A DNA stretch of 64,000 nucleotides from Schmidtea polychroa (Eukaryota): the NCBI GenBank assembly GCA_044892525.1, contig CM097885.1, positions 4,156,001-4,220,000 of the forward strand. Reading direction: 5' to 3'. The position numbers were made by a program, and so were the translations under genes. Positions 1-64,000 of the stretch are shown here, piece by piece. Below the pieces are notes generated by a model. That model made no database searches and was not told the origin of the DNA. It worked only from the letters and a program-made list of their open reading frames with translations. The first letter of the stretch is position 1; each line of letters begins with the position of its first letter.

Positions 1-3000
1 TGTCATTCATACCCCTTCATCCTCAAGCATCCATGTTTGACCCACTCAATCCATTCAAACTAAGAAAAAAGAAAACAGAAATTCTCAAAACAATTCATTT
101 ACCATAACTTCATCTTTAGGTTTATTTTTTCGAATTTGACCATTTCTATCTAATGTACTTCTATTAATTTATTACTGTTAATTCTATCATCGTTACTACA
201 TTGGTTATTTTCTAGCAATTGTATTTTACTCCTTGCACTACTATGTTTTATTAATTTATGCGTGTGTTATGAAAGAGTAGTTCGGCGTTACTGGTGTCTC
301 TTTGTGTTATATTAAGCCTGATCAGATTTATATAAGAATCGAAATATATTAATTTGATTTTTATTAAAAATTACTATTTAATTATTTTAAATCCTGCGCC
401 GTAAATGTCGTCATGGTGACGCCTATCCGTGTGTAGGTATGCATGTTAGTAAGTACCGTCATGTCTGTTGAGATGCATGTGTTATATGATTAATCATCCG
501 CCTGTACTATTGGAATAATCTAATTGCTCTACTGTTTTAAAATGACGTGATCTAGTTGTGTGCTCCTTACATGCAGCCTAAATACCTCCCCCTCCACTGT
601 TATGCAATAGTGGTGTCGACATGTTCACTACATTCAAACTCGATGATGTGCCTGCGTGGTATTGTGTATAGTAATTAATAGACTTGACATCGCTGGAGGT
701 TTTCTCAGCTAAGTCGGAATTTCAGATGGTATTTACAGAAAATTCACCAATCTAATTACGTGAATTAATTTGCATTTTTTCGGTGTATGTGTACATTATT
801 AGGTGTGCAAATCTTGACATTCGGCATCCCTGCTGGCTTTACAGATAGTCAGAAAATTAGTCGGAGCAGTGAAAGAAAATTGATCTCTACGAGTGCGTGG
901 GTTAATTATGAATCCACTAGATAAAATTGAGTCTACGGTCAGATTTCCCTCTGCTATATTGATTCGTGATAAGGACTGTCAACTCGTTCGCTCAACGGCC
1001 TCCGCCCACAATCGATGCATTAGATATCTTATCGGAATATTACTGACTGGCTACTGCGGCTAACCCTAATCTGGATGAAAATAAACAGACAATTACCCCC
1101 TATCGCTGACGACTTTATCTTTCGGGCTCATGGTGGGTATTTTAATTTATTATCAAGAATTGTTTACATTCATATCCAAGCCGAGTTATTATCGATGACA
1201 GCGGCCAGACACTGGCTGATTATCAGGTCTACTCAGAATCGATGGAAATCGAGACAAAGGATCTATTCGTTAACGTCCTGGCGATGTAAATCGCTGAAAA
1301 ATTTCAATAGTCATGACATCTAATGTGAACCCTTTTGGAATTCTCGTGAAAATAATGATCTCTCTTAACGGATGTTTAGACAACTACTTTTCGAAATGTA
1401 AGAAGAAATCGGTTCTCAATCAAAGCTCAACAAAGACGCGATTGGATATAGTGCTGATGATTTTCAATTCGTATTTGTTCCTGGAATTCTCAATGTATTC
1501 ATTTTCGGCATCAAATTATGTAACTGCTGGTTTTCAATGGATAATCTTTTCCACGACGAGAGTGGCTGATCTCACTCGGTGAAAGAACCTCTGGCATCAT
1601 ATGTTATCGAATCTCTCGGGGTTTCCTCATCCCTTATGACCCACCCAAGAACAGTACGCATTGCTGCCCACCACTCTTAGACCGTCATGAAGGATGAATT
1701 GACCCAATCAACTTCGATCAATATATATCAAAAGAAAATAAATGTAACAAAATTAATTGAGGATATTATTAAATAAATAAATGACTATTTACCTGGCGAC
1801 CATGCCATTTGGGTTCCTGGTGTGATGAGACTCAATTCCTCCAACCGATCCATTGTCTATTTGTTCATCTTTCCCAATCTCACAAGCCTCTATCATGACT
1901 GTTACCACCCAAATCACTGATATATCTGATTTCGAAAAATTACTTGGATTCATATTCTAAAACTCATCTCCATCACACCAGAAGCTCCCAGAGGACACCG
2001 TCGCCAGCACCATGAAGAAAAAGAAATCTGTTTATAATAAATTAAATTTATTAGTATTAAATTGTAAGTTTGATATCATTTCAAATAAAATGTAAATACA
2101 CATAAATAAAATAAATAATGAGCCTTAATAAAAATCTTTCTCGAGGATGTCGGAAATTATAATCGAAAGGTATCCCAAATGGTTTGCTAAACTAATGTTT
2201 GGTTCACTGTCCGAGCTAACTAGATAAATTTAGTTCGATTCTCGTAAATGATTCCTGTAAATGATTTGTGAAGTTTGGTTCGAAGCGATTCCGGTTAGTA
2301 AGTTGAATGAATACTGTTTCTGTAATCGTTGATTAAAAAATGGTTCCTGAATGTCGTCCTGTAGAGTTTGATTAAAAGTGGTACTCTACTAATTTTTAGC
2401 GTTTCTTATATACTATTTTTCGTCCAATCAGGACTCGGTTAGGTTGTAATTTTATTATTTATTATTATTTTTATGTTTTTTATTATAATATCATGAATTT
2501 TAGTGACCTTATTTTATTTTTATTATTATTTTATTATTTTCTTAATTATAATTGTTTTTCTCTTATTTTTCTAGATTTATTGTCGTTTTGCTGCGGTATA
2601 ATTTTTTTGTTTTAATTAGCTTACAAATTTATTCAGGAATTGTTTTATTTTTATTTTATTTCTTTAATTTCTTATTTATTTTTCTTAAATTTTTTTGCTA
2701 TTTCTATTTCCCCTTTGTCTGTTATGCGCATTAGGTAGTTTCTTTTTTGTCTTATTTTTTAATCTTAAGGGTTTTATTATTTTATTAATTATTCCTATTT
2801 CTTTTATTGGTATTTTATTTGTTTCTTCCTATATATTACTGAGTTTTTCGGTAAAATTTATTTTTATCTTATTCTATTATTCCGTGGGATTCCTTTCTAC
2901 CTTCGGTTCACTTCTCGACATCCTCAAGACTTGGCCCAACATATTTGCAAAATTTTATTTTTATATTTCTTTCTAAAATTTCTTTTAAGATTATCGTCAG

Positions 3001-3881
3001 TGATATACTTTTTGCTATCAATATAAAATTGAAGACTACGAGTATTTTAAGCTAAGTTTAAGAAAATTAATGAATTTATGAAATATATAAATAAATTACT
3101 TACCTTAATTTTCAATGGTAAGTAGCAGATTTGTATTTTTAATTATAATAAAATAATTTAATTTAATTAGCTTCCTAGCACGCAGTACGAATACGAAGTG
3201 TATCATCTGAGAAACAAATACAATGTAACTGGGTAAGAAAAGCAATATGTTAGTCTTAGTAGTCCGTAGGATTCTTAGAATGCCAACAATGATTTTCATA
3301 AAGATAAAATTTAACTTAATTCTAAAAGTCGTGACTTTTGAAAAACGTTATGGACGCGGGATAAATCGTGAAAAATCGGGACTGTTCCGCCAAAAGTGGG
3401 TGTATTATAATCAGTGGTGTGATTCAAAATATTTAATAACGCGTTCGCACCCTCAAAACATTTGAGAACCTTATGGCAATCACTCAAAAAATTTTAAAAT
3501 ATATTCTGCTTCTGCTGTTTGTACAATATTAGTTAAATCGCGGTTTGATATTCGGGTTATATCTTCGCCAGACTTCGGCTTCTTTATTTCGACCAGTCAG
3601 AGGGGGAATGTCACTAACCTCTGACTGGCAGTTTGTTTGGCGTTTTTTTGTTTGGCGTCTGTGTGCGCGGTATGATTAGATTGAATTTTGTTGGTGTGCG
3701 CACACAGACGCGAGAAGTAGGTATGTTATAATGTATTTTAATTAGTTTTTTTATTTTGATTTGATTCAGAGTTGTTTGGCTGAATCAATGAATTTATGTT
3801 TTTTTCTGGAATTGGAGTGATTTGAACTCGATTGGAATTTTCTGTGTTCAAGACTGAAATATTCGTATTCCACGTCAATAA

Positions 3882-3946
3882 ATGTTTGCTTTCAAGAAAG
3901 ATAAGAAAGATGATGAAGGTAGTGGAAATATTTATCAATCTTTAGA
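3882..3946 (+). pseudogene. COPG: Coatomer subunit gamma, 5' part of first coding exon (interrupted by Polinton)
   Basis: ATG at 3882 reads MFAFKKDKKDDEGSGNIYQSL(D). Removing the element and one TTTAGA copy joins it in frame to KSTVLQEARVFNESPINPKKC at 21119, matching the gamma-COP N-terminus. With the insertion present, the frame stops at TAG 4038-4040. Confidence 0.9.
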
Positions 3947-4037
3947 AGTAGTAGGATTGGTCACCGCCAGACCAGGTCACCGCCAGGCCACATATACCCC
4001 CTCCCCCCCCCGGTCTGAAAAATTTTATTTTTTTTTT

Positions 4038-5432
4038 TAGAACGATGCCTAATATTTTTAGAACTATTACGTAATTTTTTTAAATTAATTGGTCCAGCGG
4101 TGACCTACTTTTTTTCATCCCAAAAATTAATGTTCCCGCCAACAGATTTTATTGGACGATACCCCATCTTAAAGCTCAGTCCAAGACCTTTCGAATGAGC
4201 TATAGGTATCTTATATATCTTTAATAGTTTTAATGTTATTAACAATTGATGACCACCATCTTTTCAACGTTAAATTATTATTATTATTCAAAATATTATT
4301 AATTGGTCCAGCGGTGACCTACTTTTTTTCATCCCAAAAATTAATGTTTCCATCATCTGAATTTATTGAACGATACCTCATCTTAAAGCTCGGTCCAAGA
4401 CCTTTCGAATGAGCTATTGAAGGTATCAACATCATTAATATTAACAAGGAGAATGATTCACCCAATGACTCATCCAACGATGCCTAATATTTTTAGAACG
4501 ATGCCTAATATTTTTAGAATGATTACGTCACATTTTTAGAACGATGCCTAATATATTTAGAACGATGCCTAATATTTTTAGAACTATTACGTAATTTTTT
4601 TAAATTAATTGGTCCAGCGGTGACCTACTTTTTTTCATCCCAAAAATTAATGTTCCCACCAACAGATTTTATTGACCGATACCTCATCTTAAAGCTCAGT
4701 CCAAGACCTTTCGAATGAGCTATAGGTATCATATATATCTTTAATAGTTTTAATGTTATTAACATTTAATGACCACCATCTTTTCAAAGTTAAATTATTA
4801 TTATTTGTCAAAATATTATTAATTGGCCCAGCGGGCTCCTACTTTTTTTCATCCCAAAGATAAATGTTCCCGCCAACATATTATATTGATCGATAGCTTA
4901 TTTTAAAGCTCTGTGCAAGAACTTTCTAATGAGATATAGATTTTTATCATACGATGACTCATCACATTTTTAGAACAAAGACAATGACTCATCATATTTT
5001 TAGAACGATGCCTAATATTTTTAGATTGATTACATCATATTTTTAGAACGATGCCTAATATTTTTAGAACGATGCCTAATATTTTTAGAATGATTACATC
5101 ATATTTTTAGAACGATGCCAAATATTTTTAGAACGATGCCTAATATTTTTAGAACTATTACGTAATCGATGTCTAATATTTTTAGAACGATGCCAAATAT
5201 TTTTAGAATGGTGCCTAATATTTTTAGAACGATTACGTCATACTTTTAGAACGATGTCTAATATTTTTAGAACGATGCCTAATATTTTTAGAACTATTAC
5301 GTAATCGATGTCTAATATTTTTAGAACGATGCCAAATATTTTTAGAATGGTGCCTAATATTTTTAGAACGATTACGTCATACTTTTAGAACGATGTCTAA
5401 TATTTTTAGAACGATGCCAAATATTTTTAGAA
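4038..5432. repeat. Subterminal tandem arrays (left): 21-bp AGAACGATGCCTAATATTTTT units and four ~200-bp units
   Basis: Units starting AATTGG(T/C)CCAGCGG near 4088, 4301, 4608 and 4821; many 21-bp copies at 4490-4590 and 5000-5430. Confidence 0.93.
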
Positions 5433-5514
5433 CTAATAATTTTTGTTTTAATTATCGAATACGTAATAATATAATTTTGTTTAAATCGTTGATTACATAT
5501 TATTATTTTCTAAG

Positions 5515-5568
<54 letters not shown>

Positions 5569-5737
5569 CATATATACTCTTAATCTATCCGACAAGATAT
5601 TCTGTCCCCCTATGGGTACTGCACACAAGGGTACTACTCACATTCAACAAGTCACAAGGGTACTGTTCACAAAATTACTGGTAAAAATATTCAAGACAAA
5701 ACTTTCTAAATTCTAAATATTATTCTTTAAATATACA

Positions 5738-6096
5738 CTAAAATTTATTAACACATTCACATTCATCATCTCCACAGTTCATAACATTTTCAACAACATG
5801 ATCTATACAATCCCTATATACACACGGTTCAGTATCCGTAAATTCCTCCATAGGTTCATCAATTTCTTGAATGCTTTCCTCATCATCTTGAGTGTTTTCT
5901 TCATCTGTTTCATCAAATTCCGAATCTTCACTCTCTGCTACCCAGTCTATATTTAATGCGTTTGTAACAGATAATATATCCGCCATTTTCACACCAGATA
6001 TTTCTGCTAATTTTTCCAATAAAAAGTTTATTATAAATTCTAAATATTAAATAATTCGATAATTAACTAATCATATTAACCTTTTTCTGTAGTCAT
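5738..6096 (-). CDS. Polinton acidic protein with Cys-rich C-terminus, spliced (left-arm copy)
   Basis: Mirror of 18953-19311. Confidence 0.75.
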
Positions 6097-6192
6097 TATT
6101 AGTATTTTAAAACTATAGTATATATTTGTTTATAGAAAATATAGAATATAAGCGAAAACAAATATGACTAAATACATTTATTAAATACAACA

Positions 6193-6612
6193 TTAAAATA
6201 ACTGTGAAAGTCTAGCAGACATAATTTTCCAAATTGGAGAATACACATCATTATTATCAACTTTATATCCTTGGATTGTAATTGTTATATACCAATTTTC
6301 GTTTTCTTTGAAACTGATTTCATCAAAGGAATCATAAAATTTTGCATATCGGTTGTTGAAAAATGCATTTTGATTGCATGATAGATTTGTATTCAACCTT
6401 TTGAAAACATCATCTATGGTTTTAATATCTAACATTGAAAGCGTGCCGGTTAAGAATTGAAATTGGGTAGGAATTAGCTTGATCGGTGACACCAATTTCA
6501 TATTGATTTCTTCTTTTAAAAAATACATTTTGTAGTTGTGGAACATTTGAACAGGTTGTACAAGTTCTGGAACTACTTTTGGTTTTTCAGTGCTTGAAAT
6601 TTTCTTGGTCAT
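6193..6612 (-). CDS. Polinton 139-aa protein, possible OB-fold ssDNA-binding protein (left-arm copy)
   Basis: Identical translation to 18437-18856. Confidence 0.7.
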   Translation of the reverse strand: MTKKISSTEKPKVVPELVQPVQMFHNYKMYFLKEEINMKLVSPIKLIPTQFQFLTGTLSMLDIKTIDDVFKRLNTNLSCNQNAFFNNRYAKFYDSFDEISFKENENWYITITIQGYKVDNNDVYSPIWKIMSARLSQLF

Positions 6613-6720
6613 TGTGAATTATGATTAAAATGAAATGGTACAGGGTTTTTATACCTATGACTATTGTTTATCATCCAATCAGATTGCAGTATGTTTTTGT
6701 TTTAATTGAATGATAAATAA

Positions 6721-7185
6721 TTAATTAAGTGATAATAAAAAATCTAAAAATTCTTTTCCTTCAATTATTGATTTAATTTCAGATATGATATTATCAACTA
6801 TACATTTGTAATCAATATTTTTTATTCCAAGAATTACTATCTTACCGCTAGCGAATATATTTACACACATAGGGTTATATTTTATATATCTCAAAGCTGG
6901 AAATAATTCTGGTTCATAAAAGCATGGTATTAATTTAGCTAATTTATTTAAATTACAAGAAAAACCTATATCGGAAGTTACGGTTATCGATTGTATTTCT
7001 AAATCATAAACATTATATTCACTAGCTTTGATTATTTCCTTACACCCCATAATTCTACATTTACCAGTTTTGAAATATATTATTGGATATTTATTACTTC
7101 TGTTGATAAGTTGTTGTGGTTTCCCTATTGGAAATACCATTTTTGATACATCAGTTTTTGCCCTGTAATTTATATTTGAAAGCAT
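6721..7185 (-). CDS. TBP-like protein (left-arm copy)
   Basis: Identical translation to 17864-18328; contains YEPELFPAL and IFASGKIVILG. Confidence 0.88.
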   Translation of the reverse strand: MLSNINYRAKTDVSKMVFPIGKPQQLINRSNKYPIIYFKTGKCRIMGCKEIIKASEYNVYDLEIQSITVTSDIGFSCNLNKLAKLIPCFYEPELFPALRYIKYNPMCVNIFASGKIVILGIKNIDYKCIVDNIISEIKSIIEGKEFLDFLLSLN

Positions 7186-7289
7186 TTTAATGAAATAATT
7201 TTAAAAACTTTGATATATATAGGTATTTAAAAACAGAGTTCATTTAAATTATCAATATAAACAATAATTATATAGTTTAAATTTAAAAA

Positions 7290-7928
7290 ATGGAATTACG
7301 AAATGATGCAGTATACCAAATCGTTGGTCCAAGTGGTAGCGGGAAAACTTTATTTGTTTGTAAATTACTAAAATCAAATTTGTTTAAAACAAAATTCAAC
7401 AATATTTATTGGCATAGGGGCGCCGACGAAGAACACGGATTGACGCAATCAAGTTTCTGTCAGTTGAAAAACATGAAAATAGTAAAGGGCTTTGATAAAA
7501 ACTGGTTAAGTCGTTTGAAGAAAGATGATGTCATCATTATCGATGATTTGTATCAAGAAGCCAATAAAGAAAAGGACTTTAATAATTTATTCACAAAACT
7601 CAGCAGACATGTTGGTGTAACAGTTATTTTCATAACACAAAATCTATTTCATCAAGGTGGTGCACATCGAACACGTAATTTAAATGTACAATATTTAGTT
7701 ATTTTCAAGAATCCTAGAGATGCAACTGTCATTGATTTTCTTGGACGACAAGCATACCCTAATAACCGTAATTTTCTTATCAGTGCATTTCAAGATGCCA
7801 CGAAAATACCGCATGGGTATATATTTCTCGATTTCACACAACAATGCCCTGATGATATACGCGTAAAAACAGATATTTTCAACCCAAAAGGTGCCATGGT
7901 ATATAAACAAAGTTCAAAACAAAGTTGA
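7290..7928 (+). CDS. A32/FtsK-like packaging ATPase (left-arm copy)
   Basis: Walker A GPSGSGKT, Walker B IIIDDL, SRH and ITQNLF motifs; one L/S difference from the right copy. Confidence 0.95.
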   Translation: MELRNDAVYQIVGPSGSGKTLFVCKLLKSNLFKTKFNNIYWHRGADEEHGLTQSSFCQLKNMKIVKGFDKNWLSRLKKDDVIIIDDLYQEANKEKDFNNLFTKLSRHVGVTVIFITQNLFHQGGAHRTRNLNVQYLVIFKNPRDATVIDFLGRQAYPNNRNFLISAFQDATKIPHGYIFLDFTQQCPDDIRVKTDIFNPKGAMVYKQSSKQS

Positions 7929-7941
7929 AAACATATAAATC

Positions 7942-8319
7942 ATGTTTTCAAAAACAAGGATATCGGGTAAAAAACAACCAAAAGTTCCACCAACAACTAG
8001 TTATACTCCATCTAAAGAACTTATTACAGAAAATTTTCCTGCAATGAATCTTATTTCGAAAAATCCTAAACCTAAAAGTAAAACCACTAAGAAAGTAAAA
8101 GTTGTTAAAAATCATCGGAGTTTCCCGTTTTTCAATACATTGTTAAAGGCACCAAGTATGAAAAGAAACAGTATTTTGCAATCATTTCCAAATTATGTTG
8201 TCGATGATTTACTCGATATTATACTTAAAGTAGTCAAAGGCAAGATTAAAATCAGTAAATCTAAAAAGCAATTATTGAGTAAACATAGGAAACCTTTGCT
8301 ATCATTAGTAAATAATTAG
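7942..8319 (+). pseudogene. Truncated copy of the 162-aa basic core-like protein
   Basis: First 125 aa of 16619-17107, ending at the arm boundary; lacks the QQGGF C-terminus. Confidence 0.9.
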
Positions 8320-10452
8320 AATCACGAAAGGCCCGCTCTTCAGCGAAAGACAAGGTTTGCATGGGCTTTTTCCCATTAATTTCGTAATATGGCAGGACAA
8401 TTGTCATAGCAATTTCCTCCACCTTACGCAAGAAAGATAAGATGCAATCATCCCCAACAAACTCATAATAAAATTTGGAGTTATTATAATTATTTATTAA
8501 TAATAAACCTGCTGTTATTGGCAAATGCTTTTGATAGTGTATTATATCCCCCGGTAAAATTGATTCAAAGTCAGCATATATCACGAATGGCGGGGTTATG
8601 GTTTTCGCATAATTTTGAAAAATTAAATTTTTCTCTTTAGGTAGGGTATATAAAGTAGTACCTATCTGGTTTTTAATGCATAAGGCAACGTGAATATCAA
8701 ATGCATTTTTATGTCTAAATCCGTTAAGACAATGGGGGCACCAGTTTACACAAATTTGAACACTACAAGAGCTACTACGGTGCGAGTTCATTAATTTTTG
8801 CAAATTGAAAACTGCGGTATAATGGAAATTATCTCCGTCTTCCAATAAAAGTAAGTATAAGGGTTCACCACCTATAACCTTAGATCGGTGAATTATATCT
8901 AATTGAGGATGATGTGGAATATAATTATCGTCAACTATATTTTCAAAAGGCTTAGCAGGGGTCGTTCTATAAGTTAAAACATTTATTGCTAAATTTAAAT
9001 CCTTATTTTTCATCTCGAATTTAGGAATATCACATAGTTTCATTGGACAGTCGGAAATGGGGTCAAAATTTAACTCGTCAAGATAATTTTGATAGGAACT
9101 AACACGGTTCCTATGACTATGTACGACATTACGTTTTAAAAGTGCTAAAATACTATATATAAAGCACATATCATCGGTGTTTTTAACATTTACTATTGCA
9201 TTTTTAGATTTTAAAGATGATGGGGTGGGGATGTAACTATGTCCAGCTAGCCTATTCATATGTGTAAATTTTGTTAATATAAAATCTATTTCTTTGATTT
9301 TAACAACCCGCCATCCACTACCCAAATATGTGAATTTTTCTATTTTATTATTTAATTTGTGAACCCCCTCACTTAGAAAACTATCTGAAAAAGCCTCTGC
9401 CCTATTCGAGAAGAAATTATCTTTAATTTCACCATCTTTTTCAAATTGAATCAATACAGAGAATTGTATTTTCACCGACCCCATTCTGTTTATTTCATGT
9501 TTTAACTTATTAACGATTTTATCGGTTATGGATATTTGAACGATGTTATCCTTTTCTACATTAAATCTTAGATTCTTTCGAACCCCCTTAAAATCAATTT
9601 CGATTTCAGGTTCATCGTCAATATCGACTGAACCGCCTACTTGAATATTATTAACCACAGTTATTTGTTCTAATTTATTAATTTTAGAGGGAGCATCAGA
9701 CCCAATACTAACAGCAGGTCTTTTTAAATTATTATTTACATTAATAACATTATTAATTAGAGGTTTTGTAATATTATTTACATGTTTTGTATTAGTTTTA
9801 ATTACAGGTTTTGTAATATTATTTACAGGTTTTGTATTATTTACATTAGTTTTAATTATAGGTTTTGCAGTATTTCGTAGTTTGTTAAATAAATCCTTTT
9901 TATTTAAAGAGAACTGATTTAAATGGGATTTATGTATACTGTAAAACTCTAAATATTTAATTCTATGGGAAGTCTCGCATATTGGACATATATAGTACTT
10001 GATGCCATAAAATTTACGACCATAATATTTTTTCATCACTTTGTGACATAAATTTGAGTGACCAGTTGAAGCCTGGCAGTAATGTGGATAAAATTTGCCT
10101 GTTAATTATATTTATCAATTAATATTAATCATGAAATTAATATATCATTTATAGTTCTTTTATCATTTAGTTCTTATAAGGATTTTACAATTATTGATAT
10201 ATGTTTCATTTAAATACAATATAAAAATGAAATAAATATTAATAATTGTAAAATATTAATAAAGTCTTGTAAACTATAATAGGGATTTTATTATTATTAT
10301 TATTATTGTTTCTGTAGTTACATGCTCACTGTAACCTACATGTTTATATAATAAGAGTCTTTAGTTGCATGCTAACTAAACATATTAAATTATTAAAATA
10401 ATATTATAAAGAGAGTATATGTATAGAATAAAAATATTAGTATTATTATTAT

Positions 10453-10990
10453 TGATGTAGCTGCATGCTCAAAGATTGTAATTATTGCATAATAAATAGT
10501 TTGATGCAGCTGCATGCAGACTACATTTAATAAAGGGTATTTATTACGTAATAAATAGTTGATGTAGCCGCATGCAGACTACATTTAAAGATTGTATTTA
10601 TTACGTAATAAATAGTTTGATGCAGCTGCATGCAGACTACATTTAAAGATTGTATTTATTACGTAATAAATAGTTTGATGCAGCTGCATGCAGACTACAT
10701 TTAATAAAGGGTATTTATTATGTAATAAATATTTGATGCAGCTGACTGCTGACTACATTTATTGGGGCAATCATAATAAAAGAGATATGTAGCTGCATGC
10801 TGACTGCAGACTACATTTATTGGGGCAATCATAATAAAAGAGATATGTAGCTGCATGCTCACTGCAGACTACATTTATTGGGGCAATCATAATAAAAGAG
10901 ATATGTAGCTGCATGCTCACTGCAGACTACATTTATTGGGGCAATCATAATAAAAGAGATATGTAGCTGCATGCTCACTGCAGACTACAA
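10453..10990. repeat. Two adjacent ~58-bp tandem arrays with palindromes
   Basis: About 5 units with ATGCAGCTGCAT and TATTTATTACGTAATAAATA, then 4 units of GACTACATTTATTGGGGCAATCATAATAAAAGAGATATGTAGCTGCATGCTCACTGCA. Confidence 0.93.
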
Positions 10991-11015
10991 GATATATTTT
11001 TATTACTATTTTTAA

Positions 11016-11052
<37 letters not shown>

Positions 11053-11125
11053 TTAACTAATGTAGTTGCTCATTGCAAACTACAAGGAATATTTTAAAAC
11101 TATTGTTTCTTAAATACTTTTTAAA

Positions 11126-11290
11126 CATTTTCTTCATCATAATATTTTCATCATTTTCTTCATCATAATATTTTCATCATTTTCTTCATCATAATATTTT
11201 CATCATTTTCTTCATCATAATATTTTCATCATTTTCTTCATCATCATAATATTTTCATCATTTTCTTCATCATCATAATATTTTCATCAT
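11126..11290. repeat. 26/29-bp tandem repeat, 6 copies
   Basis: CATTTTCTTCATCATAATATTTTCAT x4, then 2 copies with an extra CAT. Confidence 0.92.
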
Positions 11291-12067
11291 TTAGTCAACA
11301 TAACATTTTCAATTTCATTATAATATTTTCTTCATTTTCATAATAAGTTTTTATAAATAAGTTTTTAAAGAAAATGTTTAAAAAGTATTTAAGAAATTTA
11401 CAAGGTTTTTAAAAAAAAATAAATATATAAAAATAAATAAATACTAACATCGTGATTCCATGTCGGAATCTGATTCATTATCAGCAACCTCCTCAATAGA
11501 AGTGAGGGCATTATCCGCATTAACAAGCTCCTCGATTGTATTATCCACATAATTCAGCTCATCGATAGAAGTCAGTGCATTATTCATCTCCTCAATAGAA
11601 TCATTATTAATTGGAACATCGATTTCAGCGTCCATGTCAACATTAAACACTAAAATGATTTTTAAAAAATAATATACTAAAATAAAATAAATTTACTTTG
11701 TTCATTAAAAACATTGTTTTGCCTAACAAATAAGGCATCATTATCCGGGGCATCATTTTGCCCAATAAACACGACATCATCATCGTCGCTAATTATAATA
11801 GGTTCTAAATAAAATAATAATTTCATAAAAATTAAAATATTTAAATTTACCGAAAATCCTATCAACATTCAAAATTGAATCATCTTCAGTCACTTGGTAC
11901 CATAAATTCTCTAAAATAATAAATAAAAATAATAATAATAATAACTAAATAATTTACCATTTTCACCCATCAACATTGCATTCAAAATTTTGTGTAAATC
12001 AGCGTCCATTTTAATTTAAAATTTGTAAATTTAAGAATAATTATGACAAATTTTAGAATTGTCAATG

Positions 12068-12150
12068 TTTATATAGAACAGGAATATTTCCATGTCTCAA
12101 CCAATCAGAATTAAGACACATTCCTGAATACTTTTCCTCTATCAGCCAAT
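12068..12150 (-). promoter_or_regulatory. Putative Pol II promoter of spliced pPolB (TATA plus two CCAAT boxes)
   Basis: TATATAAA on the minus strand at 12075-12068, ~60 nt upstream of ATG 12009; CCAATCA at ~12101 and ~12146. Confidence 0.55.
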
Positions 12151-12239
12151 CAAATGGTAGCAAATGGGATTGCATATCTTTGTGCATGCACAATGTTTGT
12201 GTAGTTAGATAATAATATTTTTCAAAATAAATTTAATTA

Positions 12240-12331
12240 AAAATAATAATATTAATAATAATAATAATAATAATATTAATAATAATAATAATAATGATAT
12301 TAATAATAATAATAATATTAATAATAATAAT

Positions 12332-12389
<58 letters not shown>

Positions 12390-12450
12390 TAATAATAATA
12401 TTAATAATAATAATAATAATAATAAAATAATAATAATAATAATAAAATAA

Positions 12451-12481
<31 letters not shown>

Positions 12482-12490
12482 AACAACAAC
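12240..12490. repeat. (AAT)n microsatellite
   Basis: Imperfect AAT tract between the protease gene and the PolB promoter. Confidence 0.95.
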
Positions 12491-12511
12491 AAAGGATACA
12501 AAATACATTTA

Positions 12512-12924
12512 TTAATCATCAAATTTTTTATACAACAACCAAGCTAAACAATGTTGACCGCATGTTTGTGTCAAGGGATTTTGAAACATTGTTTTATTAT
12601 ATACAATAGGTTTCCCCATTGTTTGTAGTTTTGATACCAACAAAGCAGGGTAATAGAAACCCATAGGATCGAACACGAATATATTACTAGGTTTCACATA
12701 TATAGCAATCCAATGTTCTCCACCAAGATGAGACGATTGAGTATTGACGATTATGGCTTGATTATTGCTCAAATATGGGATTTTATCGAGAGGAAAAACT
12801 CCTACAAATTCATTTCCCAATATCTGTTTTTTCAATTCTATTGACCTGAACAGAACTACTTTAATAAATTAAACAGTATTGAAAAACTTACTCCATGACA
12901 ACTTTTTGGTGTTTCTGTATACAT
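12512..12924 (-). CDS. Adenain-like cysteine protease (N-terminus uncertain)
   Basis: FVGVFP, GEHWIA, FDPMG and QTCGQHC motifs in 12835-12512. ATG 12924 abuts the capsid stop and is followed by a GTAAGT donor at 12891, but the join needs a 1-nt frame correction. Confidence 0.9.
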
Positions 12925-14148
12925 TTATACTAGCACGGTTCTATTTGCAGTAATTTGAACTTCATTTTCAAATACTCCATATATTATAACATGTACTGGT
13001 TCAGTAATGGCCTTTGCAAACTTTATATCCAGTCGTAAATTCCCGTTTTGTGGTAATTGACTCTGATTTAAATCAAAATCAGGGGCTAAAACAAATGTGA
13101 AAAATGGATATTTGATTTTAAATTCTTCAAGAGTTATTCCGCAATTCAAATTTTTATCTAAATAACCCAGATTTCTAACAATACTCTGCATATATGTCGC
13201 ACAGTAATTATCATTCTCGAAATCTTGAGTATATGTTTCTCTATAATCAGTATTTTTCGATAAAGTCAATGAAGTAACACCAAAATTTTTGAAAATTGAG
13301 CTGGAAGCAGTATACGATCCATTATATTGCGTTTCACTTTGAAATGTTACCAGAATAAAATTAGGCATTCTTCTGTCACCAAATATTTGTTCTTTATAGA
13401 ATGATGAAGCACCTTTAGCAATAGCAAATTGTACAATTTCCTTTGTTTTTAAAGGATAAATTGCATGTTTTGAATTAAGCCCCAATTGATGACCAGCTAA
13501 TACTGACGGGTCTACTCGAACTCTTCTCACCAATAATTTTGCGTCAACTAATTGACATATTGGTGCACCAGTTGCACTAGTAAGAGACAATGCAGAATCA
13601 GATCTTTTCAGTCTAATATGTATATTAACTCCCGGTAGTAAATATTTCGGTTGATCCATAAAATCAAGTTGTAATGATGAGCACATAGTGAATACTTTTG
13701 AACCTTTAACCCACTTTTTTCTTTCATCATCTGCTGCTGCATAACCCATAGGTGTAAGACAGGTATTTTTAGTATCTGAATTGTAATTTAAAATAGTTTC
13801 TATCAAAGCCTTGTGAATGAATGTATTATTTCCACCCTCAATCTTGATATTATTAAATCCCAACACTGCATCTTTAAACAGAGTATGAAACATGAAATTG
13901 TTTGGTAATACATCCGCATTGGCATCCAAAACCTTTCTATCTTTATCTACAACCTTGATCTGAACAGTCAATAAAGTATCGTTCAAATCTAAATATTCAG
14001 TTTGCGAACCATTAATATAAAACTCGATATCATTTCTACTATCAGTAATTGAATTCATAGGAAAAACTTCCTCAAAGGCACCAAATTCTATTACTGCCTG
14101 GGGCGACGGTCTATCAAATATACATAATTCGGATTTACCACAAATCAT
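12925..14148 (-). CDS. Major capsid protein (double jelly-roll, PY/hexon-like)
   Basis: 407 aa; KSELCIF N-terminus, YLDLNDTLL, QPKYLLPGV and GNLRLDIKF motifs of Polinton major capsid proteins; position next to the protease. Confidence 0.92.
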   Translation of the reverse strand: MICGKSELCIFDRPSPQAVIEFGAFEEVFPMNSITDSRNDIEFYINGSQTEYLDLNDTLLTVQIKVVDKDRKVLDANADVLPNNFMFHTLFKDAVLGFNNIKIEGGNNTFIHKALIETILNYNSDTKNTCLTPMGYAAADDERKKWVKGSKVFTMCSSLQLDFMDQPKYLLPGVNIHIRLKRSDSALSLTSATGAPICQLVDAKLLVRRVRVDPSVLAGHQLGLNSKHAIYPLKTKEIVQFAIAKGASSFYKEQIFGDRRMPNFILVTFQSETQYNGSYTASSSIFKNFGVTSLTLSKNTDYRETYTQDFENDNYCATYMQSIVRNLGYLDKNLNCGITLEEFKIKYPFFTFVLAPDFDLNQSQLPQNGNLRLDIKFAKAITEPVHVIIYGVFENEVQITANRTVLV

Positions 14149-14506
14149 TTTGCAAATATAGTTCCATGTCCTTTCATTCGTTTGTTTATACGCGATATTC
14201 CATGCCCTTTACGTTTTGGAGCTGGGACTGGAGGTGTATTTTTTGAAACATACCAGCAACTCCAGGTAGAACCTTCCCTAACTCAGCTAAAGCATTTGTT
14301 TTTAGGGATGGTAATATTTTCTGTTCATTCATAATCACATCTTTTGCAGTTTTCATGCCAAAACTACCAATACGTTTAAGAATGGGAAGTGCAAATCTCC
14401 CTATTGTTTTTAACCAACCTGATCCATACTGTTTACCAATAAAATATGGTAATTCACCACCAGATTGGCTGTCACTATACATACTAATAATATCGGAATT
14501 AGCCAT
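14145..14506 (-). CDS. Small virion core/pVI-like protein, probable 1-nt frameshift near 14240
   Basis: QSGG..YFIG..QYGSG followed by an amphipathic basic helix. One extra A in the A6 run gives a basic tail (KRKGHGISRINKRMKGHGTIFAK*) whose TGA overlaps the capsid ATG. Confidence 0.75.
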
Positions 14507-15515
14507 CTACTTTACGAAAATGTAGTGTCAAATGAGTTTTTGAGTCTTTTGGGAAGTTTATAAGTTTTCCACTATCGTCACGAATATTTATTTCTATATT
14601 GTTTATACATGAGCTTGAAATTGGTAAATACATGGGATTATCTATATTTATATTGACAACTTCATCATGTTCATATTTTCCAATCCACACCGATTTCAAT
14701 AGAGGAACACTGGAATCACCAACTATTATAGGCTCAATAATATTAGTATATATGAACATTTGTTGATGATGTTCAAGTATTCTTGGTTTACGTATACCAG
14801 CCGATTTTTCCCGATATTGCTGCTTCTCTAATCCAAGTGTATTTGTCAAATTTTTATCAAATGTAACTTCGCAAATGTCATCATTCAAACTGAAGGTAAA
14901 TAACAAATCTTTCACAATATCCAAACTTTTAAATATGTGTGAACAATTATACTTTAAATATTTAAGTAACACATCAAGTTTATCAATATATAATTCGTCA
15001 GCGAAGGTGAATGATTCTTCAACTTCATTATTATACGACACTGAAATTTTGATTTCTTCTCTCATTACACTGTTTGCTTCAAATAGATCAAAGCGTAATA
15101 AATATTCTGTTTCCATAACTTCATTTTTCAACTTATTGCAACCCATTCGTCTGGCATCTTCAATATATTCGAATGTTATTGTAAATGGTTTAAAATTACA
15201 ACTGATATTTAATCCATCCTTGTAAAACATAGTGCAATGCTGATCTAATATTTGATTCGGAATATGATATGTTTTATCATAATTACTGATAATAAAGATA
15301 CCACTACATGTTTTCATAGCATTCCTTTTGAAATCAATCTTACATTGACTATAAAATGGGAATGTATTGTACACGAATGTAAAATCTTGCAGTGCAACTT
15401 CCCAGTCACCATTTAAAGAAATCGGATTCTGGAGATTGACCATGAATTTACTGGCTTGATTATCTGGATGAATAAGCGGGCAACTATTGCTTGGTAAAAT
15501 AGTATAAAAATTCAC
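14499..15515 (-). CDS. Minor capsid protein (single jelly-roll, PX/penton-like)
   Basis: FYTILPSNS, LNGDWEVAL, IVGDSSVPLL and LTLHFRK motifs. The expected start is GTG at 15515, overlapping the integrase TGA. Confidence 0.9.
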   Translation of the reverse strand: MNFYTILPSNSCPLIHPDNQASKFMVNLQNPISLNGDWEVALQDFTFVYNTFPFYSQCKIDFKRNAMKTCSGIFIISNYDKTYHIPNQILDQHCTMFYKDGLNISCNFKPFTITFEYIEDARRMGCNKLKNEVMETEYLLRFDLFEANSVMREEIKISVSYNNEVEESFTFADELYIDKLDVLLKYLKYNCSHIFKSLDIVKDLLFTFSLNDDICEVTFDKNLTNTLGLEKQQYREKSAGIRKPRILEHHQQMFIYTNIIEPIIVGDSSVPLLKSVWIGKYEHDEVVNINIDNPMYLPISSSCINNIEINIRDDSGKLINFPKDSKTHLTLHFRKVDG

Positions 15516-16557
15516 TTTACTAGATCCTTTTCTGATATCCATGATGGGATTTGATAACCATGCCATTTGACATAGTATTGTTTATCCTTGCCTTTATTTT
15601 TAGTTTTCAAAATCTTCTGAATTCTAAATACTTTTGGGGGAGGAATAACTTGTAATTTTCCTTGTACAATATTGTTATCATTGTCTTTGATGACATACAT
15701 TACAGGATTCTGTTTAGTATTTATTTTTGAAATTACAAAGACTTCATCACTCCAATTCGTATCAAAATTTTTAATAAATGGTGATGCACTAATTTTACTA
15801 AAATTTTACTAATTTTTACTAAAACTTTATATTTCGGTTTTGTAATTTTTTCAGGTTTTTTAGAATAGATTGTTTTTGACGTGATATCAATCGGCCTTAA
15901 TCCATTCAGTCCTTGATGTGATGAGTGATTATAACTGGTTATTATTTTTGGTAAAACCGATACCCATTTTTTATTACCTTGATGCACGAATAATTTCTTT
16001 AATCTATCTCTCAAAGTTCGGTTAAATCTTTCAACATGAGCAGCTTTGTATTGAGAATGTACTGAGTAATGGTTTATTTTCAATTTATTGAGGATTTGCT
16101 TGACTTTACTGTTGTAGAATTCTTTACCTAAAATAATAATAATAATAATAAAAATAATAATATTAATACCTAAATCAGTTTGCAAGTTTTTAGGATGTCC
16201 ATCTTTAAATAAATGATTAACAGCTTTGGACATTTCATCTGCAGATTTTGCCTTGACGGGTATTGCTCGGGCAAACCGACTGAATACATCAATACATGTT
16301 AAAATATATTTATACCCATTGTTAATTTTCGAATAGGGTATCATCTCCATCAAATCCATTTGCCATAAATCATTTATTCCATATGTTTTATATGCTCTTG
16401 TTGGGAATCGTTTCTGCATTGGTTTGTTCAAACTGTACGCATGCTGGTCTGATAACCACTTCTGAGTTTCCTTTTTCGAATTCGGAACTCTTTTCCTTAA
16501 TTTTGCCACTCCACCGAAACCGGCTTCGTCTTCTGGGTTCGTCCAAATCTTCTCCAT
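15512..16557 (-). pseudogene. Retroviral-like (rve) integrase with C-terminal chromodomain; 42-nt intron 16169-16128; frameshift near 15790-15825
   Basis: WQMDL, CIDVFSRF, QTDLG|KEF and VERFNRTL catalytic motifs. The C-terminus (NWSDEVF..YYVKWHGY..SWI) lies in another frame. Confidence 0.92.
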
Positions 16558-16615
16558 TACAACAAGAAGATTTAATATTAAATTTAATGTCTGGTAATGA
16601 AGGATTAGCACCCAT
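16388..16615 (-). CDS. Small overprinted ORF with N-myristoylation motif
   Basis: MGANPS (MGxxxS) then SSCC; ATG 4 nt after the upstream stop; overlaps the integrase in another frame. Confidence 0.5.
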   Translation of the reverse strand: MGANPSLPDIKFNIKSSCCNGEDLDEPRRRSRFRWSGKIKEKSSEFEKGNSEVVIRPACVQFEQTNAETIPNKSI

Positions 16616-16618
16616 TGT

Positions 16619-17107
16619 TTATGATCGACTTCCTATTATTCCACCTAATAATGATATTGCTAAAGGTATCAATGCACCGATAAATCCCCCTTGTTGTTTA
16701 TATATAATTTTTCTCATTTGTTGACGATTTTTATTATTTACTAATGATAGCAAAGGTTTCCTATGTTTACTCAATAATTGCTTTTTAGATTTACTGATTT
16801 TAATCTTGCCTTTGACTACTTTAAGTATAATATCGAGTAAATCATCGACAACATAATTTGGAAAAGATTGCAAAATACTGTTTCTTTTCATACTTGGTGC
16901 CTTTAACAATGTATTGAAAAACGGGAAACTCCGATGATTTTTAACAACTTTTACTTTCTTAGTGGTTTTACTTTTAGGTTTAGGATTTTTCGAAATAAGA
17001 TTCATTGCAGGAAAATTTTCTGTAATAAGTTCTTTAGATGGAGTATAACTAGTTGTTGGTGGAACTTTTGGTTGTTTTTTACCCGATATCCTTGTTTTTG
17101 AAAACAT
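16619..17107 (-). CDS. Basic core-like protein with adenain-type GG|F motif (adenovirus pX-like C-terminus)
   Basis: Lys-rich; ends QQGGFIGALIPLAISLLGGII. Confidence 0.8.
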   Translation of the reverse strand: MFSKTRISGKKQPKVPPTTSYTPSKELITENFPAMNLISKNPKPKSKTTKKVKVVKNHRSFPFFNTLLKAPSMKRNSILQSFPNYVVDDLLDIILKVVKGKIKISKSKKQLLSKHRKPLLSLVNNKNRQQMRKIIYKQQGGFIGALIPLAISLLGGIIGSRS

Positions 17108-17120
17108 GATTTATATGTTT

Positions 17121-17759
17121 TCAACTTTGTTTTGAACTTTGTTTATATACCATGGCACCTTTTGGGTTGAAAATATCTGTTTTTACGCGTATATCATCAG
17201 GGCATTGTTGTGTGAAATCGAGAAATATATACCCATGCGGTATTTTCGTGGCATCTTGAAATGCACTGATAAGAAAATTACGGTTATTAGGGTATGCTTG
17301 TCGTCCAAGAAAATCAATGACAGTTGCATCTCTAGGATTCTTGAAAATAACTAAATATTGTACATTTAAATTACGTGTTCGATGTGCACCACCTTGATGA
17401 AATAGATTTTGTGTTATGAAAATAACTGTTACACCAACATGTCTGCTGAGTTTTGTGAATAAATTATTAAAGTCCTTTTCTTTATTGGCTTCTTGATACA
17501 AATCATCGATAATGATGACATCATCTTTCTTCAAACGACTTGACCAGTTTTTATCAAAGCCCTTTACTATTTTCATGTTTTTCAACTGACAGAAACTTGA
17601 TTGCGTCAATCCGTGTTCTTCGTCGGCGCCCCTATGCCAATAAATATTGTTGAATTTTGTTTTAAACAAATTTGATTTTAGTAATTTACAAACAAATAAA
17701 GTTTTCCCGCTACCACTTGGACCAACGATTTGGTATACTGCATCATTTCGTAATTCCAT
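17121..17759 (-). CDS. A32/FtsK-like packaging ATPase
   Basis: GPSGSGKT, IIIDDL, SRH, ITQNLF and GYIFLD motifs. Confidence 0.95.
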   Translation of the reverse strand: MELRNDAVYQIVGPSGSGKTLFVCKLLKSNLFKTKFNNIYWHRGADEEHGLTQSSFCQLKNMKIVKGFDKNWSSRLKKDDVIIIDDLYQEANKEKDFNNLFTKLSRHVGVTVIFITQNLFHQGGAHRTRNLNVQYLVIFKNPRDATVIDFLGRQAYPNNRNFLISAFQDATKIPHGYIFLDFTQQCPDDIRVKTDIFNPKGAMVYKQSSKQS

Positions 17760-17863
17760 TTTTTAAATTTAAACTATATAATTATTGTTTATATTGATAA
17801 TTTAAATGAACTCTGTTTTTAAATACCTATATATATCAAAGTTTTTAAAATTATTTCATTAAA

Positions 17864-18328
17864 ATGCTTTCAAATATAAATTACAGGGCAAAAACTGATG
17901 TATCAAAAATGGTATTTCCAATAGGGAAACCACAACAACTTATCAACAGAAGTAATAAATATCCAATAATATATTTCAAAACTGGTAAATGTAGAATTAT
18001 GGGGTGTAAGGAAATAATCAAAGCTAGTGAATATAATGTTTATGATTTAGAAATACAATCGATAACCGTAACTTCCGATATAGGTTTTTCTTGTAATTTA
18101 AATAAATTAGCTAAATTAATACCATGCTTTTATGAACCAGAATTATTTCCAGCTTTGAGATATATAAAATATAACCCTATGTGTGTAAATATATTCGCTA
18201 GCGGTAAGATAGTAATTCTTGGAATAAAAAATATTGATTACAAATGTATAGTTGATAATATCATATCTGAAATTAAATCAATAATTGAAGGAAAAGAATT
18301 TTTAGATTTTTTATTATCACTTAATTAA
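17864..18328 (+). CDS. TATA-binding-protein-like protein
   Basis: Two TBP half-repeats: IIYFKTGKCRIMGCK aligns with ALIFSSGKMVCTGAK; IQSITVTSDIGFSCNL..YEPELFPAL..VNIFASGKIVILGIK aligns with IQNMVGSCDVKFPIRL..YEPELFPGL..LLIFVSGKVVLTGAK. Confidence 0.88.
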   Translation: MLSNINYRAKTDVSKMVFPIGKPQQLINRSNKYPIIYFKTGKCRIMGCKEIIKASEYNVYDLEIQSITVTSDIGFSCNLNKLAKLIPCFYEPELFPALRYIKYNPMCVNIFASGKIVILGIKNIDYKCIVDNIISEIKSIIEGKEFLDFLLSLN

Positions 18329-18369
18329 TTATTTATCATTCAATTAAAACAAAAACATACTGCAATCTG

Positions 18370-18403
18370 ATTGGATGATAAACAATAGTCATAGGTATAA
18401 AAA
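18370..18403 (+). promoter_or_regulatory. Inverted CCAAT plus TATAAAAA promoter of the 139-aa ORF
   Basis: ATTGG at 18370-18374, TATAAAAA at 18396-18403, ATG at 18437. Confidence 0.55.
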
Positions 18404-18436
18404 CCCTGTACCATTTCATTTTAATCATAATTCACA

Positions 18437-18856
18437 ATGACCAAGAAAATTTCAAGCACTGAAAAACCAAAAGTAGTTCCAGAACTTGTACAACCTGTTC
18501 AAATGTTCCACAACTACAAAATGTATTTTTTAAAAGAAGAAATCAATATGAAATTGGTGTCACCGATCAAGCTAATTCCTACCCAATTTCAATTCTTAAC
18601 CGGCACGCTTTCAATGTTAGATATTAAAACCATAGATGATGTTTTCAAAAGGTTGAATACAAATCTATCATGCAATCAAAATGCATTTTTCAACAACCGA
18701 TATGCAAAATTTTATGATTCCTTTGATGAAATCAGTTTCAAAGAAAACGAAAATTGGTATATAACAATTACAATCCAAGGATATAAAGTTGATAATAATG
18801 ATGTGTATTCTCCAATTTGGAAAATTATGTCTGCTAGACTTTCACAGTTATTTTAA
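18437..18856 (+). CDS. 139-aa protein, possible OB-fold SSB
   Basis: Clean ORF with an upstream TATA and AATAAA at ~18867; the function is inferred only from the C-terminal beta-strand pattern. Confidence 0.7.
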   Translation: MTKKISSTEKPKVVPELVQPVQMFHNYKMYFLKEEINMKLVSPIKLIPTQFQFLTGTLSMLDIKTIDDVFKRLNTNLSCNQNAFFNNRYAKFYDSFDEISFKENENWYITITIQGYKVDNNDVYSPIWKIMSARLSQLF

Positions 18857-18952
18857 TGTTGTATTTAATAAATGTATTTAGTCATATTTGTTTTCGCTTA
18901 TATTCTATATTTTCTATAAACAAATATATACTATAGTTTTAAAATACTAATA

Positions 18953-19311
18953 ATGACTACAGAAAAAGGTTAATATGATTAGTTAATTATCGAATTATTT
19001 AATATTTAGAATTTATAATAAACTTTTTATTGGAAAAATTAGCAGAAATATCTGGTGTGAAAATGGCGGATATATTATCTGTTACAAACGCATTAAATAT
19101 AGACTGGGTAGCAGAGAGTGAAGATTCGGAATTTGATGAAACAGATGAAGAAAACACTCAAGATGATGAGGAAAGCATTCAAGAAATTGATGAACCTATG
19201 GAGGAATTTACGGATACTGAACCGTGTGTATATAGGGATTGTATAGATCATGTTGTTGAAAATGTTATGAACTGTGGAGATGATGAATGTGAATGTGTTA
19301 ATAAATTTTAG
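18953..19311 (+). CDS. Acidic protein with Cys-rich C-terminus; exons 18953-18968 and 19010-19311
   Basis: ATG ACT ACA GAA AAA G|gt..41 nt..ag|AA joins in frame to FIINFLLEKLAEISG; TATAAA at ~18915. Confidence 0.75.
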
Positions 19312-19480
19312 TGTATATTTAAAGAATAATATTTAGAATTTAGAAAGTTTTGTCTTGAATATTTTTACCAGTAATTTTGTGAACAGTACCCTTGTGACTT
19401 GTTGAATGTGAGTAGTACCCTTGTGTGCAGTACCCATAGGGGGACAGAATATCTTGTCGGATAGATTAAGAGTATATATG

Positions 19481-19546
<66 letters not shown>

Positions 19547-21111
19547 CTTAGAAAATAATAATATGTAATCAACGATTTAAACAAAATTATATTATTACGT
19601 ATTCGATAATTAAAACAAAAATTATTAGTTCTAAAAATATTTGGCATCGTTCTAAAAATATTAGACATCGTTCTAAAAGTATGACGTAATCGTTCTAAAA
19701 ATATTAGGCACCATTCTAAAAATATTTGGCATCGTTCTAAAAATATTAGACATCGATTACGTAATAGTTCTAAAAATATTAGGCATCGTTCTAAAAATAT
19801 TAGACATCGTTCTAAAAGTATGACGTAATCGTTCTAAAAATATTAGGCACCATTCTAAAAATATTTGGCATCGTTCTAAAAATATTAGACATCGATTACG
19901 TAATAGTTCTAAAAATATTAGGCATCGTTCTAAAAATATTTGGCATCGTTCTAAAAATATGACGTAATCATTCTAAAAATATTAGGCATCGTTCTAAAAA
20001 TATTAGGCATCGTTCTAAAAATATGACGTAATCAATCTAAAAATATTAGGCATCGTTCTAAAAATATGATGAGTCATTGTCTTTGTTCTAAAAATGTGAT
20101 GAGTCATCGTATGATAAAAATCTATATCTCATTAGAAAGTTCTTGCACAGAGCTTTAAAATAAGCTATCGATCAATATAATATGTTGGCGGGAACATTTA
20201 TCTTTGGGATGAAAAAAAGTAGGAGCCCGCTGGGCCAATTAATAATATTTTGACAAATAATAATAATTTAACTTTGAAAAGATGGTGGTCATTAAATGTT
20301 AATAACATTAAAACTATTAAAGATATATATGATACCTATAGCTCATTCGAAAGGTCTTGGACTGAGCTTTAAGATGAGGTATCGGTCAATAAAATCTGTT
20401 GGTGGGAACATTAATTTTTGGGATGAAAAAAAGTAGGTCACCGCTGGACCAATTAATTTAAAAAAATTACGTAATAGTTCTAAAAATATTAGGCATCGTT
20501 CTAAAAATATTAGGCATCGTTCTAAAAATGTGACGTAATCATTCTAAAAATATTAGGCATCGTTCTAAAAATATTAGGCATCGTTGGATGAGTCATTGGG
20601 TGAATCATTCTCCTTGTTAATATTAATGATGTTGATACCTTCAATAGCTCATTCGAAAGGTCTTGGACCGAGCTTTAAGATGAGGTATCGTTCAATAAAT
20701 TCAGATGATGGAAACATTAATTTTTGGGATGAAAAAAAGTAGGTCACCGCTGGACCAATTAATAATATTTTGAATAATAATAATAATTTAACGTTGAAAA
20801 GATGGTGGTCATCAATTGTTAATAACATTAAAACTATTAAAGATATATAAGATACCTATAGCTCATTCGAAAGGTCTTGGACTGAGCTTTAAGATGGGGT
20901 ATCGTCCAATAAAATCTGTTGGCGGGAACATTAATTTTTGGGATGAAAAAAAGTAGGTCACCGCTGGACCAATTAATTTAAAAAAATTACGTAATAGTTC
21001 TAAAAATATTAGGCATCGTTCTAAAAAAAAAAAAAAATTTTTCAGACCGGGGGGGAGGGGGTATATGTGGCCTGGCGGTGACCTGGTCTGGCGGTGACCA
21101 ATCCTACTACT

Positions 21112-21598
21112 TTTAGATAAGTCAACAGTACTTCAAGAGGCTCGGGTTTTTAACGAATCTCCAATTAATCCTAAAAAATGCATTGGAATCTTAACTAGAA
21201 TTCTCTATATTATATCAAGAGGTGACAAATTAAGTCGAGCTGAAGCAACTGATGCTTTTTTTGCAATGACTAAACTTTTTCAAAACAAAGATCTAAATCT
21301 TCGTCGAATGGTGTATTTAGTCATTAAAGAAATGAAATCTATTGTCGATAATGTAATGATTGTTACAAGCAGCCTGCAACGAGATGTTATTGACAAGGAC
21401 CAGGCTTTTCGAGCCCCAGCATTACGTACATTGTGTAAAATCATGGACCCTGATATGGTTCAAATGCTTGAAAGACATATTAAAGAAGGTATTGTAAATC
21501 GTAGTTCTCCTTATGCATGTGCTGCTATTGCGTCAGCGTATCATCTAATGCAAACGGCTCATGAGTTAATTAGAAAATATTCAAATGAAGCTTGTGAT
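21112..21598 (+). pseudogene. COPG: Coatomer subunit gamma, remainder of first exon
   Basis: KSTVLQEARVFNESPINPKKC..EATDAFFAMTKLFQ..LRRMVYLVIKEM..IVTSSL; GTTAGT donor at 21599. No later COPG exons were recognised in the window. Confidence 0.92.
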
Positions 21599-22426
21599 GT
21601 TAGTTACAATAAAATTGTTCTGATGTGTCTTAAATTTAACCATATATATATACCTACAATTTTTATACAATTCACTTGTTTTTACAACACTATTTCTATA
21701 CTATTTTTAAACTAACTTTTAAAACTAAATTCAAATCATAAATTACAAGCACGCTTCTGCAAAATTTTTGAATTTCGTATGTGATTGTTTACTTTGCTTT
21801 TCATTTCTTTGTTAATAGCCGGTAGAATATACCAAACGCCACTGAGAACCATTTCCTATGTTGGGCGAGAAAGTAAAGTAATAATTTAAAAAGCATAAAA
21901 GGAAAGACAAATAAACAATAAGAATAAATAATAACAAATTAACCAAAGAGAATTAAAACAAAAAAATAAAAAATGAAAAATTAAGATAAGAAAACCGGAA
22001 AAAATAGTAAAATAATGGAAATAATAATAAATAAGAAAATAAAAAAAAATAAAGAAAACAATAAGGAAATACTAAGAAAACCACGAAAAACAAAGAAACC
22101 AAATTAAATTAAAAAATTACACCACGCTCAATTTTGATTGGCTCGCATAAAAACAAAATTAGGTATATAAGGGAGATACTGAAACAGCATTTTCAGTGTT
22201 AACCCGGATCATTATTAAGGAAAAACGAAGCATTCTAGGATCAGCATTTCAATCAATAGGACTAATTCGGAGCTAATTATTTTCAACAAATCACTCGAGG
22301 ACTCAAATTTTGAATTTTTGTGAATCGGTATTTAACAAGATAGAAAGTAAATTTTTATCTTTTGTAGAATTTTCAGTTACTATGAGAAGTGAGGAGTATA
22401 AATCCAAGCCAAATATACAGTATTAC

Positions 22427-22590
<164 letters not shown>

Positions 22591-23036
22591 AAAACCTTTT
22601 AATAACTAAATTGTTCACAACAGTAGGTAGTTAGAGGCTTACGGGAACAATTACCCCCCCCCTTGGGGGTTAAATTGTTCCAACTTTTTATTACGCAATT
22701 GTTCCAACTCACATTTTTTGCTTTCATGGATTTTTAGTCCAAATTTTTTTTTATCAGACTATAGTGAGGGGGTCTCGATGGTCCTGAGAATTTCAATACA
22801 AAAAAATTTTTTTAATACAAAAAGGTGGTCTTCAATAAAAAAGCCAAGGATTTTTCAGACTATAGTGAAGGGGTCTCGATGGTCCTAGGATTTTCAATAC
22901 AAAAATCCAATTATCACTAAAAAAGCATGGAATTTTCAAAGTAAATTAAGGTGGGTCTCCTTGGTCCTGAGAATTTCAATAGAAAAAGGCGGTCTACACT
23001 AAAAAAGCGTGGTAAATTTTTTAAATAAAGTAAATA

Positions 23037-24500
23037 CAGGGTTTTAAGTTGTATTTTGACAAGCATAATATATTTTTTGACAATATTAACCAGATAATAA
23101 ACAATATTAAATCTATTATTGACAATATATACTAAATTAATAACAATAAAAGCTTTATTAATGACATTATAAATATATTTTTAGACATTCTATGCATGGC
23201 TCAACAAATAAATCAATTTCCTGCTTCCATAGCAAATAATACAGAAATAGTAGTCGAAAGTGATAACACTGCCGAACCAGCTATCCGTAACACTTTTCGA
23301 GTACAACGAAGAAATAGTACAACTTCAAATGCTGATAGAGATCGTGTTATTACAGCATACGATGACGGAACTTCAATAGTTGATATTTCTCGAATTTTAT
23401 CAATAAAAAGAACTACAATTTATGGTATTTTTAAGAAGTACCATAACACTGGAGTGGTGGAAGCTGATAAGAGAGGCGGCGATCATCCACAAAAATTGAC
23501 AGAGGATCAAAAAAATCAAGTAAAAGAGTGGGTTGATAATAACTGCCAATTATCGTTGAAAGTTTTAGCGGAAAAGGTATTTACAGAGTTTCAAATTAGA
23601 ATATCCACAACTTATGTATATAATTTATTATCTCATTTTCATTATTCAATGAAAAGACTTCATTTAATTCCAGAGAGAAGAAATTCAACAGAAGTAATTG
23701 AAACTAGAAAAGAATATGCACTTAAATTCTCTTCTATACTAAGTATATATTCAGAACAAGAATTAATATTTATTGATGAGGTGGGATTCAACGTTTCTAT
23801 GAGAACAACAAGAGGAAGATCACAAATAGGCACTCCTGCAACATTAAATGTACCGACCATACGATCAAGAAATATATCTATAGCATGTGCAATGAACAAA
23901 AATGGGTTATTGTTTTATAAATCTTTTAATCGGGCCCTCAATAAAGAGAAGTTTATCGAATATATAACAGAGCTAAAGGAAGTTTTAATTGATAAAGAGA
24001 TTCACAGATGCGTATTTATAATGGATAATAAGTTCCATAAAAGTCCGGAAGTGCTTAGCGCTATAAATAATGAAAATACAACTGTAAAATTTCTTCCGCC
24101 GTACTCCCCTTTTCTCAATCCTATTGAGAACATGTTCAGCAAGTGGAAGGAAATCACCAAAAGAACCAACCCCAGAAATGAAGATGATCTTATGCGAGCA
24201 ATTGAAAATGGAAGTACCCTAATATCTTCACAAGACTGTAGTAATTATGTGCGAAATATGTGGTCATATATACCAAGATGTATTGAGGGAGAAATTATTC
24301 TTAATTAAATGTCACTTAATTTTTTTGTCATTACATTTTTTGTAATATATTACATTAATATATGTATTATTGTCATTAATATTATTTAAATTGGCATTTA
24401 TTTTATTAATATTGTCATTAATGTATTTAACATTGTCAAAGATTATATTAAAATATTCAAAAAATATGTTATGTTTGTCATAATACGACTTGAAACCCTG
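23037..24500 (+). mobile_element. IS630-Tc1-mariner transposon
   Basis: TIRs CAGGGTTTTAAGTTGTATTTTGACAAGCATAA / TTATGTTTGTCATAATACGACTTGAAACCCTG; TA at 23035-23036 and 24501-24502. Confidence 0.93.
23196..24308 (+). CDS. Tc1/IS630-type DDE transposase, 370 aa
   Basis: N-terminal HTH; FIDE, IMDN and LPPYSPFLNPIE motifs. Confidence 0.95.
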   Translation: MAQQINQFPASIANNTEIVVESDNTAEPAIRNTFRVQRRNSTTSNADRDRVITAYDDGTSIVDISRILSIKRTTIYGIFKKYHNTGVVEADKRGGDHPQKLTEDQKNQVKEWVDNNCQLSLKVLAEKVFTEFQIRISTTYVYNLLSHFHYSMKRLHLIPERRNSTEVIETRKEYALKFSSILSIYSEQELIFIDEVGFNVSMRTTRGRSQIGTPATLNVPTIRSRNISIACAMNKNGLLFYKSFNRALNKEKFIEYITELKEVLIDKEIHRCVFIMDNKFHKSPEVLSAINNENTTVKFLPPYSPFLNPIENMFSKWKEITKRTNPRNEDDLMRAIENGSTLISSQDCSNYVRNMWSYIPRCIEGEIILN

Positions 24501-25117
24501 TAATGGGTCTAAAAATTGAATTACAGTAAATAATGGTTCTAAAAAATTAAATTAAAGTAATCAATGGTCCAAATATTTTAAATTAAAGTAAATTATGGTC
24601 TAGATAAGTAAATTAAGGTTCAAATTTTTTAACTTAAAGTAAATTAAGGTTCTAAAAATTAAATTAAAAGTAAATTATGGTCCAAATTTCTGAATTAAAG
24701 TTAATTAAGGTTCTAAAAAATTAAATTAAAGTTAATTAAGGTCCAAATTTTAAAATTAAGTAATCAATGGTCAAATATTTTAAATAAGTAAATTAAAGTA
24801 ATAATTTTTAAATAAGTAATGTAATAAGTAAATTAAAGTAAGATTTTTAAATTTATTAACAAAAAGTTGAAATAATAGAAGGTGTTTGAGAATTGAAATT
24901 TTTTAATGAAAATTTTTATGAAATAATTTTTTAAGTAATTTTTAATAGAAATTTTAATGAAATATTTTTCAATGGTAATTTTTAATGGAAATTTTTATGG
25001 AATAATTTTTTAAGTTAATTTTTAATGGAAATTTTTATGGAATAATTTTTTAAGTTAATTTTTAATGGAAATTTTGATGAAATATTTTTCAAAGACAAAT
25101 TTTAATAATAATAATTC

Positions 25118-26430
25118 AACAACAAACCAACAACTTAGTACCAACAACCAGTAACTTACGAACATGTATTTACAACCAGATACCTGCAACTAGTTACTAA
25201 CAACCTGATACCAACTACTCACAACCGACAACAACCAGGTACTAAGCATTATCAACCAAGTACCTACAACCACCTACCAAGTACTAACAACTAAAAAAAA
25301 ACCAACTAACAACTAGCTACAACTTACCAAGTACATACAATCCACAACAACCACATAACAACTAACTACCACCTACCAAGTACATATAACCAACATCCAC
25401 CAGGTACTAAGCATTAATTACCAACTACTAAGTACCTACAACCACCTACCAAGTACTTACAACCAACATCAACCAGATACCTACAACTAGTTACTAACAA
25501 CCAGTTACCTGATACCAAGTACCTACAACTAGACACTAACAAACAAAAACATGCAACCAACTAGCTACCACCTACCAAGTACTTACAACCAACATCAACC
25601 AGATACCTACAACTAGTTACTAACAACCAGTTACCTGCTACCAAGTACTAACAAACAAAAACATGCAACCAACTAGCTACCACCTACCAAGTACTTACAA
25701 CCAACATCAACCAGGTACTAAGCATTATCAACCAAGTACCTACAACTATGTACTAACATCCAAAAAACAACCAGCCACCAACTAGCTACCACCTACCCAT
25801 TAACTAGCTACTAAGTACTCACAACCGACAACAATCAGGTACTAAGCATTATCAACCAAGTACCTACAACCACCTACCAAGTACTAACAACTAAAAAAAC
25901 CAACTAACAACTAGCTACAACCTACCAAGTACATACAACCACCTACCAAGTACTTACAACTAGTTACTAACAACCAATTACCTGCTAACAAATACTTTCA
26001 ACATGATACCACGTACTAACTAACTCTCAAACAACCAGATACTTACAACCAATTACCAGATACCAAGTACTTACAACTAGTTACTAACAACTAGTTACCT
26101 GATACTAAGTACCTACAACCACCTACCAAGTACTAACAACCAACATCAACCAGATACCTACAACTAGATACTAACAACCAGTTACCTGCTACCAAGTACT
26201 AACAACCAACATCAACCAGCTAAGAACTAGCTACCACCAACCAAGTACATTCAACCAACATCAACCAGGTACTAAACATTATCAACCAAGTACCTACAAC
26301 CACCTACCAAGTTCTTACAACCAAGTACTAACAACTAGCTACAAACAACCAGATACTTACAACCCACAACAACCAGGTACTAAGCATTATCAACCAAGTA
26401 CTAACAACTAGATACCAAGCACTTACTTAC
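25118..26430. repeat. AC-skewed complex tandem repeat
   Basis: Shuffled ACCAAGTAC, CTACAACC and ACTAGTTACTAACA units. Confidence 0.88.
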
Positions 26431-27208
26431 CACATGAAATTATTGGTTAAATATGAAAATAAGGGTTATAATTAGTTGTTAAGTAAATTGTGGTGTAAAA
26501 TTATGGTAAAAATTATGGTAAGTAAAGAATAATTAGGTAAATTAAGGATAAATTAAGGAAATTTAAGGTTCAAAATTTAAAATTAAGTAACCAATGGTTT
26601 AAATAAGTAAATTAAAGTAATGTAATAAGTAAATTAAAGTAAGATTTTTAAATTTATTATCAAAAAATTGAATAACCACCAACTTTTTTGAGAAATGTAA
26701 TTTTTAATGAAAATTTTTATAGTATAATTTTTTAAGTTAATTTTTATGATATTTTTTTTTAAGATAATTTTAAATACAAATTTTAATGAAATAATTTTTA
26801 AGTTAATTTCAATGAAATATTTTTCAAAGTCAAATGAAAATTTTTATGGAATAATAATAATAATAATAAAAATAATAATAATAATAAAAATAATAATAAT
26901 AATTCAACAGTTCCCAACAATCGGTTACTTATTATTTTTAACTAGGTGCTAAAAAATAAGTACCAAATACTTACAACATGATACCATGTACTAACTAACT
27001 CTCAAACAACCAGATACTTACAACTAACTACTTACAATCAACTAAATATTCTTTATCGAATTTTTATGAAATGTTTTTTTTAAATTAATTTTTTTTATCT
27101 GTCTTCAAAAATATGTTTAATTACAATCGGTAGAAAAACCTTTTCAAAATGTCTAAATTTAACAAAAATGTTGATTTTCATCAAAAAAAAAACCACAACT
27201 CAGTCACT

Positions 27209-27384
27209 TTAAAACACCACGTGGAATTAGTACATTAAATAAGAATTTATATTTTAATGATTGGTCTAAAACAGTTACTCCCCCTTTTGTGGTTTACGCT
27301 GACTTTGAGGCTATCTTACCTACTGATAATAGATACTTTCAAACGCACTTGCCGATTTCTGCAGGTCTTTTGCTAATAAATAAC
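27209..27384 (+). pseudogene. pPolB exonuclease-domain fragment
   Basis: 27241-27384 reads KNLYFNDWSKTVTPPFVVYADFEAILPTDNRYFQTHLPISAGLLLINN, homologous to KNLIFQNYAKTITPPFVIYADFESILPGDIIHYQKHLPITAGLLLINN of the first element. Confidence 0.92.
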
Positions 27385-28804
27385 ACTGGTTTTTCCTCTT
27401 GCAAGAAGGTCGGGTGTTAATTCAGCGGCGCAGTGGTTGAACACGGGTCATCGTGGGGGTTTCATCAATGATCCGTCACCACAGGAAGAAAAAGTGTGAA
27501 TTTAGAATCGTAAAGAGGAGAATAAAATGATGAAAGCGAGAAGAGTATAATATGAATTTTCAACATGATAAATCATAAATCTTCGCAATGAGTAAGGTAG
27601 CTGGAACATCATTCGTTTAGTGCCATCCCAGAGAAAAAGGAGCATCCAGTAGTCATCGTAGTTTTGGGTCATCTGAAAGTCAAATCTGACGTTAGTTTCT
27701 TCCTTGTATAATTTTCGATCCATCTATCTTAACCGGCAAGACTATTATAGAGCTGTAAGAATCGTAAATCGGGTAAAATTTCTACACTCGCTGCAAATTG
27801 TCAGCGATACCTAAATCACCCTAGAATGTCTAAAAATTCCGAATTAAGACCTCGTCGAACTAGCAAACTTGTCCTGAAGAATACTCTGAGTAGAATGTAT
27901 CAAAGACCCGAACTTCGGTATAGGTAATTCCCTCATTTAAGATAACCAGACATCCACCAATCGATAATGCACTTTCAGGAAAATACACAATACTAAAATC
28001 CAGCTGTTTAGACTCTGAATACCATGGCCGATAATTTTGTCAATTAGATAGTTTGATAAGGCGTCTACGGAATCGTGACATAAACCGAACGTACATTGGT
28101 GAGAATATACAGTAGAATTTTCCATATTTGTCGCAATTACACGTACGATCGCACGTGGCTAACCCATTAGACAAAATCACTGATCCGCAAATAATGTGAA
28201 CAACGATCACATTAGAAATACAGATAAGTCACCAGCATTTCCAATCACACCGATCCCTGATACAAACTCACATATCGCGCAAAATAATCACCTGTCGAGA
28301 TCACACCGATGGGTTAACAGAACAATTATAACAATGATAAAACCCGACAGCAGACCACTCTACACTGATAAGATGGCGAATGACGGTCGCACAGTAGGAA
28401 GGTCAATTTTTTCCAAGAAATTAAATGAATGAATGTATTTTGATAATAAAGATTTTAGTAATAAGTTAATGATTAAAGATTTATTTAATAATTTATTGTT
28501 GATAGATATTCGGAGGAATATCTCGCTTCATAATAATAAACAGGAACCCACTCATGAATGTCGTAGGGTTTAAAATTGGATTATGATTACGTTCTCCCTA
28601 GAGAAATTCTTGAATTTTCGTCAAAATTCTGAATGGCCGATTTAGCCCAGCGGATAAAGATTTATTTTTATTTTTTCAATTATCTATTTAAATTTGTCCG
28701 GGTTCCGACGTTTTCTGGTATGTGTACGGATTATGTGTTTGTGTTGATTTTCTTTTAAGCTATTATGATTTTTCCTTCCCAATAAAGTGATGTTTGATTG
28801 AGTA

Positions 28805-31424
28805 TAGAGATTGGGATTTCTCAACTTTTTTCATTTCTCGAGAATCCGAGAGTCTCGTTTTTTGCAATATTATGATTCTCGAGAAATCGAGAGTCTCGTT
28901 CAAGAAATTTCAGGACCCGGGAAATTTCCCGAGAAATTAAAGAATCTGAAATAGTTTATAAAAAATGAGAAAACAAGAAAATTTCAAAGAAAAAAATTGT
29001 ATTCAAATAAAACTAACACAAATAAAACTAACACTATTCACTACAAAACTAAAGAATATATAGCAAAAATAGAAAAGTTAGTACATCATATGATATTATA
29101 CCAAATATACCACAAAAACAAATATAATATTTTTTATTTATTGATATTTGTGAAATAAAATTTTAAAAAACAAAGTACATCAATTGCTTTGTCAGTTAAA
29201 CGTGTTCGTTTTTTAGTTACTATATTTACTGCTGTTGAAAAGTTTCTTTCATTTTGTGTTGATGTTGGTCTGATAGTCAGTAAACATTCTTTTATTTTGA
29301 ATAAGTTTTGGGAAATTTGTCCATTTATTTCGTATAAATTCATTTCCTTTAATAATAAATTTACATTTGTTTTTATTTCAGCTGTTGCCAAACAATTGTT
29401 GATCGAATCTTCAAGTTTTTCTTTTAATGTTTTTTCAGCAGATTTATCAATTTCAATTATTTCAATATTATTCTCCTCGCAATTATTTGGATGATCACCA
29501 TCACCATCATTTTTATTAATTTTCAGCATAATAGATTTTGCTACTTTTAACATTTCATTTTTCGAAGCAGATTTGAAAAAATCTTTTGCATCAGCATTTA
29601 AGGAATTGGGATTATTTAAAAATTTAATTAATGAGACTAAAGGTACATTTCTCCTTTTCGAAATTTGATCTGTTATTTCAGTAAGTAATACGGCTTTTAA
29701 ATGTGTTTTTTTTTTTTTTTTTGCTTTAAGAGTAAAATTATTATCCCATAAATCATAAAAATTTAAATCTATTAGCGTTTTTTTTATTGGTTCAATCAAC
29801 CTTAAAAATCGTTCTATCATTGTGATCATACTATTCCATCTTGTTTTGCAGTCAAGTAATAAATGTAGATCTTTATTTTCTACTTCATTTACATATTTTT
29901 GAAGAACAGAATTTCGTACAGGGGAATTTTTAAATTTTTTAACAATTATTCGAATTTTATGAATTGTTAGTTTTATATCATCTATATCATTCAATAAAAA
30001 TGTTTCCTGTGTTAAATTATTATCTTCATCTGAAAATATATTGTCTTCAACATCATCTGATGAATCAGAATCTGAAGAATGTTCATGTTCATTATTTTTA
30101 TTTAAATAAAATATTTTAAGGACTGCCAAATGTAAAGCATGATTGTAACATAGCTGCAACAAAGCTGGTGATAAAGTTCCAAATTTTACCATAACGCTTG
30201 CACCATCACTTGTAGTGGCAATAATATCTTTATCAAAACTAATATTAAATGAATTTAACTTTTCATTTACTAAATCGACCATTTTATCTGCCGGGCAGCT
30301 ACCATGTATACGAACTAGTCCTAGATTTTCCGACATACTACTTGCATTATAATATATATGTATATTTAAATATCGTCGATTCCTAAAACTGGTCCACTCG
30401 TCAATACTTAAAGAAATTTTTTGATTTTTTGATTTTATTAGTTTTATTTTATTGACAATATCATCTTTTTTTTCATTGTAATATTTATAAATTATATTCA
30501 TTATATCCGTTGGATATTTTGGTAAAACAAATCCTTGTAATTCTAAACTATTTCGAATAAATTCACATTTTGAAATCTTTTGAATGGAAATATTGTCGAA
30601 CGCTGCTAGTTTTGAAACAATTTCCTCAAGACTCTGTGATTGTGTACTTTTTGGTTTAAAATAAGTATTTATGCTCGTAGTACCACTGCTTCTCATACGA
30701 TTGCAACCTATATTTCCAGCCTGCAAAGTCTTGGTCATACCATGTTTTGCTGTTAAATGCCGGTGTAATCCAGTTGTTGTTGATCCTTTGCAATTAATTT
30801 CACTTTTGCAATATTTACATATTGCCATATTTCGGTCTTCATTTCTTTCAAATTCTAGCCAACAATTCTGATACTCATTTGGTTTGGTATTTTCAGACAT
30901 CTTTAGCCCTTTACTTTAAGTTCTAAATAAAGTAATTGTTATTGTAATTGTAAATGATTTAATTATCAATACTTACGAAATATTTAAATTTTTTCTGGTA
31001 TGATTTGTATAAATATATAATAATAATTTAATAATAGAATTAAAATTACAAAATTAGCTTTGTGCACTTTTAAAACAATTGCTATCACAGCAACTACAGA
31101 AAAATGTACTAAATTGTATAATTTGAAAGTATTGGTTTTCGAAATTTAATAAAAATATTATGGATCGAGTGATAAATATATACTATCTATTATATACCAT
31201 CTATTAAATAAGTCAAAAATTATAATTTGTTGGGGAATTTTCTATAAATAAGAATTTTCTATGGGGAAATATTTTAAGGTTTCCTTCTCCGGACTTGAAA
31301 ATAAAATCTCGAGAAATCGAGAATCTCGTTTTTTAACCTTTTTCACTTCTCGAGAAACAAGACATAAAAAAAATATACAAGTTTCGAGAATTCCCGAGAC
31401 GAAATTTCTCGATCCCAATCTTTA
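28805..31424 (-). mobile_element. hAT transposon
   Basis: TIRs TAGAGATTGGGAT / ATCCCAATCTTTA; 8-bp TSD ATTGAGTA at 28797-28804 and 31425-31432; subterminal TCTCGAGA repeats. Confidence 0.95.
29134..30900 (-). CDS. hAT transposase (BED finger), probable internal deletion
   Basis: CKYC..LHRHLTAKH, SIDEWTS, TSDGASVM, CYNHALHL, DCKTRWNS and ERNFS motifs. Confidence 0.93.
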   Translation of the reverse strand: MSENTKPNEYQNCWLEFERNEDRNMAICKYCKSEINCKGSTTTGLHRHLTAKHGMTKTLQAGNIGCNRMRSSGTTSINTYFKPKSTQSQSLEEIVSKLAAFDNISIQKISKCEFIRNSLELQGFVLPKYPTDIMNIIYKYYNEKKDDIVNKIKLIKSKNQKISLSIDEWTSFRNRRYLNIHIYYNASSMSENLGLVRIHGSCPADKMVDLVNEKLNSFNISFDKDIIATTSDGASVMVKFGTLSPALLQLCYNHALHLAVLKIFYLNKNNEHEHSSDSDSSDDVEDNIFSDEDNNLTQETFLLNDIDDIKLTIHKIRIIVKKFKNSPVRNSVLQKYVNEVENKDLHLLLDCKTRWNSMITMIERFLRLIEPIKKTLIDLNFYDLWDNNFTLKAKKKKKTHLKAVLLTEITDQISKRRNVPLVSLIKFLNNPNSLNADAKDFFKSASKNEMLKVAKSIMLKINKNDGDGDHPNNCEENNIEIIEIDKSAEKTLKEKLEDSINNCLATAEIKTNVNLLLKEMNLYEINGQISQNLFKIKECLLTIRPTSTQNERNFSTAVNIVTKKRTRLTDKAIDVLCFLKFYFTNINK

Positions 31425-31496
31425 ATTGAGTATGATGGCGGTTATGAGCTTGCTAGAAGTAACTTGTTCTTAATAGAATTCCCTTTAGCTTTAGAA

Positions 31497-32240
31497 ATGT
31501 CCAAGGTTCCAACCACCACAGTCATACGCCCATGTTTCTCCTGCGCGGACAAAAGTCAGTTGATAAAAACTCTTCAGACTCAAAATGGACTCCTGAAAAA
31601 GAAATCGGACTACTTAGAAGGGGCGTATTTTTCTCCAGCCCATATAAAGGAGGTAAGAACAAGACTCACCAGGGTGGAAAAGTGTCGGGATGACGTATTG
31701 GAGGAGAACCGCACTTTGTGTGCCTTAATCAAAGAGCAGTCCGAAGCACTGCACAAGGTGTTTGTACGAGCTTCAGTTACAAGAAAAATAGTGGACATCC
31801 CACTCGCAGAAGAGGACAATCTGTTCCCGTCCCACCACCTCTCGGGCATCTCGTTGACAAAATCATTTATTCCGGCCAACTTAAGCCATTCGAGTCTTCC
31901 TCAGCCGACGATCCCAGCCGAAGTTATCTGTACCGGCACAAGACGTGCAGTCCCAAGGATAGTAGATTTAACAACCCCGATCACTCTTCCGGAGGTAAAG
32001 AAAGCCAAGAAACGCCGGCAGCCATCTAGGGCCGAGCGTACTAAAAGGAGAAGGGCCCTCCAGGCCGAAAGGGAAGCGGCTCTGATAGCTTCTGTTCAAC
32101 TACCAGCTCCAATACCTTCAGCGGAACCCGCCCCGCAGTCTATTCCCGCCCGCCGATTCATCATGGGAAGAAAACGCCAAAGATTTTTTCGATCTCGATC
32201 AGATCTTTGCTGGAGCTTCTCCGAATACATTATGATTTAA
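31497..32240 (+). CDS. Orphan ORF (coiled-coil, Pro-rich, basic), probably element-derived
   Basis: 247-codon ORF from ATG 31497, clearly more GC-rich than its flanks; no family recognised. Confidence 0.5.
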   Translation: MSKVPTTTVIRPCFSCADKSQLIKTLQTQNGLLKKKSDYLEGAYFSPAHIKEVRTRLTRVEKCRDDVLEENRTLCALIKEQSEALHKVFVRASVTRKIVDIPLAEEDNLFPSHHLSGISLTKSFIPANLSHSSLPQPTIPAEVICTGTRRAVPRIVDLTTPITLPEVKKAKKRRQPSRAERTKRRRALQAEREAALIASVQLPAPIPSAEPAPQSIPARRFIMGRKRQRFFRSRSDLCWSFSEYIMI

Positions 32241-33305
32241 ATCCCTGTTCCTCTCGAAATTGTATAATTCACTAAATGTATTTTTCTTGTAATAGTTCGA
32301 CAATATATTTTTCTGTTGTGACTTGACAAATTAAATAATTTTGAATATTTGAGTTATGAGGGATGGTTGAATACGAAAGTGGATAATGAGTGACGGAATC
32401 AATGTGTGGAAGAAATATGATAAAGCTGAATGTAAGGAAAATAGAAATAAGGGTAATGTGGGAAAATTTGCTGTTGAATGCCGAATACCGTCAAACTAGC
32501 GAGTCGAGTGTCGTGTTGGAAACTGATTGCAAATCGGGATGATATATAGAATCTTAGAATGATGTGTATGACGTAAGTCCTTCTATCGGCAGTTGAGTAT
32601 TTGTTAAGTCGAGTTACGATGGGGGAGCAGTCCTAAGGCAGGGGCTCACCTGCTCCATCGTAGCTCGCCGACATGGCACAGTACCAACATGATGTATGAT
32701 CGTGTGGGTTTTGGTTAAGGGTCCCGTGGAATGATGACATGCTATATGTGCGGTTAGGACTATCAACCCCTAGTGTAATAAAGCATTTTTTGACCCGACC
32801 TAGACCCAGCACCTATAATATAACAAAAAAAATCAATAATCTTAATAAAAAATAATATAAATAAAAAATTAATAAATAAATAAAAATTTAGTAATAATAA
32901 AAAAGAATAATAAAAAAATATTATTTAACTGCAAAAAGTTGAATTATAATTTTTTGTCATTTAATTATTTAATTTTATATAACAAAAATTCCAGATATTC
33001 ATAATGCCAGAATTCTGGCTTAAATAAATAAGAAAACACTGAGAATTTACATTATTTAATTTTAATGTCGCATTCAAAGCCAAAAAACAATATTTATAAA
33101 ATCTTTGTTTATCTACATAAAAAAATTAATTGTAAAACTTTGAAATTTAAAATGTAAGAGGAAATAATTAATATAATAATTATGATTTATAGAAGATGTA
33201 AAATGTTGAATTATTTTGATAATTATATAATGTGAAATATAAAATTGGAATATTTAATTATTTTATTTTCACAATAATAATTATTTATCATTTAATCAAT
33301 TAATT

Positions 33306-34757
33306 ATGCCAATTTTAGATAAAATGTTTGCAAGCGTATGGGAAATGATGAAGAGGAATAAATTTAAATTTGATAATGAAATCAGCAGTGAATTGATATG
33401 CAGAATTTGCAAATGTTTAATGATAAAGGCTTGCCAAGCTCCTTGCGGTTGCCACTTTTGTTCTGATTGCATTGAGCATTATTTGGATGGAGCGGATAAA
33501 TTCTGTCCAGGAGCAGCAAAACATTGTGGAAAGAAAATTATAAATTTCAATAAAGATGTTTATGAAGATCATGCGATCAATTTAAGGATTTCAGAAGTGA
33601 TAGTGAAATGCCCAATGCAAAATTGTCAATTCAAAGATGAATTAGATGCGATGGAGAGCCACATGAGAATATGCAACAAGCAGCCAATTAGATGCCCGTT
33701 CAATAGGATTGGATGCGAAACCAATGAGGTGGTGAAGGATGAAATGGGAGTCCATCTCAATGAGAACAATGAAGGTCACAGCAAATTACTGATTGATCAG
33801 ATCAGCAATTTGTGCAATGAGATGCGGGAAATGAGAGAGGAGAATGCCAAATTGCGTGAGGAAATTATTAATATCAATGTAAAATTTTATTTGTAATTAA
33901 TTTAATTGATATTTGTGATTGTAGGTGAAATTGTGCAATATTGAAAGGAAAGAGGCGGAGAACAGAGCAGAAATAGAAGAATTGAATGAGGAAATGGTGG
34001 CAGTGAAGAATGAGAATCGCTCATTGAGAATGGAGATGGAGACAAATATTGGATCAATCAATCAAGTTTGATTATTGATTTGATTTGTTATTGATTTGTT
34101 ATTGATGCAAAGCAGGTCAGACAGCAAATTGAGGTGATTGTAGCAAACTGTCAACAGCAAATTGATGAGATGAAAGAGAAATGCGAGCAGCGGCTGCAAC
34201 GGGAGAATGAAAAGGTGATTTATTGATTTATTGAAATGTTTGAATTTGAGATTCAGTTGCAGCTTGAAATGACAAAATGCGCCAATGAAATTCGGCAGGT
34301 TGAAACAAAATTAGGAAGTGAAAAATATATAAATTATGGATTTTTTGAATGGCAAATCGATAAATTTTCACAACAAAAGAGAAATGAATATATTTACAGC
34401 GAGGCATTTTATTCCGGGCCAATCGGTTACAAAATGTGTTTGGCGGTGTGGATTGGGGGTAATCGGTATTGGGGTATTGATGCTGGTTTCTGTGTGATGC
34501 GTGGGGCAAATGATGAGCAATTGGATTGGCCGTTCAATCAATCGGTGGCAATCGATGTGATCGATCCAGCAAATGGCAGCATTTATATGAGCAAGTCAAT
34601 GAAATATTCAGATCGCCCTGATGCAGCCGGATGGGGGAAACCGCGAGGTGACAGAAATGATTCAATTCGCATTTATAATTATCTTGATTGCTCAGCCTAT
34701 CAATTAGCAACCAAAAATGATAAATTGCTGCTCAGGTGCAGAACTGAAAAATTATGA
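33306..34757 (+). CDS. TRAF: TNF receptor-associated factor-like protein; exons 33306-33878, 33925-34065, 34116-34214, 34257-34757
   Basis: RING (CRIC..CGCHFCSDC), TRAF zinc fingers, coiled coil and MATH domain (SEAFYS..GYKMCL..LDWPF); short phase-0 GT-AG introns. Confidence 0.92.
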
Positions 34758-37507
34758 CATTTAAAAAAACATTTCAATAAAAAATTGATTTATTTTGGCT
34801 TTTGATTTGTTTTATTATGCGTTTGATATAATTATGTAATGCTATCAAGTTGTGATTGATAAATGAAATGAATTATTTATATTTGATCATTTATTAATAT
34901 TTCTGTGAGTCATTATACTTATTTCCACATTTAGGCCATTTCCTGCATAACGTGTAATTCATGAGTAAATTCGCCTCAACGAATTCTCCATCGTGATGAT
35001 GGCAAATGGAGGAAATGATCAAATGATAGAAATGATCTCATTTGCATTTATAATTGCCTTGATATCTCAATCAATTCATTTGCTGCCACAAAGAGATAAA
35101 TTGCTGCTCAGATGCAAAATTGAAAATTTGAAATGCATTTAAACAAATATTTAAATAAAAATTGATCTAATTGTTTTCACTATTTATATTAATTGTTTTA
35201 ATTTTATTTAAAAATAATATTTGCGCTTTATTCATATTATTTTGCTTTCAGTATTTATTGTTATGAGCTTGACCGATTTGATGCTTTAATATCGGTGGTC
35301 AATTCTGACTACTCTGTATGTAGGAGTCAGGTGAATCCGTCAGGACGAGTCGTGATCTCTGTATGACTAAAACTGGCTTCTCTGTTACTTCATTCTTTAT
35401 CAAAATATCAAGTCATTGGGGCATCGGGACATCTGGGTTTTCCAGTTTATTATTATTTATGTTGATCGTTTATATATTTGTTGTGAAGTAAGCTACTATG
35501 CCTATGGAGAGGGGGGGGGGAGGGTGGGTAGTTAATTTTGGTTTTGCAATTCGTAGCTTAAATATAAGTTTGTTTTTATTTATTCTTCTGTATTTATTGG
35601 GATATATTAATTGCTGTATCCTATCCTTTTCTTTGAAGGCCATGCCTGGATTGTTTAGGTCTCTGTCCTGTTGTGTGGACAGGTTATTAATGTAGTTAAT
35701 ATATATTGTCACGGATGTGTATGGGTTCCTGTTATTTATTATTTTAGTAATAAGGCCGTCTATCTCTCCTCTAATAGTCCTTATATCTGGAATTGTGATA
35801 TTTGCGTTGAGATAAAAGGCAAATGGCATATGTAGAGGCATGATTCTGAGATATTTTGGCATTGTCGATACTAGACATCTTTTTGTGTTTATTGTTTCAT
35901 GAAAGGATTGTAATACTATAAGAGAGGGGGCTATATGAGATTGAGTTAGCTTCTGAGTTTCCTGTGTTATGATTTCTGTTTGGTTAGTATTCATTTTACT
36001 ACCTTTATTTTCCATTGATGGCTTTGTTGATAAGAAATAGATATAGGTGGGGGGTGGCAATTTTCTTTTGGTTATCTTTAGTATTTTTGTTATTGTTTGA
36101 ATTGTTTGCAGTGGCTTTCTTTATATTGGTTTTATTTGATTAGACAGGGAGATTATTTTGGGGGTATTCATTAAAACCAAAGGTAGTCTGTGGCTGTTGT
36201 GTGTTATTTTTATGTTTATTGTGACATTTTTCGGTGAAATGTTATTGTTTGTTTTTAGAGGAGAGTATTGTATTTTATTCAAACTCTCATCATCTAATTC
36301 AGGATTAGAGGTTGTTTCTATATCTATAAGACTCATTGGGGTATAATTCTCGATATCTTCTAATTCCTGGTGTTGTTGGGGCATGATTTTTACTATGTCC
36401 CTCTGTTGATTGTATAGGTTATGTATGGTGTGGTCTGCGTGAATTGTTTATGTTATGTAAGTTGGAAATATTTGTTTCTAATGCAGTGTTGTTTGAGTTT
36501 TGTGGGGTGCTTGGCATACTTAATGTAGTAGTTTTAATAATATTTTATGGATTGAAAGCTGATGATTGTGAATGAGTATTTGTATTGGTTTTATTGGTTT
36601 TATTTTTATAATTGGTTTTATAATATGGACTGTATCGTTATTGATTGATATAAGTTGTTGTTTTGTAAGGTTTTGATTTATGACAAGATAGGTTATTAAT
36701 TGTATTTATTAAAACGCTTGATTATGAATCAGTAAATATATCGATTTTTTTGATATTCAATGTCAATTGAAAAGAAATCAGTAGTAAAAATAGAATAAAA
36801 GTTCATAAGTTTATTAATTGTTTGTATTTATAATTTAATATAAAAAAGAAATCGGTTATTATATTATAGTTAATTTGTTTACAATTATTTCTGAGTTGCG
36901 TATAAATGTGGTAAAAAGTTGTTTGTATAAGTTATTCAAGGTATTAATGGTATAGATAATATTGTGGCTGTTGTTTGGTGGTATTGGGATGTTATTTGTT
37001 GGAAAAGGTTGTATGGTACGGTTGTTTATTATGTGGGTTTACTATTTCGGTTAGTTGGTAGTATTTGCTATTGAGGTTATTAAAAATTGCAAATGTATTT
37101 GATAGGGCATTCAAATGGATAATATGTATATTACGGAATCGTTTTAGTATGTCTGCAAAATATGCATTACCTATTATATTTATCTTATTTATCTAATTTG
37201 TTGATTGTCTGATACTAGTAAATATATTACTAATATGTATATTTTTGTCAAATGTAACTGCCGGCGAAGTGCGTATAAAAATATTTTTTTCCTGTTTTTC
37301 ATCAAACTACATAATTAAATTTATACAAAAAAACAATATTTTTAAATGTTCGTTGTTATTTAGTGCAGCGTTTACCAAAGTGTGGGTCTCAATCCTGGGT
37401 TGTGGAAAATTTTGTAAAAACACAAAAAGAAATCATTTACATATTATTACATCGGTTAGTCAGTAGGAATAATGCAGAAGTGTGTATACAAATACAAATA
37501 GCTGCTA

Positions 37508-39916
37508 CACCAAACACCACTGAGAACCATTTCCTATAATATAACAAAAAAGTCAATAATCTTACATTTTAGAAACATACATACTTACTTTGATTTCACG
37601 TTGATGTTCTCATTTAGAGTGCAGTCAGATACATCTTATACTATGGAAATCTGAAAAATAAAAGAAAAATTAAAAACTGCACACAAACACAAGACATACT
37701 AAAAAAACACATACAAACTTTTGATTCATCGAAATGCACCGTTGAGATACATTTCTATAAAAATTCTAATTTAGACAATATTTGGATAAAAAAAGATCGC
37801 TGAAAATTTTTAAAAATATATTTTTAATGAAATTTCAAGAGCAGATGAATTTTGTTCAATGTCTTTTCAATCCATATTTGCTTTCCTGAAAGAAGCCCTT
37901 CATATTGAGCTCAGAAAAAAAATTTACAAAAGTTATTTTATTTTTATTATTCGGGGATTTTTCCCAAAATGTTTTAGAAAAGTACATATTTTTGTTAATT
38001 CATTTATTTAATTATAATTAAAAACATATCTAACTCACATTTTTATCGAAAATATTCCAAAATACTTGTCATAAAATATCAAAAATCCCTGAAAATTAAT
38101 TAAAAATAATTTATAATTATAATGTTGACTAAAAGTAAAATTTAAGAACTTGAATAATGATCTCATATCTATATGGATCAAAATTCAAGACTTAAACTTT
38201 ACTTAAAATTAAATATCTTACCTGAAAGCCATTTCTAAAATGGCTAAAATAAATTTCCAAAAAACATTCATTATTGTAAGCAATTCAGTAAATGATAAAT
38301 ATAAATTGATGAAGATGATTAATACAGTAAATTGGTGAGAGAAATTGATCTACACACCAACCACCACTATACACCCAATTCCGAAATTTAATAACCTCTT
38401 TAATTCACGTTGGTGTGCACACCAGTTGAGTGAGTCACCATTTACGTGAAAATGAAGTTATTAAATTTCATTTATTCAATTTATTAAAAATGGTTTTCAG
38501 GTAATTTTTTTAATTTCAAGTATATTTTAAGACTTGAATTTTGATTTTATATAATTATGAGATCATTATTCAAGTTCTTAAATATTACTGTTAGTCATCA
38601 TTTATAATTTATCATTTATAAATATATTAATAATTAAATTTCAGGTGTTTTTAGGAAATTTATGATATTTTATGCATTAATATGGAACTATTTCGCTAAA
38701 ATGTAAGTTAGATATTTTTATATTTATAAATAAATAAAGTAATCACCAAACAAATTTATTGTTTTAAGACATTTAGGAAAAAATCGGCGTACATGAATGA
38801 AATAGTTTTTTAAATTTTTATAATCTTCTTTCTGCAGCTCATTTTCGATGGCTTTTTTCTTTCTGTAAATCAAAAGATCTCGAAGGACCTTCAATATTTG
38901 AAATGCTGCCTTCACACATGCTATAAAATATTTTAATATTTTGTAATTTAATGAATAAAACTTACATTGTATTTTCTTCTTTTTCCCTAAAGCTCAAGGT
39001 AGAGCTGTCGGAATCTAAATTAAAAGTTTTTTCTTGCATTTTTTAATAATTTTAAAATAAGTTAGTTTTTTTAATTTAAGTAACTTTTAAGGTTTGAATT
39101 TTGATTTTATAAAATTATGAGATCACTATTCAAGCTTTTAAATGTTATTTGTAGTCAACATTTTGATTATAAATTATTTTTAATTAATTTTCAGGATTTT
39201 TATAGGATTTTTATAACTATGAATTTATTTGGAATTATTTCAATAAAATGTAAGTTAGATTAATATTTTTAACTATGAATAAATAAAGAAATCACCATAA
39301 ACATTTATTTTTTTAAGACATTTAAGAAAGAAGCGGAGTAGTATTTTAAGTTTTTGTAATGTTCTTTATCCAGCTCATTTAAATGGCGAATTTTGTCATT
39401 TTATGTAATTCTATGAAATTATTATTTTTTTATACAAGTTATAAAAATTTACGATTTTCGAATTTTTTTCCAGAAAAATATCTAAAAATCTAAAGAAATA
39501 ATAACTTCAAAAATATTTTATAAATAGATTTTACGATGTTTTGTCGTCCTTTTATCGAAAACTCAAAGTAGAGTTGTCCGATTGAAAATCCAAAAATTTT
39601 TCTGCCATGAATTTTAATATATTAAAAATAATGATATGTTAACAATATGTTAATGACTTTCTACTTTCGGAATAAAAAAAGCTATATTAAATTTACGTGT
39701 ATTTTATATTATGTGTGCTGCTGTGTTTGTATGTAAAATTATTTTTCTGTTACTTTCTCAATTCCTATAATAAAACTTTTAACATTCGGAACATTAAATT
39801 TTTGCACACAGGTAAGTTTGTGTGTTGCTATAGTAAAATTTTATCGATTTTTTTTAGATTATTAACTTTTATATTCTGGATTTAGGTGTAGAGAATGATC
39901 TCAGTGGTGTTTGGTG
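37508..39916. mobile_element. Non-autonomous TIR/foldback-like element
   Basis: TIRs CACCAAACACCACTGAGA / TCTCAGTGGTGTTTGGTG flanked by TA; internal inverted and direct copies of a TTCAAG..TGAGATC block. Confidence 0.65.
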
Positions 39917-40374
39917 TAGAAACGGTTAGCACGAACCGGCTGAATCCTACCACTGATTATTATGCGTTATTAAGTTTAGCTTGTTTGAATAGTCAATTAC
40001 CAACACATTCATAGTGTAATCATTCATCCGTTTCATTCAGTTACTTTAGCATAATATAAAAACAATCAATAAGATGATCCACTTATTTGACATTAAAATG
40101 ACTTCATTCCATGGCCAACATCTTTTCAAATATATATTTGTTTTACTTTATGAGTGGGATTGATCCATGTCGCCGGACTCAAATTCAGGGACAAAATGCG
40201 GCGGAATTTCAAATTGATAATAAATATTGCAAAAAAGACAACACCGGGAATTATTGATCACATTGTGTAATAAAAAATCAGTGAAATGAAAGTATTAAAT
40301 ATGCGCTGCTTTGATAAAGAAAGAGAGAAAGAGAAGGCGTTAGCAAATTACCATAATCAAAACTGATCCCAAAA

Positions 40375-40376
<2 letters not shown>

Positions 40377-40444
<68 letters not shown>
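40377..40444. repeat. (AT)n microsatellite
   Basis: Perfect AT run just past the ABHD17 stop. Confidence 0.97.
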
Positions 40445-40450
<6 letters not shown>

Positions 40451-40451
40451 A

Positions 40452-43400
40452 TCATTTACCATGGTAAACCGAATCCGAGAATTGAGTTTGGAAAAATTCT
40501 AATTCATTGTCGATTAGATATTGCAACCGATGCAAATATCCAGGAAACATTTCAATATTGTTGTGACCAGCTCCTTCAATTATTAGAGGATCTAACAGCC
40601 TTTCCGATGGAATCCGTTTCAACAGTTCATAGCTGTGCTCGATCGGTGTCACTTCATCATCCAGGCCATGGATAACCAAAACTCGACATCGAATATATTT
40701 AATGTTGTGTAAACTAGATGTAATATATAATAACATAAATATGAAACTGCTCAATCACATAATTCATTGGTCTTGCTGACCATAGGTTAATTGGCTATGG
40801 CATGTGATGGATAATGACCATAATCATATATAATTACTATTGTCCCGTGTTAATTGGGGACTATTATGTGCTACTATTATATAGGTCGTACATATTATTG
40901 ACGTCGAATAAGTTTGTATTGTACGGTATATTAGCTGAAAAGAGCCACATTAAATTATCAGTATCTGATAATATTGGCCATTTATTTACAATACAATTCT
41001 ACACAGAATTCATATCGAATAAATTGCATAAATTATGATACTCTCTATCTAGTTACTTTTTATCTGCAATTTCGCTTATTTTCATTTAGTTCTCAACCAT
41101 AGATCAATTTTTCGTATTTAACATAAATTTTTGGAAACGGCGTTTCCAAGTGTTTTTGACAGTACTAATTTACTAGTAATAATAAAAAACAAGAAATGAC
41201 GTTGTAATTGCTCGTTGCTTAGATGATAATTGAAGGTTAATTTTGATTAGGAGGTTTCTTAAAAACGTCTTGTAAAGGTTGGTATTTTGTTTCGACAATT
41301 AATGGAAATATATTATTTATTTTTCCTAATTTTTGTGATAATTGTTGGTTTTGTTTTTTGATGTGTTCATTAAGTCAAACGCAGAAAGCTCTAAGTTTTT
41401 CATAAATCTTAGACAAATTGATTTATAAACAATGCTTTTTGAAAAACATAAAGTATCTGGCAGAAGACAGGTAAAGATATTTGATTTTGGAAATTTTCAA
41501 AGTTGTAGTTTTAGAGGTACAGAAGTAATGAAAGTTGGGTGAATATGGACAATATTTTGCAAAGAATGATGCCGATTTTATTGGGTGTGGTGCATTTTTA
41601 AGAAAAGAAAGTATAGATCATGGGTTTTACTGTACCTCCTGAAATTTCATTCATTTAGTTTGGATACAATTTGGTACTCATCTTGAAAAAAGATTCCTGT
41701 TTAGTCTACTATTTTAAGCCAGAATTTTTCTTATGCTATATTTTTCCCCAATTAGTAGCACGATTTGTATTGGATTTGGACATAGTTTCCTATGGGAAAA
41801 AATTATTATTGTTTAGAATCTTAAATACGTGCTTACATTTAGTGAAGCTTACCACGATATCTAAAAATAAGATTTTATCCTTAGAGTTAGAAAAGGTGAA
41901 AATACGTTGTATATTGGTGTTAATAGAGTTTCGGTGTGATAAAGTTGATAGGAGTCGATGAAATGTTTTATATAATTTAGTGTGTCTGAATTTATTGTTA
42001 ATTTGAGAAAGTCAAGATCAATTTCTTAAAGGGATTTTAATGAAAAGGTTATAATGTTGAAGATTTTATTTTATTTAGAAAAGGAAGTATTCCCTTAAGT
42101 CAGAGCTTTCCAACCAGTGTGTCGCGACACTTTAGTGTGTCGGCAGCTCTGCATAGGTGTGTCGCGTGAACATAATGAAAAGCCACCGAGTCCCTTAATT
42201 TTATAAACTTTTTAACGATTGTTAGACTGAAATACAATACACATATATACCGTATTTCCCCTATAATAAGACCTACCTCGAAAATAAGACCTAGCGTGAA
42301 TTATTCGCCCACAAAAAATATAAGACCTACCCTGAAAATAAGACCTACCTTGAAAGATCTGTTTACTTATTTACATAACGAAAAAAATAGTAATTTTAAT
42401 TCAAATTAGCCATAAATATATGCTTTAAAGTGTCAAATACTGGCAAATCTGTTAGTTATTCAATTCCCAATCCAATGATCATGACCATAATTTTAAAATC
42501 ACATGTGTCGGTTTTACATGGATTTTTAGGTATTTTAATACATGTTCTGTTCAGATGTCTTACATACACCTCCTTCACGTGTAGTTTAGGTTCGAACATA
42601 TTGAATTGCTCGGGCAATTGCATTTTAGCATATTGTTATAAAATTTATATTTTTTTTTATCTATCCCTGGGACTTTCTTTCGATTTTACGTCATAAGGTT
42701 GTTATGCCCGAAAAAAAATAATTTTTTTTGACTGAAAAAAGTTAGTCATATTCATAAGTCACTATAAACGAAACATAAAGATATTAGACCATAAATCGTG
42801 ATTCGCATGGTATACAGGCGTCACGCATGTGAAATGTGTGTTATTTATTTTTCATTAAAATGAAATAATGTGATATAGATAAACTTTTCACAGTGGATAC
42901 TTTGTTTCAACAAAAATTGCATTTATATGATCAACAATCTAATTACCCGAAAATAAGCCCTAGGTAGCTTTTTTTCTGAAAATTTGAAGTAAGACAGTGT
43001 CTTATTTTCGGGGAAATACGGTAGTCTTTCGTGTTTTAGCTGCGAGAACGCTTGTTTACCCTATTTATTAGTTAATCGTTGGAATTCGATATTTATATTT
43101 AAATATGTTTCACTGTCTCTTGTATAACGGTTTACCATATGGCGTAAGTTGTATGACGTCTGGTTTTCTGGTAAAACTGATTTGCTGTGTCGCGAAATGA
43201 TGGAAGTCTAAAAAGTGTGTCACAAGCATGAAAAGGTTGGAAAGCACTCCCTTAAGTATTGATTTTTAAAGAATAGAATAGTGACTTCACGAGTTTAATT
43301 GGGTTGAGATCTTCAGATCGCAAAAAAACATGAGTATTTTGAGAATTTTAGAAAGAACATTTGAGAGTTAATGAAAGAGGTTATCAAATTATTTAAGTTA

Positions 43401-46400
43401 TTCCATTTCCTTTGTAACTGTAAATGTTTGGAAACAGATGTCAACTTTTACTAAACGAAAACTCAAACGATAATGTCGAAAAGTTTTGTTAAACGGAAGC
43501 CAAATGAAGATAAATGAAAAAATTAGCGTTGTTACTGATACGCAATAAACTTTTTTGGATTCCTTTATCAAAAGATGAATTTTGTTTTTCAAATCGCGAT
43601 GATTGATGATGTCAACAACTTTTTAATTAATTATTTGAATCCTTTGATTAAGAGCCTCTCTTGAATTTGAATATTTGTCATTGCCGTTTACATTTTCTCT
43701 CATGGAAATATATTGATTTTTACCTTCTAAATTCAAGTAATTAACTTTCAAATTGGAAAGGAATTTAGAAAATGAGCTCAATAACCTGTTTAGCAGTATT
43801 AACGATTTTTAAAAGGCAGAGAGGTTATTTAAAGGTTTTCATCAAACTTTGAGACAGATAATGAAGATTTGGCTTGATAAAAGATACAAAGAATGAGAGA
43901 ACGGAATACAACGGGATAGAAAATGATTACAAGGGTAAATATTGCGAGCTCGTGCTTACTGTTATAAATTATGATTTATTGAGATGATCTAGGTAGGTGG
44001 GAACTGTGGAACTAACCGCCAGCTGTTTTAATTAATTTCACCCGGGGAAAAAATCTTTTAGAAAGAATTTAGGTAGAAAGAAATTTTTCGTCACATTGGA
44101 TCAAGTGTCACATTGATATGTTTGTCACGCTTAAACAATGCTCTCTCTTTTATAAATTCAATGGAAAAAAAAGTTCTAATAATAGAAAAAATATAAATTC
44201 AATTGAATATTGTATATTATTGATTATCTTTATAATGTTTATAATCGATTATATAATATAATTATAATTGCAATTGATTGATTATATATTATAATTATAA
44301 TTTCAAATAATCGATTATATAATATAATTATAATTTCAAATAATCGATTATATAATATAATTATAATTGCAAATAATCGATTATATAATATAATTATAAT
44401 TACAATTAATCGATATATAATGTAATTGCAAGTAATTCTGAATTTGTGGATAAATAATGTTTAAAGAAATTTGACAAAAAAAGAAATTCAATCTCCCAAT
44501 TTCGGTTGACGCCCTATCTGTTAGAACCGAGTCAAAATCAATTAACGCTACGAGGAAGCCAGTTGATCAAACCAAATTGTGAAAGAAAATTTATCGCAGT
44601 TTGATAATGAACAAATTGACTATTCTAACATAACTCGCTTGTTGATTGGATCCGAGATTAAACCAATCATTTACAATTGACCAATGAGCAACTGAGATAT
44701 ATGATTCCAATTCATTTACTCTTATCACTGCCAGATTGGATACAATTTGATTTATTTACCTATTAGAATTTATTTGATGGCCTGATTGGCAATCAAATCC
44801 ATTGCTAGGGGGCATGGAGGAACACGTAGTACTAGATATAGCAGAATTACTATGGAAGGCTCCTATTACTAAGGGTGTTATTGGCTATGATAATGGCATC
44901 ATATTTGCAATATTCCTTTATAATTCCAATAACAAATTCCTAGCATAGAAGCGTTGCTATGGGTGATGTCCCCCCTCGGGTGCCAAATGGACGCGTAAAT
45001 GGGAATGGGGAGGTGCGAGGAGTATTCATATCATTATATGGAGCTAACTCAATATAATCATTATAAATGACCATCCGATATGAATTCCTAGCATAGAAGC
45101 GTTGCTATGGGTGATATCCCCCCTCGGGTGCCAAATGGACGCGTAAATGGGAATGGGGAGGTGCGAGGAGTATTCATATCATTATATCAGGCTAACTCGA
45201 TATAATCATTATAAATGACCATCCGATATGAATTCCGAGCAAATGAGCGTTGCTATGGGTGATATCCCCCCTCGGGTGACAAATGGACGCGTAAATGGGA
45301 ATGGGGAGGTGCGAGGAGTATTCATATCATTATATCAGGCTAACTCGATATAATCATTATAAATTACCATCCGATATGAATTCCTAGCATAGAAGCGTTG
45401 CTATGGGTGATATCCTTCCTCGGGTGCCAAATGGACGCGTAAATGGGAATGGGGAGGTGCGAGGAGTATTCATATCATTATATGGAGCTAACTCAATATA
45501 ATCATTATAAATGACCATCCGATATGAATTCCTAGCATAGAAGCGTTGCTATGGGTGATATCCCCCCTCGGGTGCCAAATGGACGCGTAAATGGGAATGG
45601 GGAGGTGCGAGGAGTATTCATATCATTATATCAGGCTAACTCGATATAATCATTATAAATGACCATCCGATATGAATTCCTAGCATAGAAGCGTTGCTAT
45701 GGGTGATGTCCCCCCTCGGGTGCTAAATCACCCACAAATCATTCAAAAATTAGCACGAAGGAGGCCGCTGGAAATCCCAGTTAATTTATCGGGTTAAATT
45801 AATCAAATCAATTCTCAATCTGACTCACTTGTTGAGTACATCGCAACAGTGGCATAATTTCATACAACAGCAGCAATTGAGAAATTTAAATCCACTTGCC
45901 AAAGGAGAATGCAAAATGGCGACTCCGAATCGAAATTTGGTTGCTAGGAAAATAGTCGGAACGCTGCCAATGCTCTGGCCGTATAGGATGATATTTTTGT
46001 GTGGAATGTCCAAGTTCTGATGCATAAATTCAAGCACTGAAACAATGTTAGAATACAAATTCCGTTCTGATGGATGGCCAGAAGATGTACCGTATCCAGA
46101 ATAATCATATGCGATAATGTTAACTTTCAATTTCAATCCTAATTCAATCAATTTCTTTGCTATCAATCCAATGTCAACCGCATTTCCGTGGCTGTAGAGA
46201 ATTGTATTTTTAGTCCATGGAGCTGTTTTCAAATAGATACAAGACAGATTATTACGTTTTTTAGTTTTGATTATGTAATAATTCAGGAAATGTTCATGAT
46301 CTTTTCCAATATCAAAATCATTATAATTGACAAGAAATTTTAAGTGATATTGAGAATCGTGCATAATTGAATATGTGCATGGTGGAGGACTAAATGCTGC

Positions 46401-46472
46401 TTTGGAAACGATAGACGGTAGGTAAGGTGGACAACAAAACAAGCAAAATAATTTTGAGCATACAATTCCCAT
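40452..46472 (-). CDS. ABHD17: Alpha/beta hydrolase ABHD17-like depalmitoylase; exons 46472-45829 and 40713-40452
   Basis: N-terminal LFCCPP cluster, SHGNAVD, YDYSGYG, YGQSIG, VIHGLDDEV and GAGHNN motifs; the phase-2 join gives DVLNNLHNIK. Confidence 0.93.
42101..43249. mobile_element. hAT-type MITE
   Basis: CAGAGCTTTCCAACC / GGTTGGAAAGCACTC ends; 8-bp TSD CCTTAAGT at 42093-42100 and 43250-43257. Confidence 0.88.
42250..43021. mobile_element. pogo/mariner-type MITE nested in the hAT MITE
   Basis: CCGTATTTCCCC..AATAAGAC / GTCTTATT..GGGGAAATACGG ends with TA flanks. Confidence 0.88.
44935..45723. repeat. 148-bp tandem repeat, ~5.3 copies (intronic)
   Basis: Unit starts at 44935, 45083, 45231, 45379, 45527 and 45675. 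Confidence 0.96.
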
Positions 46473-47348
46473 TACCGAAACATTTGATCAAAAATAATCT
46501 AAAAATATAAAATTTGTTTAAAAAATAATCATAATTTTTAAAACTGGATATTAAAATTTATGTAACAAGTCGTAAATGAAATATTTTTATAAAATCAATT
46601 TAATAAACTTTAGAATAATTTATTTTATTTGAAAAATATTTTGGACGATTAATAATTATTGAAATATTAAAACACTTTTAGATATTTTACTTAAGCTATT
46701 TTAAAGAAAATGATAAAAGTTATATTTTATAGGTTCATTTAATAACCTTCGTAAATTACACTAAATTATAAGTATAATTTTAAAAAAATTTCTATGATAA
46801 ATTTATGATACTGCGAAAAGTAATAATTTATTTTCATTTCCTGAACCTTTTGATAGAAAAAATTACGTCATCAGATATACTTTGTTCATATTTGATTGGT
46901 GTCATACGGTATAAATAAACTGACTGTGGTGACAAATTCACCGAGAAATAGATCAATTAGAGAAATAACTATTGGCCCATCAGCAATGAATCCAAGGAAC
47001 GTTAGTTAGGCGAAGTAATATTATTTACTTGATTACAGAATACGATAATTCCTATTGAAAGCAAATTCTTATCAACAAAATTATTAACATCCCTAAAGTA
47101 TTACCCTAAATAACCAGAGATAAATTCAAACAATAAACTAAAACAAAACAACCAATGAAAAGCCAAACAAGTAAATGAGCAATTTATTCATCAAATCCAT
47201 TACAGAAGAAAATCAATAGAAAAGATAAATAATAATAATAATAACTGCATCAGAATGTGTAAAAATTATAAACGGTGCAAATACTGATCAAAAGAAAGTT
47301 CATATAAAGCTGAGGAATTTCCCATCTGAATTGAAATTGCTTTCCGAT

Positions 47349-50119
47349 TTAGCAGCATTTTTTCTTTTTCTGCTTTTTGCTGCCAGTAGTTGCCAATTTG
47401 ATGCCCTTGTTCTCCTGACTTTGAGATTTCATTTCTCTGATTTTCTTTGCCATCTGGTAGAAAACATCTTCAACATTTTTATTATCCTTCGCAGAGGTTT
47501 CCAGAAACAGAGCTTGATGCTCATTGGCTAGCTTCTTGCCATCGACCGTTGTGACAACGCGCTTATCAACCATGTCTGTCTTATTGCCCACTAAATATTG
47601 TTAATAAACACGAGCATTATCGACACGTCATACCGAGCATGAATACCAGATTTCCCCCCGCATTGGTCTGGGCCTCCTCCAACCATTTTGTGATGCTGAC
47701 AAATGATTTCGGGTTCGTCACGTCGTACACAATGATGATGCCGGCAGCGCCCCGGTAATATCTGGAACAGGAGGATATTAGCAGTGAGCAATAACAGTGA
47801 GCGGTGCGAGTGTGATGATACGGATGGGGTGCATGAGGGGCGGGGGGGGGCAGTCAAGGAAGGCGGATATCGTTTGCAATGTCCGATAATAAGAGTAACA
47901 CTCGAGAGTTCTTATGGTAATTATGTAACTCGCGTAGCCAATGATTTGGAATATTTAATTCATTCCATTATCTATACCAATGTCTTTGTTATTGATTATT
48001 ATAATTATTACCTTCTTAGATTTATAAAATAATTATAACTATATATATAAATATATAATTCATTGATATTATCTGTAATCCAATATCCAATATCCAATGA
48101 TATAATCAATGAATTATATATTTATTTTTATTTATTATTATTATTAATATTATTAATATTATTTTTTTTTAATTCTTAAAAATCCTTAAAAATAATTTAA
48201 ATTAATTATTTTTATTTATTATCATTATTAATATTACTTTTTATTAATATTTATTATTATTTTATTTTGTTTAATTTTTGAAAAAATTTTTTAAATTCGA
48301 AAAAATCCTTAAAAATAAATATTTATATTAATTATTATTAATATTATCTTATTAAATATTATTTTTTTTAATTCTTAAAAATCCTTAAAAATAATTATTT
48401 TTATTTATTATTATTATTATTAATATCTATTATTATAATTATTTATTATATATTATTTTTTTAAATTTTCTAAAAAATTTTTAACTTCCTAAAAATCCTT
48501 AAAAATAAATATTTATATTAATTATTATCAATATTTATTATTTTAATTTATTATTGTTATTATTTATTTTATTATATTATTTTGTTTAATTTTTTAAAAA
48601 TTTTTTTAAATTCGTAAAAATCCCTAAAAATAAATATTTTTATTTATTATTATTATTATTAATATCTATTATTATTATTATTAAAATCTATTATTATAAT
48701 TATTATCATTATTTATCTTATTATTATTATATATTATTTTTTTAAATTTTCAAAAACATTTTTAAATTCCTAAAAATCCTTAAAAATAAATATTTCTATT
48801 TATTATGTTTAGTTATTATTATTAATATTATTTCATTAAATATTATTTTTTTTAATTCTTAAAAATCCTTAAAAATAATTATTTTTATTTATTATTATAA
48901 TTATTATCATTATCGATTTTTTTAATTTATTAGAATAAATAATTAATATCATTATTTATCTTATTATTATATATTATTTTTTTAAATTCTCAAAAACATT
49001 TTTAAATTCCTTAAAAATAAATATTTCTATTTATTATTATTTTATTATATTATTTTTTTTATTTTTTTATTTTTTAATAAATATTTATATTAAGTATTAT
49101 TATTATTTATTATTTTGATTTATTATTATTAATATTTATTTATTATTTTTATTATTTATTTTATTATTGTTATTATTATTAATATTGATAATGAACTAGG
49201 ATCATGTAATTAAAACAGCAAAGAAAATCATGGTTCAAGTATCAAGAGGAAGCAGTCATCCCGATTGATTATTGGTCTGCCACTTCTCCATAAAACGTTT
49301 TCTTATGTTGGGTTTTGAAGAATCTGATTAGATTTGTGAAATTTATTTTTAATATAAACAAATTGTTTTGTAATTAAATGATTCACGGTTTCCATTGCAT
49401 TATAAATAATTATAAATTAATCCTCATCCTAATCGCAACATGGATCTAAATTTTGATTGTCAGTACAAACTTGCAAAACTAATATATCCCCCTTCAAAAT
49501 TCTGTAGTAAAATTGGTCAAAATCCAATTGTGATTCAAAAACACACATCGAATGTAAACAACCCTGTTGATAATGAAATTTTCAAAATTGGAATGAAATA
49601 TTACGTGAATAGTTTAATTGATTTCCGGTTCAAATGGACTTTGACCGATGGTAAACAATTAAAAATAATGCAAAAAATATTTGATTAAAAACAAGAATTA
49701 CGGAACGTAATTTAAGGTATTCAATAAGCATTAACCGACACAGTTTAATTTTGTCTTATTTTCAAATAAACTTTTTAATAGAAAAATTTATCAAGAAATA
49801 TTATAATAAGTTAAAATTAATAGGAATGATTACGTTGATGTAATTGTACGAAATCGTTCTTGACCAGCAGTATCCCAAATTTGTAATTTTATTACTTCAT
49901 TATCAATATTGATAAGTTTGTCTTTAAAATCCACTCCGATTGTTGCAATAAATGTTGAATCAAAAGTATTATCTGCAAAACGAATTAATAGCGATGATTT
50001 TCCAACAGCTATTTCAAATTAAAATTTACACTATTTTCGAATCTAAATAAATACAAACCACTATCTCCAATCAATAGAATTTTAAAATGATAATCATATT
50101 GCCTATTAGGTTTAGTCAT
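47349..50119 (-). CDS. Rab1/Rab8-like small GTPase, 4 exons (~50119-50059, 50008-49833, ~47762-47634, ~47591-47349)
   Basis: [33 protein letters not shown] and ETSAK motifs; C-terminal CC. Confidence 0.93.
48100..49190. repeat. AT-rich low-complexity intronic repeat
   Basis: Recurrent AAAAATCCTTAAAAATAA motifs among ATT tracts. Confidence 0.8.
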
Positions 50120-50555
50120 AATTTCCAAAATAAATTATCTTGAATAAATCATAATTTTAAATCAATTAGAATATTTAAACAATGCTTACAAATTAAGAAG
50201 TTAAATTAATTTTTAAGATTGATTTAAAAAAAGAAAGTTTTTATATGATTAATTATACTAAAAAATACTAATCAAGTTTTAAAAAATTAATTAATTTCGT
50301 AAATTATAAATAATCGTTTATCAATTATTTCAACTAAATTTGAGAAAATAATAATAAAAAAACTAACACTACTTAATATATTTATTCAGGCCCAAAAGGC
50401 AACAACACAATATAAATGTACAAACTGGAAACGGTAAAATCTTAATTAGAAATTCAAATATTTATACATAAAATATATTAAAAAAATATAAGCATCAAAA
50501 ATGCAGGAAGCCGAGAAATATTTAAATGCTGAAGTAGAGAATTGAGTTGAATAAA

Positions 50556-53500
50556 TCATTTCTTGACAATTGTGCTTCGACGACGTACAACGATTTTTGG
50601 TCTGTCGGATAATTGTGAACTGAGCTTCATATTAGTTTCTGATTTGATTGATTCCAGTTCACGGGTTAAACTGCGCTCACCGAAACTCATATCGCGCAAT
50701 TCTTCATTTTCCGAAATTGGTTTGATGCGAACGCTTTCACTGCGCATCAATGAGCTTTTGAGTTTGTTCTCGCCAGCCAAATGTGGACCAAGCATTGAGA
50801 CTCGACGACGCAGGGATTTCTGTCGGAACAGATTCGGTTTAAATTCAACACTTGGAATCGGTGAGAAATGCGCAAATTCATTTTCTGAATCACTCGTATC
50901 TTCCGGGTGGAGGAAACGCTTTCGGACGAATTGCTCTTTTGGTGGGATTGAGCAGGAACGCAAAAGACGATCGCTATCATTAAGTTCTTTGAATGGCGTG
51001 GAATACTAATGGAAAATTCAGATAAATTATTATAATAAATTAAATAAAGTACAAATAAATAATTAACTGAATATAATTTTCATTATTATTTTATTTATTA
51101 ACAAACGTAAAAATATAGTAAATTAATTAAATATTTAAAAAACAATAAATAAAAGCAAATTAAATAATAAAAAAATTAGATAATTATAATGATAAATAAT
51201 TAATAAAAATAAATAATAATAATAAATAGTAATTAACGATATATTATTAAATAAATATTATTAATAATAATCAATATTAATAATAAATAAAAATAATAGT
51301 AATTAAAAATAAATAAATAATTGGTGATGATAATAATAATTAGATAATAAAAAATTAGATAATTATAATGATTAATAATAATAAATAAATATTATTAAAA
51401 TTAATTAATAATAAGTAAAAATAATAAAAAATAGTAATTAATAATAATTAATATTAATAATAAATAAAAATAATAAAAAATAGTAATTAATAATAATAAT
51501 AATTAATAGTGGCAAATAATAATTAATAATTAATAAAAAGAAATAATAATAAATAAATAATAATAATTAACAATAATAATAATTAATAATATTAATAAAT
51601 AATAATAAATAGTAATTAACAATATATTATTAAATAAATATTATTAATAATAATTAATATTAATAATAAATAAAAATAAGAGTAATTAATAATAAATAAA
51701 TAATTGATGATGATAATAATAATTAATATTAATAATTAATAAAAATAAATAAATAATAGTAATTAACAATAATAATAATAAAATAAATAATGAAGAAATC
51801 AATCTAACAATTCTATCTGAATTGTGCCGCGTCATGAGGAACGGCAGGGATTTATCAACTGATCGCTGAGATTGAGTTTGCAATATCGACGGAGAGGGTT
51901 CAGATGCACTGCAAGTCTCCTCCTCATCACTTGTGACCTCATCTGAACTGGTAATTTCGATGGGGCCCTTGACAAAAAAATCAACCAATCAACGCCATTT
52001 AATCCGACAATCCTTACCACGCTATCCGGTAATCGGTCATCGCGTATAACCGTGTCATTGAACTTATCCTTACACTCGGTAATCTCATGGGAATATCTGC
52101 ATTCTGTGCGCTCGTCATCACTCGCCGTGTCTATCGCCGCTGGTGACGAAGGTGCCTGCGACTAATGACAATCGATAATGACATCGGCAATAATTACTTA
52201 CACTGAATGAGCAATTGTTCTGACAGCTCCGATAACTGTTGAAACTGTTTCCACGCTCATCAACCTCCTTGGTATCGAGATCCCCCTCTTGTTCCTCTTG
52301 AACGGTGCCGTTTTCGTCGCAAGATTCTGTCTCGGAGCATGAATCAGTACCAATCTCATCCTCGAGACTCGATTCGTCTCCATTCTCGATTTCTATTTCT
52401 CCGTGGGGGTAACAATTGATCGGCTCATTATAATCGATCCCCGGGATCCGGAGTTCCCCCTGTTCCCCTTCCTCCTCATCCAGGACATTGCTAACTACCG
52501 ATTTTACAATCATCTCATTCTCGCAGTCAATTTCCCATTCCTTGCAATTGTAATTAGCATCGGATGATGTGGAAATATTCGACGAGGAACTACAATTCGG
52601 TCCGTTGGCGTCATTCCGTGAATAAAATCTACTCAACGCGTCCAGTTTCTTGAATGCCTCGTTCGACAAAATCCGCTTTTCCGGATCGAACCGCAACAAC
52701 TCCTGAAAAGAGATAAAGAGAACGATAAAGAAAGTCATAAACAACAGCCAGTTATTTGCCATCAAATCGTCACCTTTATTAATTTAATAAACATTTGATC
52801 AGCACGTTTCAAAACGATTTCTAAACTGCGAGATTTGTCAACCAGTGACCTCAGGGATGACGCAACGATAACGTTATCTTTTGGCCAGTTGTCGATAGCT
52901 TCGAATCCCAGGCGACTAAAAGCGACACGTAAATCAATCAACCCAGCAATTCTATAAACACACGTGACAATTATCTCGATTTGTGACAACTCATTGTCGC
53001 CAGCAAATACCGGTTTCCCATAAACCATTTCCGCAATTATGCAGCCGGCTGACCAGACGTCGCATGCAGTCAGATAGCTGCGCTGTAATAGGATTTCCGG
53101 GGATCGGTACCAGAGCGTCACTACAACCGGCGTTAAACTCGAGTCGAAACCGAGAATTCTTGCCAGTCCGAAATCTGTGACTTTCAAATCGGTACCGTCT
53201 CGGTTGATGAGGATATTTGCCGGTTTTAAATCTCGATGAATAACGCAATGGGAATGCATAAACCAAATGGCATCGAGCAGTTGTTTCGATAGATTCTACG
53301 CGAATAATCATTATGAATTTGGTCAATATTGATAGGCGGGAAAGGTTTAATAGATATTCTATATCGAGCGAGTTTATTGATTGGTAAGTGTGCAACATGA
53401 GACAAAGGTATCAAATGAAAGATTAGAAATAAGAAGTAAATATATAATAAAGGTAATTATTAATTGGGAGATAAATTGGAAATTTGCGTATACTGACAAA

Positions 53501-54257
53501 TGTCTCTTTTCCATGTTCCATTTGGTTCCAATCTGAGGGGAGGGCGGGAGGAACATATATAGATGAATATAAGTATTTAATGCAAATAAACATCCTTAAA
53601 TGAGAAAATATCATTATTATTACAGTAAATATATGAATTGACATGAGAGGAATTTCATTAGTCCATAAGGTTGACACCAGAGAATTTAAAAGAACCTATA
53701 ATAAAAATAATAAAAGAAAAGAAAGATTACTCTATTATTATTGGTATGATATATTTATAACTATTAAGTGTTCATTTTAAAAATACTGAATTATGTATTT
53801 TAACAGAATATTTAAATCTCTTACAATTATTTTAGCTAATGGCATATCACCAAATGAATTACATTTATTCAAATATTTTTCCAAATCATAATCTCCTAGT
53901 TCAAAAATAAGATCCATGCACATTTTTCCATCGATATTATTTAAAATAACATCAAATAATCTAAAATTTAATGAGGGATGTATTCATTTATTTAGGATAT
54001 TCAACTTACTTCACGATATTTTTATTTTCAAACGAATTTAATTTTTTTAAAGCACATAATTCTCTATGAGTACTCAAAGGAATGTTATTATTACCATCTT
54101 TATCAGTTATATAAATTCGTTTTAAAGCAATATTCTTTCCATCATCTTCACGTAAGCCTTTATAAACTACACCGTAGGCACCAGATCCTAATTCTTCAGA
54201 CAATCTGTATTTTGTGATAGGTGGTATTAAAAAATCTGTAATACTGGAAATTGACAT
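50556..54257 (-). CDS. CDK4/6-like kinase with long C-terminal extension; exons ~54257-54010, 53960-53825, 53295-52964, 52915-52774, 52702-52202, 52161-52018, 51967-51809, 51005-50556
   Basis: GSGAYGVVYK, PLSTHRE (compare CDK6 PLSTIRE), HRDLKP, DFGLAR and LTPVVVTLWYRSPE motifs; all joins are GT-AG and in frame. Confidence 0.88.
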
Positions 54258-54657
54258 GAAAAATTACGTTTAAAAAATATAATTTCGAAAGATCGCCAAA
54301 TATTAATTATTTAAACGAATTAAGTATCTTTATATTTATCTTTATGTTACTGTTACATATATATTTTTCGTATTATTAAATTATTATTAGAATTATTATT
54401 TATATAATATTTCTAATAGTATATCGATATTTCGTTTTCAATAATAAAATTAATTAATGTCATTTTGTAAATATATGATATAAATATTTAAATTTAAAAT
54501 TTATCAGATTAATAAAATGTAAACCATCTAATTTTCTGCAACCATAATATCAATTATATCAATTTTAATGTAAATTAATTTTGATAAGTTGTTTAAATAT
54601 TATGCATTTTAAAAATTAATTAGAATATTATTTAGAAATTAATTTTTAAAAATCATC

Positions 54658-55039
54658 ATGCGTCTTAAGTTTAGGTATATATTTTGTAAGTTAACAAGTT
54701 CAACATATCGTGATCATGATATTGTACATTCAATACATTTGATTGTTAAAGAAATGTATGGATTATTTGGAGTAGGTAAAATTCTTCATAAATTGAAAAT
54801 AGTATATTGCAATGAAGAAACAAAACTCATAGTCTTTAGAGTTTTAAGAGATGCAAAATCTCAGTTTTTATATTCACTAATAATGTTAAAAAAGATTTCA
54901 GGTTCAATTTTCTGAAGTTAGATAATTTATTTGTCTATTTGTAGATAAACCAGCTGTATTTGATATTATCGGAATAAGTGGAAGTCAAAGGGGAGTTCAG
55001 AAACAATTAATTGATTGTTATACAAAAACTTTTTTTTAA
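54658..55039 (+). CDS. POP5: RNase P/MRP subunit POP5-like; exons 54658-54901 and 54945-55039
   Basis: MRLKFRY start, MYGLFG, IVFRV and ISGS motifs; 43-nt intron. Confidence 0.8.
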
Positions 55040-55833
55040 ATAAATAATTTTTTTTTAATTTTCAAACTTAATTATCAAATATTATATTCGCCTTAGCGAG
55101 TGTTCGAAAACGAAGCATAACACAAGACAAAATATTTTCATCGCGATAATGAAAATGTATATCGGGTAGACTGCCAAATCCACGTACGTAACTGATTTAT
55201 TAAACGAGACTTACAAAATCAAATAACTCAAAGGAGCATTATAATTTATCATACCAGAAAGGTGCAAGTCGAGTGACTAATTGTGATTTTGAAAAAAAAT
55301 TGTTTTGTGTTTTAGTTATTTGTAAACTATTCTACTTGTTAAATAATAACCCAACAATAGTATAAGACGATTTTTGCTTACTTACGATAAAGAGTGAGAA
55401 TTAAGAGGAAATAAATTATCCAGTCGCAACAGCCAATCAAAACAATGAATATCACACAAACGTAAAACTAGCAATTTATCTGAATTCTAATTGGTTAGTT
55501 TCAATTGCACTAACTCAAACGTTAAAAAATTAGAAGTATTGAAAATTAGGAAAGACCTAATGAATAAATAACACCTCATTGTAAATAATGCATAGTTCAA
55601 TACAAATCCCAAAATTATCATATCCTTTTTATTATATTATTAAAATATACTATCCTTCCTTTCAACAGAAACATTCCCTTCAAAAAAACAAATTCCCATG
55701 TGATATTCTGATAGCTTCGTGTTAACTGGCAAATTCCAGCAATTATTCATCGAAAATATTAGATTTAAATAAATAATTAAAAACAAAATAGAATTTATTC
55801 TGATATAATTGTAAAATGAATTTCTGATTTATG

Positions 55834-56559
55834 TCAGAGTGCTTTCGGTTTTTTTAGAGGAATGCAGTCCGAGTCACAAGAGATTTTTCTTTTAAAAAAT
55901 TTCATGTCAACTTCTGCTTCAATAACTGGATTAATAAAATTCGACAAATTATTACAAGCACTACATGAAACATTTGATGAATTTTCAGATCTAAACTTGG
56001 TGGGTGAATTAGACGAGTCTCCAATCAATCGGACGCTAGCATAATGTTCATTGTTGTGATAGGAAATATGAAATTCTCTAGAACATCCATGAATTTCATT
56101 TCCGGGAATTGTAATTGGCGGACGATTTAATTGATGAATAATGATGTTCACAGAAAACAACTTAGCAAATCCAACTATCGCATCATTTCCAGCATAAGTG
56201 CCTGGAAGGCGCAAATTTTTAACATACTCATCAAAGTTGCATTTGTCCAACAAAAACGGTTCAAAATCTTGTCGATTTGATTCTATATATTCACAAACTT
56301 TTTCACGATAATATAAATGATTTCCTGATTGCCCATCCATTTGATCAGCCAAAGAACGAAATAAACAATTTCCATCGCCAACAATATCACGAATCTCAAG
56401 CCCTAACTTGCTTAATTGGTTTTGAAATGCTGGAGTATTTTTATCAGTTTCAAGATATGATTTAGATTCATCTTTTTCTGTTAAAGCCCCACCTTTTGAG
56501 GATTTAAAATTACAGTGCATTGTTTGATCATCAGCATTGAATGAACTTTTATGGCACAT
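55834..56559 (-). CDS. OTU-domain deubiquitinase (OTUD3-like)
   Basis: GDGNCLFRSLADQ, GTYAGNDAIV and HISYHNNEHYASVR motifs. Confidence 0.9.
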   Translation of the reverse strand: MCHKSSFNADDQTMHCNFKSSKGGALTEKDESKSYLETDKNTPAFQNQLSKLGLEIRDIVGDGNCLFRSLADQMDGQSGNHLYYREKVCEYIESNRQDFEPFLLDKCNFDEYVKNLRLPGTYAGNDAIVGFAKLFSVNIIIHQLNRPPITIPGNEIHGCSREFHISYHNNEHYASVRLIGDSSNSPTKFRSENSSNVSCSACNNLSNFINPVIEAEVDMKFFKRKISCDSDCIPLKKPKAL

Positions 56560-56759
56560 TTAAATCTATTTGAAAAAACTCATTTTTAATATATTAAAAC
56601 AAAGGTTTAATATTTACAAATAATGAGTTAAAAATATTTTAAAAAATACTAATAAAGAAGTTGATAATAGATTTTTTCTAAAAGAAATCATTTGTAAATT
56701 TTCACAAAATTTAATTATAAAATTAAAACAATAAAAACACCAACTTAATAATAATAATT

Positions 56760-57000
56760 TACAGTATAACCCGATCATTTAATGGATCTTACCAATGTCA
56801 AACTTGTTTATTTTCCGAAGAATTGTAAGAGTTTAATTCAGCCTCTTGACATGGGAATAATTAAATCATTTAAATCGGAATACAAGCGAAACTTTTTACA
56901 GTACATTTATTCCTATGAAAATTTTAAAGAAATCAAACTCCTTGTGACATTAATATGGATCGGACGCGCATGGTATGATGTTACCAAACAAACTACTCAC
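56760..57000 (+). pseudogene. pogo/Tigger DDE transposase fragment
   Basis: NVKLVYFPKNCKSLIQPLDMGIIKSFK, preceded by a TA-CAGTA TIR-like end. Confidence 0.8.
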
Positions 57001-57844
57001 TGTCATTACCAGGTAGAATATAAATTCAAAGTGTTGGATAATCTAGCAAGAGGAAGCAATGGAGAATTGAGCTTTATGATATAATTTCGAATCGAGTTTA
57101 CCAGAAAGAGATATCTGCCGTCGGAAGATTAATCCCTGCGCGAAGTTCAGATTGATATTAAAAGGTGCAGATTAAAAAAGTTGCGGTTGTTTCATTAGAG
57201 TGTAATCGATAAAAAGTGTAATTGTATTAGTCCCGAATAAAGATTATCGTATTGGGTTGTTTAACTTCAAAAAGAACACCGACTTGCACAATATACCCAA
57301 CAAAAGTAAATTGCTCTTTTCCAAACAAACTAAATCATTAATTTTTAAAATCGTTTTGACTTATTTTTAAATCTATACCATTATTCAGTGATTGTTATAA
57401 ACATTAAAATAATACAAATTATGAAATTAGTAGTATTAAAAAAGTAATAATAAAGAATTTTAATTTTAAACTGAAATTGTTTTGTTAAAGTGTGTAATAA
57501 AAGAAAAGTGTAATTGTGATAATTTCGCATAAACACTCTAGTGTTGGATTTGCTTAATAATAGGACACCAAGGAGTCAGACAGCGATATCGACTTGCACA
57601 AAATACCCAACAAAGTAATGGCAATGATGTCGAGCAAACCTAGTCAAATCACTTCCAATGCAGGTATTCGTCAAAGGAGGATTATGCTGTCTGTCAGATG
57701 GAATTTCAAAGGATTGTGTATTTTGAAGTATTTCTAAAAAAACAATTATTTCGCACGCGTATTGACTATGACCTCCAATAATATAATGTTCTGGTCATAA
57801 AAATAGCACAAAAATAAAACAAATAACTCAAAAAGGCGAAAAAT

Positions 57845-60800
57845 TTATTCAATATTATTGATTTCAAAAATTTTCACAAATCGGTCTTTTGAACATGAGG
57901 CAAGAAGAAATTTGTTCCCGTTCGGGACCGGATTGAATCTGAGACGCGTTATCCAATCAAAATGAGCCACGAACGATAAAAGTGAGGTCCAGTTATTGGT
58001 TGTCAAATCAAATTGAACAATTCTGATCTCGCCATTCTCCAATCCAATGGCGAATACGTAGAGATTATCCAGTAAGATAGGCATTGTGGCAATGGCATTT
58101 ATTGATTCTTTCAATGTCAAAGGTTCCCCAATCCGAGCACAGTTTTCAGAATTCCATATAATCATCCTCTTGTCCCGGGACACTGTTACGAAACACCTGT
58201 GAAAACGACCAATAACAGCAATGTACACATTTGCACTGATCAATCAATACTGATCATTATTTACCAGATTGACTGCCAATTACCCCCCCCCCCCAACAGC
58301 ATTTCAAAGATAGGCAAATAAATCCCATAAATTGATTATTATTAAAAATAATTAAATTAAATCAATGTAAGATAAATAATCGATTTAATTATTATAATTA
58401 TTGAATCTCACTTTATTAATATTTATTTTCAACTGCAGATCAATGTTTGCTATTTAACACAAATTAGTTTAAATGTGGGAAAGAAATGAAGATAAAAGAA
58501 ATTGTAGAAGAAATCAAATAAAGATGAAAATCAATAATTAAGCAGCGAACAATAAGGCCTGAAATGTGCAAGATACAAAATTATGATAGGTGAGGGAGAA
58601 ACAGAAATAATGATTAGAAAAAAAGTATTACAAATAGAAGTAATTCACGGCCTTCACAAAACTTTCAGGGAAAATTTTAGGAAATACAAAAATCTACCTT
58701 GACCAGTTGAAATAATTTACAAAATGTTACAATATTTGCCTTACAGTATCATCAGCCCTTATAATGATGGCAACATTCGAAAGGAACGGATATCACTGAT
58801 AAGGACAACGCATTAGCAAACCCAAATGTTTCATCATTTTGATTATATTATTACAAAATAAACACGAGCGTGAGACTTAAAAATGTTGTTTATTTTCATT
58901 CTGACAAATGATCAAAAATTATTTCTTTACAACACAAACATTTACAGAGCGCTACTTACTGTACATGTCCATATTTTAGCTCTTCATCACTAGATGCCAT
59001 TTACACTGGGTATTTTAAAGAAAAGTCAATGATATCCATTTTAGCCAGTTCAGATTTGGTTTTGGAGTTCTTGATAAGCTTCCCATCAATAATAAATAAA
59101 AAAAATTATTTTCTAATTAAAAAATCCAGGGTTCAAAGGGGTTTATTAATTCTCCTGTGGATATTTTTGTATTTAGAGCAAATAAATAATTTTTTTATCA
59201 TAAATGATTGAAATTCGATCTAATTTTCAAAACTAGTAATGATTATAGTATAGATTATAGTATTTTGTTAATTAAAATTAAATCTAGACTTCATTAATAA
59301 ATTATGTGGGATCAATTTCAGTATAAATTCTCACGATATACAGGAATACCTCGCATAGTACGGTTTCTCTATAGTACGGTTTTGAAATTTTAAAAATATG
59401 ATTGTTTTTAAAATGATTAAATAAAATTTTCGAAATTTAAAAAAGTTTTTTTTAATTAATTTTTTAGAATTTATTCGTTATTATAAAATCATACGTGTTT
59501 AATAATTTGTTTTGTTACGTTTAATTTCTGGTTTGTAGTTTTAATAAAAAATTGAATAAATAAACCGTAAAAAAATTCACTACGGATACATTTACGATCG
59601 CGCGATAATAGATCAAAGTTGTTGGTTTTATATTTTTAATAGTAGAGTATGTTGACTTTTTATTGAAATTTTTAAACAATAAAAAATTAATCTAAACATT
59701 GGAATTTAAGTTGATATTTTTTAAATTAAATTGTTGTGTTTATTTAATTTTATTTACTTGTTTATCATCAGCTATTTTTAATATTTTTAAAATGAAATAA
59801 ATTCTTTTTTTTTGATTTAGTTGCAATGAATGGCCGGTATTGCCGGCTTATAAATTTCAATAAATATATATTTAAATGTGCAACTGTGTCAAATATGCTT
59901 GTTTTGCTATTGAATATCAGAAAAATTAAAATATTTTTTGTTTACTAGATTATAATCACGATTTTTAAATTTCTTAATAGGGGTACTAAGCCGTAAATTT
60001 ATTAGCGCCAGAATGCCTCGAATAGCCCGGCTGAATTCCAGAACCGATTAACCGTACTGTTCGAGGTATTCCTGTATTCAAGTATCTACGGCATTATTAT
60101 TTCTTTCTTTTCCGGTTGCAGTGTTTGAAAAAGATAATACCAAAAATTTCTGTTATAATAAAAAAATTATCCATAATCGATAAAAATTGAAAATAAAAGG
60201 AATGAGAACAAAAATTAGCTCATTGTATAGAGAAGCCTTAAAATGTTCCCGAAACTGAAAATATCCCAAAATGCATTTTATGTAGACCAGCGGTTGCTTT
60301 GGTGGTTCCCAGTTAAATATTCTATTGAAGGAAATTAAATTAATATTTATGAGCTTGGAATTTTTCAGATTTAAAATTAGGTTTATTAACATTTGTTTAT
60401 TATGAAATTTGTTTTTAATTACTTTTTATTGATAAAGATGAAATTAATTTGATGGTATATGAAAATGAGAGAAACATTAATAAGGATCTTAGTTTAATGT
60501 CAACAGCAAACGCGATACCGGTATCCGATGGAAATAAATAGTTTAGTCTGTCGCATTCAATATTATCAATTTTTAGCAGCGCCGTTCTGTAACTTTTAGG
60601 GCATTTTTGATTTTAATTCAAAATATAATACAAAAAAATTATAAAGCAATTTTTCTAGCTCTCTTGCTGGCATATTCATGAATTATACGAATTTTCATCT
60701 TTGTTTTATCTTTCAATTTGTGATATTTTTTTGCTATTGGATAAGTTTTTCTAATGTATTTGGGAGCCAATTGCGATTGCACCTGTGATAGTACGGTGCT

Positions 60801-63206
60801 GAATTGTAGTCTGTGAGTTGAGGAAGAAATAATTGAAATTGATGAGATAATGCTTTCAAAAAAGCGTATTATAAGCCTAATTTCTTGCTGGAATTAGAAA
60901 TGGCAAATTGCAAGGTAACAAGATATCTCAATACAGACAATCTATCACTAATTACATCACATTTTGAACCATAAATTACAATATATCCACTACTAATTTT
61001 GATTTTAAATATTATTATTCCGATTATTAAACAATTATAATTAAATATATTTAAATTAAATCAATGTCAGGCAAATAATCTATTTAATTATTATTGAAAA
61101 GGTTAATACCCAAAATTCATGAATGCTAATCAAATGATATTTTGGTGATTTTGACAACGTATTTTAAGGTTATATTATGAAAAAAGCAACAGTGAAAAAT
61201 ATTTAGGAATATTAAAAAATTTAAATGGTGCCTTGAAACAAAAATAAACTCACCGATCGTCCGCCGTCCAATCGACATCCCAAATAATTTTGCTGTGACA
61301 ATTCGATTTGGTAGAATAGTTTACCAATTGGAAATTGACTTCATTTGGATCGATATTATGCCAAAGTGCCCATTGTCGGTCCTTTGAAACCGACACAATT
61401 TTATCCCCGGAGCGGTTGAATTGGACCCTGACAACTGTGGATTTATGAAACGGCAACCGCTGACAAATGGACCAGGACGCTGTGTCCCATAAAATGATGT
61501 CTGCGTATTCAGGAAGCTGGGATTTACAGGTCGTAGCAACTATCCCCCTACCGACATGAGACGATATCCGGAATACCTCATAAACATGCCCATATAATTT
61601 TGTCAGTTCTGGCCACAAAGTTCGACCGGAAATATTTTCTTCTTTCGGAACGTTCGATGTAATGAAATCGTTATCCCCCTGCGCACTTGGCTCCACCGAT
61701 TTATTCGACAGTCCAAGTGCATCCGATGAAACGATTTCATCCCTCAACCGATCGTTACGGAACCGGGCTCCACAAATCCTATGGAAATATTCATTGAACC
61801 GGGTATTCATGGCAAACACACGCGCGATTTTCTCGTCGGCTCCCGTAACGAAAGTGACTGAATCGATTGATGCAACCGATGTCATGTCGTAGCCGTGAAT
61901 TTGCGGCCGGCCAATCTCATGCCATTCAAGCCGGCCGTTGTCATGGAGCCAGGGAGCATGGAGACGGACGGTTTGATCCTTACTTACGCTGAGCAAATAC
62001 CGCCCCGCCTCGTTATCCCATGCAAGGTCCTCAACAACGTCGAAATGCCCGCCAATATTTACAGCGGTTTCCCAGTGGTCCCCATCGGATGCGTACACAA
62101 CACAGTCGCCCTGGTAACCGTATCCGATAATCAAATCCCCAGCTGTGTTGATTGCACCTCCTATGAATCCCAATGTGTTGCCCCCGATTTGTCCTAATCT
62201 TGTTTCCTCCATCCACCTCCAATTATTCTCCTTGTCTTGACTCCAAATGATCATGCTCTTGTCCATGCTTGCCGACATCAATCCCAGCCCCCCTTTCAGC
62301 TCTTCTCGCTGACAAAATTTCACACTTGTCACCCAATTTTCGTGTCCTGAAAGCACCCCATCCAAACAAATACATAATCCGATTTTTCCCAGCAACTGGA
62401 GCTTCTGAACATCTAATTGATTGACATTGGATGGATTTTCTTCAAGCTCAGCCGTGCTGATTTTCCAAACTCGAATGAATGAGTCTTGAGATGATGACGC
62501 CAAATACGCAGAGTTAGAGTCGAATTTTATCGAATCCAAACACGTCACCCAATCCTCGTGACCACTAAGAACAAGCGGAGCTGACAAAACTCCAGTATCG
62601 GCATCATTTATATCCATTACATGACATAAAACTCGACCATCATCGAGTCCCAAAGACACTAACAAAACCCCATTTAAATCGAGTAAATTGACAGAAATGA
62701 CAAAGAATGGTTGGCAATTGATGGTTTGAATGGTATGAAACTCTGATTTATAGACAAGTATTTCCACTTTTGATTCGGATGCACAAATGATATAGATACT
62801 ATTGTTATTATTATTAGATAGTCCAGAAAGATCTACTATAGGACCATTTAAACTCGGAATTTTGAGCTTACTAAATGAAAGAACAAATCCATTTACAGAA
62901 TCAAAGTGCCAAATAATAACATTTGAAGAGTCATCGGAAGAAATTAATATTTCATCTGATATCCAATAAACACAAGTTACGATAGACTGATGCTCGGTAA
63001 ACTGATGAATTATTTTAGCATTAGTCCCTGACTGGTCAATTAAAATAATGGATTTTGACATACCACAGGCTAACCATTTACGCCAAGATATGCAGTTAGA
63101 TTTACTATTTATAGAATTGGAAATGTACAAATCATTTTTGAAAAATTTTATTTCTATAATAATACATAAACAATTATTAAATTAAATTATTATTATTACT
63201 TTCCAT
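57845..63206 (-). CDS. ELP2: Elongator complex protein 2 (WD40); exons 63206-63200, 63153-61254, 58196-57845
   Basis: GHEDWV, SSSQDSFIRVWK, GGNTLGF, EIGRPQIHGYD, TLWPELTKLYGH and IIWD motifs; joins in frame. Confidence 0.94.
59341..60074. mobile_element. pogo/Tigger-type MITE in ELP2 intron
   Basis: CAGGAATACCTCGCATAGTACGGTT / AACCGTACTGTTCGAGGTATTCCTG ends with TA flanks. Confidence 0.88.
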
Positions 63207-64000
63207 TAAGCAGCTTAAGGTTATACTAAAATTATATTATTTAAACAAAAACAGTTTTGCTATACAAGAAACTCAAAAAGATTTTAAATGTTCAATATAA
63301 AGTTTTACTATAGGTTTTATATAAATCATTGAATAATTTAATTTTTAATAAATTCTGAATAAACGAATAATTATTAATTCAATTATTTATTAACTTAGTT
63401 TCTTTTAAATATTTGACTTTTATTGCTTATAAAACTTAATTTATAAATAGTAAAAGTTCTTTTAAAGAAAAATATGATTTAACTTACGAAATTTTAATGT
63501 GGTTTCAAAGACTAATAAAACTTTCATGAAATTCTTGATATATTGACTTTAAACTTCAGACTAGATGATGGGAAAAAATCAAATGAAGCTGAATTATTAT
63601 GGAATGAATTCCAATAAATACATGATCGTGATAGAAGATATGTGCAGTAAATTACTCTATTTTATTGTAATCACGAATTAGGACAAATGAAAGATTTCAA
63701 GGAATATTTAAATATTATACCACAAATTTACTAAATTAAATAAGCTAAATTGCATAGATGCTTTACTAAAACTTTAATAACATGGCATAAAACAGGGAAA
63801 AATTTGATTTTCCAGCTCCAATAAAATGAATTAGCTGAACGGTTTAAACGAACTACAACAGTTCTCACAACACCAACATTGGCAAAGGGATAGAGTAAAA
63901 TTCAGAATAAGCATAAGTTAACAGAACGCAACTGATATACATTTTTTGAGATAATTTACTGCGAAATGTTAATTTATACTTTGTTGGACAATAACCAGAA

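Follow-up and report, generated by a model that had tools for sequence, protein, structure and literature searches.

A Polinton/Maverick insertion in Schmidtea polychroa with an inverted copy of its right end in place of the left: a probable copy-back genome

Poxviruses, Streptomyces and copy-back viral genomes already provide examples in which an inverted copy of one genome end has replaced the other. In the parts of the sources used here, vaccinia MVA-CR19 (PMC7198643) and Streptomyces chromosomes (PMC5869714) have lost the left end and duplicated a gene-bearing right end, enlarging the terminal repeat; the products stay viable, and the Streptomyces cases described used long internal homology. 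Copy-back and snap-back defective viral genomes (PMC13506859; for AAV, PMC8235507 and PMC9463555), in which one end is reverse-copied onto the other, are presented in those texts as helper-dependent and as occurring both as panhandles with a long loop and as near-complete palindromes. For Polinton/Maverick elements, the relevant passages give terminal repeats of 100-1500 bp or 46-1447 bp (Jeong et al., 10.1101/2023.08.22.554363; Barreat and Katzourakis, PMC8097293). Truncated endogenous mavirus-like elements have repeats of 0.2-2.3 kb, and the text examined from that study (Hackl et al., PMC8547959) reports no gene-bearing arms, palindromes or mechanism for them. We found no description in the literature of palindromic, copy-back or long-armed Polintons; an earlier one in the founding papers or in Repbase is possible.

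The window, by which we mean the whole analysed stretch of 64,000 nucleotides (assembly GCA_044892525.1, contig CM097885.1, positions 4,156,001 to 4,220,000), contains an element (Table 1) that resembles Polinton/Maverick elements as portrayed in those passages: it is about 17 kb long, with a 6-bp target-site duplication, terminal inverted repeats and AGTAGT...ACTACT termini, the (AGT)2...(ACT)2 end motif of PMC8097293. It also shares with them a retroviral-type integrase, an A32-type ATPase and an adenovirus-type protease, it has an ORF for a putative capsid protein, and a protein-primed family B polymerase is present in sister copies (PF03175, E 1.1e-28, in the polB continuation of a sister locus). 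The putative capsid ORF has no significant Pfam match; in Atlas it scores 0.97 against a cluster in which 65% of members carry PF21738, a recognition that falls under the tool threshold. The 355-aa ORF is possibly a minor capsid protein, judging by its position, and the 'core-like' label that the first-pass annotation gave to the 162-aa ORF finds no significant family behind it in a Pfam search. Unlike the published elements, this copy has gene-bearing repeats of 4.37 kb, longer also than those of the mavirus-like elements, and it lacks a complete polymerase domain.

Table 1. Features of the element and its insertion site (window coordinates)
Feature	Position	Strand	Remarks
Start of multi-copy gamma-COP-like host gene fragment, split by insertion	3882..3946	+	
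Left target-site duplication copy, TTTAGA, 6 bp	3941..3946	+	
Left arm	3947..8316	+	inverted copy of right end in place of native left end
Native non-coding terminal repeat portion of left arm	3947..5677	.	inner border approximate
Duplicated 82-aa acidic ORF	5738..5986	-	right-arm copy without Pfam match
Duplicated 139-aa ORF	6193..6612	-	no Pfam match, no usable Atlas match
Duplicated TBP-like ORF	6721..7185	-	PF00352, E 2.8e-15, on identical right-arm copy
Duplicated packaging ATPase	7290..7928	+	PF04665, E 2.4e-07, on right-arm copy
Shortened duplicate of 162-aa 'core-like' ORF, 125 aa	7942..8319	+	stop codon created by junction
polB remnant, 573 N-terminal codons, without polymerase domain	8261..10036	-	
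Junction, two bases between end of arm identity and start of polB identity	8317..8318	.	
AT-rich self-complementary repeat region upstream of polB	10174..10990	.	
Adenovirus-type protease, open frame, start probably spliced	12515..12868	-	PF00770, E 1.3e-06
Putative double jelly-roll major capsid protein	12925..14148	-	Atlas cluster match
106-aa and 355-aa ORFs	14186..15566	-	no Pfam match
Retroviral-type integrase	15733..16557	-	PF00665, E 2.5e-08
Right arm	16733..21111	-	native right end: part of 'core-like' ORF, ATPase, TBP-like, 139-aa and 82-aa ORFs, terminal repeat
Right target-site duplication copy	21112..21117	+	
Continuation of gamma-COP-like fragment	21112..21646	+	PF01602, E 2e-22

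The structure can be read directly from the assembly. Global alignment of the left arm with the reverse complement of the right gives 5 substitutions (at 4555, 5034, 5098, 7507 and 8184 in left-arm coordinates) and 3 indels (near 4004, 4027 and 5516), every one of the latter in a homopolymer or microsatellite run, as expected of slippage; identity stops at 8316/16733. The near-perfect arms described in the first-pass annotation are thus real, as are the ATPase difference (WLS versus WSS) and the synonymous change at 8184, and both arms carry the four whole genes and part of a fifth that it reported, the fifth being 125 of the 162 codons of the 'core-like' ORF. The family, with hundreds of copies in the genome, has a native terminal repeat that is non-coding and about 1.1-1.8 kb long, and both termini of one element have private variants in common. 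The expectation that Polinton repeats are normally much shorter and non-coding is supported: the arms far exceed both this native repeat and the published ranges. Matches between native left ends and the right arm stop at about 19372-19378, and all 29 other polB loci have different, native sequence at the position of the left arm.

The junction cuts both the 'core-like' ORF and polB, as ORF coordinates and the alignment agree. The polB frame continues for 18 residues into the arm and then stops at 8261; of the protein end reported earlier as '..EERAFRDSN', the loss of the polymerase domain stands, while the N of 'DSN' derives from the junction. In a sister copy the PF03175 domain begins 38 residues past the junction point, so that the whole domain sits in the replaced segment and is missing from this copy. 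The remnant has no Pfam match and no match in a sequence search of PDB; it keeps the ExoI-like motif 'YADFES'. The only in-register microhomology is a 4-base match, three bases off, with a chance of 6%, which is not significant. A search for this junction at other loci, proposed in the first-pass annotation, found it nowhere else in the assembly, its 30-mer occurring once. Measured from a shared anchor, the copied segment (2723 bp) is similar in length to the lost one (2583-2801 bp in sister copies).

The target duplication is intact, with TTTAGA on either side of the element. The flanks differ from each other and, when rejoined, form one reading frame with one target copy, like the empty sites with a single TTTAGA found in 4 of 5 paralogous host loci. 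The gamma-COP-like fragment has 26 long matches in the genome; because it is multi-copy, insertion into a real gamma-COP gene is ruled out. The window copy is a dead element within a repeated host gene fragment, with no evident function.

The first-pass annotation treated the duplication as a one-off, and in this it has to be corrected, since such events recur across the family and this element is one instance among them. Long inverted arms were found in all eight sister loci examined, three of which were chosen as already inverted-looking and five for paired termini only; at seven of the eight the element lies between 6-bp target duplications of its own, and the flanks are unrelated. Sequence verifies five other gene-bearing arm duplications with different junctions (four polB-side, one ATPase-side, L054), and coordinates suggest six further. 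Each of the four polB-side palindromes turns round at a different point, three of them in or beside the AT-rich region upstream of polB, and all have loops of <1 kb. Per 1500 bp there are 0-2 substitutions between their arms versus 25-32 between elements, which places them in different lineages; a common ancestor is ruled out by this divergence and by the different centres. Among 97 polB-motif matches on contig C1, there are 5 convergent inverted pairs within 20 kb (0.17 expected), all implying elements of 8-12 kb, no divergent pair and no reciprocal full-length left-arm duplication. The junctions of L006 and L054, the latter unlike that of the window, contain short templated inverted inserts, and those of L053 and L044 fold back at self-complementary repeats.

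A gene-less palindromic family of 12-14 kb has multiplied, with its own target duplications. Its members are 99.9% alike from arm to arm and 88-97% from copy to copy, which indicates that palindromes can be mobilised as such. Amplification was observed for these gene-less forms only: the junction 30-mers of L006 and L054, like that of the window, occur once each, and for L053 a single exact match is found (its probe is poorly centred and also has 98 two-mismatch matches within native sequence), so multiplication is not seen for any gene-bearing form.

The window copy is probably a defective Polinton/Maverick genome that formed while the element was replicating outside the chromosome, either by copy-back or through the end-joining of sister fragments, and that then integrated with a helper. 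We infer a free linear phase, in which the polymerase end would have been swapped for an inverted copy of the other end. Most likely, a strand begun at the right terminus would have halted within polB, switched to its own 5' portion as template and been extended back as far as the terminus, a route that would restore a correct end in a single step. The same product could result if two right-end fragments, derived from sister molecules, were united by end-joining. Integration by an integrase would have followed, with replication supplied by sister copies. The locus has the structural mark of copy-back: the inverted duplicate of one terminus extends past the limit of the native repeat and ends at an internal junction. 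An origin before integration is favoured because the termini and target duplication are exact and host paralogs retain empty sites, because sister duplications recur with different junctions, and because sister junctions show templated inverted inserts and fold-back. The excess of convergent pairs on C1, the mobility of the gene-less palindromes and the private variants common to both termini of an element point the same way. This reading is weakened by the single-locus gene-bearing junctions, by the window's lack of significant microhomology and by its 8.4-kb spacer, which contrasts with loops of <1.4 kb in the other five cases that were sequenced. The earlier copy-back proposal is upheld in the replacement of the left end by a right-end copy and gains from the many independent sister events; a single-locus junction without significant microhomology is compatible with formation before or after integration. 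The product resembles a panhandle with a long loop, and its sisters near-complete palindromes; unlike the RNA-virus or parvovirus particles in which such genomes are described, these are double-stranded DNA elements fixed in a host genome. Unlike in vaccinia and Streptomyces, an essential gene is cut and the product integrated, and the junction has none of the long homology described for the latter.

Abortive gap repair is known for cut-and-paste transposons, and it may be that the insertion was originally a normal element. A break on the left side of this element would then have been repaired by invasion of the right terminal repeat, copying of 2.6 kb beyond it and end-joining to polB. Such repair retains the target duplication by construction and fits the single-locus occurrence of all tested junctions, the end-joined look of the window junction (two unassigned bases) and perhaps the equal lengths of copied and lost segments, as gap filling might give. 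However, it requires two steps for each event and would scatter spacer lengths, yet the sequenced polB-side loops are all <1 kb and the five C1 pairs all imply elements of 8-12 kb, and gene-less palindromes move as palindromes. The outer repeat shows no excess divergence over the inner arm, a weak test; dating by substitutions (3 in the native repeat part versus 2 in the extension, p = 0.39) has no power. We consider repair after integration less likely than an origin before it.

Misassembly caused by chimeric or fold-back long reads, which the hundreds of family copies might foster, is improbable, given that the rejoined flanks restore one reading frame with one target copy, that an 8.4-kb spacer is incompatible with a fold-back read and that a separate target duplication flanks each of seven sister palindromes. 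Both arms also carry private changes, as alleles elsewhere show (the left-arm allele at 8184 is that of both L054 arms; the right-arm alleles at 4555, 5034 and 5098 occur at other loci), so that the first-pass argument against a simple assembly mirror is supported. Reads from 4 of 18 runs, assembled against 5700-9700, yield short contigs of a very high-copy family; among the pieces listed none spans 8316-8319, and the loose ends listed at 8319 are native polB continuation in three runs. Of the words sampled around the junction, the best public run contains 0.78, and residual single-copy depths at arm-specific alleles are inconsistent between sites.

Published mining rules, in the passages cited, demand polB and integrase between terminal repeats (10.1101/2023.08.22.554363; PMC8097293), and screens of this kind overlook arm-duplicated forms. 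Tentatively, the integrated arm-duplicated copies may be fossil traces of Polintons replicating as free linear DNA, in which both ends would yield copy-back and snap-back genomes at a few percent of insertions; these would be integrated in trans and be the route to large palindromic non-autonomous satellites. As a bolder extension from one case, an arm as long as the lost segment is what would be expected if a strand had switched between two forks that set out simultaneously from paired ends. The accepted scheme of Polinton replication is a model based on the genes that the elements carry (restated in 10.64898/2026.07.28.741278). If a free linear genome replicates by strand displacement, copy-back and snap-back products that are precise at the terminus should recur, so counting them across whole genomes would put that model to the test with sequence alone.

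The arms of the Polinton copy in the window had been described in the first-pass annotation as near-perfect inverted copies carrying four whole genes and part of a fifth, and base-by-base alignment bears this out. Positions 3947-8316 are the reverse complement of 16733-21111 apart from five substitutions and three indels, all three of the latter in simple runs, and self-comparison of the whole window detects a single long inverted repeat. The ORFs duplicated whole are those of 82 aa and 139 aa, the TBP-like gene and the ATPase, with 125 of the 162 codons of a fifth. The non-arm part contains the protease, the integrase, the first 573 codons of polB and, by a weak match, a putative capsid protein. 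The element begins with AGTAGT and finishes with ACTACT, and its target duplication is intact, as had been claimed, with TTTAGA on either side. By its termini, target duplication and genes, it is a Polinton. The integrase ORF includes an in-frame low-complexity stretch with GT...AG ends (16129-16172), which is probably a short intron.

In a 781 Mb animal assembly, presumably a flatworm's, the element interrupts a gamma-COP-like 5' gene fragment (3882-3946 and 21112-21646). The flanks are the two halves of one such fragment, which reads in a single frame after removal of the element and one target copy. An empty site with a single TTTAGA is found in four of the five gamma-COP-like paralogs fetched, the fifth having no probe match, and the insertion is real. 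The fragment is multi-copy (about 26 long genome matches, 86-97% identity) and is probably cargo of another transposon. A split, more divergent match at C2:78.76 Mb, on a second contig, may be the real gamma-COP-like gene.

Features in and around the window element and its gene-less relatives
Feature	Location	Basis
TBP-like gene	17864-18328 and 6721-7185	PF00352
Tc1/mariner-type DDE transposase ORF, 370 aa	window 23196-24308	PF13358
Tandem array, 148-bp period, 95-97% identity	window 44935-45728	self-comparison
Gene-less palindromic family, 12-14 kb	sister loci L038-L043, L046-L047	same termini as window element

The suggested truncation of PolB at the left-arm junction also holds. In a genome search with window 7900-10100 as query (40 of 3978 candidates scored), similarity at 29 of 29 other loci fetched begins at 8319, with polB running on into sequence missing from the window; the entire PF03175 polymerase domain lies in this continuation. 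The window copy is non-autonomous and, taken alone, a dead element. Native left ends resemble the window right end only as far as about 19372-19378, just beyond the last ORF. The native terminal repeat in sister copies is therefore non-coding and about 1.1-1.8 kb long, varying with its tandem arrays, and is shorter than the window arm, as expected; the latter thus reaches about 2.6 kb past it. Published accounts give Polinton terminal repeats of 46-1500 bp (10.1101/2023.08.22.554363; PMC8097293). From a shared terminal-repeat anchor to the junction, the copied segment measures 2723 bp and the corresponding native segment 2583-2801 bp (six arms, four sisters), so the element keeps unit length, at 17,165 bp. 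Other arm duplications are about 8-12 kb. This one case would fit coincidence, selection for size or a strand jumping from one fork to another at the same level.

The terminal motif has 258 genome matches. Eight sister loci were fetched, three picked for a polB already looking inverted and five for paired termini only; all eight have long inverted arms, and seven have their own 6-bp target duplication, the left terminus being lost in the remaining one. Four of the eight are polB-side palindromes with four distinct centres (window-equivalent 9850-10950), which turn round at short templated inserts or by fold-back at self-complementary repeats, and over 1500 bp their arms are separated by 0-2 substitutions, the elements by 25-32. 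The gene-less family accounts for four of the eight, with arms 99.9% alike over 3 kb in the pair tested, versus 88-97% against other copies, and central spacers of ~700 bp in the three measured. One of these four has a nested insertion, the relative nested in L046/L047 having an ATTATT target duplication of its own. A further locus outside these eight, L054, is duplicated on the ATPase side: its arms show 99.7% identity across the 1166 bp covered, and its junction links the integrase to the 355-aa ORF via a 44-bp inverted insert.

The polB C-terminal motif has 299 genome matches, 100 of them listed. The 97 listed on C1, the window's contig, form five convergent inverted pairs and no divergent ones (0.17 expected by chance), and the three listed on C2 include one further pair; a second polB motif also recovers three of the C1 pairs. 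Among the 100 listed of 701 ATPase-motif matches, there are two convergent pairs under 12 kb (about 0.4 expected), namely the window element and L054, and coordinates alone suggest a third ATPase-side candidate at C3:97.04 Mb. Six gene-bearing arm duplications, counting the window copy, are sequence-verified, and we infer six more. Exact matches to the ATPase motif outnumber those to both polB motifs (701 vs 251 and 299), which may mean that numerous copies are without polB or come from a different subfamily. Pairs inverted in the opposite arrangement, obtained with a motif on the upstream side of polB (G000:C1:259867558-259873687 and C2:178802926-178810881), could be either right-side palindromes of excess length or neighbouring elements.

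Adenovirus provides a parallel for protein-primed strand-displacement replication of a linear genome. The standing Polinton model likewise has a linear genome, protein-primed ends and strand-displacement replication (10.64898/2026.07.28.741278). A replicating strand might stop, re-prime on itself and be copied back to its own terminus; a single switch would yield DNA whose arms are identical and whose ends are both correct, and an integrase could insert it with a normal target duplication. A short loop would produce a palindrome, as in the sisters, and a long loop the window copy. Alternatively, end-joining of a pair of right-end fragments from one pool could make an identical-looking product, which also fits the homology-free window junction. 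At that junction, two bases (8317-8318) fit neither side fully, and the check for microhomology found a 4-base in-register match nearby (chance expectation 6%). Sequencing run X16, whose label names a second organism, contains 0.62 of the junction-region words, a share as large as in runs of the first organism.

Formation probably preceded integration. Repair inside the chromosome after integration is possible but doubtful: it requires two steps and does not predict short loops, although it accounts equally well for single-locus junctions. The window junction 30-mer is found once in the assembly with up to two mismatches allowed; this junction and those of the sister loci L006 and L054 occur at one locus each, and that of L053 has one exact match. 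Misassembly is very improbable given the empty sites at paralogs and the private changes on each arm, although no read spans the junction among the read pieces listed; the arm-duplicated structure is real. Substitutions between the arms give no date for the event. Set against a median of 32 differences in 1500 bp between polB copies (231 equal-length pairs), the 0.11% divergence between the arms makes the rearrangement young within the family.

The window element works like copy-back/snap-back defective genomes (PMC13506859) and resembles terminal arm replacement in vaccinia (PMC7198643) and Streptomyces (PMC5869714); among relatives, the closest precedent is provided by truncated mavirus-like elements whose repeats were regenerated (PMC8547959). 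No report of Polintons with gene-bearing arms or palindromes was found in the literature searched, the founding paper and Repbase lying outside its scope. It is the recurrence across the family, rather than a single dead copy, that merits attention.

Follow-up and report, generated by a model that had tools for sequence, protein, structure and literature searches.

A compact TBP-like protein encoded by a Polinton/Maverick-type element of Schmidtea polychroa, and a YATAAACA motif upstream of the element's virion and integrase genes

Results

A composite mobile element with two copies of a TBP-like gene

The window analysed here, a 64,000-nucleotide stretch of the Schmidtea polychroa genome, contains a 17.2-kb element that carries a short gene for a protein resembling the TATA-binding protein (TBP). 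The features of the element are as follows.

3947..21111, whole composite Polinton/Maverick-type element, 17.2 kb, delimited by arm alignment and flank inspection; starts AGTAGTAGGATTGG..., ends ...CCAATCCTACTACT
3941..3946, left target-site duplication TTTAGA, read off the flank sequence
21112..21117, right target-site duplication TTTAGA, read off the sequence
3947..8323, left arm, inverted duplicate of the right arm (arm alignment)
16726..21111, right arm of the inverted duplication
5738-5986, minus strand, second copy of ORF82
6193-6612, minus strand, second copy of ORF139
6721..7185, minus strand, second, identical TBP-like gene in the left arm (154-aa ORF)
7290-7928, plus strand, second copy of the ATPase gene
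8261..10036, minus strand, N-terminal 591 aa of a protein-primed DNA polymerase (PolB), ending at the left-arm junction
12925..14148, minus strand, ORF407, candidate major capsid protein (MCP)
14182-14189, minus strand, ATAAACAA, about -41 of the ORF407 ATG
14186..14506, minus strand, ORF106, small conserved protein
14499..15566, minus strand, ORF355, candidate minor capsid or penton protein, assigned from position and size alone
15512..16557, minus strand, integrase: rve core (15733-16557) and chromodomain (15512-15700), Pfam rve and Chromo
16619..17107, minus strand, ORF162, kept in relatives, no known family
17121..17759, minus strand, A32/FtsK-type packaging ATPase, 212 aa (Pfam Pox_A32)
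17139-17146, minus strand, ATAAACAA upstream of ORF162
17760..17863, divergent AT-rich spacer between the TBP-like and ATPase genes, 104 bp
17785-17792, minus strand, ATAAACAA in the divergent spacer, -34 of the ATPase ATG
in the same spacer, plus strand, TATATATA, -36 of the TBP-like ATG
17864..18328, plus strand, compact TBP-like gene, 154 aa, no internal stop (Pfam, AlphaFold, Foldseek, hhalign)
-41 of the ORF139 ATG, TATAAAAA
18437..18856, plus strand, ORF139, candidate gp2.5-like OB-fold single-stranded DNA (ssDNA)-binding protein, from its predicted fold
19063..19311, plus strand, ORF82, strongly acidic, with a Cys-rich C-terminus (ORF list)
19626..21029, subterminal arrays of a 21-bp unit, GTTCTAAAAATATTAGGCATC, at 19626-20067, 20477-20585 and 20979-21029 (Tandem Repeats Finder)

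The termini are mutually inverted and flanked on both sides by the 6-bp target-site duplication TTTAGA, as at Polinton/Maverick ends. Alignment of positions 3943-8323 with 21115-16726 revealed a 4.4-kb inverted duplication, the arms of which agree at 99.48% over an alignment of 4393 nt that contains 8 mismatches and 3 gaps. The left arm meets the PolB gene at about 8323, and this junction truncates both ORF162 (125 aa there) and PolB. The original prediction, made from the letters of the window, described an intact 154-aa ORF, present twice and divergent from the ATPase/capsid cluster across an AT-rich spacer of about 100 bp. The ORF, the ATPase and the spacer are all as described, and an identical ORF does exist; because the two copies sit in the arms of the inverted duplication, however, they belong to one rearranged element and are not independent insertions. 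That prediction mentioned neither this duplication, nor the upstream YATAAACA motif described below, nor the extent of the element's amplification: the element is hugely amplified in the S. polychroa genome, with thousands of germline copies. The subterminal 1.4 kb is packed with the AT-rich 21-bp-unit arrays, and the unit contains TAAAAATATTA (Tandem Repeats Finder).

The ATPase matches Pox_A32 (E 2.4e-7, 30.9 bits against a cut-off of 22.8), as a Polinton ATPase does, and is 60-74% identical to genes adjoining TBP-like genes on metagenomic contigs. The integrase, likewise of Polinton type (rve, E 2.5e-8; Chromo, E 3.4e-4), is split into two separate reading frames in the window copy, and is a single 351-aa ORF with both domains in the sister copy L094. 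The PolB fragment of the window (591 aa) matched no Pfam family at E ≤ 0.01, but it is 94% identical in nucleotide sequence to the PolB region of a sister copy (L095:1098-3110), where the protein-primed polymerase family PF03175 was found with E 2.3e-18. The element is of the Polinton/Maverick type, since it combines protein-primed PolB (in the sister copy), an rve-chromodomain integrase, an A32-like ATPase and a 6-bp target-site duplication.

Assignment of the virion genes is less direct. ORF407 and ORF355 matched no Pfam family. In the Atlas, the clusters nearest to ORF407 hold eukaryotic proteins some 450 aa long, and 15% of one cluster carries PF21738 (DJR-like); ORF407 recurs with 41-58% identity at 11 of 81 loci that carry the TBP-like gene, and the synteny of ORF355 is kept in 13 of the 81. 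We treat ORF407 as a candidate major capsid protein, a lead only. ORF82 also matched no Pfam family, and no adenain-like cysteine protease family was found among the scanned ORFs of the window, L025, L094 and L095, several of which have no family at all. No gene for an RNA polymerase subunit was found in the element of about 14-17 kb.

ORF139, found near the TBP-like gene at 20 of the 81 loci, was considered as a TBP partner and dropped, for its fold resembles viral ssDNA-binding proteins: its AlphaFold model (pLDDT 90.4) aligned in VIA-align with ASFV CP312R (Z 7.0), Enc34 SSB (6.7), T7 gp2.5 (6.5) and LEF-3 (5.6).

The TBP-like protein keeps a canonical C lobe and has a reduced N lobe

Pfam matched the 154-aa protein to the TBP family PF00352 (E 2.8e-15, 56.4 bits against a cut-off of 22.9), though over one repeat only, residues 62-125. 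The AlphaFold model (pLDDT 94.7, pTM 0.83) has strands in both halves, all 44 of the 44 Foldseek matches in the PDB at E ≤ 0.001 were TBP chains (TMq 0.59-0.71), and these alignments to whole TBP cores extended over 164-184 columns. With hhalign, residues 13-140 aligned with canonical TBPs at a probability of 99.5%, and the family profile matched 35 TBP sequences of the PDB. The protein is thus a genuine TBP homologue, with two repeats that form the TBP saddle.

In profile coordinates (yeast chain 145-220 against profile 56-130), E91, E93, F95 and F111 correspond to yeast E186, E188, F190 and F207. The C lobe is canonical: it retains both intercalating phenylalanines and both acidic residues of the C-terminal stirrup that contact TFIIB, and in the model it has helices at residues 79-83 and 127-153. 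In the N lobe the sheet is kept, but the only helix is a four-residue one (54-57), and hhalign placed a 16-residue gap at the expected helix H2; the helices of the convex face, H1 and H2, are missing. F38 falls on the second N-lobe phenylalanine and an invariant proline, P23, on the first, which is therefore lost, leaving three of the four DNA-intercalating phenylalanines (F38, F95 and F111). These findings bear out the residue-level reading of the original prediction, which had pointed to the segments YEPELFP and IFASGK (both found in the ORF), to equivalents of F116, F190, F207 and the two stirrup glutamates, to a degenerate F99 region and to a largely missing H2; the Pfam, AlphaFold and Foldseek searches that it had called for likewise confirmed its claim of a TBP-fold protein encoded by a Polinton-type element. 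Its further suggestions, that the protein recruits host TFIIB and Pol II and escapes TBP regulators, or else acts as a decoy, are hypotheses taken up in the Discussion.

Ten residues are invariant in all 30 aligned family members: E91, P92, E93, F95, F111, F38, P23, R44, M46 and N6. Among them P23, R44 and M46 replace Phe, Val and Thr at positions aligned with canonical DNA contacts, a placement that for R44 and M46 comes from the alignment and from yeast residue numbers (V122 and T124) rather than from coordinates.

Compared with cellular TBP (PF00352), the compact protein shares the saddle fold, YEPELFP, both C-lobe intercalating phenylalanines and both TFIIB glutamates. It differs in being encoded by a mobile element, in size (154 aa against a cellular core of about 180 aa), in lacking H1, H2 and the first phenylalanine of the N lobe, and in having the family-invariant P23/R44/M46 in place of Phe/Val/Thr. 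In a library of viral structures the best matches were TBPs of large DNA viruses (20 at E ≤ 0.001), with that of Heterosigma akashiwo virus on top (E 1.8e-7). The TBPs of Nucleocytoviricota, including the asfarvirus B263R type, are likewise virus-encoded TBP-fold proteins, but those among the matches listed have at least 186 aa, and they serve viruses that mostly have an RNA polymerase of their own.

The gene is conserved together with its neighbours

Among 118 candidate clusters, 97 matched the family at E ≤ 1e-3; nearly all are 144-160 aa long, and all 97 carry PF00352. Family representatives matching at E ≤ 1e-10 numbered 114. On many independent metagenomic contigs the compact TBP gene adjoins the same Polinton genes: within the 81 loci, most of the remainder of which are too short to show neighbours, the ATPase was found near it 26 times, the integrase 19, the MCP candidate 11 and PolB 6. 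A scan of IMG/VR returned a single distant relative, on a 44.7-kb contig. The median dN/dS was 0.20 for 48 pairs, which are not independent (range 0.05-0.74). In the same genome, the sister copy cpA is 94.8% identical to the window element over 7.7 kb, and its TBP ORF is 98.9% identical with 5 synonymous and 0 nonsynonymous differences, a count biased towards zero given that own-genome copies were picked as best protein matches. These data indicate that purifying selection acts on the family, that its genes move together with those of the element, and that the compact TBP is a conserved gene of one Polinton/Maverick (adintovirus-like) lineage.

No host TBP repeat exceeds 31% identity to the compact protein over at least 64 residues, as opposed to up to 64% among family members. 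In a quick tree (87 columns, 67 of 119 inner branches unresolved), all 7 host TBP repeats fell on the side of the canonical TBPs, set apart from the family by a branch supported at 95%. The tree does not discriminate among a eukaryotic, an archaeal and a giant-virus TBP as the deep origin of the family.

A strand-specific YATAAACA motif lies upstream of virion and integrase genes

Among the 160 unique regions taken upstream of genes at 75 metagenomic loci, the most enriched 7-mer was ATAAACA, with 56 occurrences against 5.1 expected (p 5e-42). Extended to YATAAACA, it was found upstream of the ATPase in 21 of 22 regions (median position -35), the MCP candidate in 9 of 9, the integrase in 13 of 16, ORF355 in 7 of 9, ORF162 in 7 of 10 and ORF106 in 5 of 6, and upstream of ORF139 in 3 of 19. 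It is rare upstream of the TBP-like gene itself (5 of 66), where TATAWAW occurred in 31 of the 66 regions. The motif is strand-specific (71 forward against 5 reverse-complement occurrences in the 160 regions), and before the ATPase 15 of 22 occurrences fall between -31 and -37 of the ATG, start codons being assigned mechanically as the first ATG. The base preceding ATAAACA is C rather than T at 36% of sites, which counts against the reading proposed in the Discussion. In the window the motif lies on the coding strand upstream of the ATPase, ORF162, integrase, ORF355, MCP and ORF139 genes, and TATA-like boxes precede the TBP-like gene and ORF139. The pairing of protein and motif is one of co-occurrence, every locus having been selected for carrying the TBP-like gene.

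A reading of the motif as a poly(A) or gene-end signal was set aside. None of 10 regions following MCP, with which the cluster ends, contained it, so the motif does not mark gene ends in general, and it precedes the ATPase even where no co-directional gene lies before it. The motif does occur within -20 to +20 of the stop codon of the ATPase (16 of 19) and of ORF162 (9 of 10). Between the ATPase and ORF162, and again between ORF162 and the integrase, the gene-end and promoter readings coincide, because the site at the stop codon is the site upstream of the next gene. Part of the ATAAACA enrichment could also come from coding or gene-junction constraints, since several instances overlap the stop codon of the preceding gene or a stretch coding for 'YKQ'.

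Discussion

Current ideas on how many eukaryotic DNA viruses arose give a central place to Polintons, Mavericks and adintoviruses, and to our knowledge very little is known of the transcription of these elements. What is new here is the strand-specific YATAAACA upstream of virion and integration genes. The TBP gene as such is in part known: 'TBP' is listed for MELD viruses with an adintovirus-like PolB in the legend to figure 5 of Starrett et al. (2021, Virus Evolution, PMC8502044), and in two figure legends of the bioRxiv version. What is shared is the presence of a TBP-like gene in a Polinton-related virus with a midsize genome, and the wording of the legend leaves the carrier virus and its membership in the compact family unstated. 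The sections of the article that were consulted do not discuss TBP structure, conservation or promoters, and the supplement text that was searched contains no TBP or TATA term; in the texts on Polintons and Mavericks that were searched, these legends were the only mention of TBP. The novelty that the original prediction attached to a TBP in such elements was thus overstated, and what is left of it is partial.

We propose that the compact TBP is an element-encoded promoter factor that reads YATAAACA and so defines a second, 'late' class of promoters, a suggestion drawn from sequence comparison to which we would give about an even chance. The TBP-like gene would be transcribed by the host machinery from a promoter of host type, with TATA and in many cases also CCAAT-like and Inr-like motifs, and the product would then bind YATAAACA some 35-40 nt before the start codons of the ATPase, integrase and capsid-module genes. 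Of the two halves of the motif, the 5′ '(Y)ATA' would be read by the canonical C lobe and the non-canonical 3′ 'AACA' by the altered N lobe. This assignment draws on the statement in PMC12529657 that a proline of the C lobe favours T as the first base of TATA; no printed statement of which TBP lobe binds which TATA half was found in the literature. The conserved stirrup, whose acidic residues the same text calls critical for TFIIB, would seed a Pol II pre-initiation complex, and the helix-less N lobe would offer no surfaces to host TBP regulators. The net effect would be a switch from early to late expression, with a logic like that of the herpesvirus late-gene TBP mimic. The complete two-stage programme, in which a host-made minimal TBP with a re-specified N lobe directs the virion and integrase genes through a private YATAAACA and TFIIB/Pol II, is more tentative, and we consider it somewhat less likely than not.

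The same data might be explained by a general TBP substitute without specificity of its own, one that binds ordinary TATA boxes and raises or secures transcription throughout the element, as in cells whose own TBP is scarce or under tight control, while a forkhead-type host factor reads YATAAACA. The canonical C lobe, the three of four phenylalanines and the TFIIB glutamates would suit such a role, as would the TATA-like boxes before the TBP-like gene and ORF139 and the abundance of TATA boxes in so AT-rich an element. A host factor could indeed be the reader, since ATAAACA fits RYAAAYA, the forkhead consensus. However, the changes at N-lobe positions aligned with DNA contacts are invariant in the family (P23, R44, M46 and N6), which argues for an altered and conserved specificity rather than a relaxed function, and the near-fixed, core-promoter-like distance of the motif from the ATPase start would be unexpected for an enhancer-type site. 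We consider this explanation unlikely.

Improbable, in our view, is a decoy that sits on the TATA boxes of the host or soaks up TFIIB but, for want of the N-lobe surfaces, does not support assembly of a full complex, and so dampens host transcription or innate responses. The loss of H1 and H2 next to retained TFIIB-contact residues is what a decoy might look like, but an element with thousands of germline copies would gain little from poisoning the transcription of its host, and the two-class promoter pattern would be left unexplained. We give similarly little credence to an architectural protein that binds the AT-rich terminal arrays and bends the ends for protein-primed initiation, integrase action or packaging. 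Dense subterminal repeats, a neighbouring candidate ssDNA-binding protein and the position of the TBP-like gene on the replication-gene side of the element fit this role; a purely architectural one does not explain why the TFIIB-contact glutamates are kept in 30 of 30 members. Finally, a recent, functionless capture of host TBP confined to this copy or genome, which the original prediction had named as grounds for its own rejection, is refuted by the low identity to host repeats, the tree, the synteny on independent contigs and the dN/dS, and nothing was found in its favour.

Should the compact TBP indeed be a promoter factor for YATAAACA, a virus-like element with its own TBP and a private TATA variant on its virion genes would offer a testable model of early-to-late control. 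With the full two-stage programme, no smaller self-contained viral system for promoter recognition based on the TBP fold would be known, and nature would have provided a case of half-site re-engineering in TBP, in which one lobe is canonical and the other, helix-less, has altered residues at DNA-contact-aligned positions, just as one half of the motif is canonical and the other is not. In practice, the motif and the gene might serve as markers for annotating the element lineage, and the promoter-factor pair as a compact orthogonal expression switch.

The nearest functional parallel may be the TBP mimic of beta- and gamma-herpesviruses. According to PMC12529657, KSHV ORF24 and EBV BcRF1 read TATTWAA late promoters, early genes having host-type ones, so that there too a TBP-fold protein on a variant TATA marks late genes. 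The compact protein is nevertheless probably not a member of that family. Its fold match to EBV BcRF1 is weak (E 8e-3, TMq 0.37). KSHV ORF24, as described in the same text, does without the acidic residues that contact TFIIB and itself binds to Pol II, whereas the compact protein keeps both glutamates; ORF24 is moreover large, multidomain and associated with five partner proteins, whereas the compact protein is a bare TBP core that, at only 154 aa, has no room for extra domains.

As for TFIIB in the S. polychroa genome, the frame of the canonical host gene is interrupted. A complex prediction of the compact TBP with a TFIIB-like cyclin core, taken from an intronless ORF of the same genome and run with the alignment unused and without controls, gave a score of 0.01 (mark 0.34), which speaks neither for nor against an interaction. 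The frame at locus L108 looks BRF1-like by eye.

Results

The ORF described as TBP-like in the original prediction is intact and, as claimed there, divergent from the ATPase gene across an AT-rich spacer of about 100 bp (104 bp by our coordinates):

17864-18328, + strand: TBP-like ORF, intact, 154 aa
6721-7185, - strand: identical second copy of the TBP-like ORF, 154 aa
17121-17759, - strand: A32-type ATPase gene, divergent from the TBP-like ORF

Both domain and structure searches bore out its assignment. Against the Pfam TBP model the protein scored 56.4 bits (cut-off 22.9) in a single match, residues 62-125. AlphaFold, supplied with an alignment of 30 family members, gave a confident model (pLDDT 94.7, pTM 0.83), for which Foldseek returned 44 PDB hits at E≤0.001, every one a TBP chain (TMq 0.59-0.71), the ranks below them being unrelated (E>0.03). 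Among PDB sequences, 35 TBPs were matched by a profile of the compact family to which the protein belongs. The C-lobe part of this profile aligns with both repeats of canonical TBPs, and in yeast chain coordinates E91, E93, F95 and F111 correspond to yeast TBP E186, E188, F190 and F207.

Alignment of the compact family with 15 canonical TBPs (hhalign; probability 99.5%, residues 13-140 covered) pairs F38 with the second N-lobe Phe of canonical TBP, the first N-lobe Phe with P23, and the Val and Thr of canonical 'GKxVxTG' with R44 and M46; P23, R44 and M46 are all invariant in the compact family. In yeast TBP, V122 and T124 are presumably DNA-contact residues. The place of helix H2 is a 16-residue gap, and the N lobe of the AlphaFold model has four strands and a sole helix of 4 residues. 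By eye, 'SNINY', within the first 12 residues and outside the hhalign alignment, reads as strand S1. The residue-level description in the original prediction (a well-kept C lobe with both stirrup glutamates, a degenerate first N-lobe Phe region and a largely missing H2) was thus correct.

The TBP-like gene lies within a 17.2-kb unit (3947-21111) that has inverted termini and is flanked by the 6-bp duplication TTTAGA. The unit encodes an A32-like ATPase, a 407-aa candidate capsid protein and its 355-aa neighbour (neither with a Pfam family; an Atlas comparison is a lead only), a polymerase (N-terminal 591 aa present), whose version in a sister copy matches PF03175 (protein-primed PolB) at E 2.3e-18, and an rve integrase core and chromodomain, which form one 351-aa ORF in a sister copy and two separate frames in the window copy:

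15733-16557, - strand: integrase frame with an Ile-rich low-complexity stretch, IIIFIIIIII, apart from the chromodomain frame

No adenain-like protease was recognised among the Pfam-scanned ORFs of the window and of loci L025, L094 and L095; several of these ORFs have no family. The carrier is a Polinton/Maverick-type element.

Two further genes adjoin this set. ORF139 (18437-18856, +; 6193-6612, -) has no Pfam family; it folds confidently (pLDDT 90.4), and its best structure matches are viral ssDNA-binding proteins (ASFV CP312R, Z 7.0; Enc34 SSB, 6.7; T7 gp2.5, 6.5; baculovirus LEF-3, 5.6). Probably it serves the element as SSB in protein-primed replication. ORF82 (19063-19311, +; 5738-5986, -), for which no family was found, combines extreme acidity with a C-terminus rich in Cys and is a possible activator-like or DNA-mimicking partner; at loci L016, L018, L059, L062, L071 and L074 an acidic-tailed ORF ends just 5′ of the TBP-like gene.

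A search limited to lengths of 84-270 aa placed 97 of 118 candidate clusters in the compact family at E≤1e-3, nearly all 144-160 aa long and 33-58% identical. An exhaustive search returned 1241 representatives below the E≤1e-3 threshold, of which 114 also passed E≤1e-10, with compact one-stretch proteins on top and canonical two-repeat TBPs starting at about E 1e-11. At 81 loci with a TBP-like gene of the family (80 metagenomic and one from IMG/VR), tblastn with the window proteins was used to look for neighbours: ATPase lay near the TBP-like gene at 26 loci, ORF139 at 20, integrase at 19, ORF355 at 13, the capsid candidate at 11 and PolB at 6, and six contigs had the full gene order; most of the other loci are <3 kb. 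Orientation and position differ by lineage, the TBP-like gene lying downstream of the capsid gene, adjoining the ATPase gene or diverging from it. This linkage is old, with no single fixed block. The family evolves at a median dN/dS of 0.20 (range 0.05-0.74; Nei-Gojobori, 48 non-independent pairs, dS 0.03-1.2).

The host has TBP-family loci of its own, the best of which reaches 78% identity with a canonical TBP. Over at least 64 residues, identity between the C lobe of the window protein and host repeats does not exceed 31% (higher values occur only over 32-40 residues); with compact-family members it goes up to 64%. A quick maximum-likelihood tree was built from 122 repeat sequences; in it, all seven host repeats and 72 of 74 canonical-labelled rows fell opposite the compact family (branch support 95%), and both exceptions come from a single 164-aa protein that truly belongs to it. 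Recent capture of a host TBP, limited to this copy, is rejected by the low host identity, this branch, the recurrence of the element's genes beside the family on many separate contigs, and dN/dS.

The TBP-like gene is indeed present twice, as the original prediction held, but the copies lie in the two arms of one 4.4-kb inverted duplication (3943-8323 versus 21115-16726; 99.5% identity, 8 mismatches, 3 gaps), whose inner end at ~8323 truncates ORF162 and PolB alike. Further copies in the genome have a like structure, with a different breakpoint each time: one on C1 near 179.57 Mb (L100 and L101) is an almost perfect palindrome whose centre lies in the capsid gene, and the 150 genome matches listed include four (-,+) TBP-like gene pairs separated by 4.6-11 kb. 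A third copy, ~14 kb long, carries the terminal repeats at either end, together with ~2.4 kb of extra polymerase sequence. The window copy, though rearranged, keeps its 6-bp target-site duplication. Such copies look like products of snap-back or strand-switch replication, still mobile or rearranged after insertion. In the 781-Mb genome all 150 scored matches to the TBP-like protein were 100% identical; a first look gave 4137 TBP-like candidates, a figure that is not a copy number. Five distinct nucleotide variants of the ORF carried 11 synonymous and 0 nonsynonymous changes, the latter count being biased because variants were picked as best protein matches. Even so, identity to one copy is 94.8% across 7.7 kb but 98.9% within the TBP ORF.

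In the window, ATAAACAA stands on the coding strand upstream of ATPase (at -34), ORF162, integrase, ORF355, the capsid candidate and ORF139 (27 matches versus 15 expected, reached in 1 of 100 shuffles; 13 of the 27 inside the element). With no motif set beforehand, the -90 to -1 stretches upstream of genes at 75 independent metagenomic loci (160 unique regions) gave ATAAACA as the top 7-mer (56 observed versus 5.1 expected, p 5e-42), followed by TAAACAA, TATAAAC and CATAAAC. The motif is strand-specific (71 regions forward, 5 reverse-complement, n=160), with T (49%) or C (36%) as the usual base before it. At metagenomic loci ATAAAC precedes ATPase (21/22; 15 of 22 occurrences at -31 to -37), the capsid candidate (9/9), integrase (13/16), ORF355 (7/9), ORF162 (7/10), ORF106 (5/6), PolB (1/3), ORF139 (3/19) and the TBP-like gene (5/66). 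Upstream regions of the TBP-like gene have TATAWAW in 31 of 66; by eye, CCAAT-like boxes are frequent in them too, as is TCATT or ATCATAATT close to the start.

In many cases the motif overlaps the stop codon, or a 'YKQ' coding stretch, of the gene before it. A gene-end signal is disfavoured, because the motif is absent downstream of the capsid candidate, the cluster's last gene (0/10), yet present upstream of ATPase even with no co-directional gene before it. Within integrase chromodomain coding (window 15578-15585, -; L019, L052, L055) the codon before 'KQ' is Asp, His or Tyr, always ending in AT; in these four cases, nucleotides kept while the amino acid varies hint at selection on the DNA motif itself.

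Discussion

Virus-encoded TBP homologues are well known from giant viruses and asfarviruses. These were the best matches in a viral structure library; all are at least 186 aa, in contrast to the 154 aa here. TBP mimics exist in herpesviruses (PMC12529657), and a poxviral TBP/TFIIB-like factor is reported. For Polinton-like elements, the literature found was limited to figure legends of Starrett et al. 2021 (PMC8502044) naming a "TBP" gene in Polinton-related viruses; one supplement text lacks the term. The original prediction overstated the novelty of a TBP in such elements; the compact architecture, its conservation across the element lineage and the two promoter classes were not found described in the literature searched.

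The original interpretation stands as to a TBP-fold protein in a Polinton/Maverick-type element; its function we infer, in a coherent and testable model. TBP regulators bind convex surfaces at H1 and H2, and the lack of both helices in the N lobe would remove these surfaces. The canonical C lobe would sit on the 5′ '(Y)ATA' half of the motif; the C-lobe proline of TBP favours T at the first TATA position (PMC12529657). The non-canonical 3′ half, 'AACA', would fall to the re-specified N lobe (P23, R44, M46). TFIIB, to judge from the conserved E91 and E93, would still be the bridge to Pol II, unlike in KSHV ORF24, which, according to the same paper, lacks the acidic TFIIB-contact residues and binds Pol II directly (PMC12529657). 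A host-type promoter on the TBP-like gene, as against a private motif on virion genes, fits an early-to-late switch. Alternatively, the protein may be a general TBP substitute and ATAAACA be read by a host forkhead-type factor, which we consider unlikely. That it is a decoy, as also proposed originally, seems highly improbable.

The repeat unit GTTCTAAAAATATTAGGCATC, 21 bp long, has an AT-rich core resembling TATA and forms subterminal arrays (19626-20067, 20477-20585, 20979-21029; mirrored in the left arm), possibly a binding array for terminal protein, integrase or the TBP-like protein; an architectural role of the latter at these arrays, in place of the promoter function preferred here, is very doubtful.

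The same genome holds at least 13 copies of an intronless ~304-aa ORF encoding a complete TFIIB-like protein (E 1.5e-10 for the Zn ribbon and 1.2e-10 for the TFIIB repeat), for example:

L116:4575-5486, - strand: TFIIB-like ORF, own genome
L117:4185-5096, - strand: TFIIB-like ORF, own genome

They form tandem arrays at ~8-10 kb spacing (C3, 38.2-39.1 Mb; C1, 23.8-24.2 Mb), with no Polinton genes found in the two 10-kb stretches examined; this expanded paralogue family coexists with thousands of TBP-like genes. Outside the element, 44787-45826 is a tandem array of 148-bp period (300-nt copies, six of them listed, spaced 148 bp apart).
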